Below, piece after piece: positions 1 through 64,000 of a stretch of DNA of 64,000 nt. A program made the translations under genes and the position numbers. The stretch's first letter is position 1; the number at the start of each line of letters is the position of its first letter. The notes below the pieces were generated by a model that searched no databases, had not been told where the DNA came from, and was given only the letters and a program-made list of their open reading frames with translations. Source of the DNA: Thermoprotei archaeon (GTDB lineage Archaea > Thermoproteota > Thermoprotei > Thermoproteales > B15-G16); assembly GCA_003649205.1 (NCBI GenBank), contig QMRC01000006.1, positions 39,757-103,756 of the forward strand. The letters are read 5' to 3'.

Positions 1-86
1 CAGAAGAAACACCTGTAGTTGCACCTAGAGGTAATGGAGATCCTCATATGAGTTAGAGGTCTACCATATACATCGATGAGTACCAT
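1..86 (-). CDS. moaA: GTP 3',8-cyclase MoaA, 5' end (runs off window)
   Basis: Hand translation MVLIDVYGRPLTHMRISITSRCNYRCFFC matches the MoaA N-terminus (D.YGR, R.S.T..CN.RC..C); GGAGG RBS upstream; follows two moeA genes. Confidence 0.9.
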   Translation of the reverse strand, partial: MVLIDVYGRPLTHMRISITSRCNYRCFF

Positions 87-158
87 GGTGCTGTCCTCCT
101 TCAAGCACTCACAACATAGACCAAGCTACAATGTAAAAAATAAGTATTAACGCAATTG

Positions 159-2135
159 CTAGGCTTCAAAGATCACGGTACCAGTATCCCTATGCACCTT
201 GTAACCCGAGTACTCCCTTATTAATTCTTTAAATGCGGAACTACCCATGAACTCTACCACATTCCTAATGTATTTCTCGCTCATAGCTGATCTACTGATG
301 ACTAAGTCAAAAACCTCATCTGCTACGTACTTGAAGCCTAGACCATACTTCTCAGCTACGTACCTTATACCGAATCCAACATCTGCTCTACCCTGTGCTA
401 TCGCAATTGCAACAGCTTCATGAGTAGTGAACTCTACGTGGAATCCCTTAATCCTAGAAGCTAGTTCCTTAGGCTCCATACCTAGTTCCTCAGCTTCTTT
501 ACGTAGGATCTCCTCGATCAGTACTCTAGTACCGGAACCTCGATTCCTATTTACAAATCTCAAACCCAAATCCACTATATCTCTGAATGAGCTCACCTTA
601 CCCGCCAGATCCCTTCTAAATATGAAACCTTGCTCCCTAACGTAACCTCTAACGACAACGACATCACGTAGACCTAACCTACGTACGTACGGTACATTGA
701 ACTCCATAGTCTCCGGATCTAGGAGATGTGAACCAGCCACATCACAGCCACCATGGAGAAGTGCTCTAAGACCTCCTAAACTACCTACGTAAATCAGCTT
801 TACATTAGGACCTAGGACCTTTCTAAGGATCCTCTCAGCTAACGGACAGTGACTACCGATGTACAGTACGTCACTTATGCTAAGTTGCTGATTTATGAGA
901 ATTACGTCAACCAACGTACCGCGTTTAATGACTTCAGTACTCGGTTCAGTAAGGATAAAACCATCACAAGAGAGAAAGTGAGCTATCGAGCTACTCTTGA
1001 TCGGTATTGGGTACGCAAGTAATTCATTTCCACGTCTACTCACTACTACTGGCACTACACGTCTAAAACCAATTATTCCCCTCACTTCTGTTAGTAACCT
1101 AGCTCTCACAGTAGGTCCTTCTGAAGAGAATCTCGCACCAGCAAGCTTCATGAGAACTGGCTCAACAACTAGCCTATAGGCTATGTAGCATGATACTGGG
1201 AAACCTGGTAGACCAAAAACTACCTTATCACCTACCACAGCTACAATAGTTGGCTTACCAGGTCTAAGCTTAACACCGTGAGCTACTATGCCTGGTTCAT
1301 ACTGACTTAGTACTCTGTAGGTTATGTCATCTACCCCTGCTGAAGTACCAGCAATGATGAGAACTGCATCCACTTCATCAAGTACTTCGTCTAAAACTGC
1401 TTTGAGCTTACTAACCTCATCAGGGACAATACCTTTGAGTACGTAAGTGAAACACCTCCTGCTAGTGAGTAATGAAGCTAGTAGGTAAGTATCTACATCG
1501 TATATACACCAAGATTCCAGCTCTGTTCCTGGAGGTCGAATTTCCCTACCTGTTGCTATGATAGCAACACGAACGCGCTGAAATACCTTAACCTTCCTGA
1601 TACCTGTTGCAGCAAATAACGCTACATGTGCTGGAGTAATAACCGTACCTCTCTCAGCAAGTAGCTGCCCTCTGACAACGTCTGAAGCGGCAAAATCAAT
1701 GTTCTCACCAGGTGCCACTCTACGGCGAATGAATACAGTATCGTTACTCACTTCATCACAATACTCAACAGGTACTACAGCATCTGCTGGGTACGGTATA
1801 GGTGCACCAGTTGCTACTTCAACACATTCACCTCTACTGAAGGTAGGTGGTTGAGAAGCAACACCAATACGAGCGATAACCCTCAGAGGTACAGGTCTAT
1901 CCTCCTGCGCTCTCGCAACGTCAAGAGCACACACAGCATAACCATCAACTAAACTCCTATCGAAGGGAGGTACATCAGAAGGGGCGTAGACATCTTCAGC
2001 TAGGACCCTACCAATGGCATCCTCAATAGGTACCTCCTCAATACCCTTTGGAGATAACCTAACATACCTCTCCACTATATCGAGTACCTCTCTGTAATCA
2101 ACTAACCTGTGGAAGACCTTCCTCGACATGACCAT
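159..2135 (-). CDS. moeA: Molybdopterin molybdenumtransferase MoeA fused to a C-terminal periplasmic-binding (PBP) domain
   Basis: PPFDRSLVDGYA, VATGAPIP, PGKPT, GLPGFPVS motifs; C-terminal GSLGGL and NRNRGSGTR PBP motifs. Confidence 0.93.
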   Translation of the reverse strand: MVMSRKVFHRLVDYREVLDIVERYVRLSPKGIEEVPIEDAIGRVLAEDVYAPSDVPPFDRSLVDGYAVCALDVARAQEDRPVPLRVIARIGVASQPPTFSRGECVEVATGAPIPYPADAVVPVEYCDEVSNDTVFIRRRVAPGENIDFAASDVVRGQLLAERGTVITPAHVALFAATGIRKVKVFQRVRVAIIATGREIRPPGTELESWCIYDVDTYLLASLLTSRRCFTYVLKGIVPDEVSKLKAVLDEVLDEVDAVLIIAGTSAGVDDITYRVLSQYEPGIVAHGVKLRPGKPTIVAVVGDKVVFGLPGFPVSCYIAYRLVVEPVLMKLAGARFSSEGPTVRARLLTEVRGIIGFRRVVPVVVSRRGNELLAYPIPIKSSSIAHFLSCDGFILTEPSTEVIKRGTLVDVILINQQLSISDVLYIGSHCPLAERILRKVLGPNVKLIYVGSLGGLRALLHGGCDVAGSHLLDPETMEFNVPYVRRLGLRDVVVVRGYVREQGFIFRRDLAGKVSSFRDIVDLGLRFVNRNRGSGTRVLIEEILRKEAEELGMEPKELASRIKGFHVEFTTHEAVAIAIAQGRADVGFGIRYVAEKYGLGFKYVADEVFDLVISRSAMSEKYIRNVVEFMGSSAFKELIREYSGYKVHRDTGTVIFEA

Positions 2136-3360
2136 AGAGAGTCACCTCAACAACATCACCAACATCATAACCCTCAACATCTTCAGGAACAACGAGGTAC
2201 CCATTACCTAGGACCAAGCTACGTAGTGACCCAGAACCACCGACCATGATGGGCTCAATAAAGTACTCACTACTAATACGACGAACAATAACGCGAACAA
2301 AGCACCTATAACCAACAACACCAGCAACCTTCTTAACCAACTTACCACGAACAACAGCTCTAGGAGGAGCTCTAACACCTAACCACTTGATTAAGATACT
2401 CCTCAAAATAAGCTCTAGAACAGCTAACGCAGCAACAGGTAGACCACTCATAGCAATAACCAACCTACCATCAACAGAGCTGACACAGGTAGTCCTTCCA
2501 GGTCTAATAGCTAGTCCATGCACCATGTACTCAGGTTCAAGCAACTTAATAGCCTTAACGCTGTAGTCCTTCCTACCTAGAGCAGTACCACCCACAATCA
2601 GCACCACGGAGTAATCACGAGAAATAAACTCTTTGACCTTACTAACAATTATACTCGTGTCATCAGGTACTACACAGGTAGTAACCTCAGTAAACCAGTT
2701 CTCACGTAGCCAACCAACGATCAGCCACATGGTGTAAGGTATTGCTAGACTTCGAACAAACTCGTCACCAGTAATGACAACACCGCACTTAAGGTCGTAG
2801 ACCTCAATTGAGGAAAGACCTTGTGAGGAGAGAGCAGCTAGGTGCCAAGGCCTAATGACATCACCTACACTTACTATGGTATCCCCAGTACTAAGCTCCT
2901 CCCCAACCAGAGACACATTACCGTACTTCGGAACACTGCGGTACACAGCAACAGTACCATCAGCAACCTCAACATCCTCAAGCCTAACAACAGCATCTGC
3001 ACCACGAGGAAGGTAACCACCAGTCTCTATCAAGACACACTCACCTTCACGAAGCTCAAAATTAGGAAGTTCACATGCGTGAACTACCTCATTACTCCTT
3101 AACTTAAGGTAGATGGGATTCACCTCACTAGCATGAGCAACATCACTAGACCTAACAGCAACACCATCCATAGTAGCCTTTAGGTGGGGCGGTATAGGTT
3201 TGCTACAGGTAATCGTACAGCTAGACACCTTACCCAATGCATGTAGTAGATCTAGAGTACATGAAGGAGGTAAATGTAGATACTTCACAACTTCACTAAC
3301 CACCTCATCAACTCTAGCGAATCTACCTAGTACCTCCACACCAACCCCCCTACCTAACAA
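2098..3360 (-). CDS. moeA: Molybdopterin molybdenumtransferase MoeA paralog
   Basis: ATMDGVAVRS, IETGGYLPRGADAVV, ITGDE, RPGR, SGLPVA motifs. Confidence 0.9.
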   Translation of the reverse strand: MLGRGVGVEVLGRFARVDEVVSEVVKYLHLPPSCTLDLLHALGKVSSCTITCSKPIPPHLKATMDGVAVRSSDVAHASEVNPIYLKLRSNEVVHACELPNFELREGECVLIETGGYLPRGADAVVRLEDVEVADGTVAVYRSVPKYGNVSLVGEELSTGDTIVSVGDVIRPWHLAALSSQGLSSIEVYDLKCGVVITGDEFVRSLAIPYTMWLIVGWLRENWFTEVTTCVVPDDTSIIVSKVKEFISRDYSVVLIVGGTALGRKDYSVKAIKLLEPEYMVHGLAIRPGRTTCVSSVDGRLVIAMSGLPVAALAVLELILRSILIKWLGVRAPPRAVVRGKLVKKVAGVVGYRCFVRVIVRRISSEYFIEPIMVGGSGSLRSLVLGNGYLVVPEDVEGYDVGDVVEVTLYGHVEEGLPQVS

Positions 3361-3920
3361 TCCTCAATCCTCACACTACCTACAGGTCTCAACTCTAAAG
3401 CCTTTGGATTAGCTGGACATGAACGTACACAGTGACCACAGCCAACACAACGACTCTGATCAATTACAGGACCTGAAGAACCTTTGGAAAAAGCGTTGAG
3501 AGGACAAACCTCAACACAGACAAAGCATTCACCACCTCTAAAGGCAATACACCTCTCTGGAAACCACACAACACTACCCAACTTAACTCTCGAGCTAATC
3601 TGCTTGAGAGCACCAGTTGGGCATGCAGAAGTACAGGGATATGGAGGAGAACAAACACCAATCGATATACCACAGAAACCTCTAGCTACATCGAGTTTGG
3701 GTGTCCTCCATATTTTCAAACCATCTCGTAATGACGTGAAGGTCAGGACCCCAGTTCCATACACCTTACAGGCCTCAATGCAGTGGCCACAGCCAATACA
3801 TAACTTGAGAAATTTATCCTCTACAACAGCGCCTGGAGGTCTAATGACCGGTTTGCAGGGAAATAGCTTACCAATTGCTCGAACAATCCTGATGAGAACT
3901 CTCATAGCTATGGAAGACAT
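3354..3920 (-). CDS. 4Fe-4S multicluster protein (NapG/MauM-like)
   Basis: IRPPGA, CIGCGHC, C..ACPTGAL, CFVCVEVCP, CVGCGHC...CP motifs. Confidence 0.85.
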   Translation of the reverse strand: MSSIAMRVLIRIVRAIGKLFPCKPVIRPPGAVVEDKFLKLCIGCGHCIEACKVYGTGVLTFTSLRDGLKIWRTPKLDVARGFCGISIGVCSPPYPCTSACPTGALKQISSRVKLGSVVWFPERCIAFRGGECFVCVEVCPLNAFSKGSSGPVIDQSRCVGCGHCVRSCPANPKALELRPVGSVRIEDC

Positions 3921-4846
3921 AGGTCAATTACCTCGATCTCATCTACATTACATGTACCCACTCCTCTCTCAGCAGCATACTTAATGTGCTTAACCTCTAA
4001 TGCCTTCTCTAGCGGGTTGGCACATCCCTCTAATTCGAAGAGATACGTAGCAGCTATCAAATCTGCCGCAACAGGATCACCAGACACAAAGATAGTATTC
4101 GCTTTGACGAGATTACCGTGCTGTGGTCCGTGACGTATCATGACTTCAGTAGCATCAATGACGACTAGATCAGGTCTAATAGCTGTATTCAGATCTGCAA
4201 TGCAGCTACTGAGACCAGCTAAGTGGAAGAGAGATTTCTCACTATCCGGTATAGCCCCCATCATGTTCTTCAGCGATATTGTGACTGTTGCCTCGACATG
4301 TCTCTTGAGCTTTGGTACTGATATCAGTACGTCACAGTCGTAGACCTCCTTATACACTTTAACACTCCTCAACGCACCCCCTCTCGTAGACACCTTAATT
4401 GGGTGACCAGATCTCTTCAGGTCAATTAGCTCAACACCTAACTCCTTAGCTAGCTCATGGTAACCACATAGCTTGAAACAAAGTGAAGTATCTAGACCAC
4501 TTACAGCGCTCTCTGCAATGACTATATTAACATCGCTAACCTCGCTCTTTATCAACTCAATCAAAGCCCTAACAACTGCTGGATTAGTCACAGCATCCAA
4601 CTTAGCGAAACCAACATTTGGTTTAATGACAACTCTATCACCAGACCTAATTAACTTAGATAAACCACCAAGAACCTCAAAACAGGACCTCAAACCGCTT
4701 CTGATATCAGTACTACGGACCTTAGCAACTAGAACCCTTCCATCCCTAATGTAGGGATTTAACCTACCTACTCTCGGTGGAAGAACAGTAGACCCACTAA
4801 CCCTAACGTAATTCAGTACCTTTCTCAGAAAGTAACCACAACACAC
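3908..4846 (-). CDS. DUF362 family protein
   Basis: VVIKPNV, TNP, ISVPKLKRH, LKNMMG, DPVAAD motifs. Confidence 0.88.
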   Translation of the reverse strand: MCCGYFLRKVLNYVRVSGSTVLPPRVGRLNPYIRDGRVLVAKVRSTDIRSGLRSCFEVLGGLSKLIRSGDRVVIKPNVGFAKLDAVTNPAVVRALIELIKSEVSDVNIVIAESAVSGLDTSLCFKLCGYHELAKELGVELIDLKRSGHPIKVSTRGGALRSVKVYKEVYDCDVLISVPKLKRHVEATVTISLKNMMGAIPDSEKSLFHLAGLSSCIADLNTAIRPDLVVIDATEVMIRHGPQHGNLVKANTIFVSGDPVAADLIAATYLFELEGCANPLEKALEVKHIKYAAERGVGTCNVDEIEVIDLCLP

Positions 4847-4949
4847 AACAAAACACCACTCAAAAATGATACAGCACTAACAACTCAATAACTTATCGAC
4901 TTAGTAAATCAGTAATCAGAGCCCCATATCGAGAGTAAAACTCAACATA

Positions 4950-5540
4950 CTCATCGAGAGTACGGCAGAATGGCAGCAGTGGCTTCTCAACATAACAGCT
5001 ATTAAAGCTGTAGACGATACTTAAGGGCATCCAGATTTAGGACGCAATTCAGACTTAAGGCCGTGAATAAATCCATCAATGACCTTAACACATTCCGTAT
5101 ATGTAGTACATACGCCAAGGCCTTGTCACTACGTACCCAACCCTCCAATAGTCAGTACCGAAGAACAGAACCCTACCATCAACACCACGAAGCACAGTAA
5201 CAACAGGAATACCCAACGTAAATTCTTCTGTAATCTTGGATGAGGTTCAAGTACTAAGAAAACAGCACAACACCACCAATGTAGGTACCTTAAGCGATTT
5301 CAGAATAGACCTTGATTAACGGCACTTACACTACGTGAAGACCACGTAATGAGGTCTACACCAAGTTCTTTAGCAATTTTCATAGCACCTAACTCAATAA
5401 ACTTTAGATACACTCACGTGAAGTACTGATTTGACAAGTGGTGACAAGTCTCTACTCTCTGCTAATGTGCTTGAGAATTTTGAGGAGCACTATGAGTAGG
5501 ATCACTGATCATTAATGTAGTTGGTTTTAGTTTCCTCATG
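4950..5540 (-). pseudogene. Degenerate DUF362 paralog remnant (boundaries approximate)
   Basis: Minus-strand fragment IELGAMKIAKELGVDLI (~5350-5398) resembles GYHELAKELGVELI of the neighbouring gene; VKVIDGFIHG further on; interrupted by stops. Confidence 0.5.
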
Positions 5541-5666
5541 TACCCTCAATCCGCGAAGGTACGTACTATCGTGCCTATCCTTAGCGTTGCACCATTACCC
5601 AATATGAGCGATAACTTAATTTGTAGGATCTCTAGAGCACGTGTTTTCGTCTATTTAGGGTAGGTA

Positions 5667-7007
5667 GTGCACTTTATGAGATTTGGAGAGAAGCTAGGTG
5701 CGCTCTTAATGGTTGAAGCTGCATTTGCTGGAGCATACGTTAGCATTACTCGTGGTTTCTTCTACTTGATGATGGTTGAACGTGGTTATAGTGTTAGGGA
5801 TCTAGCTGTAGTTAGCCTAGTGGCTTCACTATCTATGGTGCTTGTGAGCTACCTACTGTACAGGAGACCTGAGCTACTTGAGAGAAGCGTCAAGGTTAAA
5901 CTCCTCACCATGCACATACTCGAGAGAATTTTCTGGTGCATTCTACCATTCATAGTGTTTAGATTTAGCTACATGTTTATCCTCCTAGCTTACTCACTAG
6001 CACAGGTCATTACTGTACCTGTGTGCGTGCTGCTGAATACTGTGTTACTCTCTCAGCTAAGTGAGGACGAGTTCAAGAGCGTTACTGGGTGGAGGAATTC
6101 CCTTGGCCTAATCTCGTCATTAAGTGCTCAGCTATTGGCGGTCCACGTGTTAGCATCTATGAGGAGTCCAGTACGGTACTACTACCTTTACACAATTGCT
6201 CTACTCCTTGGCTTCCTCTCATGGATTCCACTTACTATTGCTAGAGTTAGGGACTATGTGAGGAAGGTTAGTGGTTACTCTAGTGAGGAGGTTGAGGTTA
6301 TTGCTGGTACTACGTTCATATACTTGGTCCTTCTACTTGGATCAGCTAACATGCTCAGCATCCTCTGGGTACCATATCTGGTGAATGACCTAGGTGCACC
6401 GAGCTACCTAGTAGCTATCATGAACGCTGCTGGTACGATCTCTGGTTCCATATCGTCAGTTCTCTGGATTAGAGTTGTGTACAGGTACTATCTCTGTGGA
6501 CTAGTTATTGACTCAGCTGTACCAACCTTAGTCATGACATTACCACCAATATTCCATCCAGCTCTAGCTGGGCTCTCAGCTTTTGGCTTTACAGCAGGTA
6601 ACTTCATTGGCTACTTCATGTACTCGAAGATAGCGGAGAAAAGCGACCCCATAAAGAACTCCACTAGGTTAGCTGCTGCTAATGCACTGGGTCTCCTAAT
6701 ATCATTGATACCAGTTGCTATCTTGAATTTGAGCGCTAGGGATGGACTAATTCTCTGTAGTTGCTTGAAGGTACTAGCTCTCGTAATTGCTCTGCTGAGT
6801 ATTAAGGAAGTATCGCCACTTCCTGATCCACGTATCAGGACTTATAGTAAGGTAATCTTCGAGACAGGTATGTTCTCATACAGGTTAACGCTCGAATTCA
6901 CTACTCACTACGTACTATATACCTTGAAGATAGTAGCTGTTGTCCTTATAATGCTCTTCATGTACTTCATCTACAGGACAGTTACCATACTGATTAGTGG
7001 TGCGTAG
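5667..7007 (+). CDS. MFS-type multi-pass membrane transporter
   Basis: About 12 hydrophobic segments in 446 aa. Confidence 0.65.
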   Translation: MHFMRFGEKLGALLMVEAAFAGAYVSITRGFFYLMMVERGYSVRDLAVVSLVASLSMVLVSYLLYRRPELLERSVKVKLLTMHILERIFWCILPFIVFRFSYMFILLAYSLAQVITVPVCVLLNTVLLSQLSEDEFKSVTGWRNSLGLISSLSAQLLAVHVLASMRSPVRYYYLYTIALLLGFLSWIPLTIARVRDYVRKVSGYSSEEVEVIAGTTFIYLVLLLGSANMLSILWVPYLVNDLGAPSYLVAIMNAAGTISGSISSVLWIRVVYRYYLCGLVIDSAVPTLVMTLPPIFHPALAGLSAFGFTAGNFIGYFMYSKIAEKSDPIKNSTRLAAANALGLLISLIPVAILNLSARDGLILCSCLKVLALVIALLSIKEVSPLPDPRIRTYSKVIFETGMFSYRLTLEFTTHYVLYTLKIVAVVLIMLFMYFIYRTVTILISGA

Positions 7008-7668
7008 TATGGAGTTATTGAACATGAGCAATGGCGAGGTAGCATTTGAGAGAATAATTCAAGCATTTAAGTTGGCACTAAATGAATTGATAGCACTGGT
7101 ACCTGTAGTACTAGCATCTGTCCTCATAGTTGCACTCATGCTAGTAATTGCTAAGTACGTAGGTTCTCTTGTCAAGAGGATACTGAAGGTAGTTGGTCTA
7201 GATAGGATACTTGAGAGGTACGTAGGTACACCACCGATATCTGTCGAGAACTTCATCGTCGTATTCATACAGCTGGGCTTCGTAATACTTGGCGTAACAA
7301 TATCCGTGACAGTATTCGCACCTGAGTACCTAGCTACCTACAACATGTACCTATCCTATATACTGAGGTTGATGTCGGCTGTAGCACTCATAATAATAAC
7401 GCTCTTCTGGATAGAGGTACTAGTGAATAAGATTCGTGGTGAGAGCAAGGTAAAGGCATTTGCCTCACTAATAGCCTTCCTCCTAATACTCACCTTCATA
7501 ATCGACGTAACAGCACTATCTGAAAGCGTTAAGTCATCACTCGTATTCGGAATATCCCTTGGACTTGGATTGACAATAGGAGTATTCTCCATATGGTACT
7601 TCATGCATGAATACCTTGAGCACTACATCAGCAGAAAGCATGGAGAGAAAGAGGTCAGACAAGGCTGA
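6997..7668 (+). CDS. TM-helix-repeat membrane protein (MscS/CmpX-like); its 3' end and stop codon lie in the attL core
   Basis: LVPVVLASVLIV...GSLVKRILKVVGLDR pattern; about 5 TM segments. Confidence 0.65.
   Translation: MVRSMELLNMSNGEVAFERIIQAFKLALNELIALVPVVLASVLIVALMLVIAKYVGSLVKRILKVVGLDRILERYVGTPPISVENFIVVFIQLGFVILGVTISVTVFAPEYLATYNMYLSYILRLMSAVALIIITLFWIEVLVNKIRGESKVKAFASLIAFLLILTFIIDVTALSESVKSSLVFGISLGLGLTIGVFSIWYFMHEYLEHYISRKHGEKEVRQG
7652..7668 (+). repeat. attL core, 17-bp direct repeat AGGTCAGACAAGGCTGA
   Basis: Identical to 18439-18455; adjacent to the integrase; internal dyad TCAG-6nt-CTGA. Confidence 0.92.
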
Positions 7669-7678
7669 TTGAGTTCTC

Positions 7679-8842
7679 ATGGAAGAAATCACACCTGATA
7701 GCCCTATCTATCAGGTGAGAATAGGTCTCAATTCGATGGAGTTGCTGAAGCACTTTGAGAGTTGGTTAATTGCTCAGAACCTGTCCGTGGCTACGGTTAG
7801 GTCTCATGTTAGACAGGTTAGGTCTTTCCTCACGTGGTTTGGTAGGTCTATCGAGGATTTGAGTAGTTTCGATATTGCGTGTTACCTAGCTGAGTGCCGT
7901 AAGCGTGGTCTATCTGAGGCTAGTGTGAATCGCTATGCTTCTGCTCTCAAGAAATTCCTGAGGTTCCTAGCTAGTTACTTCAGAGCTAGGAGAAGGGTTG
8001 AGTTAGCTAATTACTTTGAGCAGGTGTACCGTGAGGTCAAGGTACCTAAGTACGACCTAGTTGAGGTCAGCATTAAGCGACACATGGAGCCTGATACAGC
8101 GAGGAAAGTCATAGACTTAATTCATGACCCCTACTGGAAGTGCTTTTTCGCTGTGCTGTATGAGACAGGTCTGAGGTTGAGGGAGCTTAGACAGGTCAAG
8201 GTAAGTGATGTTCACGAGAACAAGCACGGGTTCGAGATAGTTGTCAGAGATAGCAAGACACCTGAGGGAGTTAGGAAAGTGTACGTGGTTGAGTACTATC
8301 AGCTACTGAGGTACTACCTAGAGCATGTACGTCCGAGAGATAGCGAGTGGTTGTTCCCTGCTAGGAGAGACCCAAGGCAACCAATCTCCGAGAAAGCAAT
8401 CTACAGCTTTCTAAACCGCTTCAGAAAGCGGACAGGTATCGTGATTAGTCCACACCGCTTTAGACACGCTAGAGCTACTGAGCTTTACCGCAAGGGAGTA
8501 TCTGAGCAGTCGTTAATGAGGTTGTTTGGTTGGAGGACAAGGACAATGATTGATGTCTACAGTAAGCTTTCACAGCGAGATGTGGAGTCTGAGCTACTGA
8601 GCAAGGTCTACGGGCTATCCCCTGTAGAGAGTGAGAGGTCTCAGACTCGTAAGTGCCCGAGGTGTGGTGCTGAGGTAATACCCACAGCTAGGTACTGTCC
8701 ATACTGTGGTCTAGCCCTAGATATTGCGTCAGTATTAGGCAAAGAGGAACAGGTACGGAAATACGCAGAGCTCATTGAAGCACTGCTGAGGTACCTAGAG
8801 GAACACCCAGAGTACCTGTCGAAACTATTCTCAAGGACTTAA
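7679..8842 (+). CDS. Tyrosine integrase with C-terminal zinc ribbon (SNJ2/pNOB8-like architecture); start may be ATG 7736
   Basis: YETGLR (R), DSKT (K), HRFRH (HxxR), FGW, DVY (Y); C-terminal CPRCG...CPYCG. Confidence 0.93.
   Translation: MEEITPDSPIYQVRIGLNSMELLKHFESWLIAQNLSVATVRSHVRQVRSFLTWFGRSIEDLSSFDIACYLAECRKRGLSEASVNRYASALKKFLRFLASYFRARRRVELANYFEQVYREVKVPKYDLVEVSIKRHMEPDTARKVIDLIHDPYWKCFFAVLYETGLRLRELRQVKVSDVHENKHGFEIVVRDSKTPEGVRKVYVVEYYQLLRYYLEHVRPRDSEWLFPARRDPRQPISEKAIYSFLNRFRKRTGIVISPHRFRHARATELYRKGVSEQSLMRLFGWRTRTMIDVYSKLSQRDVESELLSKVYGLSPVESERSQTRKCPRCGAEVIPTARYCPYCGLALDIASVLGKEEQVRKYAELIEALLRYLEEHPEYLSKLFSRT
7692..7717. repeat. 10-bp inverted repeat CACCTGATAG/CTATCAGGTG beside attL
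   Basis: Perfect 10-bp arms with a 6-nt loop. Confidence 0.7.
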
Positions 8843-8995
8843 AAGCGGACATGAAACACAGGCAGAGAACACCAAGACCCGCCCTATAGTCCAGAGGAAA
8901 TGTTGCCTGAATTCAACAATAGTCTAATATGCGTATACGTGTGAGTGAACAGCGAGCGAGGTAATACACCACTTGAGGATGAATAGGGGCTCCTC

Positions 8996-9064
8996 GGGGG
9001 ATGATGAAGGGCTTAGCGGAGCGACCCCGCAAGGGGGTATGGCTGGACCAGGCTAGCTGACCCC
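8996..9064 (+). ncRNA. Provirus-encoded C/D-box-like sRNA candidate
   Basis: C box ATGATGA 9001-9007, D box CTGA 9057-9060, terminal GGGG/CCCC stem, internal CCCC-GCAA-GGGG hairpin; C'/D' boxes degenerate. Confidence 0.55.
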
Positions 9065-9078
9065 TACCCCCTCGCCCC

Positions 9079-9099
9079 GTGATAATGGGTTATTATCAC
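9079..9099. promoter_or_regulatory. Inverted repeat GTGATAAT-N5-ATTATCAC next to a TATA-like TATTTAAG
   Basis: Perfect 8-bp arms. Confidence 0.45.
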
Positions 9100-9186
9100 C
9101 AATATTTAAGTTTCTATGCAATTACAGTGAAATTACCATGGTTACTTTCTCGTGAGGGGGTTTAAGAACCCTTGATACGTCTTTGC

Positions 9187-9534
9187 TTAGCCTTTCTTTC
9201 TGATTAGTCCTCCTATTGCTCCTCCTATCATTGATAGGAATGCTGAGGCTAGCATCATGAATATTATTGCTAACCCTGCTAACCCACCTGCCCATGCTCC
9301 TAGGAATCCAGCTACTGAGAAGCCTAGTACTGTCAGCACTATTGCTGCTAGTATTCCTCCAATGATTCCACTGAGGAACCCTGCTGCTGCTCCTCTACCT
9401 GCTCCTCCTCCAGCTACTAGACCTGCTATGAAGCCTCCAAGTACTGGTGCGAAGATGTGTAGTATGGGTGAGAGTACGGCTGTAGCTAACATACCTGCAA
9501 AGACACCAGCTATGAAACTCAGTACACGACCCAT
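9187..9534 (-). CDS. Gly-rich small membrane protein (DUF5518-like)
   Basis: APVLGGFIAG...GAAAGFLSGIIGG...IGGAIGG pattern. Confidence 0.65.
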   Translation of the reverse strand: MGRVLSFIAGVFAGMLATAVLSPILHIFAPVLGGFIAGLVAGGGAGRGAAAGFLSGIIGGILAAIVLTVLGFSVAGFLGAWAGGLAGLAIIFMMLASAFLSMIGGAIGGLIRKKG

Positions 9535-9804
9535 GTAGGGAAAACCCCGAGGAAACCAGATACAGAGAGGACATAAAGCAGTTCAGAACATAGAGAGCAA
9601 TGAACCTAGCAACCTCAGAGGACAGAAAACAAGAACGCTCCTCCGGTCGGTGATGAATACTTGTACTTTTCTCTCGGTGACTTTCCTCAAGGCACTAAAT
9701 AAGAAATTGCTCTACTCTACAGTGGTATGGATTCTGAGGATTTTTGGATTGGTTTTCTCCTTGGTTACAGTACTGGTCTTATTCATGCGAAAAACTTAAC
9801 AACT

Positions 9805-10188
9805 TCAGAACTTGTCTTCAGGCTCATTTCCTGTTCCTTCATGCTCAGTGAGTTGTTGGGTACTAGACTTAATGAGTTCTTCAGCTCTTTGGAGAAGTTC
9901 AGCGACTTCACGACCCTTCTCAGTGAGCTCAATGTACCTAAGACCGTGCTTGGTATACGTCCTAACAAGACCGTACTGAAGACAGGTACTGAGGGCTCTG
10001 TAAGTACTGACAGGTGAGATACCGTATCTCTGAAGTTCTCTAATGTGCATAGCTCTACCTGTTTTGTGAAGAATTAGCAGCAATTTAATTCCCGGTCTAC
10101 CTAAGTCATCAGCTAGAGCTGACATTTTCCTCTGTCGTTTTCTGGTGATAAACCTAATAACGATATCTTCGAGCATTCGTAACCTCAT
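9805..10188 (-). CDS. Winged-helix DNA-binding protein (SSV1 F93-like); start may be 10125
   Basis: ISPVSTYRAL...GLV...RYIELTEKGREVAE wHTH signature. Confidence 0.75.
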   Translation of the reverse strand: MRLRMLEDIVIRFITRKRQRKMSALADDLGRPGIKLLLILHKTGRAMHIRELQRYGISPVSTYRALSTCLQYGLVRTYTKHGLRYIELTEKGREVAELLQRAEELIKSSTQQLTEHEGTGNEPEDKF

Positions 10189-10199
10189 TCTCAGTCTAT

Positions 10200-10286
10200 A
10201 CCCGATTTAGAGGTATCACGTAATAATATTACAACGCTATATCTCGAAACTGATAAATTGTTATAACGTTACAGAGTTGTAACAGG
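10200..10286. promoter_or_regulatory. Divergent promoter/operator region between the wHTH and RHH genes
   Basis: Dyads GTAATAATATTAC (10220-10232), GTTATAAC (10260-10267), GTTAC-N6-GTAAC (10268-10283). Confidence 0.55.
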
Positions 10287-10484
10287 GTGAGAGAGGTGCC
10301 TAAGAGTAAGGTGCCTATGGTCTTGGTTACCTTCCATATCCCGATACCACTCCTTAGAGAACTTGACAGGTTGGTGGAGGAGGGTAAGTTCCCGAGCAGG
10401 AGCGAGGCGATAAGGCACGCAATAATCCAACTCCTAGCTCGTGAGCGTCAAAGAACACAAATACACGAGGTGTTGGTAGCGTGA
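10287..10484 (+). CDS. Ribbon-helix-helix (CopG family) regulator
   Basis: VTFHIP..LLRELDRLVEEGKFPSRSEAIRHAI. Confidence 0.88.
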   Translation: MREVPKSKVPMVLVTFHIPIPLLRELDRLVEEGKFPSRSEAIRHAIIQLLARERQRTQIHEVLVA

Positions 10485-10729
10485 CCATTGTCAACTATGT
10501 CGAGGTAATTAGGAACATCATACTCAATGCTTTGAAGGAGCATGGCTACATTAGTGACCTAGAGCTTGTTAGGGCTGTCAAAGAGGCTACGGGACTCAGC
10601 TACGTAGACTTTGCTCCCATTCTTGAGCAGGTACTGAGTGAGCTAATGAGGTCTGGCGCAATTAGACGTGTAATGTCAGCAAGCAACCCGAGAAAGGTCG
10701 AGCATGGGTGGGAGCTGTGTACACAATAA
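10481..10729 (+). CDS. Small putative wHTH viral protein
   Basis: Overlapping stop/start (GTGA); LSELMRSGAIRR motif. Confidence 0.55.
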   Translation: MTIVNYVEVIRNIILNALKEHGYISDLELVRAVKEATGLSYVDFAPILEQVLSELMRSGAIRRVMSASNPRKVEHGWELCTQ

Positions 10730-11073
10730 AGCCGAATGGATTCTACCTCAGGTTGGTTTTGGATGCACTGAAGTACTGTGCTAGGACTGAAAGAGGCTCT
10801 ATTGTGTCTATTTACCCAAAGAAAGTCGCTAAGTTAAATGGGTACAGTGTTCGTGCATGTGGGAGGTATAGAGATGACAGTGAGGTAGAGAGGTCGCTAT
10901 CCCCTGCCGAGCTATCTATCATTAGGTACTGGCTGGATTACCTCTGGGTCAATGGGCTGTGTAGCCGTGAGAAGACTAGTCGTGACAGGTGGAACTACGT
11001 ATTCCCGAGGGAGAACTTGCCTAAGGCTATCAAGCTACTTGAGGAGGTGCTCAATGGTGAAGTACAAGATTGA
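10708..11073 (+). CDS. Hypothetical viral protein
   Basis: ORF within a tightly packed operon. Confidence 0.6.
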   Translation: MGAVYTIKPNGFYLRLVLDALKYCARTERGSIVSIYPKKVAKLNGYSVRACGRYRDDSEVERSLSPAELSIIRYWLDYLWVNGLCSREKTSRDRWNYVFPRENLPKAIKLLEEVLNGEVQD

Positions 11074-11194
11074 GGAGATAGTCAAGGAGTTGAAGGTTGC
11101 TCTCAGGGATAGAGAACTCAGAGAAGCATTGCTGAAGCACTTCTCCAACAACCCAAAGGCTCAAGCAATCATACTACTCCTGTCAGGTGAGTGA
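11054..11194 (+). CDS. Small hypothetical viral protein (MVKYKIEE...)
   Basis: GAGGAGGTG RBS before ATG 11054; stop overlaps the next start. Confidence 0.55.
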   Translation: MVKYKIEEIVKELKVALRDRELREALLKHFSNNPKAQAIILLLSGE

Positions 11195-11433
11195 GCATGA
11201 TTGAGCTGAGTTTCAAGACGAAGCGGGACTTCGATAACTGGGTTAAGGCGCTGTATGACTTCGGTTCGAATCACTGTGTTGAGCCTGTCGTCATCAAGCT
11301 AGATGGTAATGACCTCTACGACAGGTACATGGTCTGCATTGTGTACCATGCTTGGACTGAGGAAGGTGCTTACGCAGTGACCTGTCTAGCCCGCATAGTA
11401 GCGATAGTGTACAGGGAAGGTGAGCAGAAGTGA
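11191..11433 (+). CDS. Hypothetical viral protein
   Basis: GGTGA RBS; coupled starts and stops. Confidence 0.55.
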   Translation: MSMIELSFKTKRDFDNWVKALYDFGSNHCVEPVVIKLDGNDLYDRYMVCIVYHAWTEEGAYAVTCLARIVAIVYREGEQK

Positions 11434-11612
11434 GTCGCTACCACGGGCACAAGGTAACTATCACGATTATTGCGACAACAGGTTCTGGACTACCGACAGG
11501 TGAGCGAAAGAGCGATTTCATTAGATTCATGGTCGAGCAGGTACTGGAACGTGAGCTTTCTAAGAGGCTCCGTGATTTCCGTGTCCTCAAAGTCATGGTG
11601 AAGGTGATGTAG
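11430..11612 (+). CDS. Hypothetical viral protein
   Basis: GGTGA RBS; coupled start. Confidence 0.5.
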   Translation: MSRYHGHKVTITIIATTGSGLPTGERKSDFIRFMVEQVLERELSKRLRDFRVLKVMVKVM

Positions 11613-11691
11613 ATGGTTCCTGCTACTACTACCTATTCTATTTCTAGTAATTCGTTTAGACAAAATACGCGGGACATTAAACGCGGTTCAG

Positions 11692-11816
11692 ATTGGAACC
11701 AATGTTCCCTCTCAGAGGAATCATTGAAACCAATCATTGGAATCAATGTCAGTGGTATGATTGGAACCAATGATTGGAACCAATCATTCCACTCGCTTAG
11801 TCTCATTGGTTCCAAA
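11692..11816. repeat. Cluster of six ATTGGAACCAAT-type dyad repeats
   Basis: Copies at 11692, 11723 (1 mismatch), 11736 (1 mismatch), 11760, 11773 and inverted at 11805. Confidence 0.85.
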
Positions 11817-11827
11817 AACGGAGAGAG

Positions 11828-12151
11828 GTGTTGAGTATCCCCCGAATAACTATCTACATCCATGAGAGCGATTGGGAAAAGCTGACGAAAATAGCTGAGC
11901 AGAGAGGACAATCAATGTACAGCATAGTGAAGCAAGTAGTACTTGAGTTCCTGAAGCTAAGTAACCCAATTGTTGCTCATGGTAAGCTTTCTAGGGATTT
12001 AGCTACCTGTCGGAGCATTATCAAGCGATTTGGTTGGTGTGCTCTCTGCATACATGCTGAGGTTGTTGGTGATAGGTTAGTCTGCAGAAAGACAGGCAAA
12101 GTCATAGAAAAACCCATATGGCAATGCCCACACCCCATACCCAAGGTGTAA
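11828..12151 (+). CDS. RHH protein with C-terminal Cys/His zinc-binding motif
   Basis: RITIYI...WEKLTKIAEQRGQSMYSIVK; CALC.H...C...C. Confidence 0.7.
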   Translation: MLSIPRITIYIHESDWEKLTKIAEQRGQSMYSIVKQVVLEFLKLSNPIVAHGKLSRDLATCRSIIKRFGWCALCIHAEVVGDRLVCRKTGKVIEKPIWQCPHPIPKV

Positions 12152-12160
12152 ATCATGCTT

Positions 12161-12184
12161 TTTACACAGCTGCAGCTGTGTAAA
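12161..12184. repeat. Perfect 24-bp palindrome TTTACACAGCTGCAGCTGTGTAAA
   Basis: Read directly; further GTGTAAA-like half-sites at 12146, 12190 and 12207. Confidence 0.85.
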
Positions 12185-12227
12185 TGATTTTTACTCACTG
12201 ACAGGTGCGTAAATTTGGTGAGAATTC

Positions 12228-12596
12228 ATGTCCGAGATGGAGAAGTTAATTAGGAACCTGAACATACTGCGAAACTACTTCAGCAAGGTACCACCTGAAG
12301 TCATTGAGGCTCTCATGTACTTTGAGGATAGGTTCTTCACTGAGAAATACCATGTTGTTCGCTCTAAGACAGGTAGGGAGTATCGCTACAGGTACCTCTA
12401 CATCAGGTTGAATGACTACAGGACACTAGGTTACTTCAGGATAAATGATAGCAATGATGAATTGCTGCTACACGAAATTAGGCAGGTCAAGGCATTTTCA
12501 CAAGCACTACTACAGTACATAGCAATGCTCAGACACAGCAAACTAGCAAACCTCACCAAAATTTACTCAAGGACCTTGAGTAAAAACAACCAATAA
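12228..12596 (+). CDS. Hypothetical viral protein
   Basis: GGTGA RBS; basic/aromatic KTGREYRYRYLY segment. Confidence 0.6.
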   Translation: MSEMEKLIRNLNILRNYFSKVPPEVIEALMYFEDRFFTEKYHVVRSKTGREYRYRYLYIRLNDYRTLGYFRINDSNDELLLHEIRQVKAFSQALLQYIAMLRHSKLANLTKIYSRTLSKNNQ

Positions 12597-12657
12597 CACA
12601 TCAGCAATTGGGGAAATTGAATTGGGGTGATGCCCCCTGAACCTCAAGGTCTATTTC

Positions 12658-13644
12658 GTGAAGAAAACTAGGCAATACGAGGTCTATGAGGGCTCTAGGA
12701 GAATCCTCAGGACTAAGGTACATGCAAAAGCTCACGAGTACCTATCGAAACAAATCAATTCAAGTTTTGAGTTCTACTTTGTTTGTTGCAATAGGGAGCA
12801 CCTGTTAGCATGTTCACGTTTCTTTGAACTCACAGGTCGCAGGCTCAATGTGTTGATTAGTTACAACTTCATACGTGACAGGTACCTCACACAGGTGCTT
12901 CAGCAAGTTAGACCACACCTAAGCAAAGTCATGATTGATTCAGGTGCTTTCCATGTACTTATCCGCAAGGTACCCCTGGAAAAGTTCCAGAGCTACATAG
13001 GTGAGTACGTGAATTGGCTCAACAACCACACAGAGCTTTACGACTACTGTGTCGCACCTGACGTACCCTGTGATGAACGACCCGCAGAAAAAATCCAGAA
13101 ACTACCAAACAGGTACAAGATAGAGCTAACCATAGCTAACACAGTTCACTGGATAGATAGGTTGACAGACCCTCGCAAGGCTGTGGCTGTAGTTCAGGGT
13201 TATTTCGTGAATGAGTACCTGCTCTGTGCTGAGAAGCTGAAAGAACTCGGGCTCACAACAGCAAAGACAGGTGTCGGCTCTTTATGTGTCAGGAAATACA
13301 GTAGACAACAAGCACGTGAAGTACCACAGATACTAGCTAGCATAAGACAGGTCTTACCGTCATGGGTGAAACTTCACGCATTCGGTCTTCAGCTAGATTT
13401 CTTACCGACCTGTCTCAAGTACCTACACAGCTCAGACAGTGCCTCATGGCAATTAAGTTACTCAAAGTTCAATAGGATACGAATAGCGAACCTGTCGACA
13501 GGTCAAACAGTTGAGCTTGATTTAGTTAGTCATGGCGGAGCGAGGAAAAAGAACCTAGACCAAGTCACGATATACACATACAACCTCTTAGCCTACTGGA
13601 ATAGAGTTCAGCAACTAACGAGACAGGCAGCACAGACAAAATAA
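12658..13644 (+). CDS. TGT/DpdA-like guanine transglycosylase (putative 7-deazaguanine DNA insertion enzyme)
   Basis: Ordered TGT-fold motifs IDSGAF, APDVP, VVQG, GVGSL, LHAFG, SSDSASW. Confidence 0.75.
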   Translation: MKKTRQYEVYEGSRRILRTKVHAKAHEYLSKQINSSFEFYFVCCNREHLLACSRFFELTGRRLNVLISYNFIRDRYLTQVLQQVRPHLSKVMIDSGAFHVLIRKVPLEKFQSYIGEYVNWLNNHTELYDYCVAPDVPCDERPAEKIQKLPNRYKIELTIANTVHWIDRLTDPRKAVAVVQGYFVNEYLLCAEKLKELGLTTAKTGVGSLCVRKYSRQQAREVPQILASIRQVLPSWVKLHAFGLQLDFLPTCLKYLHSSDSASWQLSYSKFNRIRIANLSTGQTVELDLVSHGGARKKNLDQVTIYTYNLLAYWNRVQQLTRQAAQTK

Positions 13645-13663
13645 AGTAAGTGTTGAAAACTGC

Positions 13664-14428
13664 TCAAGTCCCCATGTTCTCTATCTCATGTCCTGTAGGG
13701 TATAGGTTCAGTTTCTTTATGTACTTGTACACTGTTTGACGTGAAACACCGAGTGCTCTAGCTATATCACTTATACTGTAACCTTTCTTCAACATATCCT
13801 CAATAGTCTTCTCCCTATTAGCAGTCTGGATAGCTACCTGTAAGTCCATGAACACCTTCTCAACAAAGAGCCTCCTCATTTCCTGATACTTCACATAGAT
13901 GTCGTGGTCTAGCTTAGGCACGAAGGTATCTACACCAATTTCCTTCACCACGAACTTACCCGTAGGAGTCCACGTAAACCTGTAGATGTGTGCCTCTCTC
14001 TCACCTTGCTTACTCTTCCTAATGTGTACATGTATCCAACACATCTCACGTAGTGCTCTTAAGAGCAGGCGATAGGTAGGTACCGTGAATATGACAGCAC
14101 CTGTCACAGTCCTAGCAACCTCAAGGAACTTTACAAATAGCTGACGGTCTTCTTTAAGAAAGTCATATTTGCTTATCCACACACCAGCATCATCATAGCA
14201 CAGACACTTAACACGCTTACGATACCTAAGACACTCCCTAATAATTGGGAAAGACTGCTTAACATCGAAGAATACGTAGTTGAGAGCAGTCTCCCTACAA
14301 TACAGCTCACTCAAGACCTTGATAGCGTAGGTAGTCTTACCAACCCCTTGCTGACCCTGAATAACAATAACCTCAAATCCATTGTTCCTGAAAGCACGCT
14401 CAATTATCTTAGTTAGGACAAACGGCAT
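13664..14428 (-). CDS. P-loop ATPase similar to fusellovirus B251, with C-terminal HTH
   Basis: GQQGVGKTTYAIKV, YDDAGVWISKY, ARTVTGAVIFTVP resemble SSV1 B251 as I recall it; SISDIARALGVSRQTVYKY HTH. Confidence 0.8.
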   Translation of the reverse strand: MPFVLTKIIERAFRNNGFEVIVIQGQQGVGKTTYAIKVLSELYCRETALNYVFFDVKQSFPIIRECLRYRKRVKCLCYDDAGVWISKYDFLKEDRQLFVKFLEVARTVTGAVIFTVPTYRLLLRALREMCWIHVHIRKSKQGEREAHIYRFTWTPTGKFVVKEIGVDTFVPKLDHDIYVKYQEMRRLFVEKVFMDLQVAIQTANREKTIEDMLKKGYSISDIARALGVSRQTVYKYIKKLNLYPTGHEIENMGT

Positions 14429-14431
14429 ACC

Positions 14432-14734
14432 TCACTCCTCCTCAATCTCCTCCTCACGACCAACAGGTATGAACCTCTTACGACCCATTACATGCGTTAT
14501 AGTCCTGAAGAACTTAGCAAACGATAGCAGAGCTGAGTAACCACGACCGCCCTCAGCTAACCTCAACTCAAGGTAAGGTATGATGAATGAGTCTCTCAAG
14601 TCCTGAAGGTTGTACCTGTCGCATATGAAGAGCAACGTAGCTATCTTACGAGCCTCACCATACTGCAACCTAGTTAAGCGAAGTATGTTCCCCGAGGTAA
14701 GAGCCTCAATTAGTTCCTCTGACATGAGCCTCAC
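14432..14734 (-). CDS. Hypothetical viral protein
   Basis: GAGGTGA RBS; operonic. Confidence 0.6.
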   Translation of the reverse strand: MRLMSEELIEALTSGNILRLTRLQYGEARKIATLLFICDRYNLQDLRDSFIIPYLELRLAEGGRGYSALLSFAKFFRTITHVMGRKRFIPVGREEEIEEE

Positions 14735-14735
14735 C

Positions 14736-15191
14736 TCACAGGTGAATGATACCGAACTTCACGAGCATGAACATGATGTACGCACCTATGATTAACCCAC
14801 AAATCAGAGCAATGATGACAGGAGTAGCCCTAACAGGTACCTTCTCCGTTAGCAGAGCCCTCAGTACCTGTCCCTTGATAATCTGCGATATAGTGTCACT
14901 ATCAATGTAGGGGTCTTGATATTGACCACAGAAGTACACTATCTTTCTGACAGGTGCCCACACCTTCACGTCTCTAAACACCCTAACCCTACCCCCAGCA
15001 AGCACCAGCTTCCTCTCCGGATTGAGCAATTTAGCAGGCGTAATCTCGACATGCTTATCGTTCACGATAATAGCTATGTGCTTTGACCTGAAGATACGTC
15101 CTTCAGGTCTCGCTAGGAACATCATGATGAATGTGACAGGTATAGCTACGCAGTATATTGCGACTAGGATAGGGCTCAACATAGGGCTCAC
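14736..15191 (-). CDS. Viral membrane protein (N- and C-terminal TM)
   Basis: Two hydrophobic termini; operonic. Confidence 0.65.
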   Translation of the reverse strand: MSPMLSPILVAIYCVAIPVTFIMMFLARPEGRIFRSKHIAIIVNDKHVEITPAKLLNPERKLVLAGGRVRVFRDVKVWAPVRKIVYFCGQYQDPYIDSDTISQIIKGQVLRALLTEKVPVRATPVIIALICGLIIGAYIMFMLVKFGIIHL

Positions 15192-15713
15192 CTACAGAGT
15201 CTTCTCAGCTTCAGCAATGAGCTTGTTCAGGACCTGCTCAACCCTCTCAATTCGCTTAGCTAACTCACTGAGCCTATCCTCACTATGATTTGAGCCTAGC
15301 TTACTCACGTCGATAGCGTCTAGGAATATCGAGAGCGGAACAGCAATAGCGTACTCAAACCTCTCAACCTTACCACTCTGCTCGACAGGTATCGTAACTT
15401 GCTGAGCCTCCCTCTCCCTCACCAAAATCAGAACACGGTCAGGATTCCTAACCGCAGAGACAGGTAGCTTAGACAGGTACGGTCTCCTACCTGTCTCACT
15501 TTCGGACGTGTACGGTCTACCTCTCTGAAAGTGAAGTACTAAGCACAGAGCACCGAGACTAGCTAGAGCAATGAAACCAACCCACTTCAGCGTAAAGACC
15601 GCTCCAGAGGATATCTTAGCAGTCAGTGGTGACAGGTATGGGTCATACCAAATCAAGTACATGACTGCACCTGTGAGCAGTGCTGTGCTCAGGTAAAGGA
15701 AACGAGTACTCAC
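15192..15713 (-). CDS. Viral membrane protein with C-terminal coiled coil
   Basis: Two N-terminal TM segments; GAGGTGG RBS. Confidence 0.65.
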   Translation of the reverse strand: MSTRFLYLSTALLTGAVMYLIWYDPYLSPLTAKISSGAVFTLKWVGFIALASLGALCLVLHFQRGRPYTSESETGRRPYLSKLPVSAVRNPDRVLILVREREAQQVTIPVEQSGKVERFEYAIAVPLSIFLDAIDVSKLGSNHSEDRLSELAKRIERVEQVLNKLIAEAEKTL

Positions 15714-15838
15714 TTACAACCCACCTCACTTATGTAAACTTTTTCACAAAAACCATAAGGTCAACTTGCGAGATATCCTGAATAATCACTGAACACGGAG
15801 CAAACCTGAGACAGGTCGAAAAGTAGGAGGTGAAGTAG

Positions 15839-16198
15839 GTGGACATAGACCTAGGGAACATCCTGAGAGCTGTCCTGTTTGTAGCCCTAATACCCACGCT
15901 ATTCGGAGCTATAGCTGGATTCGTTGACCCTTCACTACAACCAATGATACAGCCCCTACTCAGCCTAGTACCAATGCTCATAATCCTCAACCTAATCAAA
16001 GACCTGTTCTCAGAAGCTGGAGCAAAGGGATTCGTCAAGATATTCGATATCCTACTGCTCGTAATGATGTTACCTGTCCTAATCAACATGTTCGGAGCAG
16101 CCACAGGACAAAACGAAGCACTAGCACAAGTCTCAGGACTCCTACAGCAACTCCTACCAATCCTACTATTCATCAAGCTCATCGAAGAGATGGTTTAG
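15839..16198 (+). CDS. Putative major capsid protein with two tandem SSV1-VP1-like helical hairpins
   Basis: Strong RBS AGGAGGTGA; repeats VALIPTL...LLSLVPMLII and VMMLPVL...LLQQLLPILL. Confidence 0.62.
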   Translation: MDIDLGNILRAVLFVALIPTLFGAIAGFVDPSLQPMIQPLLSLVPMLIILNLIKDLFSEAGAKGFVKIFDILLLVMMLPVLINMFGAATGQNEALAQVSGLLQQLLPILLFIKLIEEMV

Positions 16199-16219
16199 TT
16201 CCTTCGAGGTGATTAAGCT

Positions 16220-17974
16220 ATGAAACCCAAGCCCCTTTTTGCAATCTTAACAGTACTCACTCTAGTGCTCATAGTGGCGGTTGTTAATGCTGGTGAGTAC
16301 ACGCTATACGATGTACTTCAGTACGCTCATGAGGTACATGTCTTCGGAAAGACATACAACACAGCAAGTTATGGCACCACAACTTACTCTGGGACATGGA
16401 ATCTAACTGATGTTGTGTCGGGGAGGAAAGTTACATTTGGCTACAGGCAATACCTACAAGACCCAGATAGCTCCGACACAATCGTTATTGTGTTTCAGAA
16501 GAATACAGCTATCGAGGTCGGTACTGGTAGCGGGAAGTGTGTCTACGGTAAACCTGTCGTAATTACGTATGATACTGAAACAGGAAGGAGGACTATGTAC
16601 TACATTGATGGCGGTGAACTGAAGAAAGTAGGTGAATTCACTGGTGGTACCTACGTCTACTGGAACGGTACAAAGTTATGTCAAGCACTACGTTTCAAGG
16701 ACTGGTTAGATTTCCACAAGTTCTTTAACAACACATGCATGTTAATACTCCCAGACATCACGACATACGACTACAGGATAATTGATGGGTCTTCCGAGCT
16801 ATTAAAGGATAAGTGTGGTGGAAATGGTTTCCACACCCTCATTATCTTCGGTGGTGAGTACCTAAACAAATCGATAATTGTTGAAGTTGCTGGAGCCTAC
16901 GGAATCAAGAACATAACGCTCACTACAGAACTCAACACAGTCTACACGATTGACCCAAAGCACTTGAAGTTAGCTGTGTTCACAGGTAACCTAACGGAGA
17001 CGCTATCGAGGGCGAGCCAGAGCACAGAGGAAAGTACACAGGAAAGTACAACTAACACGACAAACGAGACCTCAACACCAACCACAGCACCAGAGACGAA
17101 GGTGTACAAGGTCACGATACATGTCTACGATGTGGATACCAATGAGGAAATCACATCAGCAATGGTTAAGGCGGGTTGGTTCACGAAGACAGGTTCACCT
17201 GTTACCTTTGAGTTCAAGTGGAAGGAACCACAGTGGTTACCTATCTCAGCTAGTGCTACAGGTTACAAGTCCTTCAGCACAACTATCTGGGTCGATACCA
17301 ACATGACGCTGTGGGTAGGGCTAGTCAAGGAAACCTCGAACAGCACCGAGCAATACAGTAAATTACTGAGGCTCGGTGTCTCAATTGCGGGTGTTGGTTC
17401 AACTCCATATTGGGCTCAGGAAAACAAGACATTCACAGAGTGGGCTAATGAGGTTGAGCAGTTACTATCCTCATCACAGGCTCCTGAGGTTAAGTATGAG
17501 ACTACGTGGTATGGTTTGAAGATAGTCGCTGTGAAGGTACCTTCAGGTAGACCAGCATACGGAGTAGCGACTATTGTCGCTGTTAAGAAAGGATTTCTCG
17601 GTACCCTAACATGGGAAGAAGAACTCGGTACTGTGCAAATAGTGAATGGTACGGGTTATTTCCATGTTGACTACGAGACAATCAAGAACAAGCTACAACT
17701 CAAAGAGTGGGGAGGGGAGTACTTCTACGGTTTCAAGATTGTATGGAAGGTCGGTGACCTAGACCCAGAGGTCGAGGTTGTACCTGTCAAGAATACATGG
17801 ACGCCTGTCTACATTCAGGTGAATGAGCAGACAGGAACCTACTCAGCAACAACACTACCACAGACAGCATTAACGAATGTCGGAACATCACTAACACAGA
17901 TGCTCATAACCCTACTACCACTGTTCATCATATTCGCACTCATTGGAGCTATTACAGGTCGTAGAAGGCGATAG
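16220..17974 (+). CDS. Secreted, membrane-anchored virion spike/adsorption glycoprotein
   Basis: Signal peptide, many N-x-S/T sites, Thr/Glu-rich linker, C-terminal TM followed by RRRR. Confidence 0.7.
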   Translation: MKPKPLFAILTVLTLVLIVAVVNAGEYTLYDVLQYAHEVHVFGKTYNTASYGTTTYSGTWNLTDVVSGRKVTFGYRQYLQDPDSSDTIVIVFQKNTAIEVGTGSGKCVYGKPVVITYDTETGRRTMYYIDGGELKKVGEFTGGTYVYWNGTKLCQALRFKDWLDFHKFFNNTCMLILPDITTYDYRIIDGSSELLKDKCGGNGFHTLIIFGGEYLNKSIIVEVAGAYGIKNITLTTELNTVYTIDPKHLKLAVFTGNLTETLSRASQSTEESTQESTTNTTNETSTPTTAPETKVYKVTIHVYDVDTNEEITSAMVKAGWFTKTGSPVTFEFKWKEPQWLPISASATGYKSFSTTIWVDTNMTLWVGLVKETSNSTEQYSKLLRLGVSIAGVGSTPYWAQENKTFTEWANEVEQLLSSSQAPEVKYETTWYGLKIVAVKVPSGRPAYGVATIVAVKKGFLGTLTWEEELGTVQIVNGTGYFHVDYETIKNKLQLKEWGGEYFYGFKIVWKVGDLDPEVEVVPVKNTWTPVYIQVNEQTGTYSATTLPQTALTNVGTSLTQMLITLLPLFIIFALIGAITGRRRR

Positions 17975-17977
17975 AGC

Positions 17978-18280
17978 ATGACTAACCGCTACGTCTACCT
18001 TGGAAAGAAAGTGAAGGACATAGGCAAGAAAGGACTAGACCGACCAAGCGAGTACCTAGCAATAGCGAGAGCTATAGCACAAGACTACAAGGCTGGTAGG
18101 ATAAGTAAAAAGACTGCTCACGGACGCTTTTTACTACTTTACAGGCTCGTGGATAAGAATAGCAAGCTGAAGGTACCTAAGTCAGTTAAGGAACGTCTCA
18201 AACGCAAGATTAAGGAAATCTGGATGAAGACCATTGGAGGTGGGAAGGTGGCTCGAAAGAGGAAAAGAAAGAAAAGGTAG
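17978..18280 (+). CDS. Highly basic putative virion DNA-binding protein
   Basis: Very high K/R content; last gene of the structural operon. Confidence 0.6.
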   Translation: MTNRYVYLGKKVKDIGKKGLDRPSEYLAIARAIAQDYKAGRISKKTAHGRFLLLYRLVDKNSKLKVPKSVKERLKRKIKEIWMKTIGGGKVARKRKRKKR

Positions 18281-18438
18281 GCTCAAGTCACATCACCTGT
18301 ATGTCGCTCTAACTACCTAATTTCTTGAGCTTGCTCTAGTCCTCAAGAATTCTTTACACATGTCTCATGTCCTGCGACCTGTCACCTAGACCTGAACTAG
18401 CTCAAGACAGAAGGTGGGTGACTTCTCTCAACTTATTT

Positions 18439-18455
18439 AGGTCAGACAAGGCTGA
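18439..18455 (+). repeat. attR core, 17-bp direct repeat
   Basis: Identical to 7652-7668. Confidence 0.92.
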
Positions 18456-18490
18456 ATTCTTCACGGATCTGCCTCGCCTGGGCTCATCAT
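18442..18490 (-). ncRNA. C/D-box guide sRNA (predicted 16S rRNA helix-27 region); integration target of the provirus
   Basis: ATGATGA-gcccaggcgagg-CAGA-tcc-GTGAAGA-attcagccttgt-CTGA; guides complement conserved archaeal 16S CGCCUGGG and GCAAGGCUGAA. Confidence 0.88.
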
Positions 18491-18534
18491 AAAGCAGCCA
18501 ATTACCTACTCTCGAGACCCTCTAATAAAGATCA

Positions 18535-19293
18535 CTAATCAGCAATCACATACCTAACCTCACCAGTGAAGCACCACTCACTCTCATCACTACGTTTGAG
18601 ATCCACATCTACACACTTCTGCTGAAGATACAGTATTAGTTCTCGACTCGGGATTGCCTCACTAGGTAGTGAATCAAGAACACGTCTATACTGTACAGCT
18701 ATGATTCCATCGAAGTACTTACTTAGCTCCTCAACTGACTCAACAACCTTACTCTCTGGAATTAACTCAATACCGAAGAGGATGTAAGCAATGAAGCTAA
18801 CCTCATCACCATAAACTTCACGACATTTCTCCCTAAGAGCATTCAACCTCACAATCTCACTCTGAGGAATACCCTTACACAACACAGCATTTCTCAGGTA
18901 CTCATCCCAAACCTCAATACCAACCCTAATAACGAGCCTACTAGGTTTAAGCAGCTCAAGCACCTGTCTCACAGAGTCAAAACTTAGGTACTCAGGTCTA
19001 GACTCAATATCCACAATTCTACCACAGGTAAATCTAGAGAGCTTGAGCACGGTATCCAGAGGTAGCTCAAAGAATGAACCACCATTAAATACAGTAATTC
19101 TCTCAATACTAAACCTCAGGGTAGCATCTTCCAGAAGCGACAATATCTTGTCATTTGTCTGAATTACATCGGATAGTGAGTTACCTGCCTCAAGGAAGAA
19201 GGGACAGAAGACACATCTACCCCAACGACATCTAAATCCCTTGAGTATCACGATAGCTCTCTTCCTAGATCTCTCAATCACAACACCTAGCAC
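18535..19293 (-). CDS. Radical SAM protein, RaSEA (archaeosine lyase, TIGR01210)-like
   Basis: CRWGRCVFC, FNGGSFF, DIESRPEY, VGIE motifs. Confidence 0.72.
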   Translation of the reverse strand: MLGVVIERSRKRAIVILKGFRCRWGRCVFCPFFLEAGNSLSDVIQTNDKILSLLEDATLRFSIERITVFNGGSFFELPLDTVLKLSRFTCGRIVDIESRPEYLSFDSVRQVLELLKPSRLVIRVGIEVWDEYLRNAVLCKGIPQSEIVRLNALREKCREVYGDEVSFIAYILFGIELIPESKVVESVEELSKYFDGIIAVQYRRVLDSLPSEAIPSRELILYLQQKCVDVDLKRSDESEWCFTGEVRYVIAD

Positions 19294-19990
19294 TGAGAAT
19301 CTCCCTCAAACCACTAATTAACTTACTCAAACTAGTTGGAGTTATGAGTATGAGATCTGGATCATCGTAGTAACCACCTAGAGATACCTCATCAAGCTCA
19401 TGAGGAGGTACCTCATTAACTCTCGCAGCTAAGTTCTTAACCTCAATACCTAGCATGGAACAAGCACGCTCTAGAGCAGCATAGCTATCTGAATCCCACC
19501 TTAGATACGACACAAAGCACTCATAATAACTCCTAAATCTACTCAGGAACAATCTCAATCTCTCACAGGTAACCTCCCTATAGAGTACCTTCACTTCACT
19601 AGTTTCATACTTAGGATTCCAGTCATACGCACAATAGGGGTAGTACTCTTCAAGCTCTCTCGGTACGATACCGGCATTCGTTATAATGACTTGATGAATA
19701 TCCTCGTAGTACCTACCTAACGACTTCAAAGCCCTAATTATGAAGTAGTGTATGTAGGATTGAGAGTACGGCTTACCGTAAGCACATGGTAGGAAGAGAC
19801 AGACTCTATACCTCTTCCTTGGCTTCCACTCAGTTAGTAATCTCTTAAAACCCTCTTCAAAGAATGGGTGCTTAAGGTACCTAAGACCTACACCTCTGAG
19901 GAATTCCCTACCATCACCAGACCAGATAAGTTCGTGACCATCCCAAATAACGTACAAGCTAGATCCCTCAAGAAGTTCTCCACAAACCAA
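19274..19990 (-). CDS. Stand-alone DUF5591 (ArcS catalytic-domain-like) protein
   Basis: FLPCAYGKPYSQSYIH, GIVPRELE..YP...YD motifs. Confidence 0.78.
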   Translation of the reverse strand: MVCGELLEGSSLYVIWDGHELIWSGDGREFLRGVGLRYLKHPFFEEGFKRLLTEWKPRKRYRVCLFLPCAYGKPYSQSYIHYFIIRALKSLGRYYEDIHQVIITNAGIVPRELEEYYPYCAYDWNPKYETSEVKVLYREVTCERLRLFLSRFRSYYECFVSYLRWDSDSYAALERACSMLGIEVKNLAARVNEVPPHELDEVSLGGYYDDPDLILITPTSLSKLISGLREILSARCCD

Positions 19991-20043
19991 TACACTCTAA
20001 TAATTCTTAGCAATTCTTCCCCTAAAGAATAGGTCAAGACGAG

Positions 20044-20241
20044 GTGATGTATTTGTCAACTAAGAAACGTGAAGAGAGATGGGGTACGTGCCCGAAGTGT
20101 GGTGGAGGATTGAGAAGGAGAAATCACCCAGAGATATTCCAGTGTAGGAAGTGTGGTACGTACTTCTGTGGTAGGTGTTGGAAGGCAGAATTCATGTCCT
20201 ATGCAGAAGCTTTAGAGCACTTAAAGGACTGTACTGGTTAA
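20044..20241 (+). CDS. Small zinc-finger protein
   Basis: CPKC, CRKC, CGRC, H..C. Confidence 0.6.
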   Translation: MMYLSTKKREERWGTCPKCGGGLRRRNHPEIFQCRKCGTYFCGRCWKAEFMSYAEALEHLKDCTG

Positions 20242-20270
20242 GGTGATGTACTCTGAATAACTTATCCTAT

Positions 20271-22022
20271 GTGCTTGGCAGTGTATTTAGGGATTCTGGT
20301 GTCCAAGTACTTGCTGTTGAGGGTAGAGCACTACAGAGTAAGATCGTTAGTGCAATTATCCAAAGTTGTAGGGAGATGAACATCAATGTCATTGTGCTAC
20401 CTAGTGGTAGAGACGTGGTCCTATCATCAGTCGCTACTTCAAGTACTTTCCTGCGTACTCTAGCAGTGATATCTCATGAAGGTTTTGCAGAGTCTCTCGA
20501 TGTACTTGAGAAAGTGAGTAGAGTAGGTTGCAGAGGTGCTTTAGTGATAACAGTTGTCGATGAATTTAGACAAGATATCCGTGTACTGGCTTCAGCCCTA
20601 AAGCTTCCAGTACTAGAGCTATCAACAGCTAGCTACATCCCGTTGATCTACAGTAATTGCTTTGAGTGGAGTGAAGCAGCAGAGCTACCATACGTAGTTA
20701 GGTTGTTATGTCCCTTAGTGTGGTCTAAGGTTGAGTACCGTGGTGAAGGTATTGAGAGGTTACCTAGAACACCTGTCTTCAACAAGCACTGGCACAGAGT
20801 GTATAGGTGGGTACCTGAGCTACATGATAGGTACTCTGTGAATCTGCAGGAGGTTGATAGGTGTCGCGATGTTGCTAGAGCTTTTGCAGAGTTGGGTACT
20901 CTATGTAGGGAGTGGGGTAGTGGTGATACCTGTGTTATTAGTAGTGGCTTTGCTAGGTTCTGTATTGAGTTAGGTGGTGTCTGTTTCCTAGATGTACCTT
21001 ACGTGTATCCTTTTCCTCGGGAACTTCTTAGGAAGCAACTTCATGAGTATCGTAGAGCTATTGTTGTTGAGATTGGTGTTGCTTCCTACCTCAGTGATTT
21101 GGTTAAGTCTATTTTACCGAGTGGAGTTGATGTAGTGACTATTATTGGCAATGATATTGTTGATGCTGTGAATAAGTTGTCAGCTGTACTTAGGTGTACC
21201 GTGAAGGGTGTTGAGTTGATTAATGGTCTCGAGAGGTATAGTGAGGCAAGGAGTACAGTTAGTGAGGAGTGTTGTGGTTGCGGTTTAGTTGCTCTTGCTT
21301 ATGCTCTGTACCGAGTACTTAGGGATAGGGGTGATGTACCTGTTATCGTATTTGATAGGGGGTGCCTCGGTAGGCTGTTAATGAGATTTAGAGGGGATTT
21401 GAAGCCAAATTACTCAATACTTTCAACATCGTACTCGATTGATGATGTAGGGGATATAGGGGATATTTCTCTAGCACCTAGGTCAGCAATTACGACATCT
21501 ATTGGGTATGCAGTAGCTAGGTATCGTGATGGTCCTATCCTCTGTGTATCTGATGGTCTTAACTTCCTCACTCAAATCCATAGTATTAAGGTGTTGAGGA
21601 GGGTTGGTGATGTTAAGTTACTTATTGTGGTCACTAGAGGGTACAGTGGATCTGAGCTGTTTGAGGATCTTGACGCTGTGAAGTTGCTTGAGGTCCTTGG
21701 GTATTCTCGTGAGGAGGTTCTGGTTACTGATTCAGGTAGTGTTAATGAGCTAGTTGAGTTCTTGAGTAAGTTACTTAGTAGGCCTGAGGTTAGAGCTATG
21801 GTGTATCTAGTCAATTGTCGTAAGGGTAGAGAAGTTGTTTGTAGAGGAGTTGTCGAGTTTATTGCTGAGAACTGTGATGCTTGTGGTGAGTGCCTTAAGG
21901 TCCCTTGTCCTGCTATCGAAATTTCTGAAACAGGGACACCAGTAATTAAGCGTGAGCTCTGTATTGGTTGTGGTATATGTTGTGAGGTCTGTACTAGAGG
22001 TGCTTTGAAACTTGCGCAGTAG
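20271..22022 (+). CDS. Divergent indolepyruvate:ferredoxin oxidoreductase alpha-like protein
   Basis: C.GC, DRGC, C-terminal CDACGEC..VPCPAI and CIGCGIC..VC; ThDP motif degenerate. Confidence 0.6.
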   Translation: MLGSVFRDSGVQVLAVEGRALQSKIVSAIIQSCREMNINVIVLPSGRDVVLSSVATSSTFLRTLAVISHEGFAESLDVLEKVSRVGCRGALVITVVDEFRQDIRVLASALKLPVLELSTASYIPLIYSNCFEWSEAAELPYVVRLLCPLVWSKVEYRGEGIERLPRTPVFNKHWHRVYRWVPELHDRYSVNLQEVDRCRDVARAFAELGTLCREWGSGDTCVISSGFARFCIELGGVCFLDVPYVYPFPRELLRKQLHEYRRAIVVEIGVASYLSDLVKSILPSGVDVVTIIGNDIVDAVNKLSAVLRCTVKGVELINGLERYSEARSTVSEECCGCGLVALAYALYRVLRDRGDVPVIVFDRGCLGRLLMRFRGDLKPNYSILSTSYSIDDVGDIGDISLAPRSAITTSIGYAVARYRDGPILCVSDGLNFLTQIHSIKVLRRVGDVKLLIVVTRGYSGSELFEDLDAVKLLEVLGYSREEVLVTDSGSVNELVEFLSKLLSRPEVRAMVYLVNCRKGREVVCRGVVEFIAENCDACGECLKVPCPAIEISETGTPVIKRELCIGCGICCEVCTRGALKLAQ

Positions 22023-22821
22023 GTACCTGTATGGCTATCCTGTGATTGCTGTTCTTGGCTACAAGAATTCCGGTAAGACAACCCTGATATCTCTACTAGT
22101 TAATTCACTACAGAGACGTGGGGTTAAGGTTGGTGTCATAAAGCACATTGCTGATAAGTACTTCACTATTGATACACCCGGTACTGATACATGGAAGTTT
22201 AGGGGATGCGGTAGCAGTGTTGTTGGGTATGTTGCAGATAGTGGTGAGGCTGGTCTCTATGGTGATCTTGGTGATCTAGGTATGTTACTTAGGTTCTTCC
22301 TTGAGCTAGGTTGTGAGGTTGTTTTTCTTGAGGGGTTCAGTAGGTGGGTTAGGGATAGGGGTGATGTTGCTAAGATAGTGTGTGTAAGAGGTTATTCTGA
22401 GGTTTCAGAGCTTACTGAAGGTGTTGTGAATGTAATTGCGGTGTGTAGTCCATACGTTTCTGGTGATGGTATTGTTAAGCTACCTGAACAATTTAATGAG
22501 GTTTTAACGAGAGTTCTAAAGTACGTAGAGCTTCAACGTAAGGTACGTGAGGTACTAACTCAGCTACCAGGTCTGGACTGTGGGAAATGCGGTTTACGAT
22601 GTTGCGGTGAGTTTGCTCTTGCTGTGGTTAGGGGTTTAAGGAAGTTAGAGGAGTGTAGAGCTAGAGGCGGAAGTTTATCTAGGGTCACTGTTAGGGGTCG
22701 TGAAGTTGCTCTTAATAGGTTTGTATCTAAGCTACTTCACGATATTGTGCTTGCTATCTTGAAGAATTTGAAAGGTGTTGAGGTAACAGGTGCTGAACAC
22801 ATTGAGGTGATTGTAGAGTGA
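22012..22821 (+). CDS. mobB: Molybdopterin-guanine dinucleotide biosynthesis protein B with Fe-S domain
   Basis: GYKNSGKTT, IKH, DTPGTDT, LEGF, LPGLDCGKCG. Confidence 0.9.
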   Translation: MRSRYLYGYPVIAVLGYKNSGKTTLISLLVNSLQRRGVKVGVIKHIADKYFTIDTPGTDTWKFRGCGSSVVGYVADSGEAGLYGDLGDLGMLLRFFLELGCEVVFLEGFSRWVRDRGDVAKIVCVRGYSEVSELTEGVVNVIAVCSPYVSGDGIVKLPEQFNEVLTRVLKYVELQRKVREVLTQLPGLDCGKCGLRCCGEFALAVVRGLRKLEECRARGGSLSRVTVRGREVALNRFVSKLLHDIVLAILKNLKGVEVTGAEHIEVIVE

Positions 22822-22826
22822 TGTAG

Positions 22827-23594
22827 TTAGAACAGTGGAGCTAGTACGTAGCATGCCGCAGAGACCACTAGTGGAAGTGTTAAGTTATCTTCTGGACTGT
22901 ATGCTTCTGTCACTACGGCTATTGAAGCTACGATTACCGATACTGTTGGTTCCAGACCAAGTGCTACTAATATCACAGCGAATACGAATGCTGTTATGAA
23001 CATCGCTGGTAAGCTAGTCTTCGAGTGGGGTATGGTGTACCCATTTAGCACCCTTGTGAGTATTGGTGAGAGAGCATCCACTATAGCTAGGGATAGAATT
23101 CCGTACATGACATATTCATTAAACAGTATATAGGAGATGAGAACTGAAAGAGAGCCAAAGGTCGCTCCAATATAACCTGTTTTCTTCTCGTAATCACGCT
23201 CTATACTCGAAATAATTGATGTAACTGTGGTCTCGAACTTAACTATGTGCATCTCCACGTCACGAATTAACTTACTCAATTCCTTAATCGGTACTGGAGT
23301 TCTCTGAAGACTCACTTGAAGACCTTCAAAGATCTTTCTACGTGCTTCCACAATTCTCCTTCTCAATTCCTCTGTGAGTAAGGGTGCTCTTACCTGGAAA
23401 CTATTTACGAAAGCACATGAGAAGCAAACTAATGAATAGATGAGGGTTGTTACCTCATGTGGTGAGGACCCATACTGCGCAAGTACTCCAGCATACAGCT
23501 TCGGAGCTATGAGTGCTACAAGTAGTAGGAGACACAATGTTGTGTGAATGCTCTTTCTAATAATTAGCGTCTTAAGCGAGTCCGACATGACCAC
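22827..23594 (-). CDS. Dolichol/phytol kinase-like membrane protein
   Basis: RKSIH, R.YE, SKT, EDNLTLP motifs. Confidence 0.75.
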   Translation of the reverse strand: MVMSDSLKTLIIRKSIHTTLCLLLLVALIAPKLYAGVLAQYGSSPHEVTTLIYSLVCFSCAFVNSFQVRAPLLTEELRRRIVEARRKIFEGLQVSLQRTPVPIKELSKLIRDVEMHIVKFETTVTSIISSIERDYEKKTGYIGATFGSLSVLISYILFNEYVMYGILSLAIVDALSPILTRVLNGYTIPHSKTSLPAMFITAFVFAVILVALGLEPTVSVIVASIAVVTEAYSPEDNLTLPLVVSAACYVLAPLF

Positions 23595-23663
23595 TAGTCA
23601 GTATCACTACAGCAAGGTACTATTAAATGTGACCTACCTTAGACCTAGCTTTGCTGAACTGAA

Positions 23664-23715
23664 TCAGACAATAGCCCCCAGCTCCTCATCGCTCAGTGGT
23701 AGGTCTCTTCATCAC
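23664..23715 (-). ncRNA. C/D-box guide sRNA overlapping the 3' end of the upstream CDS
   Basis: GTGATGA-agagacctacca-CTGA-gcg-ATGAGGA-gctgggggctattgt-CTGA. Confidence 0.82.
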
Positions 23716-24886
23716 CTACTAGAACTAACTTCCTGAGGTACTTAATGTACATATCGCGGAGTTGCATAATAACCTCCCTAACCCGTGTAGCACTAGATCT
23801 AGCTCTCTGAACTAGTGATTCATCACTCGAGAGCACAAGTAGAAGGCTCAACAACTCACCAATATTACTCGCTACCAGTAGAGCACCATTACCCAGGAGC
23901 TTGAGGTATGGATCGGGTACTGCTCTAGCTAAAGCAACTACAGGAAGACCTAGATAGAGAGACTTAACGATCTTAGACCTAGAACCAAATAAACCCTTAA
24001 CCTGAGGAATGACGACAATACTACCCCCAACAACATCCTCTAAACTAGGAACCTCACCAACTAATTCACAGAACTTAACAAACTTAGAAACCAACCTAGT
24101 AACCCTACCAACAACTCTACATCTCAACGCAACACCAACACGCTTCAAAGCACCTACAACACGATCCAACACAAAAACAGCCTCAACATTAGGCTCAAAA
24201 TCACTACCAAAGAAAACAAAAGTAGGTTCAGCAAATCTAGGACCCTCCACAGCTCGTCTAGGTAATTTAAGTAGAAGGGGACCAAAGAAAACCCTCACAC
24301 CAAAGCTGCATAGGAAAATTGTCTCGATTAGAGAGAAGGAAAGTACTAGAAGGCATTTCCTTAAGCAATTCACCTCAATGCAACCAAGAATCCTCACTAA
24401 GTGATCAACGACTACACTAGGACCACTACTAAGCTCAAGATATCTTAAGTACGTTAACTCACCACATATACCAATGACCTTCTGACCAAGAACCCTACAT
24501 ATGAGTAGTAGAACTGGGTAGTCCGTGTAGTGGATCATGACGTACTTAGGCTTAACCTCTCTAAATACATTCATGAGAGAGACATAAAGCGAGAGATCGA
24601 TTAGTAGAAGGAAGTTCAGGATTATGAAACCAAGCAGTCTTACAAGACCATAGCTACCACGCTCTAACGAACGAATAGTACTCCTAACACCTGACCTGTA
24701 GTACTGCATCAACACCATGGTGGAGAGAGAAGGTAAGTCCTTAAAACTAGTAATCGATATGTACCTCACAGTACATATAGGACGAAGTTCATCAATCAGT
24801 GATGCTAGTAACTCGCAACCACCACTCCTAGGTTCAAGTACCTCCTCAATACTATGAACAGACAGCACAACAATACTCAGCGCCAC
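23693..24886 (-). CDS. Glycosyltransferase (GT4-like)
   Basis: FFGSDFEPN, GSRSKI...LGLPVV motifs. Confidence 0.65.
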   Translation of the reverse strand: MALSIVVLSVHSIEEVLEPRSGGCELLASLIDELRPICTVRYISITSFKDLPSLSTMVLMQYYRSGVRSTIRSLERGSYGLVRLLGFIILNFLLLIDLSLYVSLMNVFREVKPKYVMIHYTDYPVLLLICRVLGQKVIGICGELTYLRYLELSSGPSVVVDHLVRILGCIEVNCLRKCLLVLSFSLIETIFLCSFGVRVFFGPLLLKLPRRAVEGPRFAEPTFVFFGSDFEPNVEAVFVLDRVVGALKRVGVALRCRVVGRVTRLVSKFVKFCELVGEVPSLEDVVGGSIVVIPQVKGLFGSRSKIVKSLYLGLPVVALARAVPDPYLKLLGNGALLVASNIGELLSLLLVLSSDESLVQRARSSATRVREVIMQLRDMYIKYLRKLVLVGDEETYH

Positions 24887-27800
24887 AATCTAGACCTCAC
24901 TAAATACATTAACTGAGAACCTAGACGTGTACAGGTGATAACCCAGAGAACTAAGGTCAATACCGAAGTCACTACAGCACAGGTACACACAACGTGATTA
25001 ACTACGGGAGTAAAAGCGATATGAGTACAATCACTAGTTACTCGTACTAAGGAGGTAGTAGTGAAGCAAACACCAGTAAACCTAGCACACTCTCTACAAC
25101 CCACTACACACCAGATATCACGTGGGTAGTACTTAACCTTCCACTCAACTACGTAAGTACCTCTATCGAGATTTAGACTTAAATCACGAAAGTTCACCCC
25201 AACAACACTACTCCGTAGGTACTTCACCAATTCACGAAGAGACGTAAACTTAGTGCTAAAAAGCACGAGAACATAGTCAACACACATACCACATTCAGCT
25301 CCACCCCTAACGGAAAAAATGACATTACTACCACAATGCTCACCGAGAAACACTAGATGAGGAAAATTAGGTAGCGATATGGAGTACGTACCCCGTACAG
25401 ACTTTACACAGAGAGCACAACCCTCATCCCCCCAAGCTAGAGCATAGACCCAGTACGGAATACTCAAGTTAGGTACCTCAAGATGGAGGGTATCACCATC
25501 ACGAAGCTTCAGAGCAAGACCACGAACTCTACTACACTTCACGAAATCACCACTCCTCAACCACAACTCAGGTTCCCATACGTATAGTAGAGAGAGGTAA
25601 CCACGTTCAATCAAACCCCTTAAAAGGTCGTTAATTCGTTCTACTTCATCAGATTTAACAAACAATAACACATCTATAACATTAAGACCACAGACATTAA
25701 CTACCTCAACCTCGTGAAGACCATTAGAAAGGTAGAGAATACCTACAGGAATAAACCTCAGAGACACGACACTGGATCTAGTACTAACGGAGAACACCCT
25801 ACCATCGATAACTACCTCGATCTCACCCCCACGATCGTGCTTTAGAGCACGAATTAACAACAAATACACACCAGACTTCTCAACTCTAAACACCACCTTG
25901 AGATTGCAACCACTCTTCTCACAAGCAACAACACTCGAAAAAGCATATCCCAGCCTCGCTAACCAGAGGTAAATCTCAGGTGAGAGTGCTGCCCATGAAA
26001 CTGTGTAGTTCTTCCTTGGTTCACAGTACCTACTTAAGTCAATCACTATAGCGTCTTGAGTAAGGTAGGGAAGAATATCGTAGATAGTACTGGAGCTAAG
26101 TACCAGAATCACATGATCTAGCTCACCACCGAGTAGAGTAGTGAGATTCTGCTGAAAGAAATCCCCCAGGAGGTGAGCAGTAGGTACCTCAGCAACATCT
26201 ACTCCAAGATCTTGAAGCAAATCCAGAGTGAAGAGGTCACCAACAATGACAAGACAAGTTCTTGAAGCAGCTACCTTAGGTGATGGAGGAACCGCTGTAA
26301 CGAAAGGTAACTTCCTAACACCCCAATAGTGCTTAATCGCCTTAAAGAACTTTAGCGGATTGGCCATGAACTCACCACTAACATCATCAACAACAATGTA
26401 CTTCACACCTAAGCACCTAGGTACTGTACTCCAATTAAGTACCTTGAAATTAGCTAGATTAAGCTCATAGAAGTAGTATGTGTGAGCTACCAAGTCCTGC
26501 AGACAACCAGGTAAGTACACAACACCTCTCCTATACCATACCCCAATGAGAGGTAGTGGAGAGAGCTCTTGAGCAATATCCTTGACAAATGTCTTAGTAG
26601 GTAGGTAACGAGGGTAAACACTTGCTGAATCTGGAAACCACATCACCCTATCGAGAACTAGACCAGATAACCTACTAACTACATCATGAGTCATCGTAGG
26701 TGGTTTAGCTAATTTGAAGAACTCTATAGAAGCTAGTGAGTGGAGCAGGAAGTGTGGAGTAGATCCCACAGCAACGATAGAAATAAACATCATAACCACT
26801 GCAATGAGTACCTTAATACTCAAGCTGTGTACCGTCCTAAATCTCAATCGTGTAGAGAGCACCATACGCAGAGCATCAATAGAGGTAGCAATGAGTAACG
26901 TAAGACCAACAGCACTAAGGTACAGAAACTTCGTACTCTCCCTAAATAGTGAAAGCGCTGGAACTACACGGTAAAGAGCTATGTACTGCTCAGTAGCTAG
27001 ATACGGTAAGAAAGCCAGAACAATACCAATCACGTAAAGTACGAAACCAACCTGAACAATCCTACATCTAATCCTACTGAGTGCTATTGTGAGAATACAC
27101 GCTAACCACAGCACTAGAACATACTCGAAGTACGGTACTAAAGCACCAGCACTTGAAACAGATACGAAGGGGGCATATAGGAGAGCTGTAGAGAGGGAAG
27201 TAACCTCAGCTTCACCCCACCTCGTTACCAATTCCTCAATCGGTACCAAGCCGTACCCTGGTATGGTAGTGATGGTGTAGTAGAGAGATAGTAACCAAGG
27301 TAGGAGTGGGAGTGCACATGCTATAGCTGTGTAAGGTACATACCTAATTACCTTCCTCAAGTTCTTCCTCTTAACTAATACGTAGAGGACTACGAGAAGA
27401 GGAGTGAGGACTACTAGGTGGAGCTGAGTCATCGATACTAGAGCTAGTGCTAGACCTAGGTAAATCGCGTAGTCCCTACGTGGTTTCTCAGTAAGTAAAT
27501 CAGCTAGCAATACAGTGAGCGGAGTTAGTGAGTAACCTATACAGAAGAGTACCTGACCTATAGCTAGTCTATTCAGTAGGAATGGTGATGTCGCGTAGAA
27601 TACTGCAGCTATAGCTGAAGTTGCTTTGCTGAATCCTAGGTGTCTGAGGAGCATATAGGTAAGTACGTAGGATAGCAGTATGGATGTGCTATACCATACC
27701 TTAACGTAGTTTGTAGGGCCAAATATCATCGATATGAGGTAGGTGATTACATAGTACAGACTCAACCTAATGTTTTCTGGGTCGAGAGTACCCATGTTCC

Positions 27801-28014
27801 AGGTCAAGTCACATAGCTTCAATACCTTCTCCTTAACTAATCTCATATTGAAGAACTCAAAGGTATCCACAGACACCACTATACCATCTCCTAGAAAGAG
27901 CTGAGAGGATGCCCAGATACAGATGGCTAAACCCATAACTGAGGGAAGTTCTTTGCGAAGCGATGATCGTAATGTGTATAGACTCCTCCTCACTGTCTTC
28001 TCCTCGGTGTCCAC
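24877..28014 (-). CDS. Large GT-C-type membrane glycosyltransferase-like protein with extracellular beta-rich domains
   Basis: About 12 N-terminal TMs with FYATSP and FRESTKF motifs, GVKYIVV, C-terminal TM. Confidence 0.6.
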   Translation of the reverse strand: MDTEEKTVRRSLYTLRSSLRKELPSVMGLAICIWASSQLFLGDGIVVSVDTFEFFNMRLVKEKVLKLCDLTWNMGTLDPENIRLSLYYVITYLISMIFGPTNYVKVWYSTSILLSYVLTYMLLRHLGFSKATSAIAAVFYATSPFLLNRLAIGQVLFCIGYSLTPLTVLLADLLTEKPRRDYAIYLGLALALVSMTQLHLVVLTPLLVVLYVLVKRKNLRKVIRYVPYTAIACALPLLPWLLSLYYTITTIPGYGLVPIEELVTRWGEAEVTSLSTALLYAPFVSVSSAGALVPYFEYVLVLWLACILTIALSRIRCRIVQVGFVLYVIGIVLAFLPYLATEQYIALYRVVPALSLFRESTKFLYLSAVGLTLLIATSIDALRMVLSTRLRFRTVHSLSIKVLIAVVMMFISIVAVGSTPHFLLHSLASIEFFKLAKPPTMTHDVVSRLSGLVLDRVMWFPDSASVYPRYLPTKTFVKDIAQELSPLPLIGVWYRRGVVYLPGCLQDLVAHTYYFYELNLANFKVLNWSTVPRCLGVKYIVVDDVSGEFMANPLKFFKAIKHYWGVRKLPFVTAVPPSPKVAASRTCLVIVGDLFTLDLLQDLGVDVAEVPTAHLLGDFFQQNLTTLLGGELDHVILVLSSSTIYDILPYLTQDAIVIDLSRYCEPRKNYTVSWAALSPEIYLWLARLGYAFSSVVACEKSGCNLKVVFRVEKSGVYLLLIRALKHDRGGEIEVVIDGRVFSVSTRSSVVSLRFIPVGILYLSNGLHEVEVVNVCGLNVIDVLLFVKSDEVERINDLLRGLIERGYLSLLYVWEPELWLRSGDFVKCSRVRGLALKLRDGDTLHLEVPNLSIPYWVYALAWGDEGCALCVKSVRGTYSISLPNFPHLVFLGEHCGSNVIFSVRGGAECGMCVDYVLVLFSTKFTSLRELVKYLRSSVVGVNFRDLSLNLDRGTYVVEWKVKYYPRDIWCVVGCRECARFTGVCFTTTSLVRVTSDCTHIAFTPVVNHVVCTCAVVTSVLTLVLWVITCTRLGSQLMYLVRSRLWR

Positions 28015-29127
28015 ATGGGCGTTAACCTACTTGAGTTACTACGTAGATACGATAAGACAGGTATTTATAATGTATACTTGAGGTGGCATGAGCTGCTTAG
28101 CGATACGTACAGAGTGGTCAGAGAGAGCTTTAGTGTGCCTAGGGAGATTAATGTCCATGGTAAGGTCATTAGGTATGGAGATATCAATAAGGTTGTTATC
28201 TGTGGCATGGGTGGTTCAGGTATTGTCGGTGATCTAGTGTACGACATGTACCAGGACGTAGCTGAGGTACCTATCGTCGTGATTAAGGACTATCACCTAC
28301 CTAGGTTCTGTGATGAGAGAACTCTGGTCATAGCTATTAGCTACTCAGGTAATACCGAGGAGACAATTAGTGCCTTTGTTGAGGGTATTGAGAGAGGTTG
28401 TCAAGTTGTCTCGGTGTCGTCTGGTGGTGTATTAGAGGAGTTTGCGAAGAAGTTAGGTACTCCACATGTTGCTGTACCTAGGGGAACTCAGCCTAGAGCC
28501 GCTCTCCCATGTTTAGTTGCTGCTACCTTAGCTATCCTAGAGAAATTTAATGTGATTGGTGATACCGGGGGTGATGTTAAGGAGTGTAGTGCTGTCCTTA
28601 GGGATGTGATTGAGGAGAATAGACCTGAGGTAGGTGGTAGAGCACTTGAGCTAGCAAACGCTATTGGAGATAAGGTACCGTTCATCTGTGGTCACACATT
28701 CTACAGGGGTGTAGCTATTAGGCTGAAGAATGAGTTCAATGAGAATAGTAAGGTGGTTGCAGTAGCATCTACATTACCTGAATTTGATCACAACGATATT
28801 GTTGGTTGGGAGCTTAAGCCAAGTAATGTAGTACCAGTATTCATTAGGGATAGGGATGAGGATGAGGTTACTAGAGCTAGAGTTACCTGTACGGAGGATG
28901 TATTGAGGTCGCTGGGTCTACGTATTGAGGAGATTTGGGCTAGAGGGAGATCTAGATTAGCTAAAGTACTATCCCTGTGCCTACTCGGTGGATTAGCTAG
29001 TGTGTACTTAGCTGTACTCCGTGGTCTTGACCCAGGTGAGGTAGTAACTATATCTTTACTCAAGAGGTACATGAGTGAGAAGCTACGTGTTGTCGAGAGT
29101 TTGAGGAAGAGATTGTGCATCGAGTAA
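28015..29127 (+). CDS. Bifunctional phosphoglucose/phosphomannose isomerase
   Basis: GMGGSG, SYSGNTEET, QPRAA, ENSK, PE..HN motifs. Confidence 0.93.
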   Translation: MGVNLLELLRRYDKTGIYNVYLRWHELLSDTYRVVRESFSVPREINVHGKVIRYGDINKVVICGMGGSGIVGDLVYDMYQDVAEVPIVVIKDYHLPRFCDERTLVIAISYSGNTEETISAFVEGIERGCQVVSVSSGGVLEEFAKKLGTPHVAVPRGTQPRAALPCLVAATLAILEKFNVIGDTGGDVKECSAVLRDVIEENRPEVGGRALELANAIGDKVPFICGHTFYRGVAIRLKNEFNENSKVVAVASTLPEFDHNDIVGWELKPSNVVPVFIRDRDEDEVTRARVTCTEDVLRSLGLRIEEIWARGRSRLAKVLSLCLLGGLASVYLAVLRGLDPGEVVTISLLKRYMSEKLRVVESLRKRLCIE

Positions 29128-29957
29128 ATGTGAGTTACTTTGGTATATGTGGTGCTCATGGATTCGATACCTGCGTCCATGTAGTTTACATGATGTGCTC
29201 CATACTCCAAGCTCACGGTATCGGTAATGATGCTGTCGGCATAGCATCTATCAGGAGGGGGGAAGTAAAGATTGTTAAGTGTTTAACGCCGAGAGGATTA
29301 CTCATTGACCTACCTCTAACTCCTAAGTTAGTGGAGGAATTAAGTGGTCGAACTGTGCTCGCATCCACTGGTTCATATACAGTAGCTGAGGAGAGTAGCT
29401 ATAGGTATATTCAACCATTTGTTGACTGTAGAGAGGAGTTACTTCTACTACATGATGGGTATGTCGAGAACTATGTGAAGTATTACCACGAGTTGAAGAA
29501 ACGTGGACACAGATTCGTAACAGAGGTAAATGGTAACGTCATTAGTAGTGAGGTTGTGGTACATATGCTTGAGGAGTGTCTTGAAGATGCGGTTAACCTA
29601 CTTGATGCATTGCTTATGGTATGCTCAAAGCTGAGCAATGACCTAAGAGGTGTCGTAGTTGCTGTACACAGAGATATTGAAGATATCTGTGCTGTTGCCG
29701 TGTGCAGAGACGTGAGTAGAGTACGTAAAGTAGCTGTAGCAGTTGATGAGAATAGTTGGGCATTCGCATCCTTCAGAGATCGTGTTCTAGGTCAAGAGAT
29801 AGCACTAGGAATGAAGGCATTAGCACCAGTGCTCTCCCTCATGAACAAACCAACAACTGAAATACTTAGGTACGGTGAAGCCGCATTACTTACGCCTGGA
29901 AAGTTAGTGAAGAGGTGTATTAATCAGGATAGGAAAAGGGTACTTATTGAATGGTAG
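29115..29957 (+). CDS. Class II glutamine amidotransferase-like protein, divergent (probable start GTG 29130)
   Basis: G.DAVGIA, QPF, HDGYVENY, SEVVVH motifs. Confidence 0.6.
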   Translation: MHRVNVSYFGICGAHGFDTCVHVVYMMCSILQAHGIGNDAVGIASIRRGEVKIVKCLTPRGLLIDLPLTPKLVEELSGRTVLASTGSYTVAEESSYRYIQPFVDCREELLLLHDGYVENYVKYYHELKKRGHRFVTEVNGNVISSEVVVHMLEECLEDAVNLLDALLMVCSKLSNDLRGVVVAVHRDIEDICAVAVCRDVSRVRKVAVAVDENSWAFASFRDRVLGQEIALGMKALAPVLSLMNKPTTEILRYGEAALLTPGKLVKRCINQDRKRVLIEW

Positions 29958-30044
29958 GTGAAGTGGTAAGGATTTAGGGAATTAAGCAAAAAAGATTTAA
30001 GCAAGTGCTAGCACAGAGGTACACAGCAAGAGAGGGAGGGCACT

Positions 30045-30260
30045 ATGAGCCTAGAAGAGGAGAAGATTAAGATACTAAAGGCCATTGAGGAGCTAGGTGG
30101 AATCGCAAAGTGCAAGGACATCGCTGAGAGAATCGGAATGAGCGTACAGAAGGTAGCAGCACACATTAGAGCACTAAAGAACAAAGGCTACGTGGAGCAG
30201 ATCAAGAAGGGCGAGTATAGACTGACAGAAGCAGGTAAGAAAGTACTAGCAGGTGAGTAA
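30045..30260 (+). CDS. Small winged-helix DNA-binding protein
   Basis: KDIAERIGMS...LKNKGYV...YRLTEAG; TATA TTTAAG and RBS GGAGG upstream. Confidence 0.85.
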   Translation: MSLEEEKIKILKAIEELGGIAKCKDIAERIGMSVQKVAAHIRALKNKGYVEQIKKGEYRLTEAGKKVLAGE

Positions 30261-30617
30261 AAGCAAATATAGTACTCAATCCCTGGTATTAAGAAATTAT
30301 CCACTTCTCTTTTTCTCACTTAATACCCTGCTCCTTAAATCCTCTAATCAACTCATCAATTACTTAGAAGTACCTGAGTACCTACCTAGCTCAGCACGGA
30401 AACCCACAACTGCATACTTCTCCTAGCCTCAATTGATGCATCATGTACGTACCATGAGGCAAAGCACATACATGCCCCTTCTACTGAAGCTTTTATTAAC
30501 CTGAGAGACATGTCTTTCGAGCAAGTAGAAAGTAGGAAAGAACTAAATCTACGTAGTAGTGATTAAGAAGGGTAGAGACATAACACTCCTCTACTCTACT
30601 TCTGTTGTATTCGTTCA

Positions 30618-30667
30618 ATGATGAGTACCCTGGGGTCTGTACTGGTGATGAGCCGAGATTGTACTGA
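30618..30667 (+). ncRNA. C/D-box guide sRNA
   Basis: ATGATGA-gtaccctggggt-CTGT-actg-GTGATGA-gccgagattgta-CTGA. Confidence 0.85.
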
Positions 30668-30679
30668 GAGTGAGCATGT

Positions 30680-31966
30680 ATGGGGCTCATTGATGATGTA
30701 CTGAAATTCACCTCTAGAGTACTGTACTACGTCGATAGGTACTCACTATCACTCGATAAGGCGTATCAATACGCTAAACACAGCTTGGGATTGAGTAGTG
30801 TAGAGAGAGCACCAAAGTTCTTCTATGAGATTTCTCGTGATGTTGTGTCTAAGTTTATTCAGCTTGATCTCTTATGTAGGCGCTATAACATTGCCCCAAC
30901 GTATAAGAACATTGTTAGGCTATGGTTACTGCTCTATGGTGAAGACGTCATTAGGTTGAATGCCGTAAGACATTACGTTAAGAGGTTGAGGAAGAGGTTT
31001 AGGGATCTTGATCTTAGCTCAGTAATCGAAGAGGTAAAGGGTGTGGAGAGACTTGCTATTGAGTATTCCTTTCCTCTTCAGTTCGTTAAGAGGTTAAGTT
31101 CGGTACTACCATTAGAGGAAGTAGAGAGGTTACTGAAGTCACTTAATTCAAATATTTTGTGGTTGCGTGTGAATACGCTCAAGTTTGATGTCGATAGAGC
31201 TATCAAGGTTCTTGAGGAAGAAGGTGTTCTCGTTGAGGTTGATCATGACTTTGAGTTCATGCTTCGTGTTGTGAAGTATGATAAGCCTCTGCATAAGCTC
31301 TCAGTTGTAAGAGAGGGTAAGGTAATTATTCAGGATAAGGCTTCTGCTTTTGCCGTTAGAGCGTTAGACCCAAAACCAGGGGATGTAATACTTGACCTCT
31401 GTGCAGCGCCTGGTGTTAAGACGTCGCTCATTATGCAGCTTACTGAGAATAGGGCTAAGGTGATCGCATTTGATAAGTCAAGGAAGAGATTGAGATCGAT
31501 GATTCGCCTATTGAAGCTATATGGCGTTGATGTGAGTAGAGTGGATATTGTTTTGACAGATTCTAGGGTTATTAGGTGGGTAGCTAATGTAGATAGTATC
31601 CTAGTCGATGCTCCCTGTACTTCTAGTGGAGTTGTGTGTAGGGATCCAGCAGTAAAGGTTCACTTACGTAGACTAACTAAGGTTGAGCACTACTCTCAAA
31701 TCCAGTTAGAGTTACTTAGGAATGCTCTCAGGTGGATTCCTGTGGGTACTCCAGTAATCTTCACTACCTGCTCGTTATTACCTGATGAAGGCGAGGAGGT
31801 TGTGAAGAGAGTTATTAGTGGTGAAGTGCTTGCCGAAGTAGCTCCTCTAGATCTACCTGTTGCAACTGGTTACCCTGGATATCTATTTAGTAGTAGTGTG
31901 AGGAGGACCTTTCCACATATACATCACTGTGGTGGTTTCTTCTACTGCAAGTTAGTGAGGATCTAG
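30680..31966 (+). CDS. RsmB/NOL1/NOP2 family RNA m5C methyltransferase
   Basis: LRVN, QDKAS, DLCAAPGVKT, DAPCTSSG, TCS motifs. Confidence 0.92.
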   Translation: MGLIDDVLKFTSRVLYYVDRYSLSLDKAYQYAKHSLGLSSVERAPKFFYEISRDVVSKFIQLDLLCRRYNIAPTYKNIVRLWLLLYGEDVIRLNAVRHYVKRLRKRFRDLDLSSVIEEVKGVERLAIEYSFPLQFVKRLSSVLPLEEVERLLKSLNSNILWLRVNTLKFDVDRAIKVLEEEGVLVEVDHDFEFMLRVVKYDKPLHKLSVVREGKVIIQDKASAFAVRALDPKPGDVILDLCAAPGVKTSLIMQLTENRAKVIAFDKSRKRLRSMIRLLKLYGVDVSRVDIVLTDSRVIRWVANVDSILVDAPCTSSGVVCRDPAVKVHLRRLTKVEHYSQIQLELLRNALRWIPVGTPVIFTTCSLLPDEGEEVVKRVISGEVLAEVAPLDLPVATGYPGYLFSSSVRRTFPHIHHCGGFFYCKLVRI

Positions 31967-32016
31967 TCAGTGTGGTGTAGCTCAATCATCTGGTCATTGC
32001 CCGGACTACTCATCAT
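31967..32016 (-). ncRNA. C/D-box guide sRNA (D guide antisense to a tRNA 5'/D-stem-like GUGGUGUAGC)
   Basis: ATGATGA-gtagtccgggca-ATGA-ccag-ATGATTGA-gctacaccaca-CTGA. Confidence 0.8.
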
Positions 32017-32053
32017 CGTGACAGAGCTAGTGTTTAATACCTCTAGTTGAGTT

Positions 32054-34102
32054 TTAGGTGTTGCGGAGTTTTCTCATGATGAAATGGCCGTGAACTCGCA
32101 GATTTGGTGACGAGTGACCCCCTACTGATCTCACAGTTTTTCTTGTAGTGAGAGCTACAGTAACTACCACTATAAATGCTATAATCAAGGTCACAAGTAT
32201 AGCTAGTGCTAGCTTATTGATCATTGCTCTACTCGTTGAAGGCACTTCCTTTTGTTTTCCACCTGGTGTTTTAGGTACATTAGCTGGCTTAGGTACTTCC
32301 GGTATAGGTGCCTTAGGTAATGTGATGTTGAGCGTGCTTAAGCGCAATAGAAGTGCTAGCGAGTACGAGTATATGCTGGCTTGTCTATAGAGTACGAGTT
32401 TAAGTGTTGAGTCTCTGGTCTCATTAGCTAACTCGATGTACGATATTGATACTATTGGTACTATTCCTCTCTTAAGACACTTCTCAGTATTGTAGAGTGC
32501 CATCTTCTTAGCGTACTCGATCAAGTACTCCATAACCTCTTCTCTCTGTGCTGACAGTATGTTCATTGCTGCACTCGAGCAAGTTATTGACCTAATGCTC
32601 AGCGCTATAGTCATGAGAAAGTCACCTGAATGGAGGTAATACTCCGCCTTCTTCAGACACCACTCAGCTTCAGCTATGAACCTCTCAAGTGCTTCCGCTA
32701 AACCAACCTCTCTCACTATCTCACTCGTGTACGAGTATATTGATCTAGCTTGGTCAAAGAGGATGTACGCTAGGTTGTCTATGGGTAGGTGTTTAGTCGC
32801 TACTCCACTAGATACCTTACCGAGTAACCTCATCCACAACATGGCAGTTTCAAGCCTAGCCTGTAGGTATGCTAGATCGCTAACTATGTCACGTATTACT
32901 CCGTACATACCTTCCTTAGCTTCCTGGAGCAATCCTTTAATCCTCTCAATTAGGGTTTCAGCAACAGAGAGACGCTCAGCAACGGCAATCAACACCGATA
33001 CATCACTAACAGAACTAACCTCTTGATGTGAACGTAGATCACTAATACAGTTCCTAAACTCATTGCTTAATTCCCTAAACTTTTCCTCAAGAACCTCAAT
33101 AGCTTTGTCTGGACTTAGGTCACGTACCTCGCTCAGTAGCTTGAGTTCGAGCGCATCAATGTATGTACGAAATGCCATAGATGCAGCAACGTAGTAGAGA
33201 CCCCTATCAAGGTAGCTCTCTGTCTTACGCACCTCATCCTCTACCCTCTTAACTTCACTACCATACACCTCTCTAAGCTTCTTCTCCTCTAAAATTGAGC
33301 TAACCCTACTAAGCAGGTACTCAGCAACATCTCTAAAATGCATAGCCACTGTGGGAGGTAGCTTTAGCTTACGAGGGTACGTTAACTCCATCTCAATGCC
33401 TGTGAAGTACTGCAACGCCTCCTCAACACTACCAACCTCAATAACCTTAAGACCCCACTTCTTCCGTGCATACTCAACAACGTCAACAACCTTAGGCTTC
33501 CTCACAATCCTAGTTATCGGACCTATTACCTGCTTAATAGTCTCATAGGTAACGACATACCTCTGGCCAAGAGGAATTAGAAATACCTTACCACCTGCAC
33601 GTGCAACAGCTTCGGCTTTCTCCAAGATACCACCTACGGGACCTATGCTACCATCTGGATTCACCATACCCGTCATGTAGACTGTTGTGTTCAGTGTCAA
33701 GTTCTTCAACAGAGCGTACATAGCAACCGCCATCAATGCGCTTGCTGAGGGACCACCAACAATTACTGTTGGCGCTCTGACATTGATTAGGAAATCATAC
33801 TTCACATATGGCACATCAGCTAGTTCAGATGCCACTATAGCTGCGACCTTAGCTGCTGCCTGCATATCTAGCTCAGTCAACGGAGTTGTGGATATGTAGA
33901 CAGTTCCATTGCCGGGCTTGAGCACAGCTATCTCAATTGTCGTAATGGTACCAACCAACTTACCCTCCTCAGTTCTCGAAACAGCAACAGCTCTTACGGA
34001 AACTTTCTTAACCTCAGCACTGTAGCACAACGCAGATGAGGTGAAGGTAGGGCTCAGTAACAGGATTATCAACACAAACAAGGTCAATTTACTGTACTTC
34101 AT
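32054..34102 (-). CDS. Secreted, membrane-anchored S16 (Lon-like) serine protease
   Basis: GGPSAS, TGMVNPDGSIGPVGGILEK; signal peptide and C-terminal TM. Confidence 0.9.
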   Translation of the reverse strand: MKYSKLTLFVLIILLLSPTFTSSALCYSAEVKKVSVRAVAVSRTEEGKLVGTITTIEIAVLKPGNGTVYISTTPLTELDMQAAAKVAAIVASELADVPYVKYDFLINVRAPTVIVGGPSASALMAVAMYALLKNLTLNTTVYMTGMVNPDGSIGPVGGILEKAEAVARAGGKVFLIPLGQRYVVTYETIKQVIGPITRIVRKPKVVDVVEYARKKWGLKVIEVGSVEEALQYFTGIEMELTYPRKLKLPPTVAMHFRDVAEYLLSRVSSILEEKKLREVYGSEVKRVEDEVRKTESYLDRGLYYVAASMAFRTYIDALELKLLSEVRDLSPDKAIEVLEEKFRELSNEFRNCISDLRSHQEVSSVSDVSVLIAVAERLSVAETLIERIKGLLQEAKEGMYGVIRDIVSDLAYLQARLETAMLWMRLLGKVSSGVATKHLPIDNLAYILFDQARSIYSYTSEIVREVGLAEALERFIAEAEWCLKKAEYYLHSGDFLMTIALSIRSITCSSAAMNILSAQREEVMEYLIEYAKKMALYNTEKCLKRGIVPIVSISYIELANETRDSTLKLVLYRQASIYSYSLALLLRLSTLNITLPKAPIPEVPKPANVPKTPGGKQKEVPSTSRAMINKLALAILVTLIIAFIVVVTVALTTRKTVRSVGGHSSPNLRVHGHFIMRKLRNT

Positions 34103-34979
34103 AAACTACAACACCTCCCGCAACAACCCTAAATACAAGGATCTCAGGTAACTTGAGACAATACCTGTCCCTAATCTCAGAAACCATGTCGAGAACCTCA
34201 TTTAATTTCTTACCGTGAACCAAGATCATCAGTGATCTAGGTGTTGGTAGCGGATACACAAAATTGCAACTCCTCAACTCAGCTACAATTGCTGAAGCAG
34301 GGGGTGTTAGTCTCGGTACCTCAACTACATACCTACGGGCAACTTCACCTAGAGTAGATAGGCATGGCTTGAGCACGAGTTTCTTGAAGTAAGATAGTAC
34401 TTTACCATCTTCAGGTACCGGTAGCTCTAAGCAATTTGGAATGTAGATTACGTACATGCCATCTGGTACTGGAAATACATCGAAGAGGGCAAATGAGGGA
34501 GCACCAGGTACATGAACAATCGTAGGTGATAGCGTTAGTAAGCAATTTACAAAACCGTATCCCACCTCATACCTTAGCTCAAGCTCGTGAATGAACTGAA
34601 GAAGGGATATGTAGCTAAGTCCTAGATACTGACATAGCGTGTATCCGATACCAACGAGTAGAGACGTTATGGCACTCAAGTCATTACACAGCTTTAGGAA
34701 CTCACCATGAAGTACCTTGACCTTGAGACCAATACCTCTACCCCCTAGAACCATGTACGTGAATTCGTTGAGTACCCTCTCAAGTACTTGACCGTACTCG
34801 TGATCTAGCTCCAGTACAATTCCCGATCTAGTACTCTTCACACACTCGATAACTAACTCAAGTCCAGGTTCGAGGGGTATGTAAAGACCACGAAAACCAG
34901 CTCTCAGTGGATTGCGAGCGTGTACACGAGTTAGTAGAGTAGCAGCTACGAGTGGTACAGTACACACCACCCTATGCAC
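34089..34979 (-). CDS. Divergent GHMP kinase-like (pantoate kinase-like) protein
   Basis: P.RAGFRG, HELE...GYG.V, PGAP motifs; Gly-rich loop degenerate. Confidence 0.45.
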   Translation of the reverse strand: MHRVVCTVPLVAATLLTRVHARNPLRAGFRGLYIPLEPGLELVIECVKSTRSGIVLELDHEYGQVLERVLNEFTYMVLGGRGIGLKVKVLHGEFLKLCNDLSAITSLLVGIGYTLCQYLGLSYISLLQFIHELELRYEVGYGFVNCLLTLSPTIVHVPGAPSFALFDVFPVPDGMYVIYIPNCLELPVPEDGKVLSYFKKLVLKPCLSTLGEVARRYVVEVPRLTPPASAIVAELRSCNFVYPLPTPRSLMILVHGKKLNEVLDMVSEIRDRYCLKLPEILVFRVVAGGVVVYEVQ

Positions 34980-34994
34980 GAGTACCTAAACCCC

Positions 34995-35423
34995 TCACCT
35001 ACCTAGATACCATCTCCTAACCTTCTTAAGTTTGAGCTTTGTCGATGAGAAGCATAGTTTACGAAAACAGCAGTAACTACACTTAACCCCTTTCTCACTA
35101 CATATCTGACTGAGTTCAGAGGCTAGGACTATTGCCTCTCTAAGTAATCTCGCTCTGGCGCTACGAATCTCAGCTATCCTCCTATAGAGAGCTTTACGAG
35201 CTTCCTTCTGAAGTACTTGTGGAATTGAGGTGATAGCTAGCTCAAATTGCTCGATTTCTTTTCTCTCTCTTTCCTGTAACTCGTCAACTAATCTAAGTAC
35301 CCTAGCTAACTCAGCACGTAGTAGGTACTCACGTGAGTATGCTAGGTTCTGATCAGGTTCCTTACTCATGTACTTGGAGATTAGTTCTCTAGCTAGGTCA
35401 CTCATCGAAATACTAATTCTCAA
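34995..35423 (-). CDS. Hypothetical helical protein with Cys cluster
   Basis: ORF 142 aa. Confidence 0.55.
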   Translation of the reverse strand: MRISISMSDLARELISKYMSKEPDQNLAYSREYLLRAELARVLRLVDELQERERKEIEQFELAITSIPQVLQKEARKALYRRIAEIRSARARLLREAIVLASELSQICSEKGVKCSYCCFRKLCFSSTKLKLKKVRRWYLGR

Positions 35424-35461
35424 ATACTTAATAGGGGTGACATACAGTTTCTAATTCTCAG

Positions 35462-35509
35462 ATGAAGAGAGGGTCACGGACTGAGAGGTGACGAACTAGG
35501 CTCCGCTGA
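35462..35509 (+). ncRNA. C/D-box guide sRNA overlapping the convergent DUF429 stop
   Basis: ATGAAGA-gagggtcacgga-CTGA-gag-GTGACGA-actaggctccg-CTGA. Confidence 0.78.
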
Positions 35510-36071
35510 GTATCCTCCTAACAACTCTCTTCGGTAAAACGACCCTACCTTCATCATTACCTACCGGAGCTGCTAAACCTAGATCGTAGAGGATAGCTGT
35601 TAAGACAGCTAGAGTAGCATCGTACTCATGCCTTGACTTAGGTAGTTCACGTATAGAGATACCTAGTTTCCTGAAGTACGTAACCAACCTCCCAATACCA
35701 TTGATCAGTAGTATCTTCTCAGTCGATCTCGGGTGGACTTCAATAACTCTTGAATCAGGAGCTATAGCTAGAATTCTCGAAACTAACTTCATAGCTCTCT
35801 CAGTTAACTTCTTCATACCGGGGAAGAGAGGAGGTAGTACAGGATACCCCAATCTATGCATTAACCTATCTACAAATCGCGTGTACCCTGATGTAGGTAG
35901 TGTGAGAGGTGCATCAATAGCCACTATCTTTGGTCTATACCTGGAAACTACTTCAAGTACTTCGCAATCCCTTTTCACAATATAGGTACTGAGCTGAGAA
36001 CTGTATACTATGGCTATACCTGTGGGATTCTTCTCTACACCTGCTAAGTCAATCCCTATGTAGGTACTCAC
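35496..36071 (-). CDS. DUF429 family RNase H-like nuclease
   Basis: GIDLAG, AIDAPL, IEVHP, HEYDA motifs. Confidence 0.88.
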   Translation of the reverse strand: MSTYIGIDLAGVEKNPTGIAIVYSSQLSTYIVKRDCEVLEVVSRYRPKIVAIDAPLTLPTSGYTRFVDRLMHRLGYPVLPPLFPGMKKLTERAMKLVSRILAIAPDSRVIEVHPRSTEKILLINGIGRLVTYFRKLGISIRELPKSRHEYDATLAVLTAILYDLGLAAPVGNDEGRVVLPKRVVRRILSGA

Positions 36072-36601
36072 CAGTAGCTCACTGCATTACCTAATTTAAT
36101 TACCTTCTCACTCATCTTACCGCTTGGTGATACCTTAGCGATAACTATCATAGCCATTCCCTGTCTACTACCTTCACGACTAATTACTCTCGACATTGCA
36201 CGGTGAAGTAGGTGTATTGCAGCTGATACAGGGTTAAGCTTCTTACCATGTCTTGTTGGCTGTCTCTTGCTTATGTATCTACTCACGTACTTACTATCAG
36301 TCACAGCTGAAAAGAGACATACATCACATCTCAAGACAATACCCGATACGTTATCGTACACATACTCCTCAAATATGAGGTCAGAACCACATCTAGGACA
36401 TTTCTTACCGGTTTTGAGGCTTAGCACCTTACTTAACCCAAATACTTCAGGTGGAGTTGTGTACCCACTGACTAGCCTAGCTAGGTAATCACATACCTTG
36501 TCAACTACTATATGCTCATCGTAGCGCTCATCATAGTCCATTAGGAAAACCCCAAGCACACACCACGTATTAGATATTAAAGGTTTCCTCTCTACAACCA
36601 T
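36068..36601 (-). CDS. Hypothetical zinc-ribbon protein
   Basis: CPRCG...CDVC. Confidence 0.55.
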   Translation of the reverse strand: MVVERKPLISNTWCVLGVFLMDYDERYDEHIVVDKVCDYLARLVSGYTTPPEVFGLSKVLSLKTGKKCPRCGSDLIFEEYVYDNVSGIVLRCDVCLFSAVTDSKYVSRYISKRQPTRHGKKLNPVSAAIHLLHRAMSRVISREGSRQGMAMIVIAKVSPSGKMSEKVIKLGNAVSYW

Positions 36602-36643
36602 CTATCGGGAATACTTAAGTTCGTAGCACCTAGGTACTTAGTC

Positions 36644-36850
36644 TTGGTGTCATGTATGAAGTTTGAACACGTAGTATCATTAGCAATTGTAGTGGTATCG
36701 ATCGTAGTAACTGCTCTTGTCATAACGTGGTTCTACACATGGATTACGCCAAATGTGGCAAATCTCACGATGCTCACGTACTCACTACTACTGATCATTA
36801 TAATCTACATATGCTACATGTGGGTTAAAGAGGTTAAAGAAAGGGGGTAG
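36644..36850 (+). CDS. Small two-TM membrane protein
   Basis: Two hydrophobic helices. Confidence 0.5.
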   Translation: MVSCMKFEHVVSLAIVVVSIVVTALVITWFYTWITPNVANLTMLTYSLLLIIIIYICYMWVKEVKERG

Positions 36851-36857
36851 TGTCGTT

Positions 36858-37466
36858 TTACATCGGTTGAATTAGTACTTCGTGAGTACTATTGCTCTCT
36901 CCAACTTCCTGCGTTAAATCTGCTCCAGTACTTGACTCGGGTTTCTCTATGTACTTCTCAAACTCTAGCTCGCTTAATACTGAACGAACTTCATCATTTG
37001 GAGAGAATACCCTAATCCTAACGATGTCTCCTTCCCTGAGGATCTGAAGGATTAGGTTATCCATTTCTATGTAGTCCTCACTCAAGCTCATGAGCTTAGG
37101 CACATCACCTAACTTCTCGAATAACTTGTTCAGTAAATCTGCATACAGCTTACTCACATTAATTCTCCACGATGGCTCTAACTTCAGCACCTCCTCACTA
37201 CACAGCAATACAGTTGTTACAAAGGGACCTAACTCCTTACCTATCTCATCTAGGTAGCTCTTCACTACCTCACATACAACTCTATTATCCTCAACCTTAA
37301 TCCACTGATCATTTGTAAAGGTGAAGAGCACCTTCGATGGATTGACCTCAGTAAACCTATCACCACCCTTCAGTAAGACCTTGAAGGCTGTTGTAGCTAG
37401 TTCCAGTGCTTGTGACTTGTTCTCTGCTCTAAGCTCTATCCTACATATCTCTCTCAAGTTATTCAC
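36858..37466 (-). CDS. Hypothetical protein
   Basis: ORF 202 aa. Confidence 0.55.
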   Translation of the reverse strand: MNNLREICRIELRAENKSQALELATTAFKVLLKGGDRFTEVNPSKVLFTFTNDQWIKVEDNRVVCEVVKSYLDEIGKELGPFVTTVLLCSEEVLKLEPSWRINVSKLYADLLNKLFEKLGDVPKLMSLSEDYIEMDNLILQILREGDIVRIRVFSPNDEVRSVLSELEFEKYIEKPESSTGADLTQEVGESNSTHEVLIQPM

Positions 37467-37499
37467 CTGATTACAATGTAGTTTAACCCTATTAACGTT

Positions 37500-38288
37500 T
37501 TACTTAGCACCTAGAGACCTCTTTATGAAGTGTAGTACCGATTCCCTTAGTGAGTCAAGGAACTCCAGTGGAACTACTGCTCTAGTTCTTGCGAGTACAT
37601 AGTAGTAATTGTTATTATGTTTTAGCTTTAGTAAGAGTATGTTTCCCCCAGCTACCTCCACCTTTACTCTATTTTCATCACCTGATTCAGCTAGGTAAGC
37701 CGTTACCGTCTCCGTTAAGCTATTTGCTAGTGCAGCGTCTATCTCTGGCTGTGATGTGTTAAAGTGAGCTAGTGGTAGTCCCTCTGCTGATGCTATGACA
37801 ATGGATTCAAGACCATAGTGGGTAGCTATTTCGTTAAGCGATTCTGCTTCTATAGGTGGTGGTACCTCAGCTACTAACTGTGGTTTCTCGGTAGGTGGTA
37901 TCTCGGTGATCCCCGGCTTGATCTCTACCTCCTTCACTTCAGGTACTCGCTGGCGTGTGAGAACTTCCTCAATCTGCTTCTGGATATTAGCTAGTGAACT
38001 CTTCACCTCCTCAAGCCCTTTGAGTAAAGGCTCCATGGAGGGTGTGGATATTCCTGTAAGTGCTTCACGCATACTCTTAACGTCATTCCTCACCTCATTC
38101 AGTGCTGTAAGTACCTCTCGTACTCCATGTTCAAGTCTAAGTAATGAGTACTCAACACGTCTACTAACGTAGACTCTTCTAGTTTCTGTCCTCCTAGATA
38201 TGAAGTATGCGAGCAATGCCACCAAGACTATTACTAGGCACAATAGCGTAAGACCTGTAATCTGAAGTGAGTCTATTGATACAGCCAT
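37500..38288 (-). CDS. Membrane-anchored coiled-coil protein with C-terminal roadblock/LC7-like domain
   Basis: N-terminal TM, heptad repeats, IVIASAEGLPLA...DAALA. Confidence 0.6.
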   Translation of the reverse strand: MAVSIDSLQITGLTLLCLVIVLVALLAYFISRRTETRRVYVSRRVEYSLLRLEHGVREVLTALNEVRNDVKSMREALTGISTPSMEPLLKGLEEVKSSLANIQKQIEEVLTRQRVPEVKEVEIKPGITEIPPTEKPQLVAEVPPPIEAESLNEIATHYGLESIVIASAEGLPLAHFNTSQPEIDAALANSLTETVTAYLAESGDENRVKVEVAGGNILLLKLKHNNNYYYVLARTRAVVPLEFLDSLRESVLHFIKRSLGAK

Positions 38289-38352
38289 AGGTACACCTAA
38301 CTGAGGTTACTTAAGTAACTGTATTTTTGTTTTATCCACCAAATAGCATCAA

Positions 38353-38685
38353 CTATATCTGTGGTAAACCGTGAATTCTCCTGTACTTGATGTACCTGAT
38401 GTACCTACGATCACTGCTCAATCTCTTAATACGTTCATCAATTACAGCCTTCAAGAAATCAGAGATTACCTCTTTTGCCCTACATGACTCACATACTGTA
38501 ATGAACTCAAGTTTATCCTCCTTTTCACTCACTGAAACTCCACCACTAAGCTCAAGAGCTTTCTTAAAAGATTCGAAGATGTCTGAAGGTACTTGAACAA
38601 ATTTCTCCCTACCACATACACTACACTTAACAACAACTTCCTGCACCCTCTTCCTAGTCAGGAACTTCATCAACTTCCTAAACAT
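38353..38685 (-). CDS. Hypothetical zinc-binding protein
   Basis: CSVCG...CESC. Confidence 0.55.
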   Translation of the reverse strand: MFRKLMKFLTRKRVQEVVVKCSVCGREKFVQVPSDIFESFKKALELSGGVSVSEKEDKLEFITVCESCRAKEVISDFLKAVIDERIKRLSSDRRYIRYIKYRRIHGLPQI

Positions 38686-38866
38686 GGGTATCAGTACTAG
38701 GATCCGCGAAAAGTATATGAGGATTCCGCCCTAAAACTAGGGGTCAGTCTAAGTGAGAAACATACGTATATGTACAATGGTGAAATGAGAAAAGCTTATA
38801 TGTTCTCTGTTAAATCTTACAAGCAATCAAGCTTAGTAATGATGTTAATTATTCAAGGGTGATCAC

Positions 38867-40009
38867 ATGAGTAGAGAAAGGAAATATCTACTACTAAAAT
38901 CAGTTGTAACATATAAGGATAGATTAAAGGAATTTGATAGCTTCGATATCGAGATCATTAAGATGATGATTGAGCTAGGACCTAGGAACGTAAGCAACGT
39001 AGCTAGAGTAATGAGAGAACCACAGCAAACCCTTAGCTACCGTGTAAACAAGTGGGATAGTAGGCAGTTAGTACTCTTCAAAGCTGTCATAGATGAGAAT
39101 AAATTGGGATTAGTCAACTTGATAACCTTCATAAAACCCAAAGATTCTGGAGAATTCAAGTACCTAATCAAGAGAGCACTACTAGCTAGAGAAATAGGTA
39201 AGTGTGAAGGTGCTGTAAACGGCTACTTCATTAGATTCTCCGTACCTATGAACAAGGTAGAGGAATTAAGGAGTAGGATGAAGTACGTGGCTGGAGAAGA
39301 TAGTGAATTCATTGAGACAACAACAATAGATTACGCAAACTTAAACCTAGACTTCTACTCACATGCAATATCTGAACTTAGGAGAGCAGAAATCTCGAAG
39401 GTACCTCTCTTCGACTGGAGTGCTTGGCTGAAAGACATCGATAACTTTCCTGAAGCAAATCTAGTAGATATGGAATCAACAACGAGAGCGGAGTACGATG
39501 AATTTGACCTTTTCATACTATCTCAACTCTCTGAGGATGCTAGGAAGAAATTCGTCGACATAGCTAGAGAATTAGCTAGTGAAATAGGTGATGAGAATTA
39601 CAAGAAGTACATAGTGCTAATATCACGTAGGTACCACCAGAGAATACTGCTACAGGGCCTAGTCAAGAAGTACATTGCTGTACTGATGCCTAATACGCCA
39701 GACATGATATACCTAGTATCAGACATAGTATTCCCAAACGGTACAATACTTAGAAAATTTGTTAGCGCGCTCTCAGCTGTACCATACCTAACAGCTTACT
39801 TTAAGGTAATCGGTGAACCGAGGCTAATACTTAGGTCGTACCTACCGATATATGAGATAAAGAATGTACTTAACTTCTTCAAGGAAGCAGAGGAGATTGG
39901 TCTATACCATAGCTATAGATTTAGCATGATAAACCCCGAAAACTACATCGAGAATAATGCACTGTACAGAGCTTACAGAGGTGGCACGTGGAATCTATTC
40001 AAGGACTAA
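38867..40009 (+). CDS. Tandem Lrp/AsnC-like transcriptional regulator
   Basis: Two HTH modules (D.EIIK...GPRNVSNVAR; DEFDLFIL..L..DARK.F.DIAREL). Confidence 0.7.
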   Translation: MSRERKYLLLKSVVTYKDRLKEFDSFDIEIIKMMIELGPRNVSNVARVMREPQQTLSYRVNKWDSRQLVLFKAVIDENKLGLVNLITFIKPKDSGEFKYLIKRALLAREIGKCEGAVNGYFIRFSVPMNKVEELRSRMKYVAGEDSEFIETTTIDYANLNLDFYSHAISELRRAEISKVPLFDWSAWLKDIDNFPEANLVDMESTTRAEYDEFDLFILSQLSEDARKKFVDIARELASEIGDENYKKYIVLISRRYHQRILLQGLVKKYIAVLMPNTPDMIYLVSDIVFPNGTILRKFVSALSAVPYLTAYFKVIGEPRLILRSYLPIYEIKNVLNFFKEAEEIGLYHSYRFSMINPENYIENNALYRAYRGGTWNLFKD

Positions 40010-40193
40010 CGTAGGTGCGTAATTACTGTGCTATACCTAGTGTAGATACCGAAGTAATTCCGGTTTAGAATCAACGTCTAAACTAAGTACCTAGGGTACT
40101 CACGTAGTAGTGGTGATTGGGTATGAATGAGGAGCTGATATTTTACAGGAAGTACATTGAGGATAATCCATGGGTGCCAGTAATAATGAAAAA

Positions 40194-41111
40194 TTACAAC
40201 AATACAGCACATGTGATGTAGATCAATGTAGCTAGGAGTACAGGTATTGGTAGTGCTGGTGCGTATCCTCTTTTCCTTCTCGCCAGTACACGTATCGTGA
40301 CTATGAATCCAGCAATGAGAGGAGGTACCATGAGTAGTGAGTACGTGAGACCGAGGTTGAGATACATTGATGACACTATCATTGAGTATACGACTATGTC
40401 TCCAACGCCGAGACCTACATTTCCTAACTTCAGTATGAAGCCATGTAGAACTGTATGTAGTGGAGGTAGGTAATGCGGTTTCACACCTTGATCCACACCT
40501 TTCCTTAATTCATCAACTAGTTTACCTATAAAACCTCTATACACAGCAAATAAGTCGTAAAGTGCGAGAGCTACAGCAACTACTATGACTGTTGATTGGG
40601 GAAGTATTACGGCTAGGTACGTACCTGCTTCAGTACCATAAGTTGCTATTGCAAGAGCATTAACAAGCTCATTCCTACAGATGAATGTCATGTATATGTG
40701 TGCTACAGATGCAGCTATTGGTAGTGCTATTATTAGCACATCACTTACTTCGTGGGGAAGTAGAAGTAGTATACTCAGCAGTGGTGTTTTCTCTAGTAGA
40801 TACATCAGTAGTAGTGATGTGAATAATGACGTGAGCACCAGTATGAGGAAGCTTATTAGTGCTACCTTCACTGCTCTTAGTACATTGATCTTAGCTCTCC
40901 TTATTAGGGTAAAGAGGATGAATCCTGTTATTGAGACTATAGCTAGTGTGAGAAATACGTTGTAGAGGATTGCTGAAGGTGTTTCAGCCCTGATATATGG
41001 TTCTGACGATAGTTCACTCTCAAGATTGTACATGTGTGCTAGGTGACTGAGGAATAGTGCTGTTAGGAGTGAGTAGAGTACTATGAAGACTATTCGCAAG
41101 TTCTTCACCAC
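40194..41111 (-). CDS. Presenilin/signal-peptide-peptidase family aspartyl intramembrane protease
   Basis: YD, GLGVGD and PALP motifs; multiple TMs. Confidence 0.9.
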   Translation of the reverse strand: MVKNLRIVFIVLYSLLTALFLSHLAHMYNLESELSSEPYIRAETPSAILYNVFLTLAIVSITGFILFTLIRRAKINVLRAVKVALISFLILVLTSLFTSLLLMYLLEKTPLLSILLLLPHEVSDVLIIALPIAASVAHIYMTFICRNELVNALAIATYGTEAGTYLAVILPQSTVIVVAVALALYDLFAVYRGFIGKLVDELRKGVDQGVKPHYLPPLHTVLHGFILKLGNVGLGVGDIVVYSMIVSSMYLNLGLTYSLLMVPPLIAGFIVTIRVLARRKRGYAPALPIPVLLATLIYITCAVLL

Positions 41112-41152
41112 AGCACGTAGAATTTTTAGGGTACCTGTATTTAAGGGTAGAG

Positions 41153-41824
41153 ATGGTATCTAGGTGGTGTGCGATGGGTAGTGAATTATCGCTAGAGGAT
41201 GTTGCTCGTAGAAAGTTATGTAGAATTATGGAGATGATGTACTACACTGGCTTGATTACGGTATACTCCGGTAATGCCTCTATTAGGTTGAATGAGAGAG
41301 AGATACTGATCACTCCTAGTCATGTACCGAAGATAGAGTTGAGTCCAGGGGATATTGTGAAGATAGATTTAAGAGGTAATGTCATTGAGGGTAACTACTC
41401 ACCATCCATCGAGTATAGAATGCACTTAGAGATCTATAAGAGGACTAACTACACAGCTGTTGTACATGCGCATAACCCACTTACAGTAGCTCTCGTCGAG
41501 TTGATGAATAGAGTTGAACCTCTATCGATAGAGACTGAGCTAGTGCTGGGTAAGGAGATCCCCGTACTACCTCAGTATGAACCAGGTAGTATAGAACTTG
41601 CTAAGGCTGTTGCAGATGTAGTAGAGAAGGGTCACACAATTGTTGTATTGAGGAGACACGGTGCTGTAGCTGTTGGTGATGACCTGTACGAGGCTTATCA
41701 TAGACTAGAATTACTCGAGGAATTAGCTTTACAGAAGTTTTATATTGAAACTCTCACACACTTATCCGAAGTACGTAACCTATTGAGGGAACTACATGGA
41801 AAGAAGGCTCTACATAGCGACTGA
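41153..41824 (+). CDS. Class II aldolase/adducin family protein
   Basis: [23 protein letters not shown] motifs. Confidence 0.9.
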
Positions 41825-42986
41825 CGATATCATTCGTGCAGGTAAAGTCACTGACGTCTACTTCGTACGTACTAAGCAGATCTTGGAGAGGAAGGGCCTT
41901 AGTAATGTTAAGGTTAAAGCAGAATTTTCAACATACTCACTACCTAAGAACTATAGGTGGGCTGTCTTTACAGGTCTTGAAGAGGTACTGAAACTACTTG
42001 AGGGACTACCTATCAATGTATGGGCTATGCCTGAAGGAACGATATACAGAGAGATGGAACCTGTAATGGTTATTGAAGGATCCTACGCCGAGTTCTGTGT
42101 ATACGAAACTGCGGTACTCGGCATCCTAAGACACTCAACGAGTATAGCCACTAAGGCAGCTAGGTGTAAGAAGCTAGCTGGAGATAAGCTAGTTGTGTTC
42201 TTCGGTCTAAGGGCACTCCATCCAGCTATTGCACCAATGGCCGATAGAGCAGCATACATAGGTGGATGTGACGGAGTTAGTGGTGTCTACAGCTCTGAAG
42301 TACTTGGACTAAAACCAATTGGTACCATGCCACATGCACTGATTGTAGTATTTGGCGATCAGGTAAAGGCTTGGAAGGCATTTGATGAAGTTATGCCACC
42401 TGACGTACCTAGGATATGTCTATGCGATACATTCTACGATGAGAGGATAGAATCCCTCATGGCTGCTGAAGCACTTAAGGACAGATTGTACGGTGTTAGA
42501 CTTGATACACCAAGCTCTAGAAGAGGTAATTTCCTTAAGATCGTGAGGGAGGTTAGGTGGGCTCTAGACCTAGCTGGTTACAGACACGTGAAAATTATTG
42601 TCAGTGGTGGTATTGATGAGGAAGAGATTAAGCAGTTGAGAGATTACGTTGATGGTTTTGGCATCGGTACTGCTATAGCATGTCCACCACCTGTAGACAT
42701 GAGTATGGACGTAGTTGAGGTATACGATGAGGTTTCTGGCAAGTGGGTACCAAGGTCTAAGAGAGGTAAGTTACCTGGTATGAAGCAAGTGTATAGGTGT
42801 AAGGAGTGTTTCAGTGATTTCGTTGTTCCTTGGGGTAGGGAAGTTAGTAGGTGTTCGAAGTGTGGTGGTGAGGTAGTTCCTCTACTGAAGAAGTTTATGG
42901 AGGAGGGTCAAATAGTTGAGAGATTGCCAACGGTGAGTGAGATACGTAGTTATGTTCTTGAGCAATTGAAGAAGGTTGAGTTGTAG
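41796..42986 (+). CDS. pncB: Nicotinate phosphoribosyltransferase
   Basis: TDVYF, FGLR, GTMPH, VRLDTP, VSGG, GIGT motifs. Confidence 0.92.
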
Positions 42987-42987
42987 C

Positions 42988-43044
42988 TCAGTACTGCCGG
43001 CGCTACGTCACCTCCTCGGTTCTAAAACACCCACCCTTCATCAT
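42988..43044 (-). ncRNA. C/D-box guide sRNA (D guide complementary to 16S ACUGCCGGCG)
   Basis: ATGATGA...GTGACGT-agcgccggcagta-CTGA. Confidence 0.75.
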
Positions 43045-43102
43045 CACATCACTAGGTTAAAACCTCAGAAGAGACCTTATATCGTTAACTCGGTGAGTAG
43101 TA

Positions 43103-45382
43103 GTGATGAGTATACGTGATGAATTTATTGAGGAACTGAGTAAGGACCCAAATAGGAAGATCGTATACATTTACACAGAACACCCCTCAATACCTGAGTA
43201 TGGGTGTGAGCTAGAGGCTCTCGACCTACCGAGGGAAATTGTTGAGGGACTAAAGAGAAGAGGAATTACGAGACTTTACAAGTTTCAGGAAGAAGCATAC
43301 AGGAAAATTCTTGAAGGAAAGAGCGTTGTCATTACAGCTGCTACAGGTGCAGGTAAGACTGAAGCCTTTCTCCTACCAATACTCTCTTACATCTGGAAAC
43401 AAGGGATCTATGATAGAGTTGCTTCACTGGTCATGTACCCAACAAAGGCACTCGCTAGAGATCAAATGAAGAGAATTTGGGAGATAACTAGCGGGCTCCT
43501 CAATTTTAGAGCTCTGATCTATGATGGTGATGTACCTAGTGAAGAGAGGAGGAAGATACTCCAGTACCCACCACCAATTCTCGTAACGAATCCAGATATG
43601 GTACATCTATCACTACAGTACTCACATGCATTTCAGGAAGCAGTATCAACAGCTAGGTTCATCGTACTAGATGACATGCACATGTATAGTGGAGTATTTG
43701 GAACACACGTACACTATGTCTTGCGTAGATTGAAGAGGGTACTACGTGAGCATCCTGTCTTCATCGGGACCTCAGCGACCATAGGTAATCCGAAGGAGTT
43801 TGGTAGAGTACTCTTCGGTATCGATGATGTTGAGGTGATATCAGTTAAGGGAGGGAGAAGAGGAACTCTACACCACGTACTAATTAAGCCGATTGGTAGG
43901 CCTAAGTTAGTTGAGGCTATCGATCTTGTTCGTAAGTGTATTGAAAGGGAGAAGAAGTGCATAGTCTTTGCTGATAGTCATAGAGTCGTTGAGGTATTGA
44001 AGAGATTAGGTGAGAAAATTGGCATTGAGATAGCTGTTCACAGAGCAGGTCTTAAACCCGAGGAGAGGAAGAGAGTTGAGGAAGCATTTAGGAGAGGCGA
44101 TATCTTAGCAGTAGCAGCTACACCAACTCTGGAAATAGGCATTGATGTTGGTGATGTAGATGCTGTCATCATGGTATCGATACCACCAACCTACACACGC
44201 TACATACAGAGAAGCGGTAGATGTGGTAGAAGGGGGCAAGTGGGGTACTCATTCATAATACTTGGTGAGGATCCAATATCTACGTACTACGAGAGGAATC
44301 CTCAGGATTTCTTCCTGAGAGAGTACGATCCACTGATGATAGAACCATCAAATGAGTTCATAGCTAGAACACACGTACTAGCAATGGCAATGGATAGAGT
44401 ACTCAACGTAAGGGAGTTGACTCCAATTGAGAGGAAGATTGCTGAGAAGTTGAAAGCAGAGGGATTACTCAGGGGAACGCTATATCTGAGGATAACGAGG
44501 AAGGGAATTGAGGAGTTGAGGAAGAGGAGATCTCTTAGAGGAACTGGAGAGAACATCGTAATAAAGGACGCGAGGGGAAAGGTCATAGGATCTAGAGAAC
44601 TACCAATAGCACTTAGGGAGTTACATCCAGAAGCAATATACTTCCATGGAGGAAGAACATACGTAGTAGAGAAACTCGATCTAGCAAAGAGAGAAGCATA
44701 CGTAAGTGAGGTACAGCTTGAGAGAGACCTCATGACAGTAGCACTCTACACCTCAGAACCAAGCATAGAGCAAATACACTACGAAGGTAAGCTACCAGTA
44801 CTAGAGATACCGTATAGGTACTGTGATCTAGAGATCAAAGAGATAGTCTTCGGGTACATAGTCAAGAACTACACAACAGGAGAAATAGTCAAAGAAGCAT
44901 ACCTACCAGAGGACATAGCCTACACATTCAAGACAAAGGGAATCGTACTGTACTTCCCACAATGGTACTTCACAGACGATGAACGAGATAACTTCTTTGA
45001 AAACGCAAAGGCATTCCACGCAATAGAGCACGCAATGATAACAGCAGCAGAGACCATAGTAGGAGCATCACCAACAGACCTAGGTGGTATCTCCTTCCCA
45101 ACAGGACACATAGTCATCTACGACTCACACCCCGGAGGATCAGGACTAACAAAACTACTAACAGAACCAAAGAGACTACTCGAAACAATAAAGAGAGCAC
45201 TCAAACTAATGAGAGAATGCAGCTGCTACGACGGATGCCCACGATGCATCTACAGTCCATACTGTGGAAACAACAACAAACTCCTCTCAAAGAGAAGAGC
45301 AATAGAAGTACTAACAAACCTACTAGCAGGATGGAGACCACCAGTAATAAAGGAGGAATTCGCAGGAAAACCAATACCGTAA
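43103..45382 (+). CDS. SF2 helicase with DUF1998 (Hrq1/MrfA/SftH-like)
   Basis: TGAGKT, PTKAL, DDMH, SAT, QRSGRCGR, C.C..GCP.C motifs. Confidence 0.92.
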   Translation: MMSIRDEFIEELSKDPNRKIVYIYTEHPSIPEYGCELEALDLPREIVEGLKRRGITRLYKFQEEAYRKILEGKSVVITAATGAGKTEAFLLPILSYIWKQGIYDRVASLVMYPTKALARDQMKRIWEITSGLLNFRALIYDGDVPSEERRKILQYPPPILVTNPDMVHLSLQYSHAFQEAVSTARFIVLDDMHMYSGVFGTHVHYVLRRLKRVLREHPVFIGTSATIGNPKEFGRVLFGIDDVEVISVKGGRRGTLHHVLIKPIGRPKLVEAIDLVRKCIEREKKCIVFADSHRVVEVLKRLGEKIGIEIAVHRAGLKPEERKRVEEAFRRGDILAVAATPTLEIGIDVGDVDAVIMVSIPPTYTRYIQRSGRCGRRGQVGYSFIILGEDPISTYYERNPQDFFLREYDPLMIEPSNEFIARTHVLAMAMDRVLNVRELTPIERKIAEKLKAEGLLRGTLYLRITRKGIEELRKRRSLRGTGENIVIKDARGKVIGSRELPIALRELHPEAIYFHGGRTYVVEKLDLAKREAYVSEVQLERDLMTVALYTSEPSIEQIHYEGKLPVLEIPYRYCDLEIKEIVFGYIVKNYTTGEIVKEAYLPEDIAYTFKTKGIVLYFPQWYFTDDERDNFFENAKAFHAIEHAMITAAETIVGASPTDLGGISFPTGHIVIYDSHPGGSGLTKLLTEPKRLLETIKRALKLMRECSCYDGCPRCIYSPYCGNNNKLLSKRRAIEVLTNLLAGWRPPVIKEEFAGKPIP

Positions 45383-45395
45383 GTACTTAAAGTAC

Positions 45396-45806
45396 TTAGA
45401 ATCGAGTACGTATTCCCAACTTCTGATAGAGAACCACATCGCAACCAATAGGTTCAAGAAGCACTACACCATACTTTGCACGAAAGTACCTCTGATACCT
45501 TAGCACCACCTCGGGCATCATTTTATGGGGTTTCCTGAAGTGAATCACACATATGATCTTATTGAGAGTAGTAGATATCTCCACGCAGTTAAGTGCTCTG
45601 TTGAGTTTACGAAGAGTGCCCTCGATACTATTAATTACATCAGATGGTTTAGGTCTACCACGAACTTCTTCAACTACAACAATTGTGCCATCACTAAGTA
45701 CTAAGAGGTAATCAGCTCTCTTCTCATTATGCTCAAATACTGAACCAACAAGATCATCGAGGTCAATCTTACGTAGAATTCTTCTCCTTTGCTGTGAGTT
45801 GTTCAT
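45396..45806 (-). CDS. Small partner of the ATPase, possible PD-(D/E)xK-like fold
   Basis: ADYLL...VVEEVRG; overlaps the ATPase stop. Confidence 0.5.
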   Translation of the reverse strand: MNNSQQRRRILRKIDLDDLVGSVFEHNEKRADYLLVLSDGTIVVVEEVRGRPKPSDVINSIEGTLRKLNRALNCVEISTTLNKIICVIHFRKPHKMMPEVVLRYQRYFRAKYGVVLLEPIGCDVVLYQKLGIRTRF

Positions 45807-47175
45807 AGATTAGTGCCCTCTCCTCAGCAAGTTCCTCAGCGACTTCAGTAAGTGCTGACTCATCAATACCCTCTTCAGTTACCTCTAACTCCTTCAGCTT
45901 TGCAGTGCACTCTTCAGCAGTTACTAGGTACAACTTAACGTATTCAGGTCTCAACTTCTCACCTGGATCATGACCTAGTTTAGCGACATCTTCATCAGGT
46001 AGCTTATGCATAGCTATGAGGTTACTCAGTGTATACACCACATATGGACTATGAGTCGACATGAGTATGCTGAATTTAAGACCTCTATTGATTGCATAGA
46101 CCATTAGCCGAACTAAGTGCTTCTGTGCACGCGGATGAAGGTGTGCTTCAGGTTCCTCAAGGTAGAGAGCTGGTAATTCACGATCCAGTAGAGCTAGGAG
46201 TACAGGAACTACTTCACGTATACCTGAAGGTGCTCTTTCAAGAGGTAACTCAATACCTGTCCAGGTTCTAATGTAGATTCTCGGTACACCAATCTCGGTA
46301 CGTAGAACAGGCTCAGCACCAAGCTCCTTGAACAAATCTCTAACAATAGGATTCTCTAACTCAACAGCACCACTAGCGTATTTTATTGAGAGAGAAGATA
46401 GAGTATCCATGAAGTGCAGATCTGTGTACATGAGTTCACGAACATGAGGACCAAGTAACCAAGTTCTATAGGGCAGTATTCTCAATAAACCTGCACGACC
46501 ATCCACAAGTAGAGACACCGAGAGACCAGGTACAAAACCTAGCAACCTCACTAGAATACTAGCGTAGACAGACTCATGAACTTTAGCAACGATATCACTG
46601 TGGTCGCGTACATAGGTCTTGTAGGTAGATCCATTGACTTTAAGGACTAGAGTAGGACCACCGTGAATACTCACCTCTAACATTCTTTCGAGCAGAGAAT
46701 AAACATCAAGTCTTCTCCATTCAGCATAGACAGAACCATCCTCAATAGTGATATCGAGAGTAGCGAACTCACTAGTTACCTCAATTACAGCTTTATGTGA
46801 ACCTCTCTTAACGAGTAAGTGGAGATCAGAACCAAAACAAGCTCTAAGTCCTTGTGCTAGGGCACGAGCATATGCATGAGGAAAGGCTTCAATTAATATC
46901 TTCGCAATACCATATACCTCATCGACAGGACTCACGTACCTTAAAACCTTCTCATAAGCACGTCTCGATAGATCGTAGATACCTAATTCCCTAGCACGAG
47001 AGATCCATAGCCAAGGATCTGGTGCAGTAACTTCAAGAGTCCACAGAAGATATAGCAGAAAAGACTTACCAACACTATTTCTACCAACAAATACAGTCAG
47101 AGGAAATACTTCAAATTCCACAAATTCAAAAGGACCAAAGTTCCTTACTCTAAACTCCGTACCAGGAACCGGCAC
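45769..47175 (-). CDS. ABC-type ATPase (AAA_15/AAA_21, AbiEii/OLD-like)
   Basis: NFGP, GRNSVGKS, APSG, LEEPEAHLHP, STHS motifs. Confidence 0.88.
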   Translation of the reverse strand: MPVPGTEFRVRNFGPFEFVEFEVFPLTVFVGRNSVGKSFLLYLLWTLEVTAPDPWLWISRARELGIYDLSRRAYEKVLRYVSPVDEVYGIAKILIEAFPHAYARALAQGLRACFGSDLHLLVKRGSHKAVIEVTSEFATLDITIEDGSVYAEWRRLDVYSLLERMLEVSIHGGPTLVLKVNGSTYKTYVRDHSDIVAKVHESVYASILVRLLGFVPGLSVSLLVDGRAGLLRILPYRTWLLGPHVRELMYTDLHFMDTLSSLSIKYASGAVELENPIVRDLFKELGAEPVLRTEIGVPRIYIRTWTGIELPLERAPSGIREVVPVLLALLDRELPALYLEEPEAHLHPRAQKHLVRLMVYAINRGLKFSILMSTHSPYVVYTLSNLIAMHKLPDEDVAKLGHDPGEKLRPEYVKLYLVTAEECTAKLKELEVTEEGIDESALTEVAEELAEERALIYEQLTAKEKNST

Positions 47176-47267
47176 AAGATCACCAATTACTACAGTACGG
47201 CTGAGGATATAAGGAGTGCTACGTAATGGTAAATAAACTCAGTCGTAATGAAATAAAACCAGTAATC

Positions 47268-47453
47268 TCAGCTAACTTCCTTACTTAGCTTTCTCCACTC
47301 CCTTATAGCTAATAACATGAGGTACTTAATAGCCTCTGTTCTCGAACTAAATCCCTGCGTTCTGTAGAGCTTATCAAATTCCTCCACTAGTGACTTAGGT
47401 AGTTCCAGTGTTATCTTCACAACTTCATATCCTCTACGCTGTTTAGGAGACAT
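47268..47453 (-). CDS. Ribbon-helix-helix (CopG) regulator
   Basis: KITLELP..LVEEFD...GFSSRTEAI; ATG at 47453. Confidence 0.82.
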   Translation of the reverse strand: MSPKQRRGYEVVKITLELPKSLVEEFDKLYRTQGFSSRTEAIKYLMLLAIREWRKLSKEVS

Positions 47454-47903
47454 AGTTATCAAACCGGTAATGTTCTCGGTTAAATTTATGTTTTTCGTAT
47501 TTTGAAATTTGGATTGCGGTACACAGCACAATACCTTTAATTGTTGTACGGGTATCACTCCACAACTTAGTCCGTAAATTAGATGATGACTAATAGCATA
47601 ATAGTCCTCACTTCTCTCAGCAACTAATTCAAAAAGTACTCATGTCTCCTTAACTGATAACACATCAACAGACAACACAACACATCTTGAGATATCTTAT
47701 TGAGGTACCCCACATCGAATGAGAGATACCAAAATAAGCTAGCTCAATAAATCTACACATCACCTCTATACTTATGTCTCGTAACTTCACGTACCTTAAA
47801 TTTCAGTACATTCACAGTATACTGAATGTGTATTGTCTATGCACTATCATCATGATGTTAGAAATAGTTATTACATTTACTCAAACTCTCTCTACTAGAT
47901 GAT

Positions 47904-47928
47904 CCTCGGTAGCTTTAAGCTACCGAGG
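47904..47928. promoter_or_regulatory. 12-bp perfect inverted repeat centred on a TATA-like TTTAA
   Basis: CCTCGGTAGCTT-T-AAGCTACCGAGG. Confidence 0.65.
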
Positions 47929-47943
47929 TGAGCACCGACCAAT

Positions 47944-48188
47944 GTCGGGATGAGGAGCACCCCTCGACCAAAGAAGGGATGAAAGGGGAAAATACCCAAT
48001 AAAGGGGTGGGGGACAAGGGACTTCATAGTATTTTTCAGCGTGTTAGTACACAGCTATTGACTAGTGCTTCAGAGTGAATAGCATGTCAATGATACAAGT
48101 GCCCCTATGAGTCCTGCCCACCCCCACCATTCCCGACCTTTAGTCCAAGATAATGCAGAATGAAGGAAGGTGAAGGGGGTGGGCAGGA
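47944..48188 (+). other. GC-rich structured leader/ncRNA candidate upstream of the LAGLIDADG ORF
   Basis: Complementary segments 47944-47950/48131-48137, 48004-48029/48105-48124 (imperfect), 48112-48125/48175-48188 (14 bp perfect). Confidence 0.5.
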
Positions 48189-49213
48189 TGAGGGGTGTTG
48201 TGTTTAGGGTTAGGAGGGTTACGGAGCACTTTGTTCGGGATCTAGATCGTATCTTGCTTAGGAGGAGATCTGCTGTAGTGGTTTCTAGGGGTTGGAAGTG
48301 TCTTCAGTATAGACTGGGGTTTTTCCTTGGTGATGGAGATAGGGCGAGGAGTACGAGGTACACGGTGTGCTATGGTGTTTCGAGACTTGATAGTAAGTTG
48401 GCTGTTCTTCGGAGTTATCCGTGGGTTTACATAGTTGCTGAAATGAAGTCTTGTTGGTCGGTGACCTATTGTTGTCGCTGTAAGTTTGTTGATGATGTTG
48501 GTCGTGAGTATGAGGTGGAGGAGGTTACTTTGTACAGGAAGTTAAAGAGGAAATTGCTGAAGAGTGGTGAGTTAGGTGATGGTGAGTTACGTGCTTTGAA
48601 GTCTCTAGTGTATACAGCTGAGGATTTTGCAGCTTTTCTAGCTGGTATTGTAGATAGTGATGGCTGTATTGATGATTACGGTATTCAGATCTGCATTAAA
48701 CGTGATACAGTTGAAGGAAGAATTGTAAAGGCTGTTTTCGATCTACATGGAATTCCCTACACCATTATTAGTCGTTATCACTACTTTCACCTTTCAAAGT
48801 CGAGAAAGTTGTTAGATGATGTCCTTCCATATGCTTTGAAGTTCGTTGAATCACCAGAGAAAAAAGCGAAAATTCAGCTCTTAGTTGATGCTTCTAAAGT
48901 AACTAGTCCTAGGAAGGCATTTACTATCAGAGATTTACTTCAATCCATTAGGCTTGTATACTACCCTAAACAGCATATGTGCTATCTAGTATTCCATGCT
49001 AAGATCAATTCGCCAAAGTTCTGTCTACTAACTACATTACTACGTCAATACGGTATTGAGTTCATTGTTAATGCAGAGCGAAAAATCCTCATTCCCTTCA
49101 AGCAGGAACCAGAAAACTTAACAAAACTACTTAAGCTCTATAAGAGATACAACTTAATGATACCAGAACCCCTAAAAGAAGCTCTCAAAATAGTACAGGA
49201 AAGAAAACTATAA
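48170..49213 (+). CDS. Free-standing double-motif LAGLIDADG homing endonuclease (probable start 48188)
   Basis: LGFFLGDG and FLAGIVDSDGCI motifs. Confidence 0.82.
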   Translation: MKGVGRMRGVVFRVRRVTEHFVRDLDRILLRRRSAVVVSRGWKCLQYRLGFFLGDGDRARSTRYTVCYGVSRLDSKLAVLRSYPWVYIVAEMKSCWSVTYCCRCKFVDDVGREYEVEEVTLYRKLKRKLLKSGELGDGELRALKSLVYTAEDFAAFLAGIVDSDGCIDDYGIQICIKRDTVEGRIVKAVFDLHGIPYTIISRYHYFHLSKSRKLLDDVLPYALKFVESPEKKAKIQLLVDASKVTSPRKAFTIRDLLQSIRLVYYPKQHMCYLVFHAKINSPKFCLLTTLLRQYGIEFIVNAERKILIPFKQEPENLTKLLKLYKRYNLMIPEPLKEALKIVQERKL

Positions 49214-49361
49214 CCCCCACCCCTCTCTCTTTTACCCCATCACCAACAAAGAGAACTCTTAATTTTTAAACGTCAAGGTATTGGGAAAAAAATACTCAAA
49301 AAAAAAAAAGGAAAGAAAGATTTAAATACTTTTGACGTTCGTTTTTAATCTCTGGTGCTAT

Positions 49362-49649
49362 ATGCGTGAGCTTTTCGGTAGAAGTTATGTTGTTGTCAAG
49401 GTAATTAGAGCTTTGAGTGATGGTAGGAAGCATAGTGTTACTGAGTTGATAACTCTTTCACATGCTTCTTCGTCTACTGTCTTGAGGATTATTGATGTTC
49501 TTCGTAGGAAGGGGTTTCTTGTTGAGGAGAGAGAAAAGTCCTTTCCCTTTACTAGATATGTTAAGTTGACTGAGCGAGGTAAGTTGCTAGCTGAGCTGTT
49601 GATTAAGGCTGATGATCTTTGGAGAAGTGGTGATGTTTTTACACGATAG
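49362..49649 (+). CDS. Winged-helix DNA-binding protein (F93-like)
   Basis: SSSTVLRIIDVL...FP.TRYVKLTERGK; TTTAAATA TATA upstream. Confidence 0.78.
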   Translation: MRELFGRSYVVVKVIRALSDGRKHSVTELITLSHASSSTVLRIIDVLRRKGFLVEEREKSFPFTRYVKLTERGKLLAELLIKADDLWRSGDVFTR

Positions 49650-49830
49650 CTAACCTAGTGAGAATCTCAGATTTCAGACATACTAATCTGCTTAGTACGT
49701 TCTCAATTATCTTTCTATCTTCTTCACACTTCATCCTCGATTCCAGTACCTCCAGTAGTGCCTCCATTAGCATGATCTTCGTGAGGAGGTTTAGTAGTTT
49801 CTCAACATCTTCTGTATTCTCCATAGCCAT
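49639..49830 (-). CDS. Small hypothetical protein
   Basis: GGTGA RBS; amphipathic helices. Confidence 0.4.
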   Translation of the reverse strand: MAMENTEDVEKLLNLLTKIMLMEALLEVLESRMKCEEDRKIIENVLSRLVCLKSEILTRLAIV

Positions 49831-49877
49831 GTTCTCACCAACGGTATGATATTGTCTCTACTATTCCTGAGTTTGTG

Positions 49878-51695
49878 CTATGTAATTACTGTTGAGAGTA
49901 CTAGTAATGATGCTAGAGTGAAGGTTGTTGGTACTAGTTTAGTCACTGTTATTTTCCAACCTATCTCAACTAGCTTAGTTAGCTTGATGTACGTGTCTCT
50001 ACCGAGGACTCTAGCTTCTAGAGCTACTCTATGTACTCTCACTTTCGCTCTCCTACACGACTCCTTGCATTTCCTCACTAACTCAATTACTGTACTTGCT
50101 ATGGTGTTCCACTCTGTTAGGAGTCCTACTGGTGCATATGCTCTATTACTTACCTTGACCCCACTTATCTCGTGACTATCAGTCGTCACTACTAAGACCT
50201 TGGTTACACCTAGCTCTCTTCGTACGCTCTCCTGTATGTACTCTCTTAGTCCTGGTACCATGTTATTACCGTCAATTACGACGATAGCAAGGTCATAGTT
50301 TGGATTTCGTAGATATAGTACTGATACCCCACCTTCGCAGAGGTCGAGTGATACCCCTCTAATTGCTTCTTTAGGTAGGGTTAGTGCAGATACTTCACAT
50401 TTCACTACTCCTGACCTAGTTAGTTCAGTTACTACATGTGATATGCATCTCGATAAGGTATGTATTTCCTGTTCTGTCCATGGTGGGTGTATAGGTGTTA
50501 GCTTATTTTGATTATCTACTATTATGACGTGAGTTGCATTTGCTAGTTTCTTCGCTGTGTTTGCTATGTCTAGTGGTATGTCATCAGTTGATGCACTTAT
50601 CCTCTCAATGAAGATGAGGGGTACTTTGTGTAGTATTAATCCTTCGATTTTGAAGTCATCTTCTTCTCTTGTGATGATCTTACTGCTAATCACTAACTCA
50701 GTGTCGGGGGCACTACATGTAGTTAGGTGTGTAGCTAGTTTGCTCACTACTTGGTCTACGTCTTCTCTCGATACTAGGTCAAGTTCGTGACTTCCTTCTG
50801 AGTGTAGTACTATGGGTACGTAACCTAGATCACGTAGTTTCCTGTAGAGGGTTGGTACCAGGTATGCACCACCAACACCTCTGAAAGGTCCTGGGTGGTA
50901 TGGTAGTGGTACTACAGCTATCTTGCTAGAGTTCTCTGGTAGTACCTCAATTACTGTTGCTTCTCTACGTTCTGTAGTTGATATTGTTGTGAGTACTCTC
51001 TCTAGGTCGGATCCATCATTTTCGAAGAACCACTTTAGGAATGCTGATATGAGGTCGAATGTCGGTATCTTAGTCATCTCCATGCACTTAATAGTTAGTT
51101 CTCTATACAGTAGGTATGTGAGTACTGGTGATGTTACGTAGATTGTAGTGATTAGTATTATTTGGGAGCTTGTGGTTAGTGTTAGTGCTGATGTGATAAG
51201 GATAGGTAGGTACACGAGGTAGCTGTAGAGGAATGCCATTGTTAGTGAGTTGCTTTGGTGAAATGCTACGGAAATTACGCTGTGGGGGTATATCGTCGCT
51301 ATTAAGATTATGTGCCCACATACCTTAGTCGACACAATATTTGCTAGTATGCTTAGTGGTAGTGATGATAGTGTTAGTACTGTTGTTAAGCCTAGTGCTC
51401 TACGGAGGTTCATGTATGTTATGTCGAGGATCTTAGCGAGTAACCAGGTTAGTACTAGCATTGTGAGTACACAGTAGAGGTACGTAAAGCTACTTCTAAT
51501 TACCTTACTGACCTCCTTGACTATACTCCAGGTTGCTACCGTGTAGATGAGTAGTGTAGATGCTAGAATCACTACGAGTTTTGGCGTTGAAGGTAGTATG
51601 TGTAGTTTGAGAAATATGCTCTCTAGACCCTTAGTTAGATCAGCAGCGGCTAGCTTCTTCATCGATCTCTGCTCGTAGCATGGACCCTTCATCAC
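49878..51695 (-). CDS. DUF2070 family membrane protein
   Basis: N-terminal TMs; HPGPF..VGG, SHELD, DGNN, TTDSH motifs. Confidence 0.85.
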   Translation of the reverse strand: MMKGPCYEQRSMKKLAAADLTKGLESIFLKLHILPSTPKLVVILASTLLIYTVATWSIVKEVSKVIRSSFTYLYCVLTMLVLTWLLAKILDITYMNLRRALGLTTVLTLSSLPLSILANIVSTKVCGHIILIATIYPHSVISVAFHQSNSLTMAFLYSYLVYLPILITSALTLTTSSQIILITTIYVTSPVLTYLLYRELTIKCMEMTKIPTFDLISAFLKWFFENDGSDLERVLTTISTTERREATVIEVLPENSSKIAVVPLPYHPGPFRGVGGAYLVPTLYRKLRDLGYVPIVLHSEGSHELDLVSREDVDQVVSKLATHLTTCSAPDTELVISSKIITREEDDFKIEGLILHKVPLIFIERISASTDDIPLDIANTAKKLANATHVIIVDNQNKLTPIHPPWTEQEIHTLSRCISHVVTELTRSGVVKCEVSALTLPKEAIRGVSLDLCEGGVSVLYLRNPNYDLAIVVIDGNNMVPGLREYIQESVRRELGVTKVLVVTTDSHEISGVKVSNRAYAPVGLLTEWNTIASTVIELVRKCKESCRRAKVRVHRVALEARVLGRDTYIKLTKLVEIGWKITVTKLVPTTFTLASLLVLSTVIT

Positions 51696-51929
51696 GTGTA
51701 GAGACCTACCTATTTTGATCTATACGAGTTTTCCACTACGAGACTATAAGGATTACTTACCGGAACTACTACACTGTGACACTAGCATGGTAATAACTTG
51801 GTGCTCACTAGTGTCTAAGTATGCATATTCCAGATGGATTTCAGATGGATTTCTCGATCCAGTGATAGCCGATATGTGCTATGTAATATCAACTGCCTAT
51901 ACTGTCATTACCTTGGTACAGTACTGTAG

Positions 51930-52190
51930 AGATTGAGTAGCAGTGAGGGGAAGAGACTTGCACTTGCTTCTGTACTGATCTATGAACCAACTCTAAGTCC
52001 AAAGTGCATTGTCATCGTTGAGTCGTGGTACGTGACCTAGAGCGCAGACATCACTGCACACGACATTGCTCTGGCCTATGAGTTAGCAAACTACGTGTAC
52101 CTAATGTATGATGATTGTATTGTTGCCGAGGGCGAACTAAGCGAGGTGCTATGTAGTGAGAATGAGGTGTCTATCTGTGAATTAGGGAAG
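51930..52190 (+). pseudogene. Remnant of an ABC/ECF transporter ATPase (boundaries approximate)
   Basis: Fragments LSSSEGKRLALASVLIYEP and HDIALAYELANYVYLM...IVAEG; interrupted, no N-terminus. Confidence 0.7.
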
Positions 52191-52264
52191 AACACATGGT
52201 TGAGATCTTGGAGAGATTGAGTTTCATCAAGTGTGGTAGTGAGATGTTGGTGTACTGAAGGTAC

Positions 52265-52756
52265 TTACAGGAACTTCTTAGTTATCTTGAACGCTAGGTA
52301 AGCTAGTAGGAGGAATATGGTTAACCACAGGATCCTAGCTAAGAAGGAGACAGGTCTAGGTACTAGAAAACCAGCAACACCAATGGCAGCTAGAATAATT
52401 GGAGGTAGCACTACAAGGATTGGAAGTACCTTGAACTTGAACTTGTGCAGAAGAGGGTACTTAGAAATCTCAATATCTCTGAACTCAGGTATTTCTCTCC
52501 TAAGTAGTTCCTTCAGTGCTTCACGATATTTATCGGATATCCTGTAGAGCTTCCTGTGGTCACATGTACGGTACTCAACTAAGCCAAGCGAACAGAGGTA
52601 GGTAAGATGCCGAAAAATGGTCGTTCTATGTTTACCAGTTGCCTCAGCAAGATCATCTAGTGAAGCCTCATCAACTTCACATAGCTTCCTGAGAATAGCT
52701 AACTTCGTACTATCCTTAATCTTCTCCAGTAGCTTCTCAAGCTCCTCACTACTCAC
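52265..52756 (-). CDS. ArsR-like HTH regulator with two C-terminal TMs
   Basis: ILRKL...SLDDLAEATGKHRTTIFRHL. Confidence 0.78.
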   Translation of the reverse strand: MSSEELEKLLEKIKDSTKLAILRKLCEVDEASLDDLAEATGKHRTTIFRHLTYLCSLGLVEYRTCDHRKLYRISDKYREALKELLRREIPEFRDIEISKYPLLHKFKFKVLPILVVLPPIILAAIGVAGFLVPRPVSFLARILWLTIFLLLAYLAFKITKKFL

Positions 52757-53325
52757 TAAGGTCTCACCTCGATCTTACCCCTAAACCTCTTACCCAGCTC
52801 AATTGCTAGCTCAGCAGCTTCCTTGGGATCAGGGGTGAATACCAATCTACTGAGTCTCCTGTGATCTATATACCCATTGGGAAACATAGTCTTTAACCTA
52901 TCAGCTACAAAACCTGTACCCTCAAGTACGACAATAGGTTTACCCAATCCATAAGCCATGCATATCTCCGTTAAAGTACCTGCACCACCTGCGAGAGCTA
53001 TAATTGAGTCACAGCTCCTAACAAGTACAGCACTGCGTGCGCTAAACGATAAACCAGTCCATATCCTCACCGTTGATACAGAGTCGTACCATGGGTGATT
53101 AGGAGGTAGATTCTCAACCTCAATAGGTAGTATGGACACCACGAAACCACCGTACTTCACATACTGCTCAACGAAGTACCTAAGCAATCCACCACAAGCA
53201 CCACCTGTTAAGACAATAACATCAGGGTGCTTAGCTAACTCCATAGCTAGCGCCCTAACCTTACTGAGAATTTGCTCATCTCTACACTCATCATAGGTAG
53301 TGACTACACCTATCTGCAACTTCAT
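52756..53325 (-). CDS. LOG/TIGR00725 family Rossmann-fold protein
   Basis: LTGG, GGAGTLTEI, GKPIVVL..TG motifs. Confidence 0.88.
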   Translation of the reverse strand: MKLQIGVVTTYDECRDEQILSKVRALAMELAKHPDVIVLTGGACGGLLRYFVEQYVKYGGFVVSILPIEVENLPPNHPWYDSVSTVRIWTGLSFSARSAVLVRSCDSIIALAGGAGTLTEICMAYGLGKPIVVLEGTGFVADRLKTMFPNGYIDHRRLSRLVFTPDPKEAAELAIELGKRFRGKIEVRP

Positions 53326-53387
53326 CTCACAACCAGATGACAGTAACCTTAATTAGATTTGCTCTCAGCCATAAACGAGGGTACGTA

Positions 53388-53597
53388 ATGGCCAAGCTCA
53401 AATGCCAACACTGTGGCTACGAATTCGAGATCACTGAAGATGATATCGATGTAGATGCCTCTGTTGAGGAATTATCAGGAGAAGTAGCTACGATAAGTCT
53501 AACAGTTAGAGTACCTTGCCCCAAGTGTGGTAGAAGGGTACTGTACTATGTTGACACAATAGAAGTACCGATCAAACCAGGTAAAGTGGTTAGATAA
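53388..53597 (+). CDS. Small zinc-ribbon protein
   Basis: CQHCG...CPKCG. Confidence 0.65.
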   Translation: MAKLKCQHCGYEFEITEDDIDVDASVEELSGEVATISLTVRVPCPKCGRRVLYYVDTIEVPIKPGKVVR

Positions 53598-53723
53598 GTC
53601 ACCAAGCAAATCCCGCTAAGTAAGGAGAAAGCTTGATTGTTTAAAGGTGTGCAGTTAGTTGATTCAAAATGGAGTTGAGGGAGGAGAAAAAGTGGGTTGA
53701 GTTATTACCCGTATCATTCTTTA

Positions 53724-54182
53724 TCATTCTTTCCTTTCTTCCTTCTTCTCACTATTTCCATTCATAGCTACGTTCTCTAATAGAGCTACTCTAAATGCTT
53801 CAATTGCTGATATTCCTCTCCCTCTACCTCTCGTATGGGATATTGCTGTTAGAATTAGTTCTCTAGCTCTATCAGGTGCTGACTTAGCTAGGTACCAAAT
53901 CATCATGGAGGCATCTACATAGTACCTAAGTACTCTCGAGACCTTCCTCTTAGATACCCACCTATCTACTTCAGCCTTTATTATACCAGCCTTAACTAGC
54001 TTCTTACAGAAGTGAGCAGCCCTCAGTATGTTTCTCTGCGTTTTCTCCAGATCTGTATAGTTTAGGAGGGATTTTGCCCTAAAAGATACCTTTGCTCCTC
54101 TAGCATCTCGTATTATACCAATCAATGCTTGGGCTAGTTCTTGCTCTATCTTATACCTCCCCAACCTATCATCCTCCACCAA
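53724..54182 (-). CDS. Hypothetical protein
   Basis: ORF coupled to mtnA. Confidence 0.55.
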   Translation of the reverse strand: MVEDDRLGRYKIEQELAQALIGIIRDARGAKVSFRAKSLLNYTDLEKTQRNILRAAHFCKKLVKAGIIKAEVDRWVSKRKVSRVLRYYVDASMMIWYLAKSAPDRARELILTAISHTRGRGRGISAIEAFRVALLENVAMNGNSEKKEERKE

Positions 54183-55242
54183 GAACTAACCCTATGTTTT
54201 TAGAAAAGGGAGGACGGATCACACCATACTCAGTAATTATAGCAGAAACATACTTGGGCGGAGTTATGTCGAATGCAGGATTCATCACACCAACCTCATC
54301 TAGAGTTACCTTCATCCCCATTACGTACTTAACTTCGTACTCACTGCGCTCCTCAATAACCACATCGTTGACTTTACTCTTCAAGTCAAATGATGACCTA
54401 GGAGCAGCTACGTAGAATGGTACGCCATGTTCGTGAGCTAACACAGCTATTGTGTACGTACCGATCTTGTTGATTACGTGACCGTCCCTGAGAACCCTAT
54501 CAGCACCAACTATCACACAATCTACGAGGCCTCTATACATTACGTACCCAACCATGTTGTCCGTTATCAATGTTGTCGGGATACCCTCCTTAACTAACTC
54601 GTACACTGTCAACCTAGCTCCCTGAAGTACAGGTCTAGTCTCAGTAGCTATTACCTTAATGTCCTTACCCTGTCTATACGCTAACTTGATAACACCTAGT
54701 GCAGTACCAAGTCCTGTACCAGTAGCTAAGCCACCAGCATTACAGTGCGTCAACACCGTATCACCATCATGTAGTAGCTTAGCACCGAACTTGCTCATCT
54801 CCAGCTCAGCTCTAAACTCCTCCTCGTGAATTGCCTTAGCCTCCTCCTCTAGATCAGTAACTACTTCACGTAAGTCAGATGTTTCAGAAATGCTGTTCTG
54901 CAACCTAGCTAACATCCTATCGAGAGCCCAGAAGAGGTTTACTGCCGTAGGTCTCGTACTTCTCAACCTATCACATACCTTCTTCACTTCAGCGACTAAG
55001 TCATCCACCTTAGAGCACTTATTAAGAGCGTTCTTAGCACCTAGAACAACCGCGTAAGCAGCGGCAATACCTATAGCTGGTGCCCCACGTACCTGCATTG
55101 CCTCAATGGCTTTCGCTACAGTCTCGTGATCACGGGCAATGATGTACTCCTCGGTGTGCGGTAGCTTTGTCTGGTCAAGTATCAGTAACTCTGAGCCATG
55201 CCAGATCAGTGGCTTGATCCTTGGCTCGTAGCTTATTTCCAT
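54169..55242 (-). CDS. mtnA: S-methyl-5-thioribose-1-phosphate isomerase
   Basis: VRGAPAIG, RPTAVNL, THCNAG, ETRP.LQG.RLT, NKIGTY, NPAFD motifs. Confidence 0.92.
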   Translation of the reverse strand: MEISYEPRIKPLIWHGSELLILDQTKLPHTEEYIIARDHETVAKAIEAMQVRGAPAIGIAAAYAVVLGAKNALNKCSKVDDLVAEVKKVCDRLRSTRPTAVNLFWALDRMLARLQNSISETSDLREVVTDLEEEAKAIHEEEFRAELEMSKFGAKLLHDGDTVLTHCNAGGLATGTGLGTALGVIKLAYRQGKDIKVIATETRPVLQGARLTVYELVKEGIPTTLITDNMVGYVMYRGLVDCVIVGADRVLRDGHVINKIGTYTIAVLAHEHGVPFYVAAPRSSFDLKSKVNDVVIEERSEYEVKYVMGMKVTLDEVGVMNPAFDITPPKYVSAIITEYGVIRPPFSKNIGLVLGGG

Positions 55243-55363
55243 GGTATCGACCTACATCGTTGTGACGTAGGTATCTCACCTTATTGTGAATGATAATACG
55301 AGAAAAGCATATTAATTTTTCCGCCGTTACACCGCCACAGCACTAGTTCTGAGGCGCAAAGTT

Positions 55364-57547
55364 ATGGTTAAGGAGGTCATGCTTAGAGTTGCTGAGGCTC
55401 GAACACGTGATGTTGGTAGGTGTATAGTTAGGATTGATCGTAAGGCAATGGAGGAGCTAGGTGTTGAGGCTGGAGACTTTGTCGAGATTGTTGGTAAGAA
55501 AATGGCTTATGCGCAGGTCTGGCCTGCTTATCCTGAAGATGAGGGTAAGAACATCATTAGGATGGATGGGCTTCTTAGGCAGAATGCCGGTGTTAGTATA
55601 GGTGATGTTGTTAAGGTTAGAAAAGCTGAGTTAAAGCCAGCTACACGCGTCGTACTTGCACCAACAGAAGCTATTAGGCTTGATCCTGCATTTGCTGAGT
55701 ACATTAAGAGGCATTACCTAATGAGCAAACCAGTTGCTAGAGGTAACGCAATTGAGGTCCCACTCTACGGTGGTGCTGGTTTAAGGTTCATAGTCACTAA
55801 CGTAACTCCAGGACCAGCAGCGTACGTAGCACCTGAAACCACGATAGTTATCTCGGAGAAACCTGTTGCTCCTGAAGCAATAGGTATACCAAGGGTAACG
55901 TATGAAGATATTGGTGATCTTGAGGAAGCTAAGCAGAGAATAAGGGAGATAGTTGAGCTACCTCTAAAGCATCCTGAACTATTTAAGCACCTAGGTATTG
56001 AGCCACCTAAGGGAGTGCTTCTCTATGGTCCACCGGGTTGTGGTAAGACTCTTCTTGCTAAGGCTGTTGCTAATGAGGCTGGTGCATACTTCATAGCAAT
56101 CAACGGACCAGAAATCATGAGCAAATACTATGGCGAATCAGAAGCTAGGTTAAGAGAGATCTTTGAGGAGGCTAAGAGAAACGCACCAGCGATAATCTTC
56201 ATTGATGAGATAGACGCTATTGCACCAAAGAGGGAAGAGGTTACAGGTGAGGTGGAGAAGAGAGTCGTATCACAATTACTAACGCTGATGGATGGTCTAC
56301 AGGAGAGAGGACAGGTAATTGTCATTGCTGCTACGAATAGACCTGATGCTCTTGATCCTGCATTGAGGCGACCAGGTAGATTTGATAGGGAGATCTACAT
56401 TGGTATGCCAGATAGGAGAGCTAGGAAGGAGATACTGATGGTACATACGAGAAACATGCCACTAGCTGAAGATGTCAACCTAGATGAGATAGCTGAGATC
56501 ACTCACGGCTTTACAGGTGCTGATCTAGCAGCGCTCTGTAGAGAAGCAGCAATGTGTGCTCTGAGGAGAGCTATGGCGCAGGGCTGGATTGATCCAGATA
56601 AACCTATTCCACCTGAGGTTTTAGAGAAGATTAAGGTTACGAGAGCAGATTTCATGGAGGCACTCAAGTACGTACACCCATCAGTTCTACGTGAGGTCTT
56701 GATTGAGGTACCTGAGGTGCGCTGGGACGACATAGGTGGGTTGGAGAATGTGAAGCAAGAGCTTAGAGAGATGGTTGAGTGGCCTCTTAAGTACCCGAAG
56801 ATGTTTGAAGAACTCGGTATTGAACCACCTAAGGGAATTCTACTCTTTGGCCCACCGGGAACAGGTAAGACATTGCTAGCTAAGGCTGTTGCTACGGAGT
56901 CAGGAGCAAACTTCATTGCTGTTAGAGGACCTGAGATACTGAGTAAGTGGGTTGGTGAATCAGAGAAAGCTATTCGTGAGATATTCAAGAAGGCTAAGAT
57001 GGCCGCACCATGCGTTATATTCTTCGATGAGATCGATGCAATAGCACCAATGAGAGGTTACAGACATGATAGTGGTGTAACTGATAGAATCGTGAATCAG
57101 TTACTAGCTGAGATGGATGGTATTGAGAGGTTAAGGAACGTAGTCGTGATCGCTGCTACGAATAGACCAGACATACTGGACCCAGCACTTCTTAGACCCG
57201 GTAGATTCGATAGATTAATCTACGTACCACCACCGGATGAGAAGGCGAGACTAGAGATATTCAAGGTACATACGAGGAAGATGCCACTAGCGGATGACGT
57301 TAATCTTGAGGAGCTAGCTAGGAGGACAAAGTACTACACAGGTGCAGACATAGCTGCTGTCTGTAGAGAAGCTGCTATGATGGCTCTCAGAGAGAGTATT
57401 AGGGAGGGTCTAACGAAGCCTAAGAAGGTATCTATGAGGCACTTCGAAGAGGCTCTAAAGAGGGTACCACCAAGCCTATCACCTGAGGATATTAGGATGT
57501 ATGAGGAGATTGCTCGTAAGCTCAAGAGGTTAACAGCTAGAGGATGA
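55364..57547 (+). CDS. cdc48: CDC48/VCP family AAA ATPase
   Basis: Two AAA modules ([16 protein letters not shown]), DEID, RPGRFDR; N-domain. Confidence 0.97.
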
Positions 57548-57744
57548 ATAGGTGAGATTAGCCTAGATTTACATACCTTTTTCTTCATTCAACATTTTGT
57601 CGGAGATTAGTGATGTCATGTTGGAAACTTTGTGAGTACTGCACTCAGGTCTAGTACTTCTTAGTGGGGATCCCACTAGTTAACTTGATGATACGGTATT
57701 GTTGATGAACGAATTAGAAATAAGTTAGGTAACTGAATTCACAA

Positions 57745-58263
57745 GTGAGGGAATTTCGTATGAGTGAAGAGATTCCTCTCAAACCAGTGACAAGACAGGA
57801 CATACATAAGCTAGAGATAGCATTACTAATAGCAACTCTCTTTAGACCAGAAGTGCTTGACCTCATTAGGGATCCCAGTGAGAGAGTTACATGGCTTGAC
57901 TCACTAGCTGTTGCAGCAGCTGCATTAGCTAGGCACAAAGCAGGTATGTCAACTACTGAAATAGCTGATGAGCTAGGTAGATCAGAAGGCACAATTAGGA
58001 ATCACTTAGCTGGTAAGACTAAGGCTGGTAAACTGGTACTGGAGACTTACGAGAAGTTTGTTAGGGAAGGCGTCAAGATACCACTACCTGAAGAGATTGT
58101 TGGTGCTACAGCACCTGGTGAAGTAACTAGATTGAAGGAGGAGAATGAACGTCTTAAGAAAGAGAATGAAGAGTTGAAGAGAAAGGTTGAAGAGTTAACT
58201 AAGGAGAACGAGGAGCTGAGGAAGGTTATTCAGCAGATAAAGAGTCTCGTCGGAAAAGCTTAA
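57745..58263 (+). CDS. HTH transcriptional regulator with C-terminal coiled coil (COG1318-like)
   Basis: TWLDSLAVAA.ALAR..AGMS..EIA.ELGRSE.TIR.HL. Confidence 0.85.
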   Translation: MREFRMSEEIPLKPVTRQDIHKLEIALLIATLFRPEVLDLIRDPSERVTWLDSLAVAAAALARHKAGMSTTEIADELGRSEGTIRNHLAGKTKAGKLVLETYEKFVREGVKIPLPEEIVGATAPGEVTRLKEENERLKKENEELKRKVEELTKENEELRKVIQQIKSLVGKA

Positions 58264-60053
58264 GGTAGTTCTCTTCTTGGCTTTCCACATTCATCTAATT
58301 CAAATTCCCTGTAGTATGTTTTCAAGAGTACCTGATACTCATCCCTCCTAAGCACTCTACCTCTAAATGGTTCTTTACTAACCTCTTCTTCAAATACTCT
58401 AGGTGGTGGGTAGTCGAATTCAGGACTCCATTCAGGTACCTCTCTCAAGAAGTATCTTCTCAACATTACCTCTACTCTAATTCCTGTAGCAAGTAGATCA
58501 TTACTTGGGATCTCTAGTCCCGTTACGTACTTCAGTACTTCACTATACTCATCTAGACCTAGCTTGAGTAGAGCAGGTACTAGCGGACATGATGATAGGC
58601 ATTTAAGCACATTTACTGTAGTTCTAGCACTGACTACATCACTTACCGTTATTTCATGAAATCTTTTCTGTAGTAGTAGGTAGAGTGCCTCTCTGTAGTC
58701 AGGGTACGTGGATGATGTCGATAGTAGGAGTGCTATCTCTGGTACTATCCTCATCTCCAGTGCAGGTAATTCCATACCCTTCACCGTCATGGCTATGGAC
58801 TTAGCGTAATCACCGAGTTTCTGAGCTGCATAATCAACTCCATGTGCTAGATACTCACCAATGTCTCTTCTCTCACAGATGAGTTCAAGTAGCTTAGCTA
58901 CTGCATCTGCTCTACCGAACTTAATAGCTATACCTCCTGTATGTACTCTCCTTATGATACCATACTCATAGCACATCATCGTGAAGCCGGCAACATTACC
59001 TAGAGTCATGATGTCGATACCGTAATCACTACAGAGCTTAGCTATGTACAGTACATCACCTAGCCTATCAATACCGCAGTTGAAGCCAAGTGCTAGTACA
59101 TGTGCTAGATCTAGGTACGACCAAGTACCTACGTACTTATCCTCCCTAACGGTGCACAAGCTAAAGCACGAGAGTGGACACAGTGGACAAGCTACTGAGT
59201 ACACCTTGTAGAACTTCTCAATGTGTTCTGGAGAGAGCTCTCCTAGGTCATCTACATAGACATCACGGAAGTACTCACTAGGTATTAGTGAGTGCTTCCA
59301 CAGTAGCTCCAGTAACTTCACTGAACCCGCTCTAATCCACTCACTAAGCTCTGGAGTAGCTTTCACATACTCGAGATACCTTGAAATTACCTTCTCAAGA
59401 GCGCTTACATTAGCGATAGGTAGTTCCTTCACGCCATCAATGACTATGGCCTTCAAGTTCTTTGAACCCATAACAGCTCCTATGTCAGGTCCCTGCACTG
59501 GTCCTAACTTCGTGACGACTGTAGCTCCATGAACTAGCTTTGTACCTGCTACACCAATGGTAATAGCGGCTTCTGTACCAAAGTCATGGATTAACTTCAG
59601 TAAGGCTGATCGCGCACCTAGATTCCAGAGATCGGTTGCATCCTCAAAAAATACACCATCCTCCCTGATGTAGAGAGTACATGGCTTCTCACATCTACCA
59701 CGTACTACCACAATGTCGTAACCACACTGCTTCAAAGCTGTACCTATGGGTGATGGTACATCAGCATCTACGTACGTATCAGTAGAAAAGGACTTTACTG
59801 CTATAACAGCGGTTCTAGTACCAAAGATTGGTATACCGGAGAGAGGGCTCGTCGCTATGACTATCAAGCTATTTGGTGCGAGAGCACTTACCTTAGGCTC
59901 TTGAAGTGAATAGAGGTAGTGGAGTGCCAGTCCTCTACCACCTAGGAAACTAGCTACTAGTCCCCGATCTAGTTCAAAGACCCTCCACTTCATCTCACTT
60001 AGATCAATAAAAAGACCACGACTCCACCAACCACCTCTCAACATGAGGTACAC
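58260..60053 (-). CDS. aor: Aldehyde:ferredoxin oxidoreductase family (W-containing)
   Basis: LGGRGL, GAVMGSKNLKAI, C..CP..C, GID, VKGMELP motifs. Confidence 0.85.
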   Translation of the reverse strand: MYLMLRGGWWSRGLFIDLSEMKWRVFELDRGLVASFLGGRGLALHYLYSLQEPKVSALAPNSLIVIATSPLSGIPIFGTRTAVIAVKSFSTDTYVDADVPSPIGTALKQCGYDIVVVRGRCEKPCTLYIREDGVFFEDATDLWNLGARSALLKLIHDFGTEAAITIGVAGTKLVHGATVVTKLGPVQGPDIGAVMGSKNLKAIVIDGVKELPIANVSALEKVISRYLEYVKATPELSEWIRAGSVKLLELLWKHSLIPSEYFRDVYVDDLGELSPEHIEKFYKVYSVACPLCPLSCFSLCTVREDKYVGTWSYLDLAHVLALGFNCGIDRLGDVLYIAKLCSDYGIDIMTLGNVAGFTMMCYEYGIIRRVHTGGIAIKFGRADAVAKLLELICERRDIGEYLAHGVDYAAQKLGDYAKSIAMTVKGMELPALEMRIVPEIALLLSTSSTYPDYREALYLLLQKRFHEITVSDVVSARTTVNVLKCLSSCPLVPALLKLGLDEYSEVLKYVTGLEIPSNDLLATGIRVEVMLRRYFLREVPEWSPEFDYPPPRVFEEEVSKEPFRGRVLRRDEYQVLLKTYYREFELDECGKPRRELP

Positions 60054-60458
60054 CTACGGTACGTACTCAATAGCGTGTACAGGACACCACTTAACACACT
60101 CAGGATCACCACCACAGAGATCACAGATAAGTGGGTAACCAGTAGTAGGATCTATGGAGATAGCACCGTAAGGACACGCTACAACACAGCTATAGCACCT
60201 ATCACACCGTGAAGTATCTACCTCAACAACATCACCGACGACACGCAATGCACCTCTAGAACATGCATTAACACAGTACTTAACTCTACAGAACCTACAG
60301 ATCCTTGCATTCACCTTAATGAAATCACCATTAGTAATCTGCTCAATTCGGATCCTAGACCTTTCAGTAGCAAATTCACCAAAGTGCTTGTATGTACAAG
60401 CCACTTGACAAAGTAGACAACCTATACACCTCGATTCAGCAATCGTTAAGTGAGGCAT
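60054..60458 (-). CDS. 4Fe-4S ferredoxin subunit associated with AOR
   Basis: Four Cys clusters; CDLCGGDPECVKWCP. Confidence 0.9.
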   Translation of the reverse strand: MPHLTIAESRCIGCLLCQVACTYKHFGEFATERSRIRIEQITNGDFIKVNARICRFCRVKYCVNACSRGALRVVGDVVEVDTSRCDRCYSCVVACPYGAISIDPTTGYPLICDLCGGDPECVKWCPVHAIEYVP

Positions 60459-60497
60459 AGTGACCTAAATCCCTATAGCTATAGGTACAATATGAAC

Positions 60498-62513
60498 TTA
60501 ACTGAGAGCACTCTCGAGAGATTCCACTATCACAACATCATCCAGGGTATGACGATTACGAGCTCTTTTACCACTTCTCAACCTCCGTACCCTAGACCAA
60601 GTCTTCACTTTCCAGTAGATAATACCAACAGCAACAGTAAGGAGTAGGAACATGCCAACAGCAATGACTAAACTCCTAAACGTCATGACAGGAATAACTA
60701 CCTGAAGCTCGGTACTGTGGCTGGGAACATTAACGAACTTAACGAACTTACCTGATATAACTCTCAACCTTACGCTCTCCACCTTAGGTATACTCAAAAA
60801 TACAGAACCTTCATCGCTAGTAGATACCCTCTCAATAACTTCACCATCCAGCAATACCTCAACTACAGCATCCTCAACAGGAGAACCAAAGAGGTCACGT
60901 AAGTAGATAACGATATTCTCCACAGGAACTACAAGCACAACATCTGTACTCGTTGTTAAGTTTGTAATGCAGTACTTCGTTAATACATGTCCTCTCCAAG
61001 TAAGTGATGCTACGTAGCTGTGATTAACCGGTAAGGGAATGACTGTACTTGAGGATAGAAGCTCCTTAACAGGCACCTTATAGACATAGCCTAAGTCCTT
61101 ACCCTCGATCATCAATTCCAATTCCCTACTCAAGCACAATCTACCAAGAACACCCACATTACGTAATCTCACCCTAAGCTGAACAACATCAAGCTTCACC
61201 TTTATGGATGTACTCGAAGTACCTATAGAGATTCTATCTCTATAAACTGTGTAGTTACCTAGCTTAATCACGAGTATGTAGCAGCCTGGTAGTACGTTGC
61301 TGAACATCACTAAACCACTACTAGCATTACTCGATAGCACTATGGATGGATCCATAGCATTCACTAGATAAACCGTAGCATCTCTCAGTGGATTCCCCTC
61401 GATATCCTCCAAATAGACCTCAAATGTCGTTGGTTTTAACTCCAAGACTAGGCGATCACCAGGTACACTGAGATTCACGTACTTAAGAACTTCAACACCA
61501 CCAACGAATAACGTTACATTAAACTCGTGTAGAGTAAATCCTCTATGAACAATCACTACGTCATTGAGAATGCTAATCCTTGTGCTAGGTTCAAACCCTA
61601 CATCTACGTACCTACCTGTAGTTTGCAGCTCAAGTACTAGGTCATCTATATTGAACCTAACAAAGGGTTTGCTGAGCCAGTACGAGTTAGGTAGAGGACC
61701 AGGAATAGTGGATCTACATGGCCTCATCCACGGTGGGCAAATACATAGGTATCTACTCTCCGTAAATACCTTAGCTACTGTGCTGTTTACGGGTACGTAC
61801 TTGAGTTCGATTAGCTTGTAGGACTTAATGGATAAGTACAGCACTATGGGGTTCTTGATGATTACATCTGAGAAAGCCCACAGTTTGTAGTATCTGAAGG
61901 CTACGTGTAGACCATTTACGTAGCTTCTCAATTCCTTAACCTTGGTAATGGCTATGTACTCACCACATATCTTCAGAGGGTCCTCTCTTGGAAGTACTAG
62001 CTCTATTACTGAGAAACCATATTTAGGTACTTTTACCTCAATTGGCCCCTTGATTTGTGATTTATTCACGATCTCAACTAGAAGCGGTATGGAGAATATT
62101 GGTAATGGTCTATACTTATCCACTCTGATGAAGATCGATGACCAAGGGATAATGACATCCTTAGTTATCCTCAACTTCACGAACTTCGGGGTATAGGCGA
62201 TACAGGAATTTGTACGAAGTAAGTTCACTGTGGTACCTACGAACCTTATTCCATAGCTACATTGCGGATCCAGATATATGCTCACTACAGCACTGCTATT
62301 CATAGCAGAGGTGTTTAGAGGTACCTTAACTACCTTGCCTGGATCAACTAGTAGTGTAAGATTGTAGTGAACCCCAGTATCGTACTCAATAACTACAAGT
62401 ATACCAACTAAGTGAAGCTCTGCTGTAAGAACTGTTATGGGTCCCACCAGTAGTGTTGCAAGTAGTAGTGTTAGCAGTAGTGATCTCAGTGGGTCGATAG
62501 CGTTGCTGTACAT
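60498..62513 (-). CDS. Surface protein with carboxypeptidase-regulatory-like beta domains and C-terminal TM
   Basis: Signal peptide; D..GNPL.DA.V repeats. Confidence 0.6.
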   Translation of the reverse strand: MYSNAIDPLRSLLLTLLLATLLVGPITVLTAELHLVGILVVIEYDTGVHYNLTLLVDPGKVVKVPLNTSAMNSSAVVSIYLDPQCSYGIRFVGTTVNLLRTNSCIAYTPKFVKLRITKDVIIPWSSIFIRVDKYRPLPIFSIPLLVEIVNKSQIKGPIEVKVPKYGFSVIELVLPREDPLKICGEYIAITKVKELRSYVNGLHVAFRYYKLWAFSDVIIKNPIVLYLSIKSYKLIELKYVPVNSTVAKVFTESRYLCICPPWMRPCRSTIPGPLPNSYWLSKPFVRFNIDDLVLELQTTGRYVDVGFEPSTRISILNDVVIVHRGFTLHEFNVTLFVGGVEVLKYVNLSVPGDRLVLELKPTTFEVYLEDIEGNPLRDATVYLVNAMDPSIVLSSNASSGLVMFSNVLPGCYILVIKLGNYTVYRDRISIGTSSTSIKVKLDVVQLRVRLRNVGVLGRLCLSRELELMIEGKDLGYVYKVPVKELLSSSTVIPLPVNHSYVASLTWRGHVLTKYCITNLTTSTDVVLVVPVENIVIYLRDLFGSPVEDAVVEVLLDGEVIERVSTSDEGSVFLSIPKVESVRLRVISGKFVKFVNVPSHSTELQVVIPVMTFRSLVIAVGMFLLLTVAVGIIYWKVKTWSRVRRLRSGKRARNRHTLDDVVIVESLESALS

Positions 62514-62599
62514 ACCTCACCAATGATGTGTTTTATTAGCGGATTAACATAGGTGAATCACTTAAGATAAAAGCATATATACACACGTACTAGTACTAC

Positions 62600-63472
62600 G
62601 TGAAGATTCTAAGAGAGGAGAGTTTAATGCTCGAGCTTGGTTATACAGTTCACGTACACTTTGGCACTAACTGGAATGAGATATTTGATTTAGCGAATGA
62701 AGTAGGTGCTTCACTCATTGAGATAGCTATGGATCACTTTGAGATACTGCAGCAACCAAATCTTCGCTACTTAGCGCACAGGATAAGGGATCTAGCTACG
62801 AAGTATGGATTAGAAGTTGGTGTCCAAAGTCCATGCATAGACGTTAATCCAGCATCATTGAATCCACATATTAGGGCAGCTTCAGAGAAGGTACTTCTGC
62901 AATCCCTCAAGTTTGCTGCAGATTCAGGGTCTAGATACTTCGTGCTTCATCTAGGTCACTATAACTCAAAGTACTACGGTAAGAGGTACTACACAAAGGC
63001 GATGTTAAATGCTATAAGTGTTGTGAGAAAAGTTGTTCGTGTTGCTGCTAGTTACGGAGTTGCTGTAACTATAATCAATGAACCTAAGACACAGGGTGAT
63101 AATGAGTACTTGTGTGTAGCTGTGAACGACGTGAAGAGAATAGCAACAGAATTACCAAATACCTACATAGCCCTGGACTTAGGTCATGCAAATACTGTTG
63201 AACCACCTTACGAGTACGTTAGCAAGCTACTGGATCTAATCGATAGGGTATACCTAGTGAAGGTTCACGATAATGATGGTACCAGCGATCAACATTTACC
63301 AATTGGTAGAGGGAAGATAGATCTAAGCAAGGTGCTCAGTTTGCTCACTGAGAAAGGTTTTACAGGACCTCTAGTTGTTGATAACTATACAATTCGTGAT
63401 ACCAAGGCATCACTGCTTAAGTTGAGTACAATAGTATCTCCCTATCTGAGGAAGCTGTCAACAATGCATTGA
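62600..63472 (+). CDS. Sugar phosphate isomerase/epimerase (AP endonuclease 2 TIM-barrel family)
   Basis: NPAS, VLHLG, LDLGHA, HDNDG..DQHLPIG.G.ID motifs. Confidence 0.88.
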   Translation: MKILREESLMLELGYTVHVHFGTNWNEIFDLANEVGASLIEIAMDHFEILQQPNLRYLAHRIRDLATKYGLEVGVQSPCIDVNPASLNPHIRAASEKVLLQSLKFAADSGSRYFVLHLGHYNSKYYGKRYYTKAMLNAISVVRKVVRVAASYGVAVTIINEPKTQGDNEYLCVAVNDVKRIATELPNTYIALDLGHANTVEPPYEYVSKLLDLIDRVYLVKVHDNDGTSDQHLPIGRGKIDLSKVLSLLTEKGFTGPLVVDNYTIRDTKASLLKLSTIVSPYLRKLSTMH

Positions 63473-63475
63473 TTA

Positions 63476-63892
63476 GTGAATTACCTTACCTCACTCCTGC
63501 ATTCCTTACCTTTATTAAAAGGAAGTAGTAACTTACTGATAGGTGAGTACATGATCTCTGTACTACTACCACTAACCCTAATCGTAGTTGTCATAGCGTT
63601 TATAACAGGTCTCTATGCTTGCTTTACCACTCCAGCTGACATAATGGTTCTCTGGAGGGAGAACACAATCTTCTTCATAGTAACCTTCTCTTCACTCTTC
63701 ATCTCACTCATACTATCCGTCATAGGTTTCAGAGCCGCTAGATTTATGAGGGAGTACATAGTGTACGGTAATGAGATAGAGACGGTTAAGTACTTAGTCT
63801 ACGAAATCCTATTTCTCCTAGCATTAGTCCTCTCGCTCATAACTCTAATGCTGCATATACTACATGTACTAAACCTAATTGGGCCTATGTAG
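63476..63892 (+). CDS. Three-TM membrane protein
   Basis: Hydrophobic helices; likely start ATG ~63551. Confidence 0.55.
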   Translation: MNYLTSLLHSLPLLKGSSNLLIGEYMISVLLPLTLIVVVIAFITGLYACFTTPADIMVLWRENTIFFIVTFSSLFISLILSVIGFRAARFMREYIVYGNEIETVKYLVYEILFLLALVLSLITLMLHILHVLNLIGPM

Positions 63893-63903
63893 TTTAGGGT
63901 AGT

Positions 63904-64000
63904 TTAGGTTTGGGTCTCTAGTAGTGCTCTTAATCTTGCTATCTCACGTTCCTTCTCTTCAAGTGCTCTCTTGAGTTCTTCATTCTCGTGCTCTAGTCTA
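63904..64000 (-). CDS. 3' end of a coiled-coil protein (partial)
   Basis: RLEHENEELKRALEEKEREIARLRALLETQT-stop. Confidence 0.55.
   Translation of the reverse strand, partial: RLEHENEELKRALEEKEREIARLRALLETQT

Follow-up and report, generated by a model that had tools for sequence, protein, structure and literature searches.

A 10.8-kb mobile element apparently integrated at the 3′ end of a C/D box guide sRNA gene in a Thermoprotei archaeon

The ends of small stable RNA genes are classic targets of site-specific integration, and archaeal viral integrases of the SSV1, SNJ2 and pNOB8 types typically use tRNA genes. Archaeal C/D box sRNAs, another class of small RNA, are bound by L7Ae, Nop5 and fibrillarin and guide 2′-O-methylation. 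Among the closest described systems are the pNOB8-type, SNJ2-type and AvPV1 integrases, whose gene stays intact beside attL and whose short core lies at the end of a stable RNA gene, so that the host gene is rebuilt; for the thalassapleovirus AvPV1, the part of the source available to us gives 27-nt repeats, one of them overlapping a tRNA-Gly gene. The SSV-type integrases are described, in the available portion of the report (PMC7253208), as having their attP within the integrase gene, so that integration splits that gene. The accessible text of a 2021 review of archaeal tyrosine recombinases names tRNA genes, intergenic sites and protein-coding genes as targets, and within that text there is no mention of sRNA, snoRNA or non-coding RNA. 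In bacteria, prophages found in small RNA genes (ssrA/tmRNA, ffs encoding 4.5S RNA, sRNA loci) follow the same principle of a core at the end of a conserved ncRNA gene, with a 27-nt core in the partial account of the ffs case; a 2026 survey attributes 13.5% of RNA targets to ncRNAs and 11.7% to tmRNA, the words sRNA and snoRNA being absent from the portion available.

The locus described here resembles the pNOB8-type, SNJ2-type and AvPV1 systems in gene order and in the rebuilding of the host gene, but its target is a C/D box sRNA gene instead of a tRNA gene end, and no tRNA was found in the window, by which we mean the whole 64-kb stretch of DNA that was analysed. It differs from the SSV type in that the integrase is whole, the core lying 10 nt upstream of the gene, and from the bacterial prophages in concerning another domain of life and another class of RNA. 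We consider it highly probable that a 10.8-kb mobile element has integrated site-specifically at the 3′ end of a C/D guide sRNA gene, and that landing in an sRNA gene is characteristic of the integrase lineage, no peculiarity of this one site. No description of archaeal integration into C/D sRNA genes was found in the literature consulted, and the comparison points to the C/D sRNA gene as a landing site undescribed before for archaeal mobile elements. The features that define the insertion are the following.

6997–7668, plus strand: host membrane-protein CDS with a weak MS_channel_1st_1 match; in the empty site the 3′ ends of CDS and sRNA overlap
7652–7668: attL core, 17 bp; plus strand, last codons and stop of the CDS; minus strand, displaced copy of the sRNA 3′ end
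7669–18438: integrated element body; insert plus one core, 10,787 bp
7679–8842, plus strand: Xer-like tyrosine integrase of 387 aa, zinc ribbon at the C-terminus; intact, starting 10 nt after attL
18439–18455: attR core, 17 bp; minus strand, part of the intact sRNA (10 D-guide nt, the D box, 3 nt beyond)
18490–18442, minus strand: C/D box sRNA, 49 nt from box to box, with C, D′, C′ and D boxes and two 12-nt guides
18523–18529, minus strand: TTTATTA, a TATA-like motif preceding the sRNA; host DNA, not affected by the insertion

The 17-mer AGGTCAGACAAGGCTGA occurs as an exact direct repeat at 7652–7668 and 18439–18455, with a spacing of 10787, and is the sole 100%-identical direct repeat of at least 17 nt within 7400–18700. 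It has only these two copies in the window even when up to two mismatches are allowed, and two or more matches were obtained in none of 100 shuffles. Its plus strand at attL encodes the final five residues (..EVRQG) and the TGA stop of the ORF 6997–7668, and its minus strand spans 10 of the 12 D-guide nucleotides, the D box and 3 nt beyond. This double reading of the core, as the end of a convergent CDS on one strand and as most of the D guide, together with the D box, of a C/D sRNA on the other, had been proposed in a preliminary description of this DNA, together with a TCAG-N6-CTGA dyad inside the core; the coordinates, the translation and the dyad all agree with it. The GC content of the element (0.44–0.47) barely differs from that of the flanks. 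In sequencing run X1, probably from the source sample, contigs span the two junctions of the integrated form, and those of run X2 provide only short pieces over 7300–18800 and bridge neither junction. No joint between the two cores, of the kind that an excised or circular form would give, was present over 7300–18800 in the contigs of either run, in which rare forms are invisible. The only contig joints, 7779>7924 and 8246>8641, were rejected as excision signals since they derive from a paralogue on contig C2 described below. The core had no match in viral contigs of public collections; its 57 matches in public metagenome contigs, none in an sRNA context, were all discarded as chance or unrelated.

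An empty site is present in G001, a genome of the same genus, where the CDS end and the sRNA overlap and the core is present once. The core edges are precisely where homology to the window ends on either side, the element side being without similarity at either junction, and the site has no homology to the element body 7669–18438; with the sRNA as query, the match stops at query position 102, which is window base 18439. Over the 110 nt shown, the left flank hardly differs from the window, and the right flank is similar with scattered differences, as judged from the alignment by eye. The empty arrangement that had been predicted for a related genome, a CDS end running directly into the rest of the sRNA, thus exists, and the locus combines end repeats, an integrase at one end and a relative's empty site with a single core. 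Since the element carries an identical core, attR reconstitutes the complete sRNA downstream of its putative promoter on the host side and attL restores the end of the CDS, and neither gene is damaged; the comparison with G001 bears out the earlier proposal that the CDS is left intact at attL and the sRNA at attR. The TTTATTA motif, which is also present in G001, is the putative sRNA promoter.

The sRNA itself has the following parts, all on the minus strand.

18490–18484: C box AUGAUGA
18483–18472: D′ guide, 12 nt, GCCCAGGCGAGG
18471–18468: D′ box CAGA
18467–18465: spacer UCC
18464–18458: C′ box GUGAAGA
18457–18446: D guide, 12 nt, AUUCAGCCUUGU
18445–18442: D box CUGA

All four boxes of the canonical C/D sRNA claimed in the preliminary description were recovered at these positions: an RUGAUGA C box lies near the 5′ end and a CUGA D box near the 3′ end, with D′ and C′ boxes between them, two guides of the usual length near 12 nt and, at 49 nt box to box, a length in keeping with the usual range of about 50–60 nt. 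The region was matched at E ≤ 0.01 in nine other genomes of the 41 searched, the genome under study (G000) included, and of the 11 related loci examined, 9 have every box in its place. Three families of the order share the D′ guide; conservation of the D guide extends over the same genus and genus g8. In all three families the four boxes stay 12 nt apart as here, and the flanks and internal spacer are variable. No curated C/D family of Rfam matched at its gathering score (the best, sR5, reached 20.7 bits against a gathering score of 40), which is expected because these families are defined by other guides; 17 of the 20 sub-threshold matches were nevertheless to C/D families and lay on the strand of the sRNA. 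Detection relied on our own box pattern instead of a curated model, and this strict C/D-architecture pattern gave 149 matches in the 2.07-Mb genome against 0–1 in five shuffles. The sRNA genes occupy about 0.3% of the genome, and therefore a chance overlap of the att core with an sRNA is not expected. Among the pattern matches listed, CAGA recurs frequently as D′ box (by eye, uncounted).

Both guides had been claimed to match the conserved helix 27 region of 16S rRNA, with the +5 rule pointing to the G after the GCAA loop, and both statements hold on the 16S rRNA of relatives, from which all pairing values given here were obtained. A guide of this class is expected to show complementarity of at least 8 bp to rRNA or tRNA, the targeted nucleotide being the fifth one paired counting from D or D′. 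The D guide pairs with GCAAGGCUGAAA in the 16S of the related genome G039 through ten Watson–Crick pairs and one G–U pair. The D′ guide pairs with CGCCUGGG in relatives over eight contiguous positions, 21 nt upstream of the D-guide target, the three positions adjoining D′ being unpaired. No 16S gene is present in the host assembly (Rfam SSU search of the genome and blastn with a relative's 16S) or in those of G001, G022 and G028. A better D′ target was sought in five genomes with the complement of the 12-mer, one mismatch being allowed, and among the matches listed none had the sense orientation within the G039 rRNA region; the search gave many chance matches in GC-rich genomes.

The integrase is a tyrosine recombinase with a catalytic domain bearing the R..HxxR..H/W..Y residues and an N-terminal SAM-like core-binding domain (Pfam Phage_integrase 3.4e-24, Phage_int_SAM_1 1.8e-13, Zn_Ribbon_1 1e-7). 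Its best solved relative is XerA, with which both domains align (structure 4a8e, 4.9e-17), and the R, HxxR and Y motifs (GLRLRE, HRFRHARAT and IDVYSK) align to that structure, a W replacing the H that precedes the tyrosine in XerA. The 387-aa ORF is not interrupted by attP as in the SSV type. The chromosomal dif recombinase XerA is distinct from these enzymes: the XerA-like genes of 284–308 aa form a separate clade with 99% support, whereas the element integrases have a C-terminal extension, which in the window protein contains the zinc ribbon. The closest viral matches, in Geoglobus and Archaeoglobus pleomorphic proviruses, share 26% identity over 95% of the length. No relative was found in viral contigs, and the two found in a public genome contig collection are the same sequences as loci L104 and L120 of the survey below.

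A second site in the same genome is informative about the target. Contig C2 carries at 53486–54781 a 1.3-kb decayed sister element that matches window 7665–9081 at 72–89% nucleotide identity and includes an integrase pseudogene with 70–88% protein identity to the window integrase. This remnant begins directly after the CTGA D box of a different C/D sRNA. Contig C205 of G001 offers the corresponding empty site, in which the same sRNA gives way to host sequence of no relation to the remnant, homology ending with the D box. The C2 sRNA overlaps no CDS, the stop of the convergent gene in the empty site lying 4 nt past the D box. A second att copy for the C2 remnant was not found.

The preliminary description had suggested surveying the att sites of integrase homologues. 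At E ≤ 1e-22, such homologues were found in 26 of 120 genomes of the class, and 11 of the 25 mobile-element loci with a readable 5′ side, class-wide, lie at the 3′ end of a C/D sRNA, eight different sRNAs being involved. In seven of the 25 an sRNA obeying the strict pattern stands in sense orientation with its D box 7–59 nt upstream of the integrase, and across the class homologous mobile-element integrases lie 44–59 nt past the D boxes of other sRNAs; the four others, associated with sRNAs by other criteria, are the window, L120 (an sRNA 3′ half at the contig start), L135 and L134. A degenerate sRNA at L106 was kept outside these 11, and 13 of the 25 loci have no recognisable sRNA; distal sRNAs were absent from the eight such loci searched for them. 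The probability of a sense sRNA within 60 nt by chance is 0.0022 per locus, which gives a binomial P (at least 7 of 22) of 4e-14, a value that overstates independence given that the loci are related and many contigs truncated. No tRNA was found within 600 nt upstream in any of 27 loci scanned, nor an sRNA beside any of six short XerA-like control loci. The proposal that the integrase exploits a guide sRNA as attB is thereby strengthened, through the sRNA of the C2 remnant and the homologues at six further sRNAs.

Two complete elements are flanked by direct repeats consisting of the D guide and D box of one sRNA type, named after genome G089. In contig C7 of that genome, the repeat TTTCTGGTC(G/A)CTGAG stands at positions 342 and 9016 of locus L124 on either side of the element, and in G084:C17 the full sRNA lies at about 13.79 kb and the copy of D guide and D box, beside the integrase, at about 31.41 kb. 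The G089-type sRNA is present in 7 of 15 other genomes searched, including two complete genomes with only XerA-like matches elsewhere. The G030-type sRNA was recovered in four of five genomes of the same genus with homology ending at the D box, and the G080 assembly contains contigs of both sorts, with the sRNA followed by the element or by other sequence. On this comparative evidence the target sRNAs are host genes. Integrases 78–84% identical stand at different sRNAs, and different elements or element ends at the same sRNA. A second att copy was not found in L095, L096, L097, L025, L125 and L126, a 9-mer repeat in L095 having been rejected after inspection. In L086, L088 and L102 a GGTCAG near the junction resembles the antisense D box of the window plus CC; as the second junction is absent, these loci were left uncounted.

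The window site alone cannot tell which of the two overlapping genes is the target, for the core doubles as the end of the CDS, whose last five residues and stop it preserves, and attB sites in protein-coding genes are known in archaea according to the consulted part of the 2021 review. That attB would be the protein gene end, with an incidental sRNA overlap, is nonetheless very improbable: on C2 the sister remnant abuts the D box of an sRNA that overlaps no CDS, the convergent stop of the empty site coming 4 nt later, and the feature shared by the other sRNA-associated loci is the sRNA 3′ end, with no protein gene in common. We give marginally less credit still to the idea that the box pattern at 18490–18442 is a decayed or fortuitous C/D-like sequence and the att site a plain intergenic or CDS-end site. 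The missing Rfam family, the variant CAGA D′ box and the D′ pairing limited to 8 bp in relatives' 16S would fit it, but boxes and 12-nt spacings have been kept in three families while flanks and internal spacer vary, both guides match one 16S region 21 nt apart with the D guide pairing over 11 positions, and the pattern, in which CAGA is a frequent D′ box, is almost absent from shuffled sequence.

The sRNAs at the other loci might instead be cargo of the elements, the window being the only true sRNA attB. This would accord with L107, L109, L104, L112 and L120, where one junction is on the contig and the second att copy was not found, and with the fact that homologous elements share almost no other genes, which makes their borders hard to set. 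We hold it to be unlikely, if less so than the two preceding readings, as homology between occupied loci and loci with other sequence downstream stops exactly at the D box for the C2, G030-type and G080-type sRNAs, the G089-type sRNA is present in genomes without the integrase and also forms the direct repeats of two complete elements, and similar element ends lie at different sRNAs and different element ends at the same one.

In the preferred reading, integration at the sRNA gene as such, the Xer-like integrase would catalyse exchange within the 17-bp core, whose dyad may supply the overlap region together with its two half-sites. Excision into a circle would bring a TATA-like CTTATTTA from the right end of the element to within about 30 nt of the integrase ATG, on its upstream side, and the integrase promoter may be assembled only in the circular form. 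As to why sRNA genes would be chosen, the guide is fixed by pairing to rRNA, the D box is invariant and the family has more than 100 members per genome; together these properties would provide stable and numerous landing sites, as tRNA gene 3′ ends do for other integrases. A broader proposition, which we advance tentatively and at slightly less than even weight, is that a whole Thermoprotei clade of Xer-like mobile-element integrases lands in C/D sRNA genes by recognising the D guide plus D box module, with easy retargeting, and may act as a motor of sRNA mobility. Similar integrases at different sRNAs and different elements at the same sRNA would mean that retargeting among the 100-plus sRNA genes is easy. 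If so, each integration duplicates a guide and D box module, and may drive sRNA mobility, duplication and 'composite' guides as in Pyrobaculum.

The C/D sRNAs of Pyrobaculum were grouped into 110 families by Lui et al. (2018; PMC6009581), the available part of which presents a 3′ antisense overlap with protein genes as a common category, states that 40 of 47 such overlapping guides keep their targets and that dual guides usually target sites less than 100 nt apart, and mentions integration, viruses and integrases 0 times. That category corresponds to the layout of the empty site here, with the sRNA 3′ end antisense to the CDS 3′ end. Methylation-guide sRNA genes would thus constitute a new class of attachment site in archaea beside tRNA genes, a few protein genes and intergenic sites, and would tie mobile-element biology to the unexplained mobility and duplication of C/D sRNA genes. 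Targeting of sRNA genes would explain how such elements escape tRNA-anchored provirus finders in hyperthermophilic Crenarchaeota, and offers a concrete way to delimit many unannotated elements; a small thermophile integrase with a 17-bp attB would also be a defined pair for recombination work.

The nature of the element is suggested by its other genes, among which the following stand out.

9805–10188, minus strand: putative winged-helix transcription regulator (phrog_12817, 1.5e-6)
10287–10484, plus strand: ribbon-helix-helix (CopG-like) protein (Pfam RHH_1, 4.1e-9)
12658–13644, plus strand: DpdA/queuine tRNA-ribosyltransferase-like protein (Pfam DpdA, 2.8e-6; phrog_1279, 4.1e-11)
13664–14428, minus strand: DnaA-like AAA+ ATPase with C-terminal HTH, fusellovirus B251 type (phrog_5484, 5e-41)
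16220–17974, plus strand: protein of 584 aa; signal-like segment at the N-terminus, stretch rich in Ser/Thr, hydrophobic anchor at the C-terminus

The element had been called a provirus. Its site-specific insertion stands, on the repeat and the empty site, and its viral identity is plausible, with no capsid hallmark found: Pfam and PHROG returned none of the structural hallmarks of Fuselloviridae or pleolipoviruses (VP1/VP3-type capsid proteins, VP4-like spike or fusogen). The 584-aa protein, a candidate virion or envelope protein, has no Pfam or PHROG family and no similarity to the VP4-like protein of GacPV1, nor does a 119-aa protein resemble the VP3-like protein of that virus; a protein atlas search gave scores below its own bar. 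The element is probably a provirus or virus-derived, a reading suggested by the DnaA-like ATPase of fusellovirus type, by small membrane proteins and by a large secreted protein with an anchor. The ATPase, the only protein shared with the fuselloviruses, matched 72 phage-collection records by tblastn, 57 of them Sulfolobus spindle-shaped viruses, at no more than 35% identity. Apart from the integrase, the ribbon-helix-helix protein is the sole gene common to some of the homologous elements (tblastn: L127–L129 and L131).

Exactly two copies of the 17-bp core AGGTCAGACAAGGCTGA are present in the 64-kb window, one at 7652-7668 (attL) and one at 18439-18455 (attR), a count that is unchanged with two mismatches permitted, and at least two matches were obtained in 0 of 100 shuffles. 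An independent repeat scan returned it as the sole perfect direct repeat of its length in 7400-18700, the two copies lying 10,787 bp apart. At attL, the plus-strand reading of the core encodes the end (..EVRQG) and stop codon of ORF 6997-7668. The attR copy comprises the 3'-most 10 nt of the D guide, the D box and 3 further nt of a gene with complete archaeal C/D box sRNA architecture. The positions assigned to the core, the sRNA boxes and the CDS end in the preliminary description were correct.

Features of the target sRNA, in 5' to 3' order
Minus strand, from 18490: C box, AUGAUGA
Minus strand: D' guide, 12 nt, GCCCAGGCGAGG
Minus strand: D' box, CAGA
Minus strand: spacer, UCC
Minus strand: C' box, GUGAAGA
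Minus strand: D guide, 12 nt, AUUCAGCCUUGU
Minus strand, 18445-18442: D box, CUGA

An empty site had been predicted for related genomes, and one is present in the same-genus genome G001. The match of G001 to the sRNA region ends at window base 18439, and base-by-base comparison shows the CDS end running into one core copy and the remainder of the sRNA without interruption. Judged by eye from the alignment, the CDS-side flank is nearly identical to the window over the 110 nt compared, and the host sequence past the sRNA resembles that of the window apart from differences here and there. At neither junction does G001 resemble the 10.8 kb that the window carries between its two cores. Because the empty site has one core and no similarity to these 10.8 kb, the element boundaries are set at the 17-bp repeat. 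The core is identical at both ends and insertion rebuilds both host genes, the sRNA and the CDS. As read from G001, the 3' ends of the sRNA and of the convergent CDS overlap in the undisturbed chromosome, an arrangement that a Pyrobaculum sRNA survey describes as common for the sRNAs of that genus (PMC6009581). No excised form of the element was found in the contigs of two sequencing runs. The host gene just past the sRNA (19274-19990) carries DUF5591.

In an Rfam search of the site no family reached the gathering score; of the 20 weak matches around it, 17, mostly full length, fall on the minus strand and belong to C/D box families. The sRNAs were detected with a strict C/D box pattern devised for this analysis, which matched 149 sites in the host genome (31 contigs, 93.8% complete) and 0-1 in shuffles; C/D sRNA genes are abundant, yet represent only ~0.3% of the genome DNA. 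The same box architecture is found in 9 of 11 related loci compared, the D' guide being kept in three families of the order and the D guide within the host genus and genus g8; the flanks and the internal spacer are variable among these loci. The host 16S was searched for in its own assembly and not found, and guide pairing was read on the 16S of relatives. On that of G039, the D guide forms 10 Watson-Crick pairs and one G-U with GCAAGGCUGAAA, and the fifth pair is the G following GCAA, the nucleotide to which the preliminary description had applied the +5 rule. The D' guide forms only 8 contiguous pairs, with CGCCUGGG, 21 nt upstream of the D-guide target. Both target sequences are found in the 16S of another relative, G002, after removal of rRNA introns. 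As far as sequence can tell, the sRNA is real. In the G002 16S gene (L021), two insertions, presumably the rRNA introns, flank the micro-exon AGGCTGAA, which is exactly the D-guide-paired sequence. On host contig C3 (291,428 bp), outside the window, each plus-strand C/D pattern match has an identical minus-strand partner, the paired coordinates adding up to 291,429; C3 seems to equal its reverse complement, a pattern suggestive of an artefact of assembly.

Contig C2 of the host genome, outside the window, carries at 53486-54836 a 1.3-kb remnant of a sister element that matches window 7665-9081. Its integrase pseudogene (one TGA, two TAG) is 70-88% identical to the window integrase, and its integrase-proximal end lies directly after the CTGA of a second, different C/D sRNA in the same orientation as the integrase. 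G001 has the remnant-bearing version of this site on one contig and an empty version on another; in the latter, homology ends at the D box of this second sRNA, past which lies the end of a convergent HTH gene.

Integrase homologues were found in 26 of 120 genomes of the class at E <= 1e-22. The preliminary description had pointed to their sites, and sRNA 3' ends do recur there, with a further sRNA in the host genome itself. The tally covers 25 mobile-element-type loci with a readable upstream side; at 13 of them an sRNA was not recognisable.

sRNA at mobile-element-type integrase loci
7 loci: strict-pattern sense sRNA, D box lying 7-59 nt upstream of the start codon (six loci at 44-59 nt)
1 locus: the window itself
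1 locus (L120): sRNA 3' half at the contig start
1 locus (L135): sRNA 3' end, long internal spacer
1 locus (L134): antisense copy of D guide and D box
1 locus (L106): degenerate C' box

The expectation of an sRNA by chance is 0.0022 per locus, for loci that are mutually related. The short XerA-like genes, a clade of their own at 99% support, had an sRNA at 0 of 6, and a tRNA was present within 600 nt upstream at none of the 27 loci scanned, which do not include three loci added later. The sRNA-associated loci involve eight different sRNAs; integrases sharing 78-84% identity are found at different sRNAs, and sister genomes carry different element ends at one and the same sRNA. To judge from these loci, the pairing of integrase and sRNA is many-to-many and sRNA targeting is a trait of the integrase lineage. 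The target sRNA of L135 (G084, contig C23) separates its D' and C' boxes by ~46 nt, where 3-6 nt is usual, and this spacer may be an insertion scar.

Two further complete elements were delimited in related genomes. That of G089 (contig C7, ~8.7 kb) is bounded by TTTCTGGTC(G/A)CTGAG repeats, and that of G084 (contig C17, ~17.6 kb) has the same geometry as the window element: a complete sRNA marks one end, and a D guide and D box copy lies by the integrase at the other. Of 15 other genomes searched, 7 have the G089-type sRNA, among them complete genomes without the integrase; the sRNA type of G030 is present in 4 of 5 congeners, where homology does not extend past its D box, and the G080 assembly holds occupied and alternative contigs that have the sRNA in common. 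By this distribution the target sRNAs are host genes. At L143 (G022, contig C7, at ~52.9 kb), the sequence after a G030-type sRNA looks like the left end of an element (gtgaagag..ctttataag); no integrase above threshold was found in G022, and this locus may be another decayed element.

No description of a C/D box sRNA gene as an integration target was found in full-text searches of the literature, and 'box sRNA' was absent from the papers listed there for integration terms. Targets named in a 2021 review of archaeal tyrosine recombinases are tRNA, intergenic and protein-coding, and the words sRNA, snoRNA and non-coding RNA do not occur in it; the Pyrobaculum survey (PMC6009581) makes no mention of integration or viruses, and a 2026 provirus-border survey gives 'ncRNA' targets only as one lump. 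Integration at tmRNA, 4.5S RNA and sRNA loci has precedents in bacteria. Integration at a C/D sRNA gene is, on the genomic evidence, well supported as a real finding.

The tyrosine recombinase of the element (387 aa, intact) starts 10 nt past attL and comprises Phage_integrase, N-terminal SAM-like and zinc ribbon domains. It aligns over both domains with the Pyrococcus XerA structure 4a8e (4.9e-17), and its arginine, HxxR and tyrosine motifs line up with those of XerA. Unlike SSV-type integrases, its gene is unsplit and the core is external, and it is therefore not of that type. The closest viral integrases, from Geoglobus and Archaeoglobus pleomorphic proviruses, share 26% identity.

The integrase would perform strand exchange inside the core, which holds a TCAG-N6-CTGA dyad; at the G089 and G084 element junctions, a more extended dyad, GTCGCTGA-N7-TCAGCGAC, takes in the D box. 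The stability of the site would come from the D box, which is invariant, and from the guide, which is constrained by rRNA. A TATA-like region upstream of the sRNA lies in host DNA and is kept in G001, and in the circular form of the element the TATA-like CTTATTTA (18432-18439) would be placed ~30 nt ahead of the integrase ATG.

Other products encoded by the element
Two ribbon-helix-helix proteins
Winged-helix regulator
12658-13644: DpdA / queuine-tRNA-ribosyltransferase-like protein
DnaA-like ATPase, fusellovirus B251 family (phrog_5484, 5e-41)
Small hydrophobic proteins
584-aa protein with signal-like N-terminus and C-terminal anchor

The DnaA-like ATPase matches 72 records, 57 of which are Sulfolobus spindle-shaped viruses. 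Relatives of the 584-aa protein were looked for and none was detectable. Since a search of the element proteins found no structural virus hallmark, the element is likely, rather than demonstrated, to be a provirus. The DpdA / tRNA-guanine-transglycosylase-like protein hints at 7-deazaguanine modification of the element's own DNA. The 65-aa ribbon-helix-helix gene (10287-10484) has paralogues at 56-72% identity in the host genome, on contigs C2 (~207,400-207,560), C28 and C17, and is also found in elements of an integrase subclade without visible sRNA target. Within the element, 11690-11815 holds a cluster of TTGGAACCAATGATT-like motif copies, direct and inverted, possibly an origin or an array of regulator-binding sites, and the motif GACAGGT(A/G), scattered over 7800-17800, recurs in many of the element's short direct and inverted repeat families.
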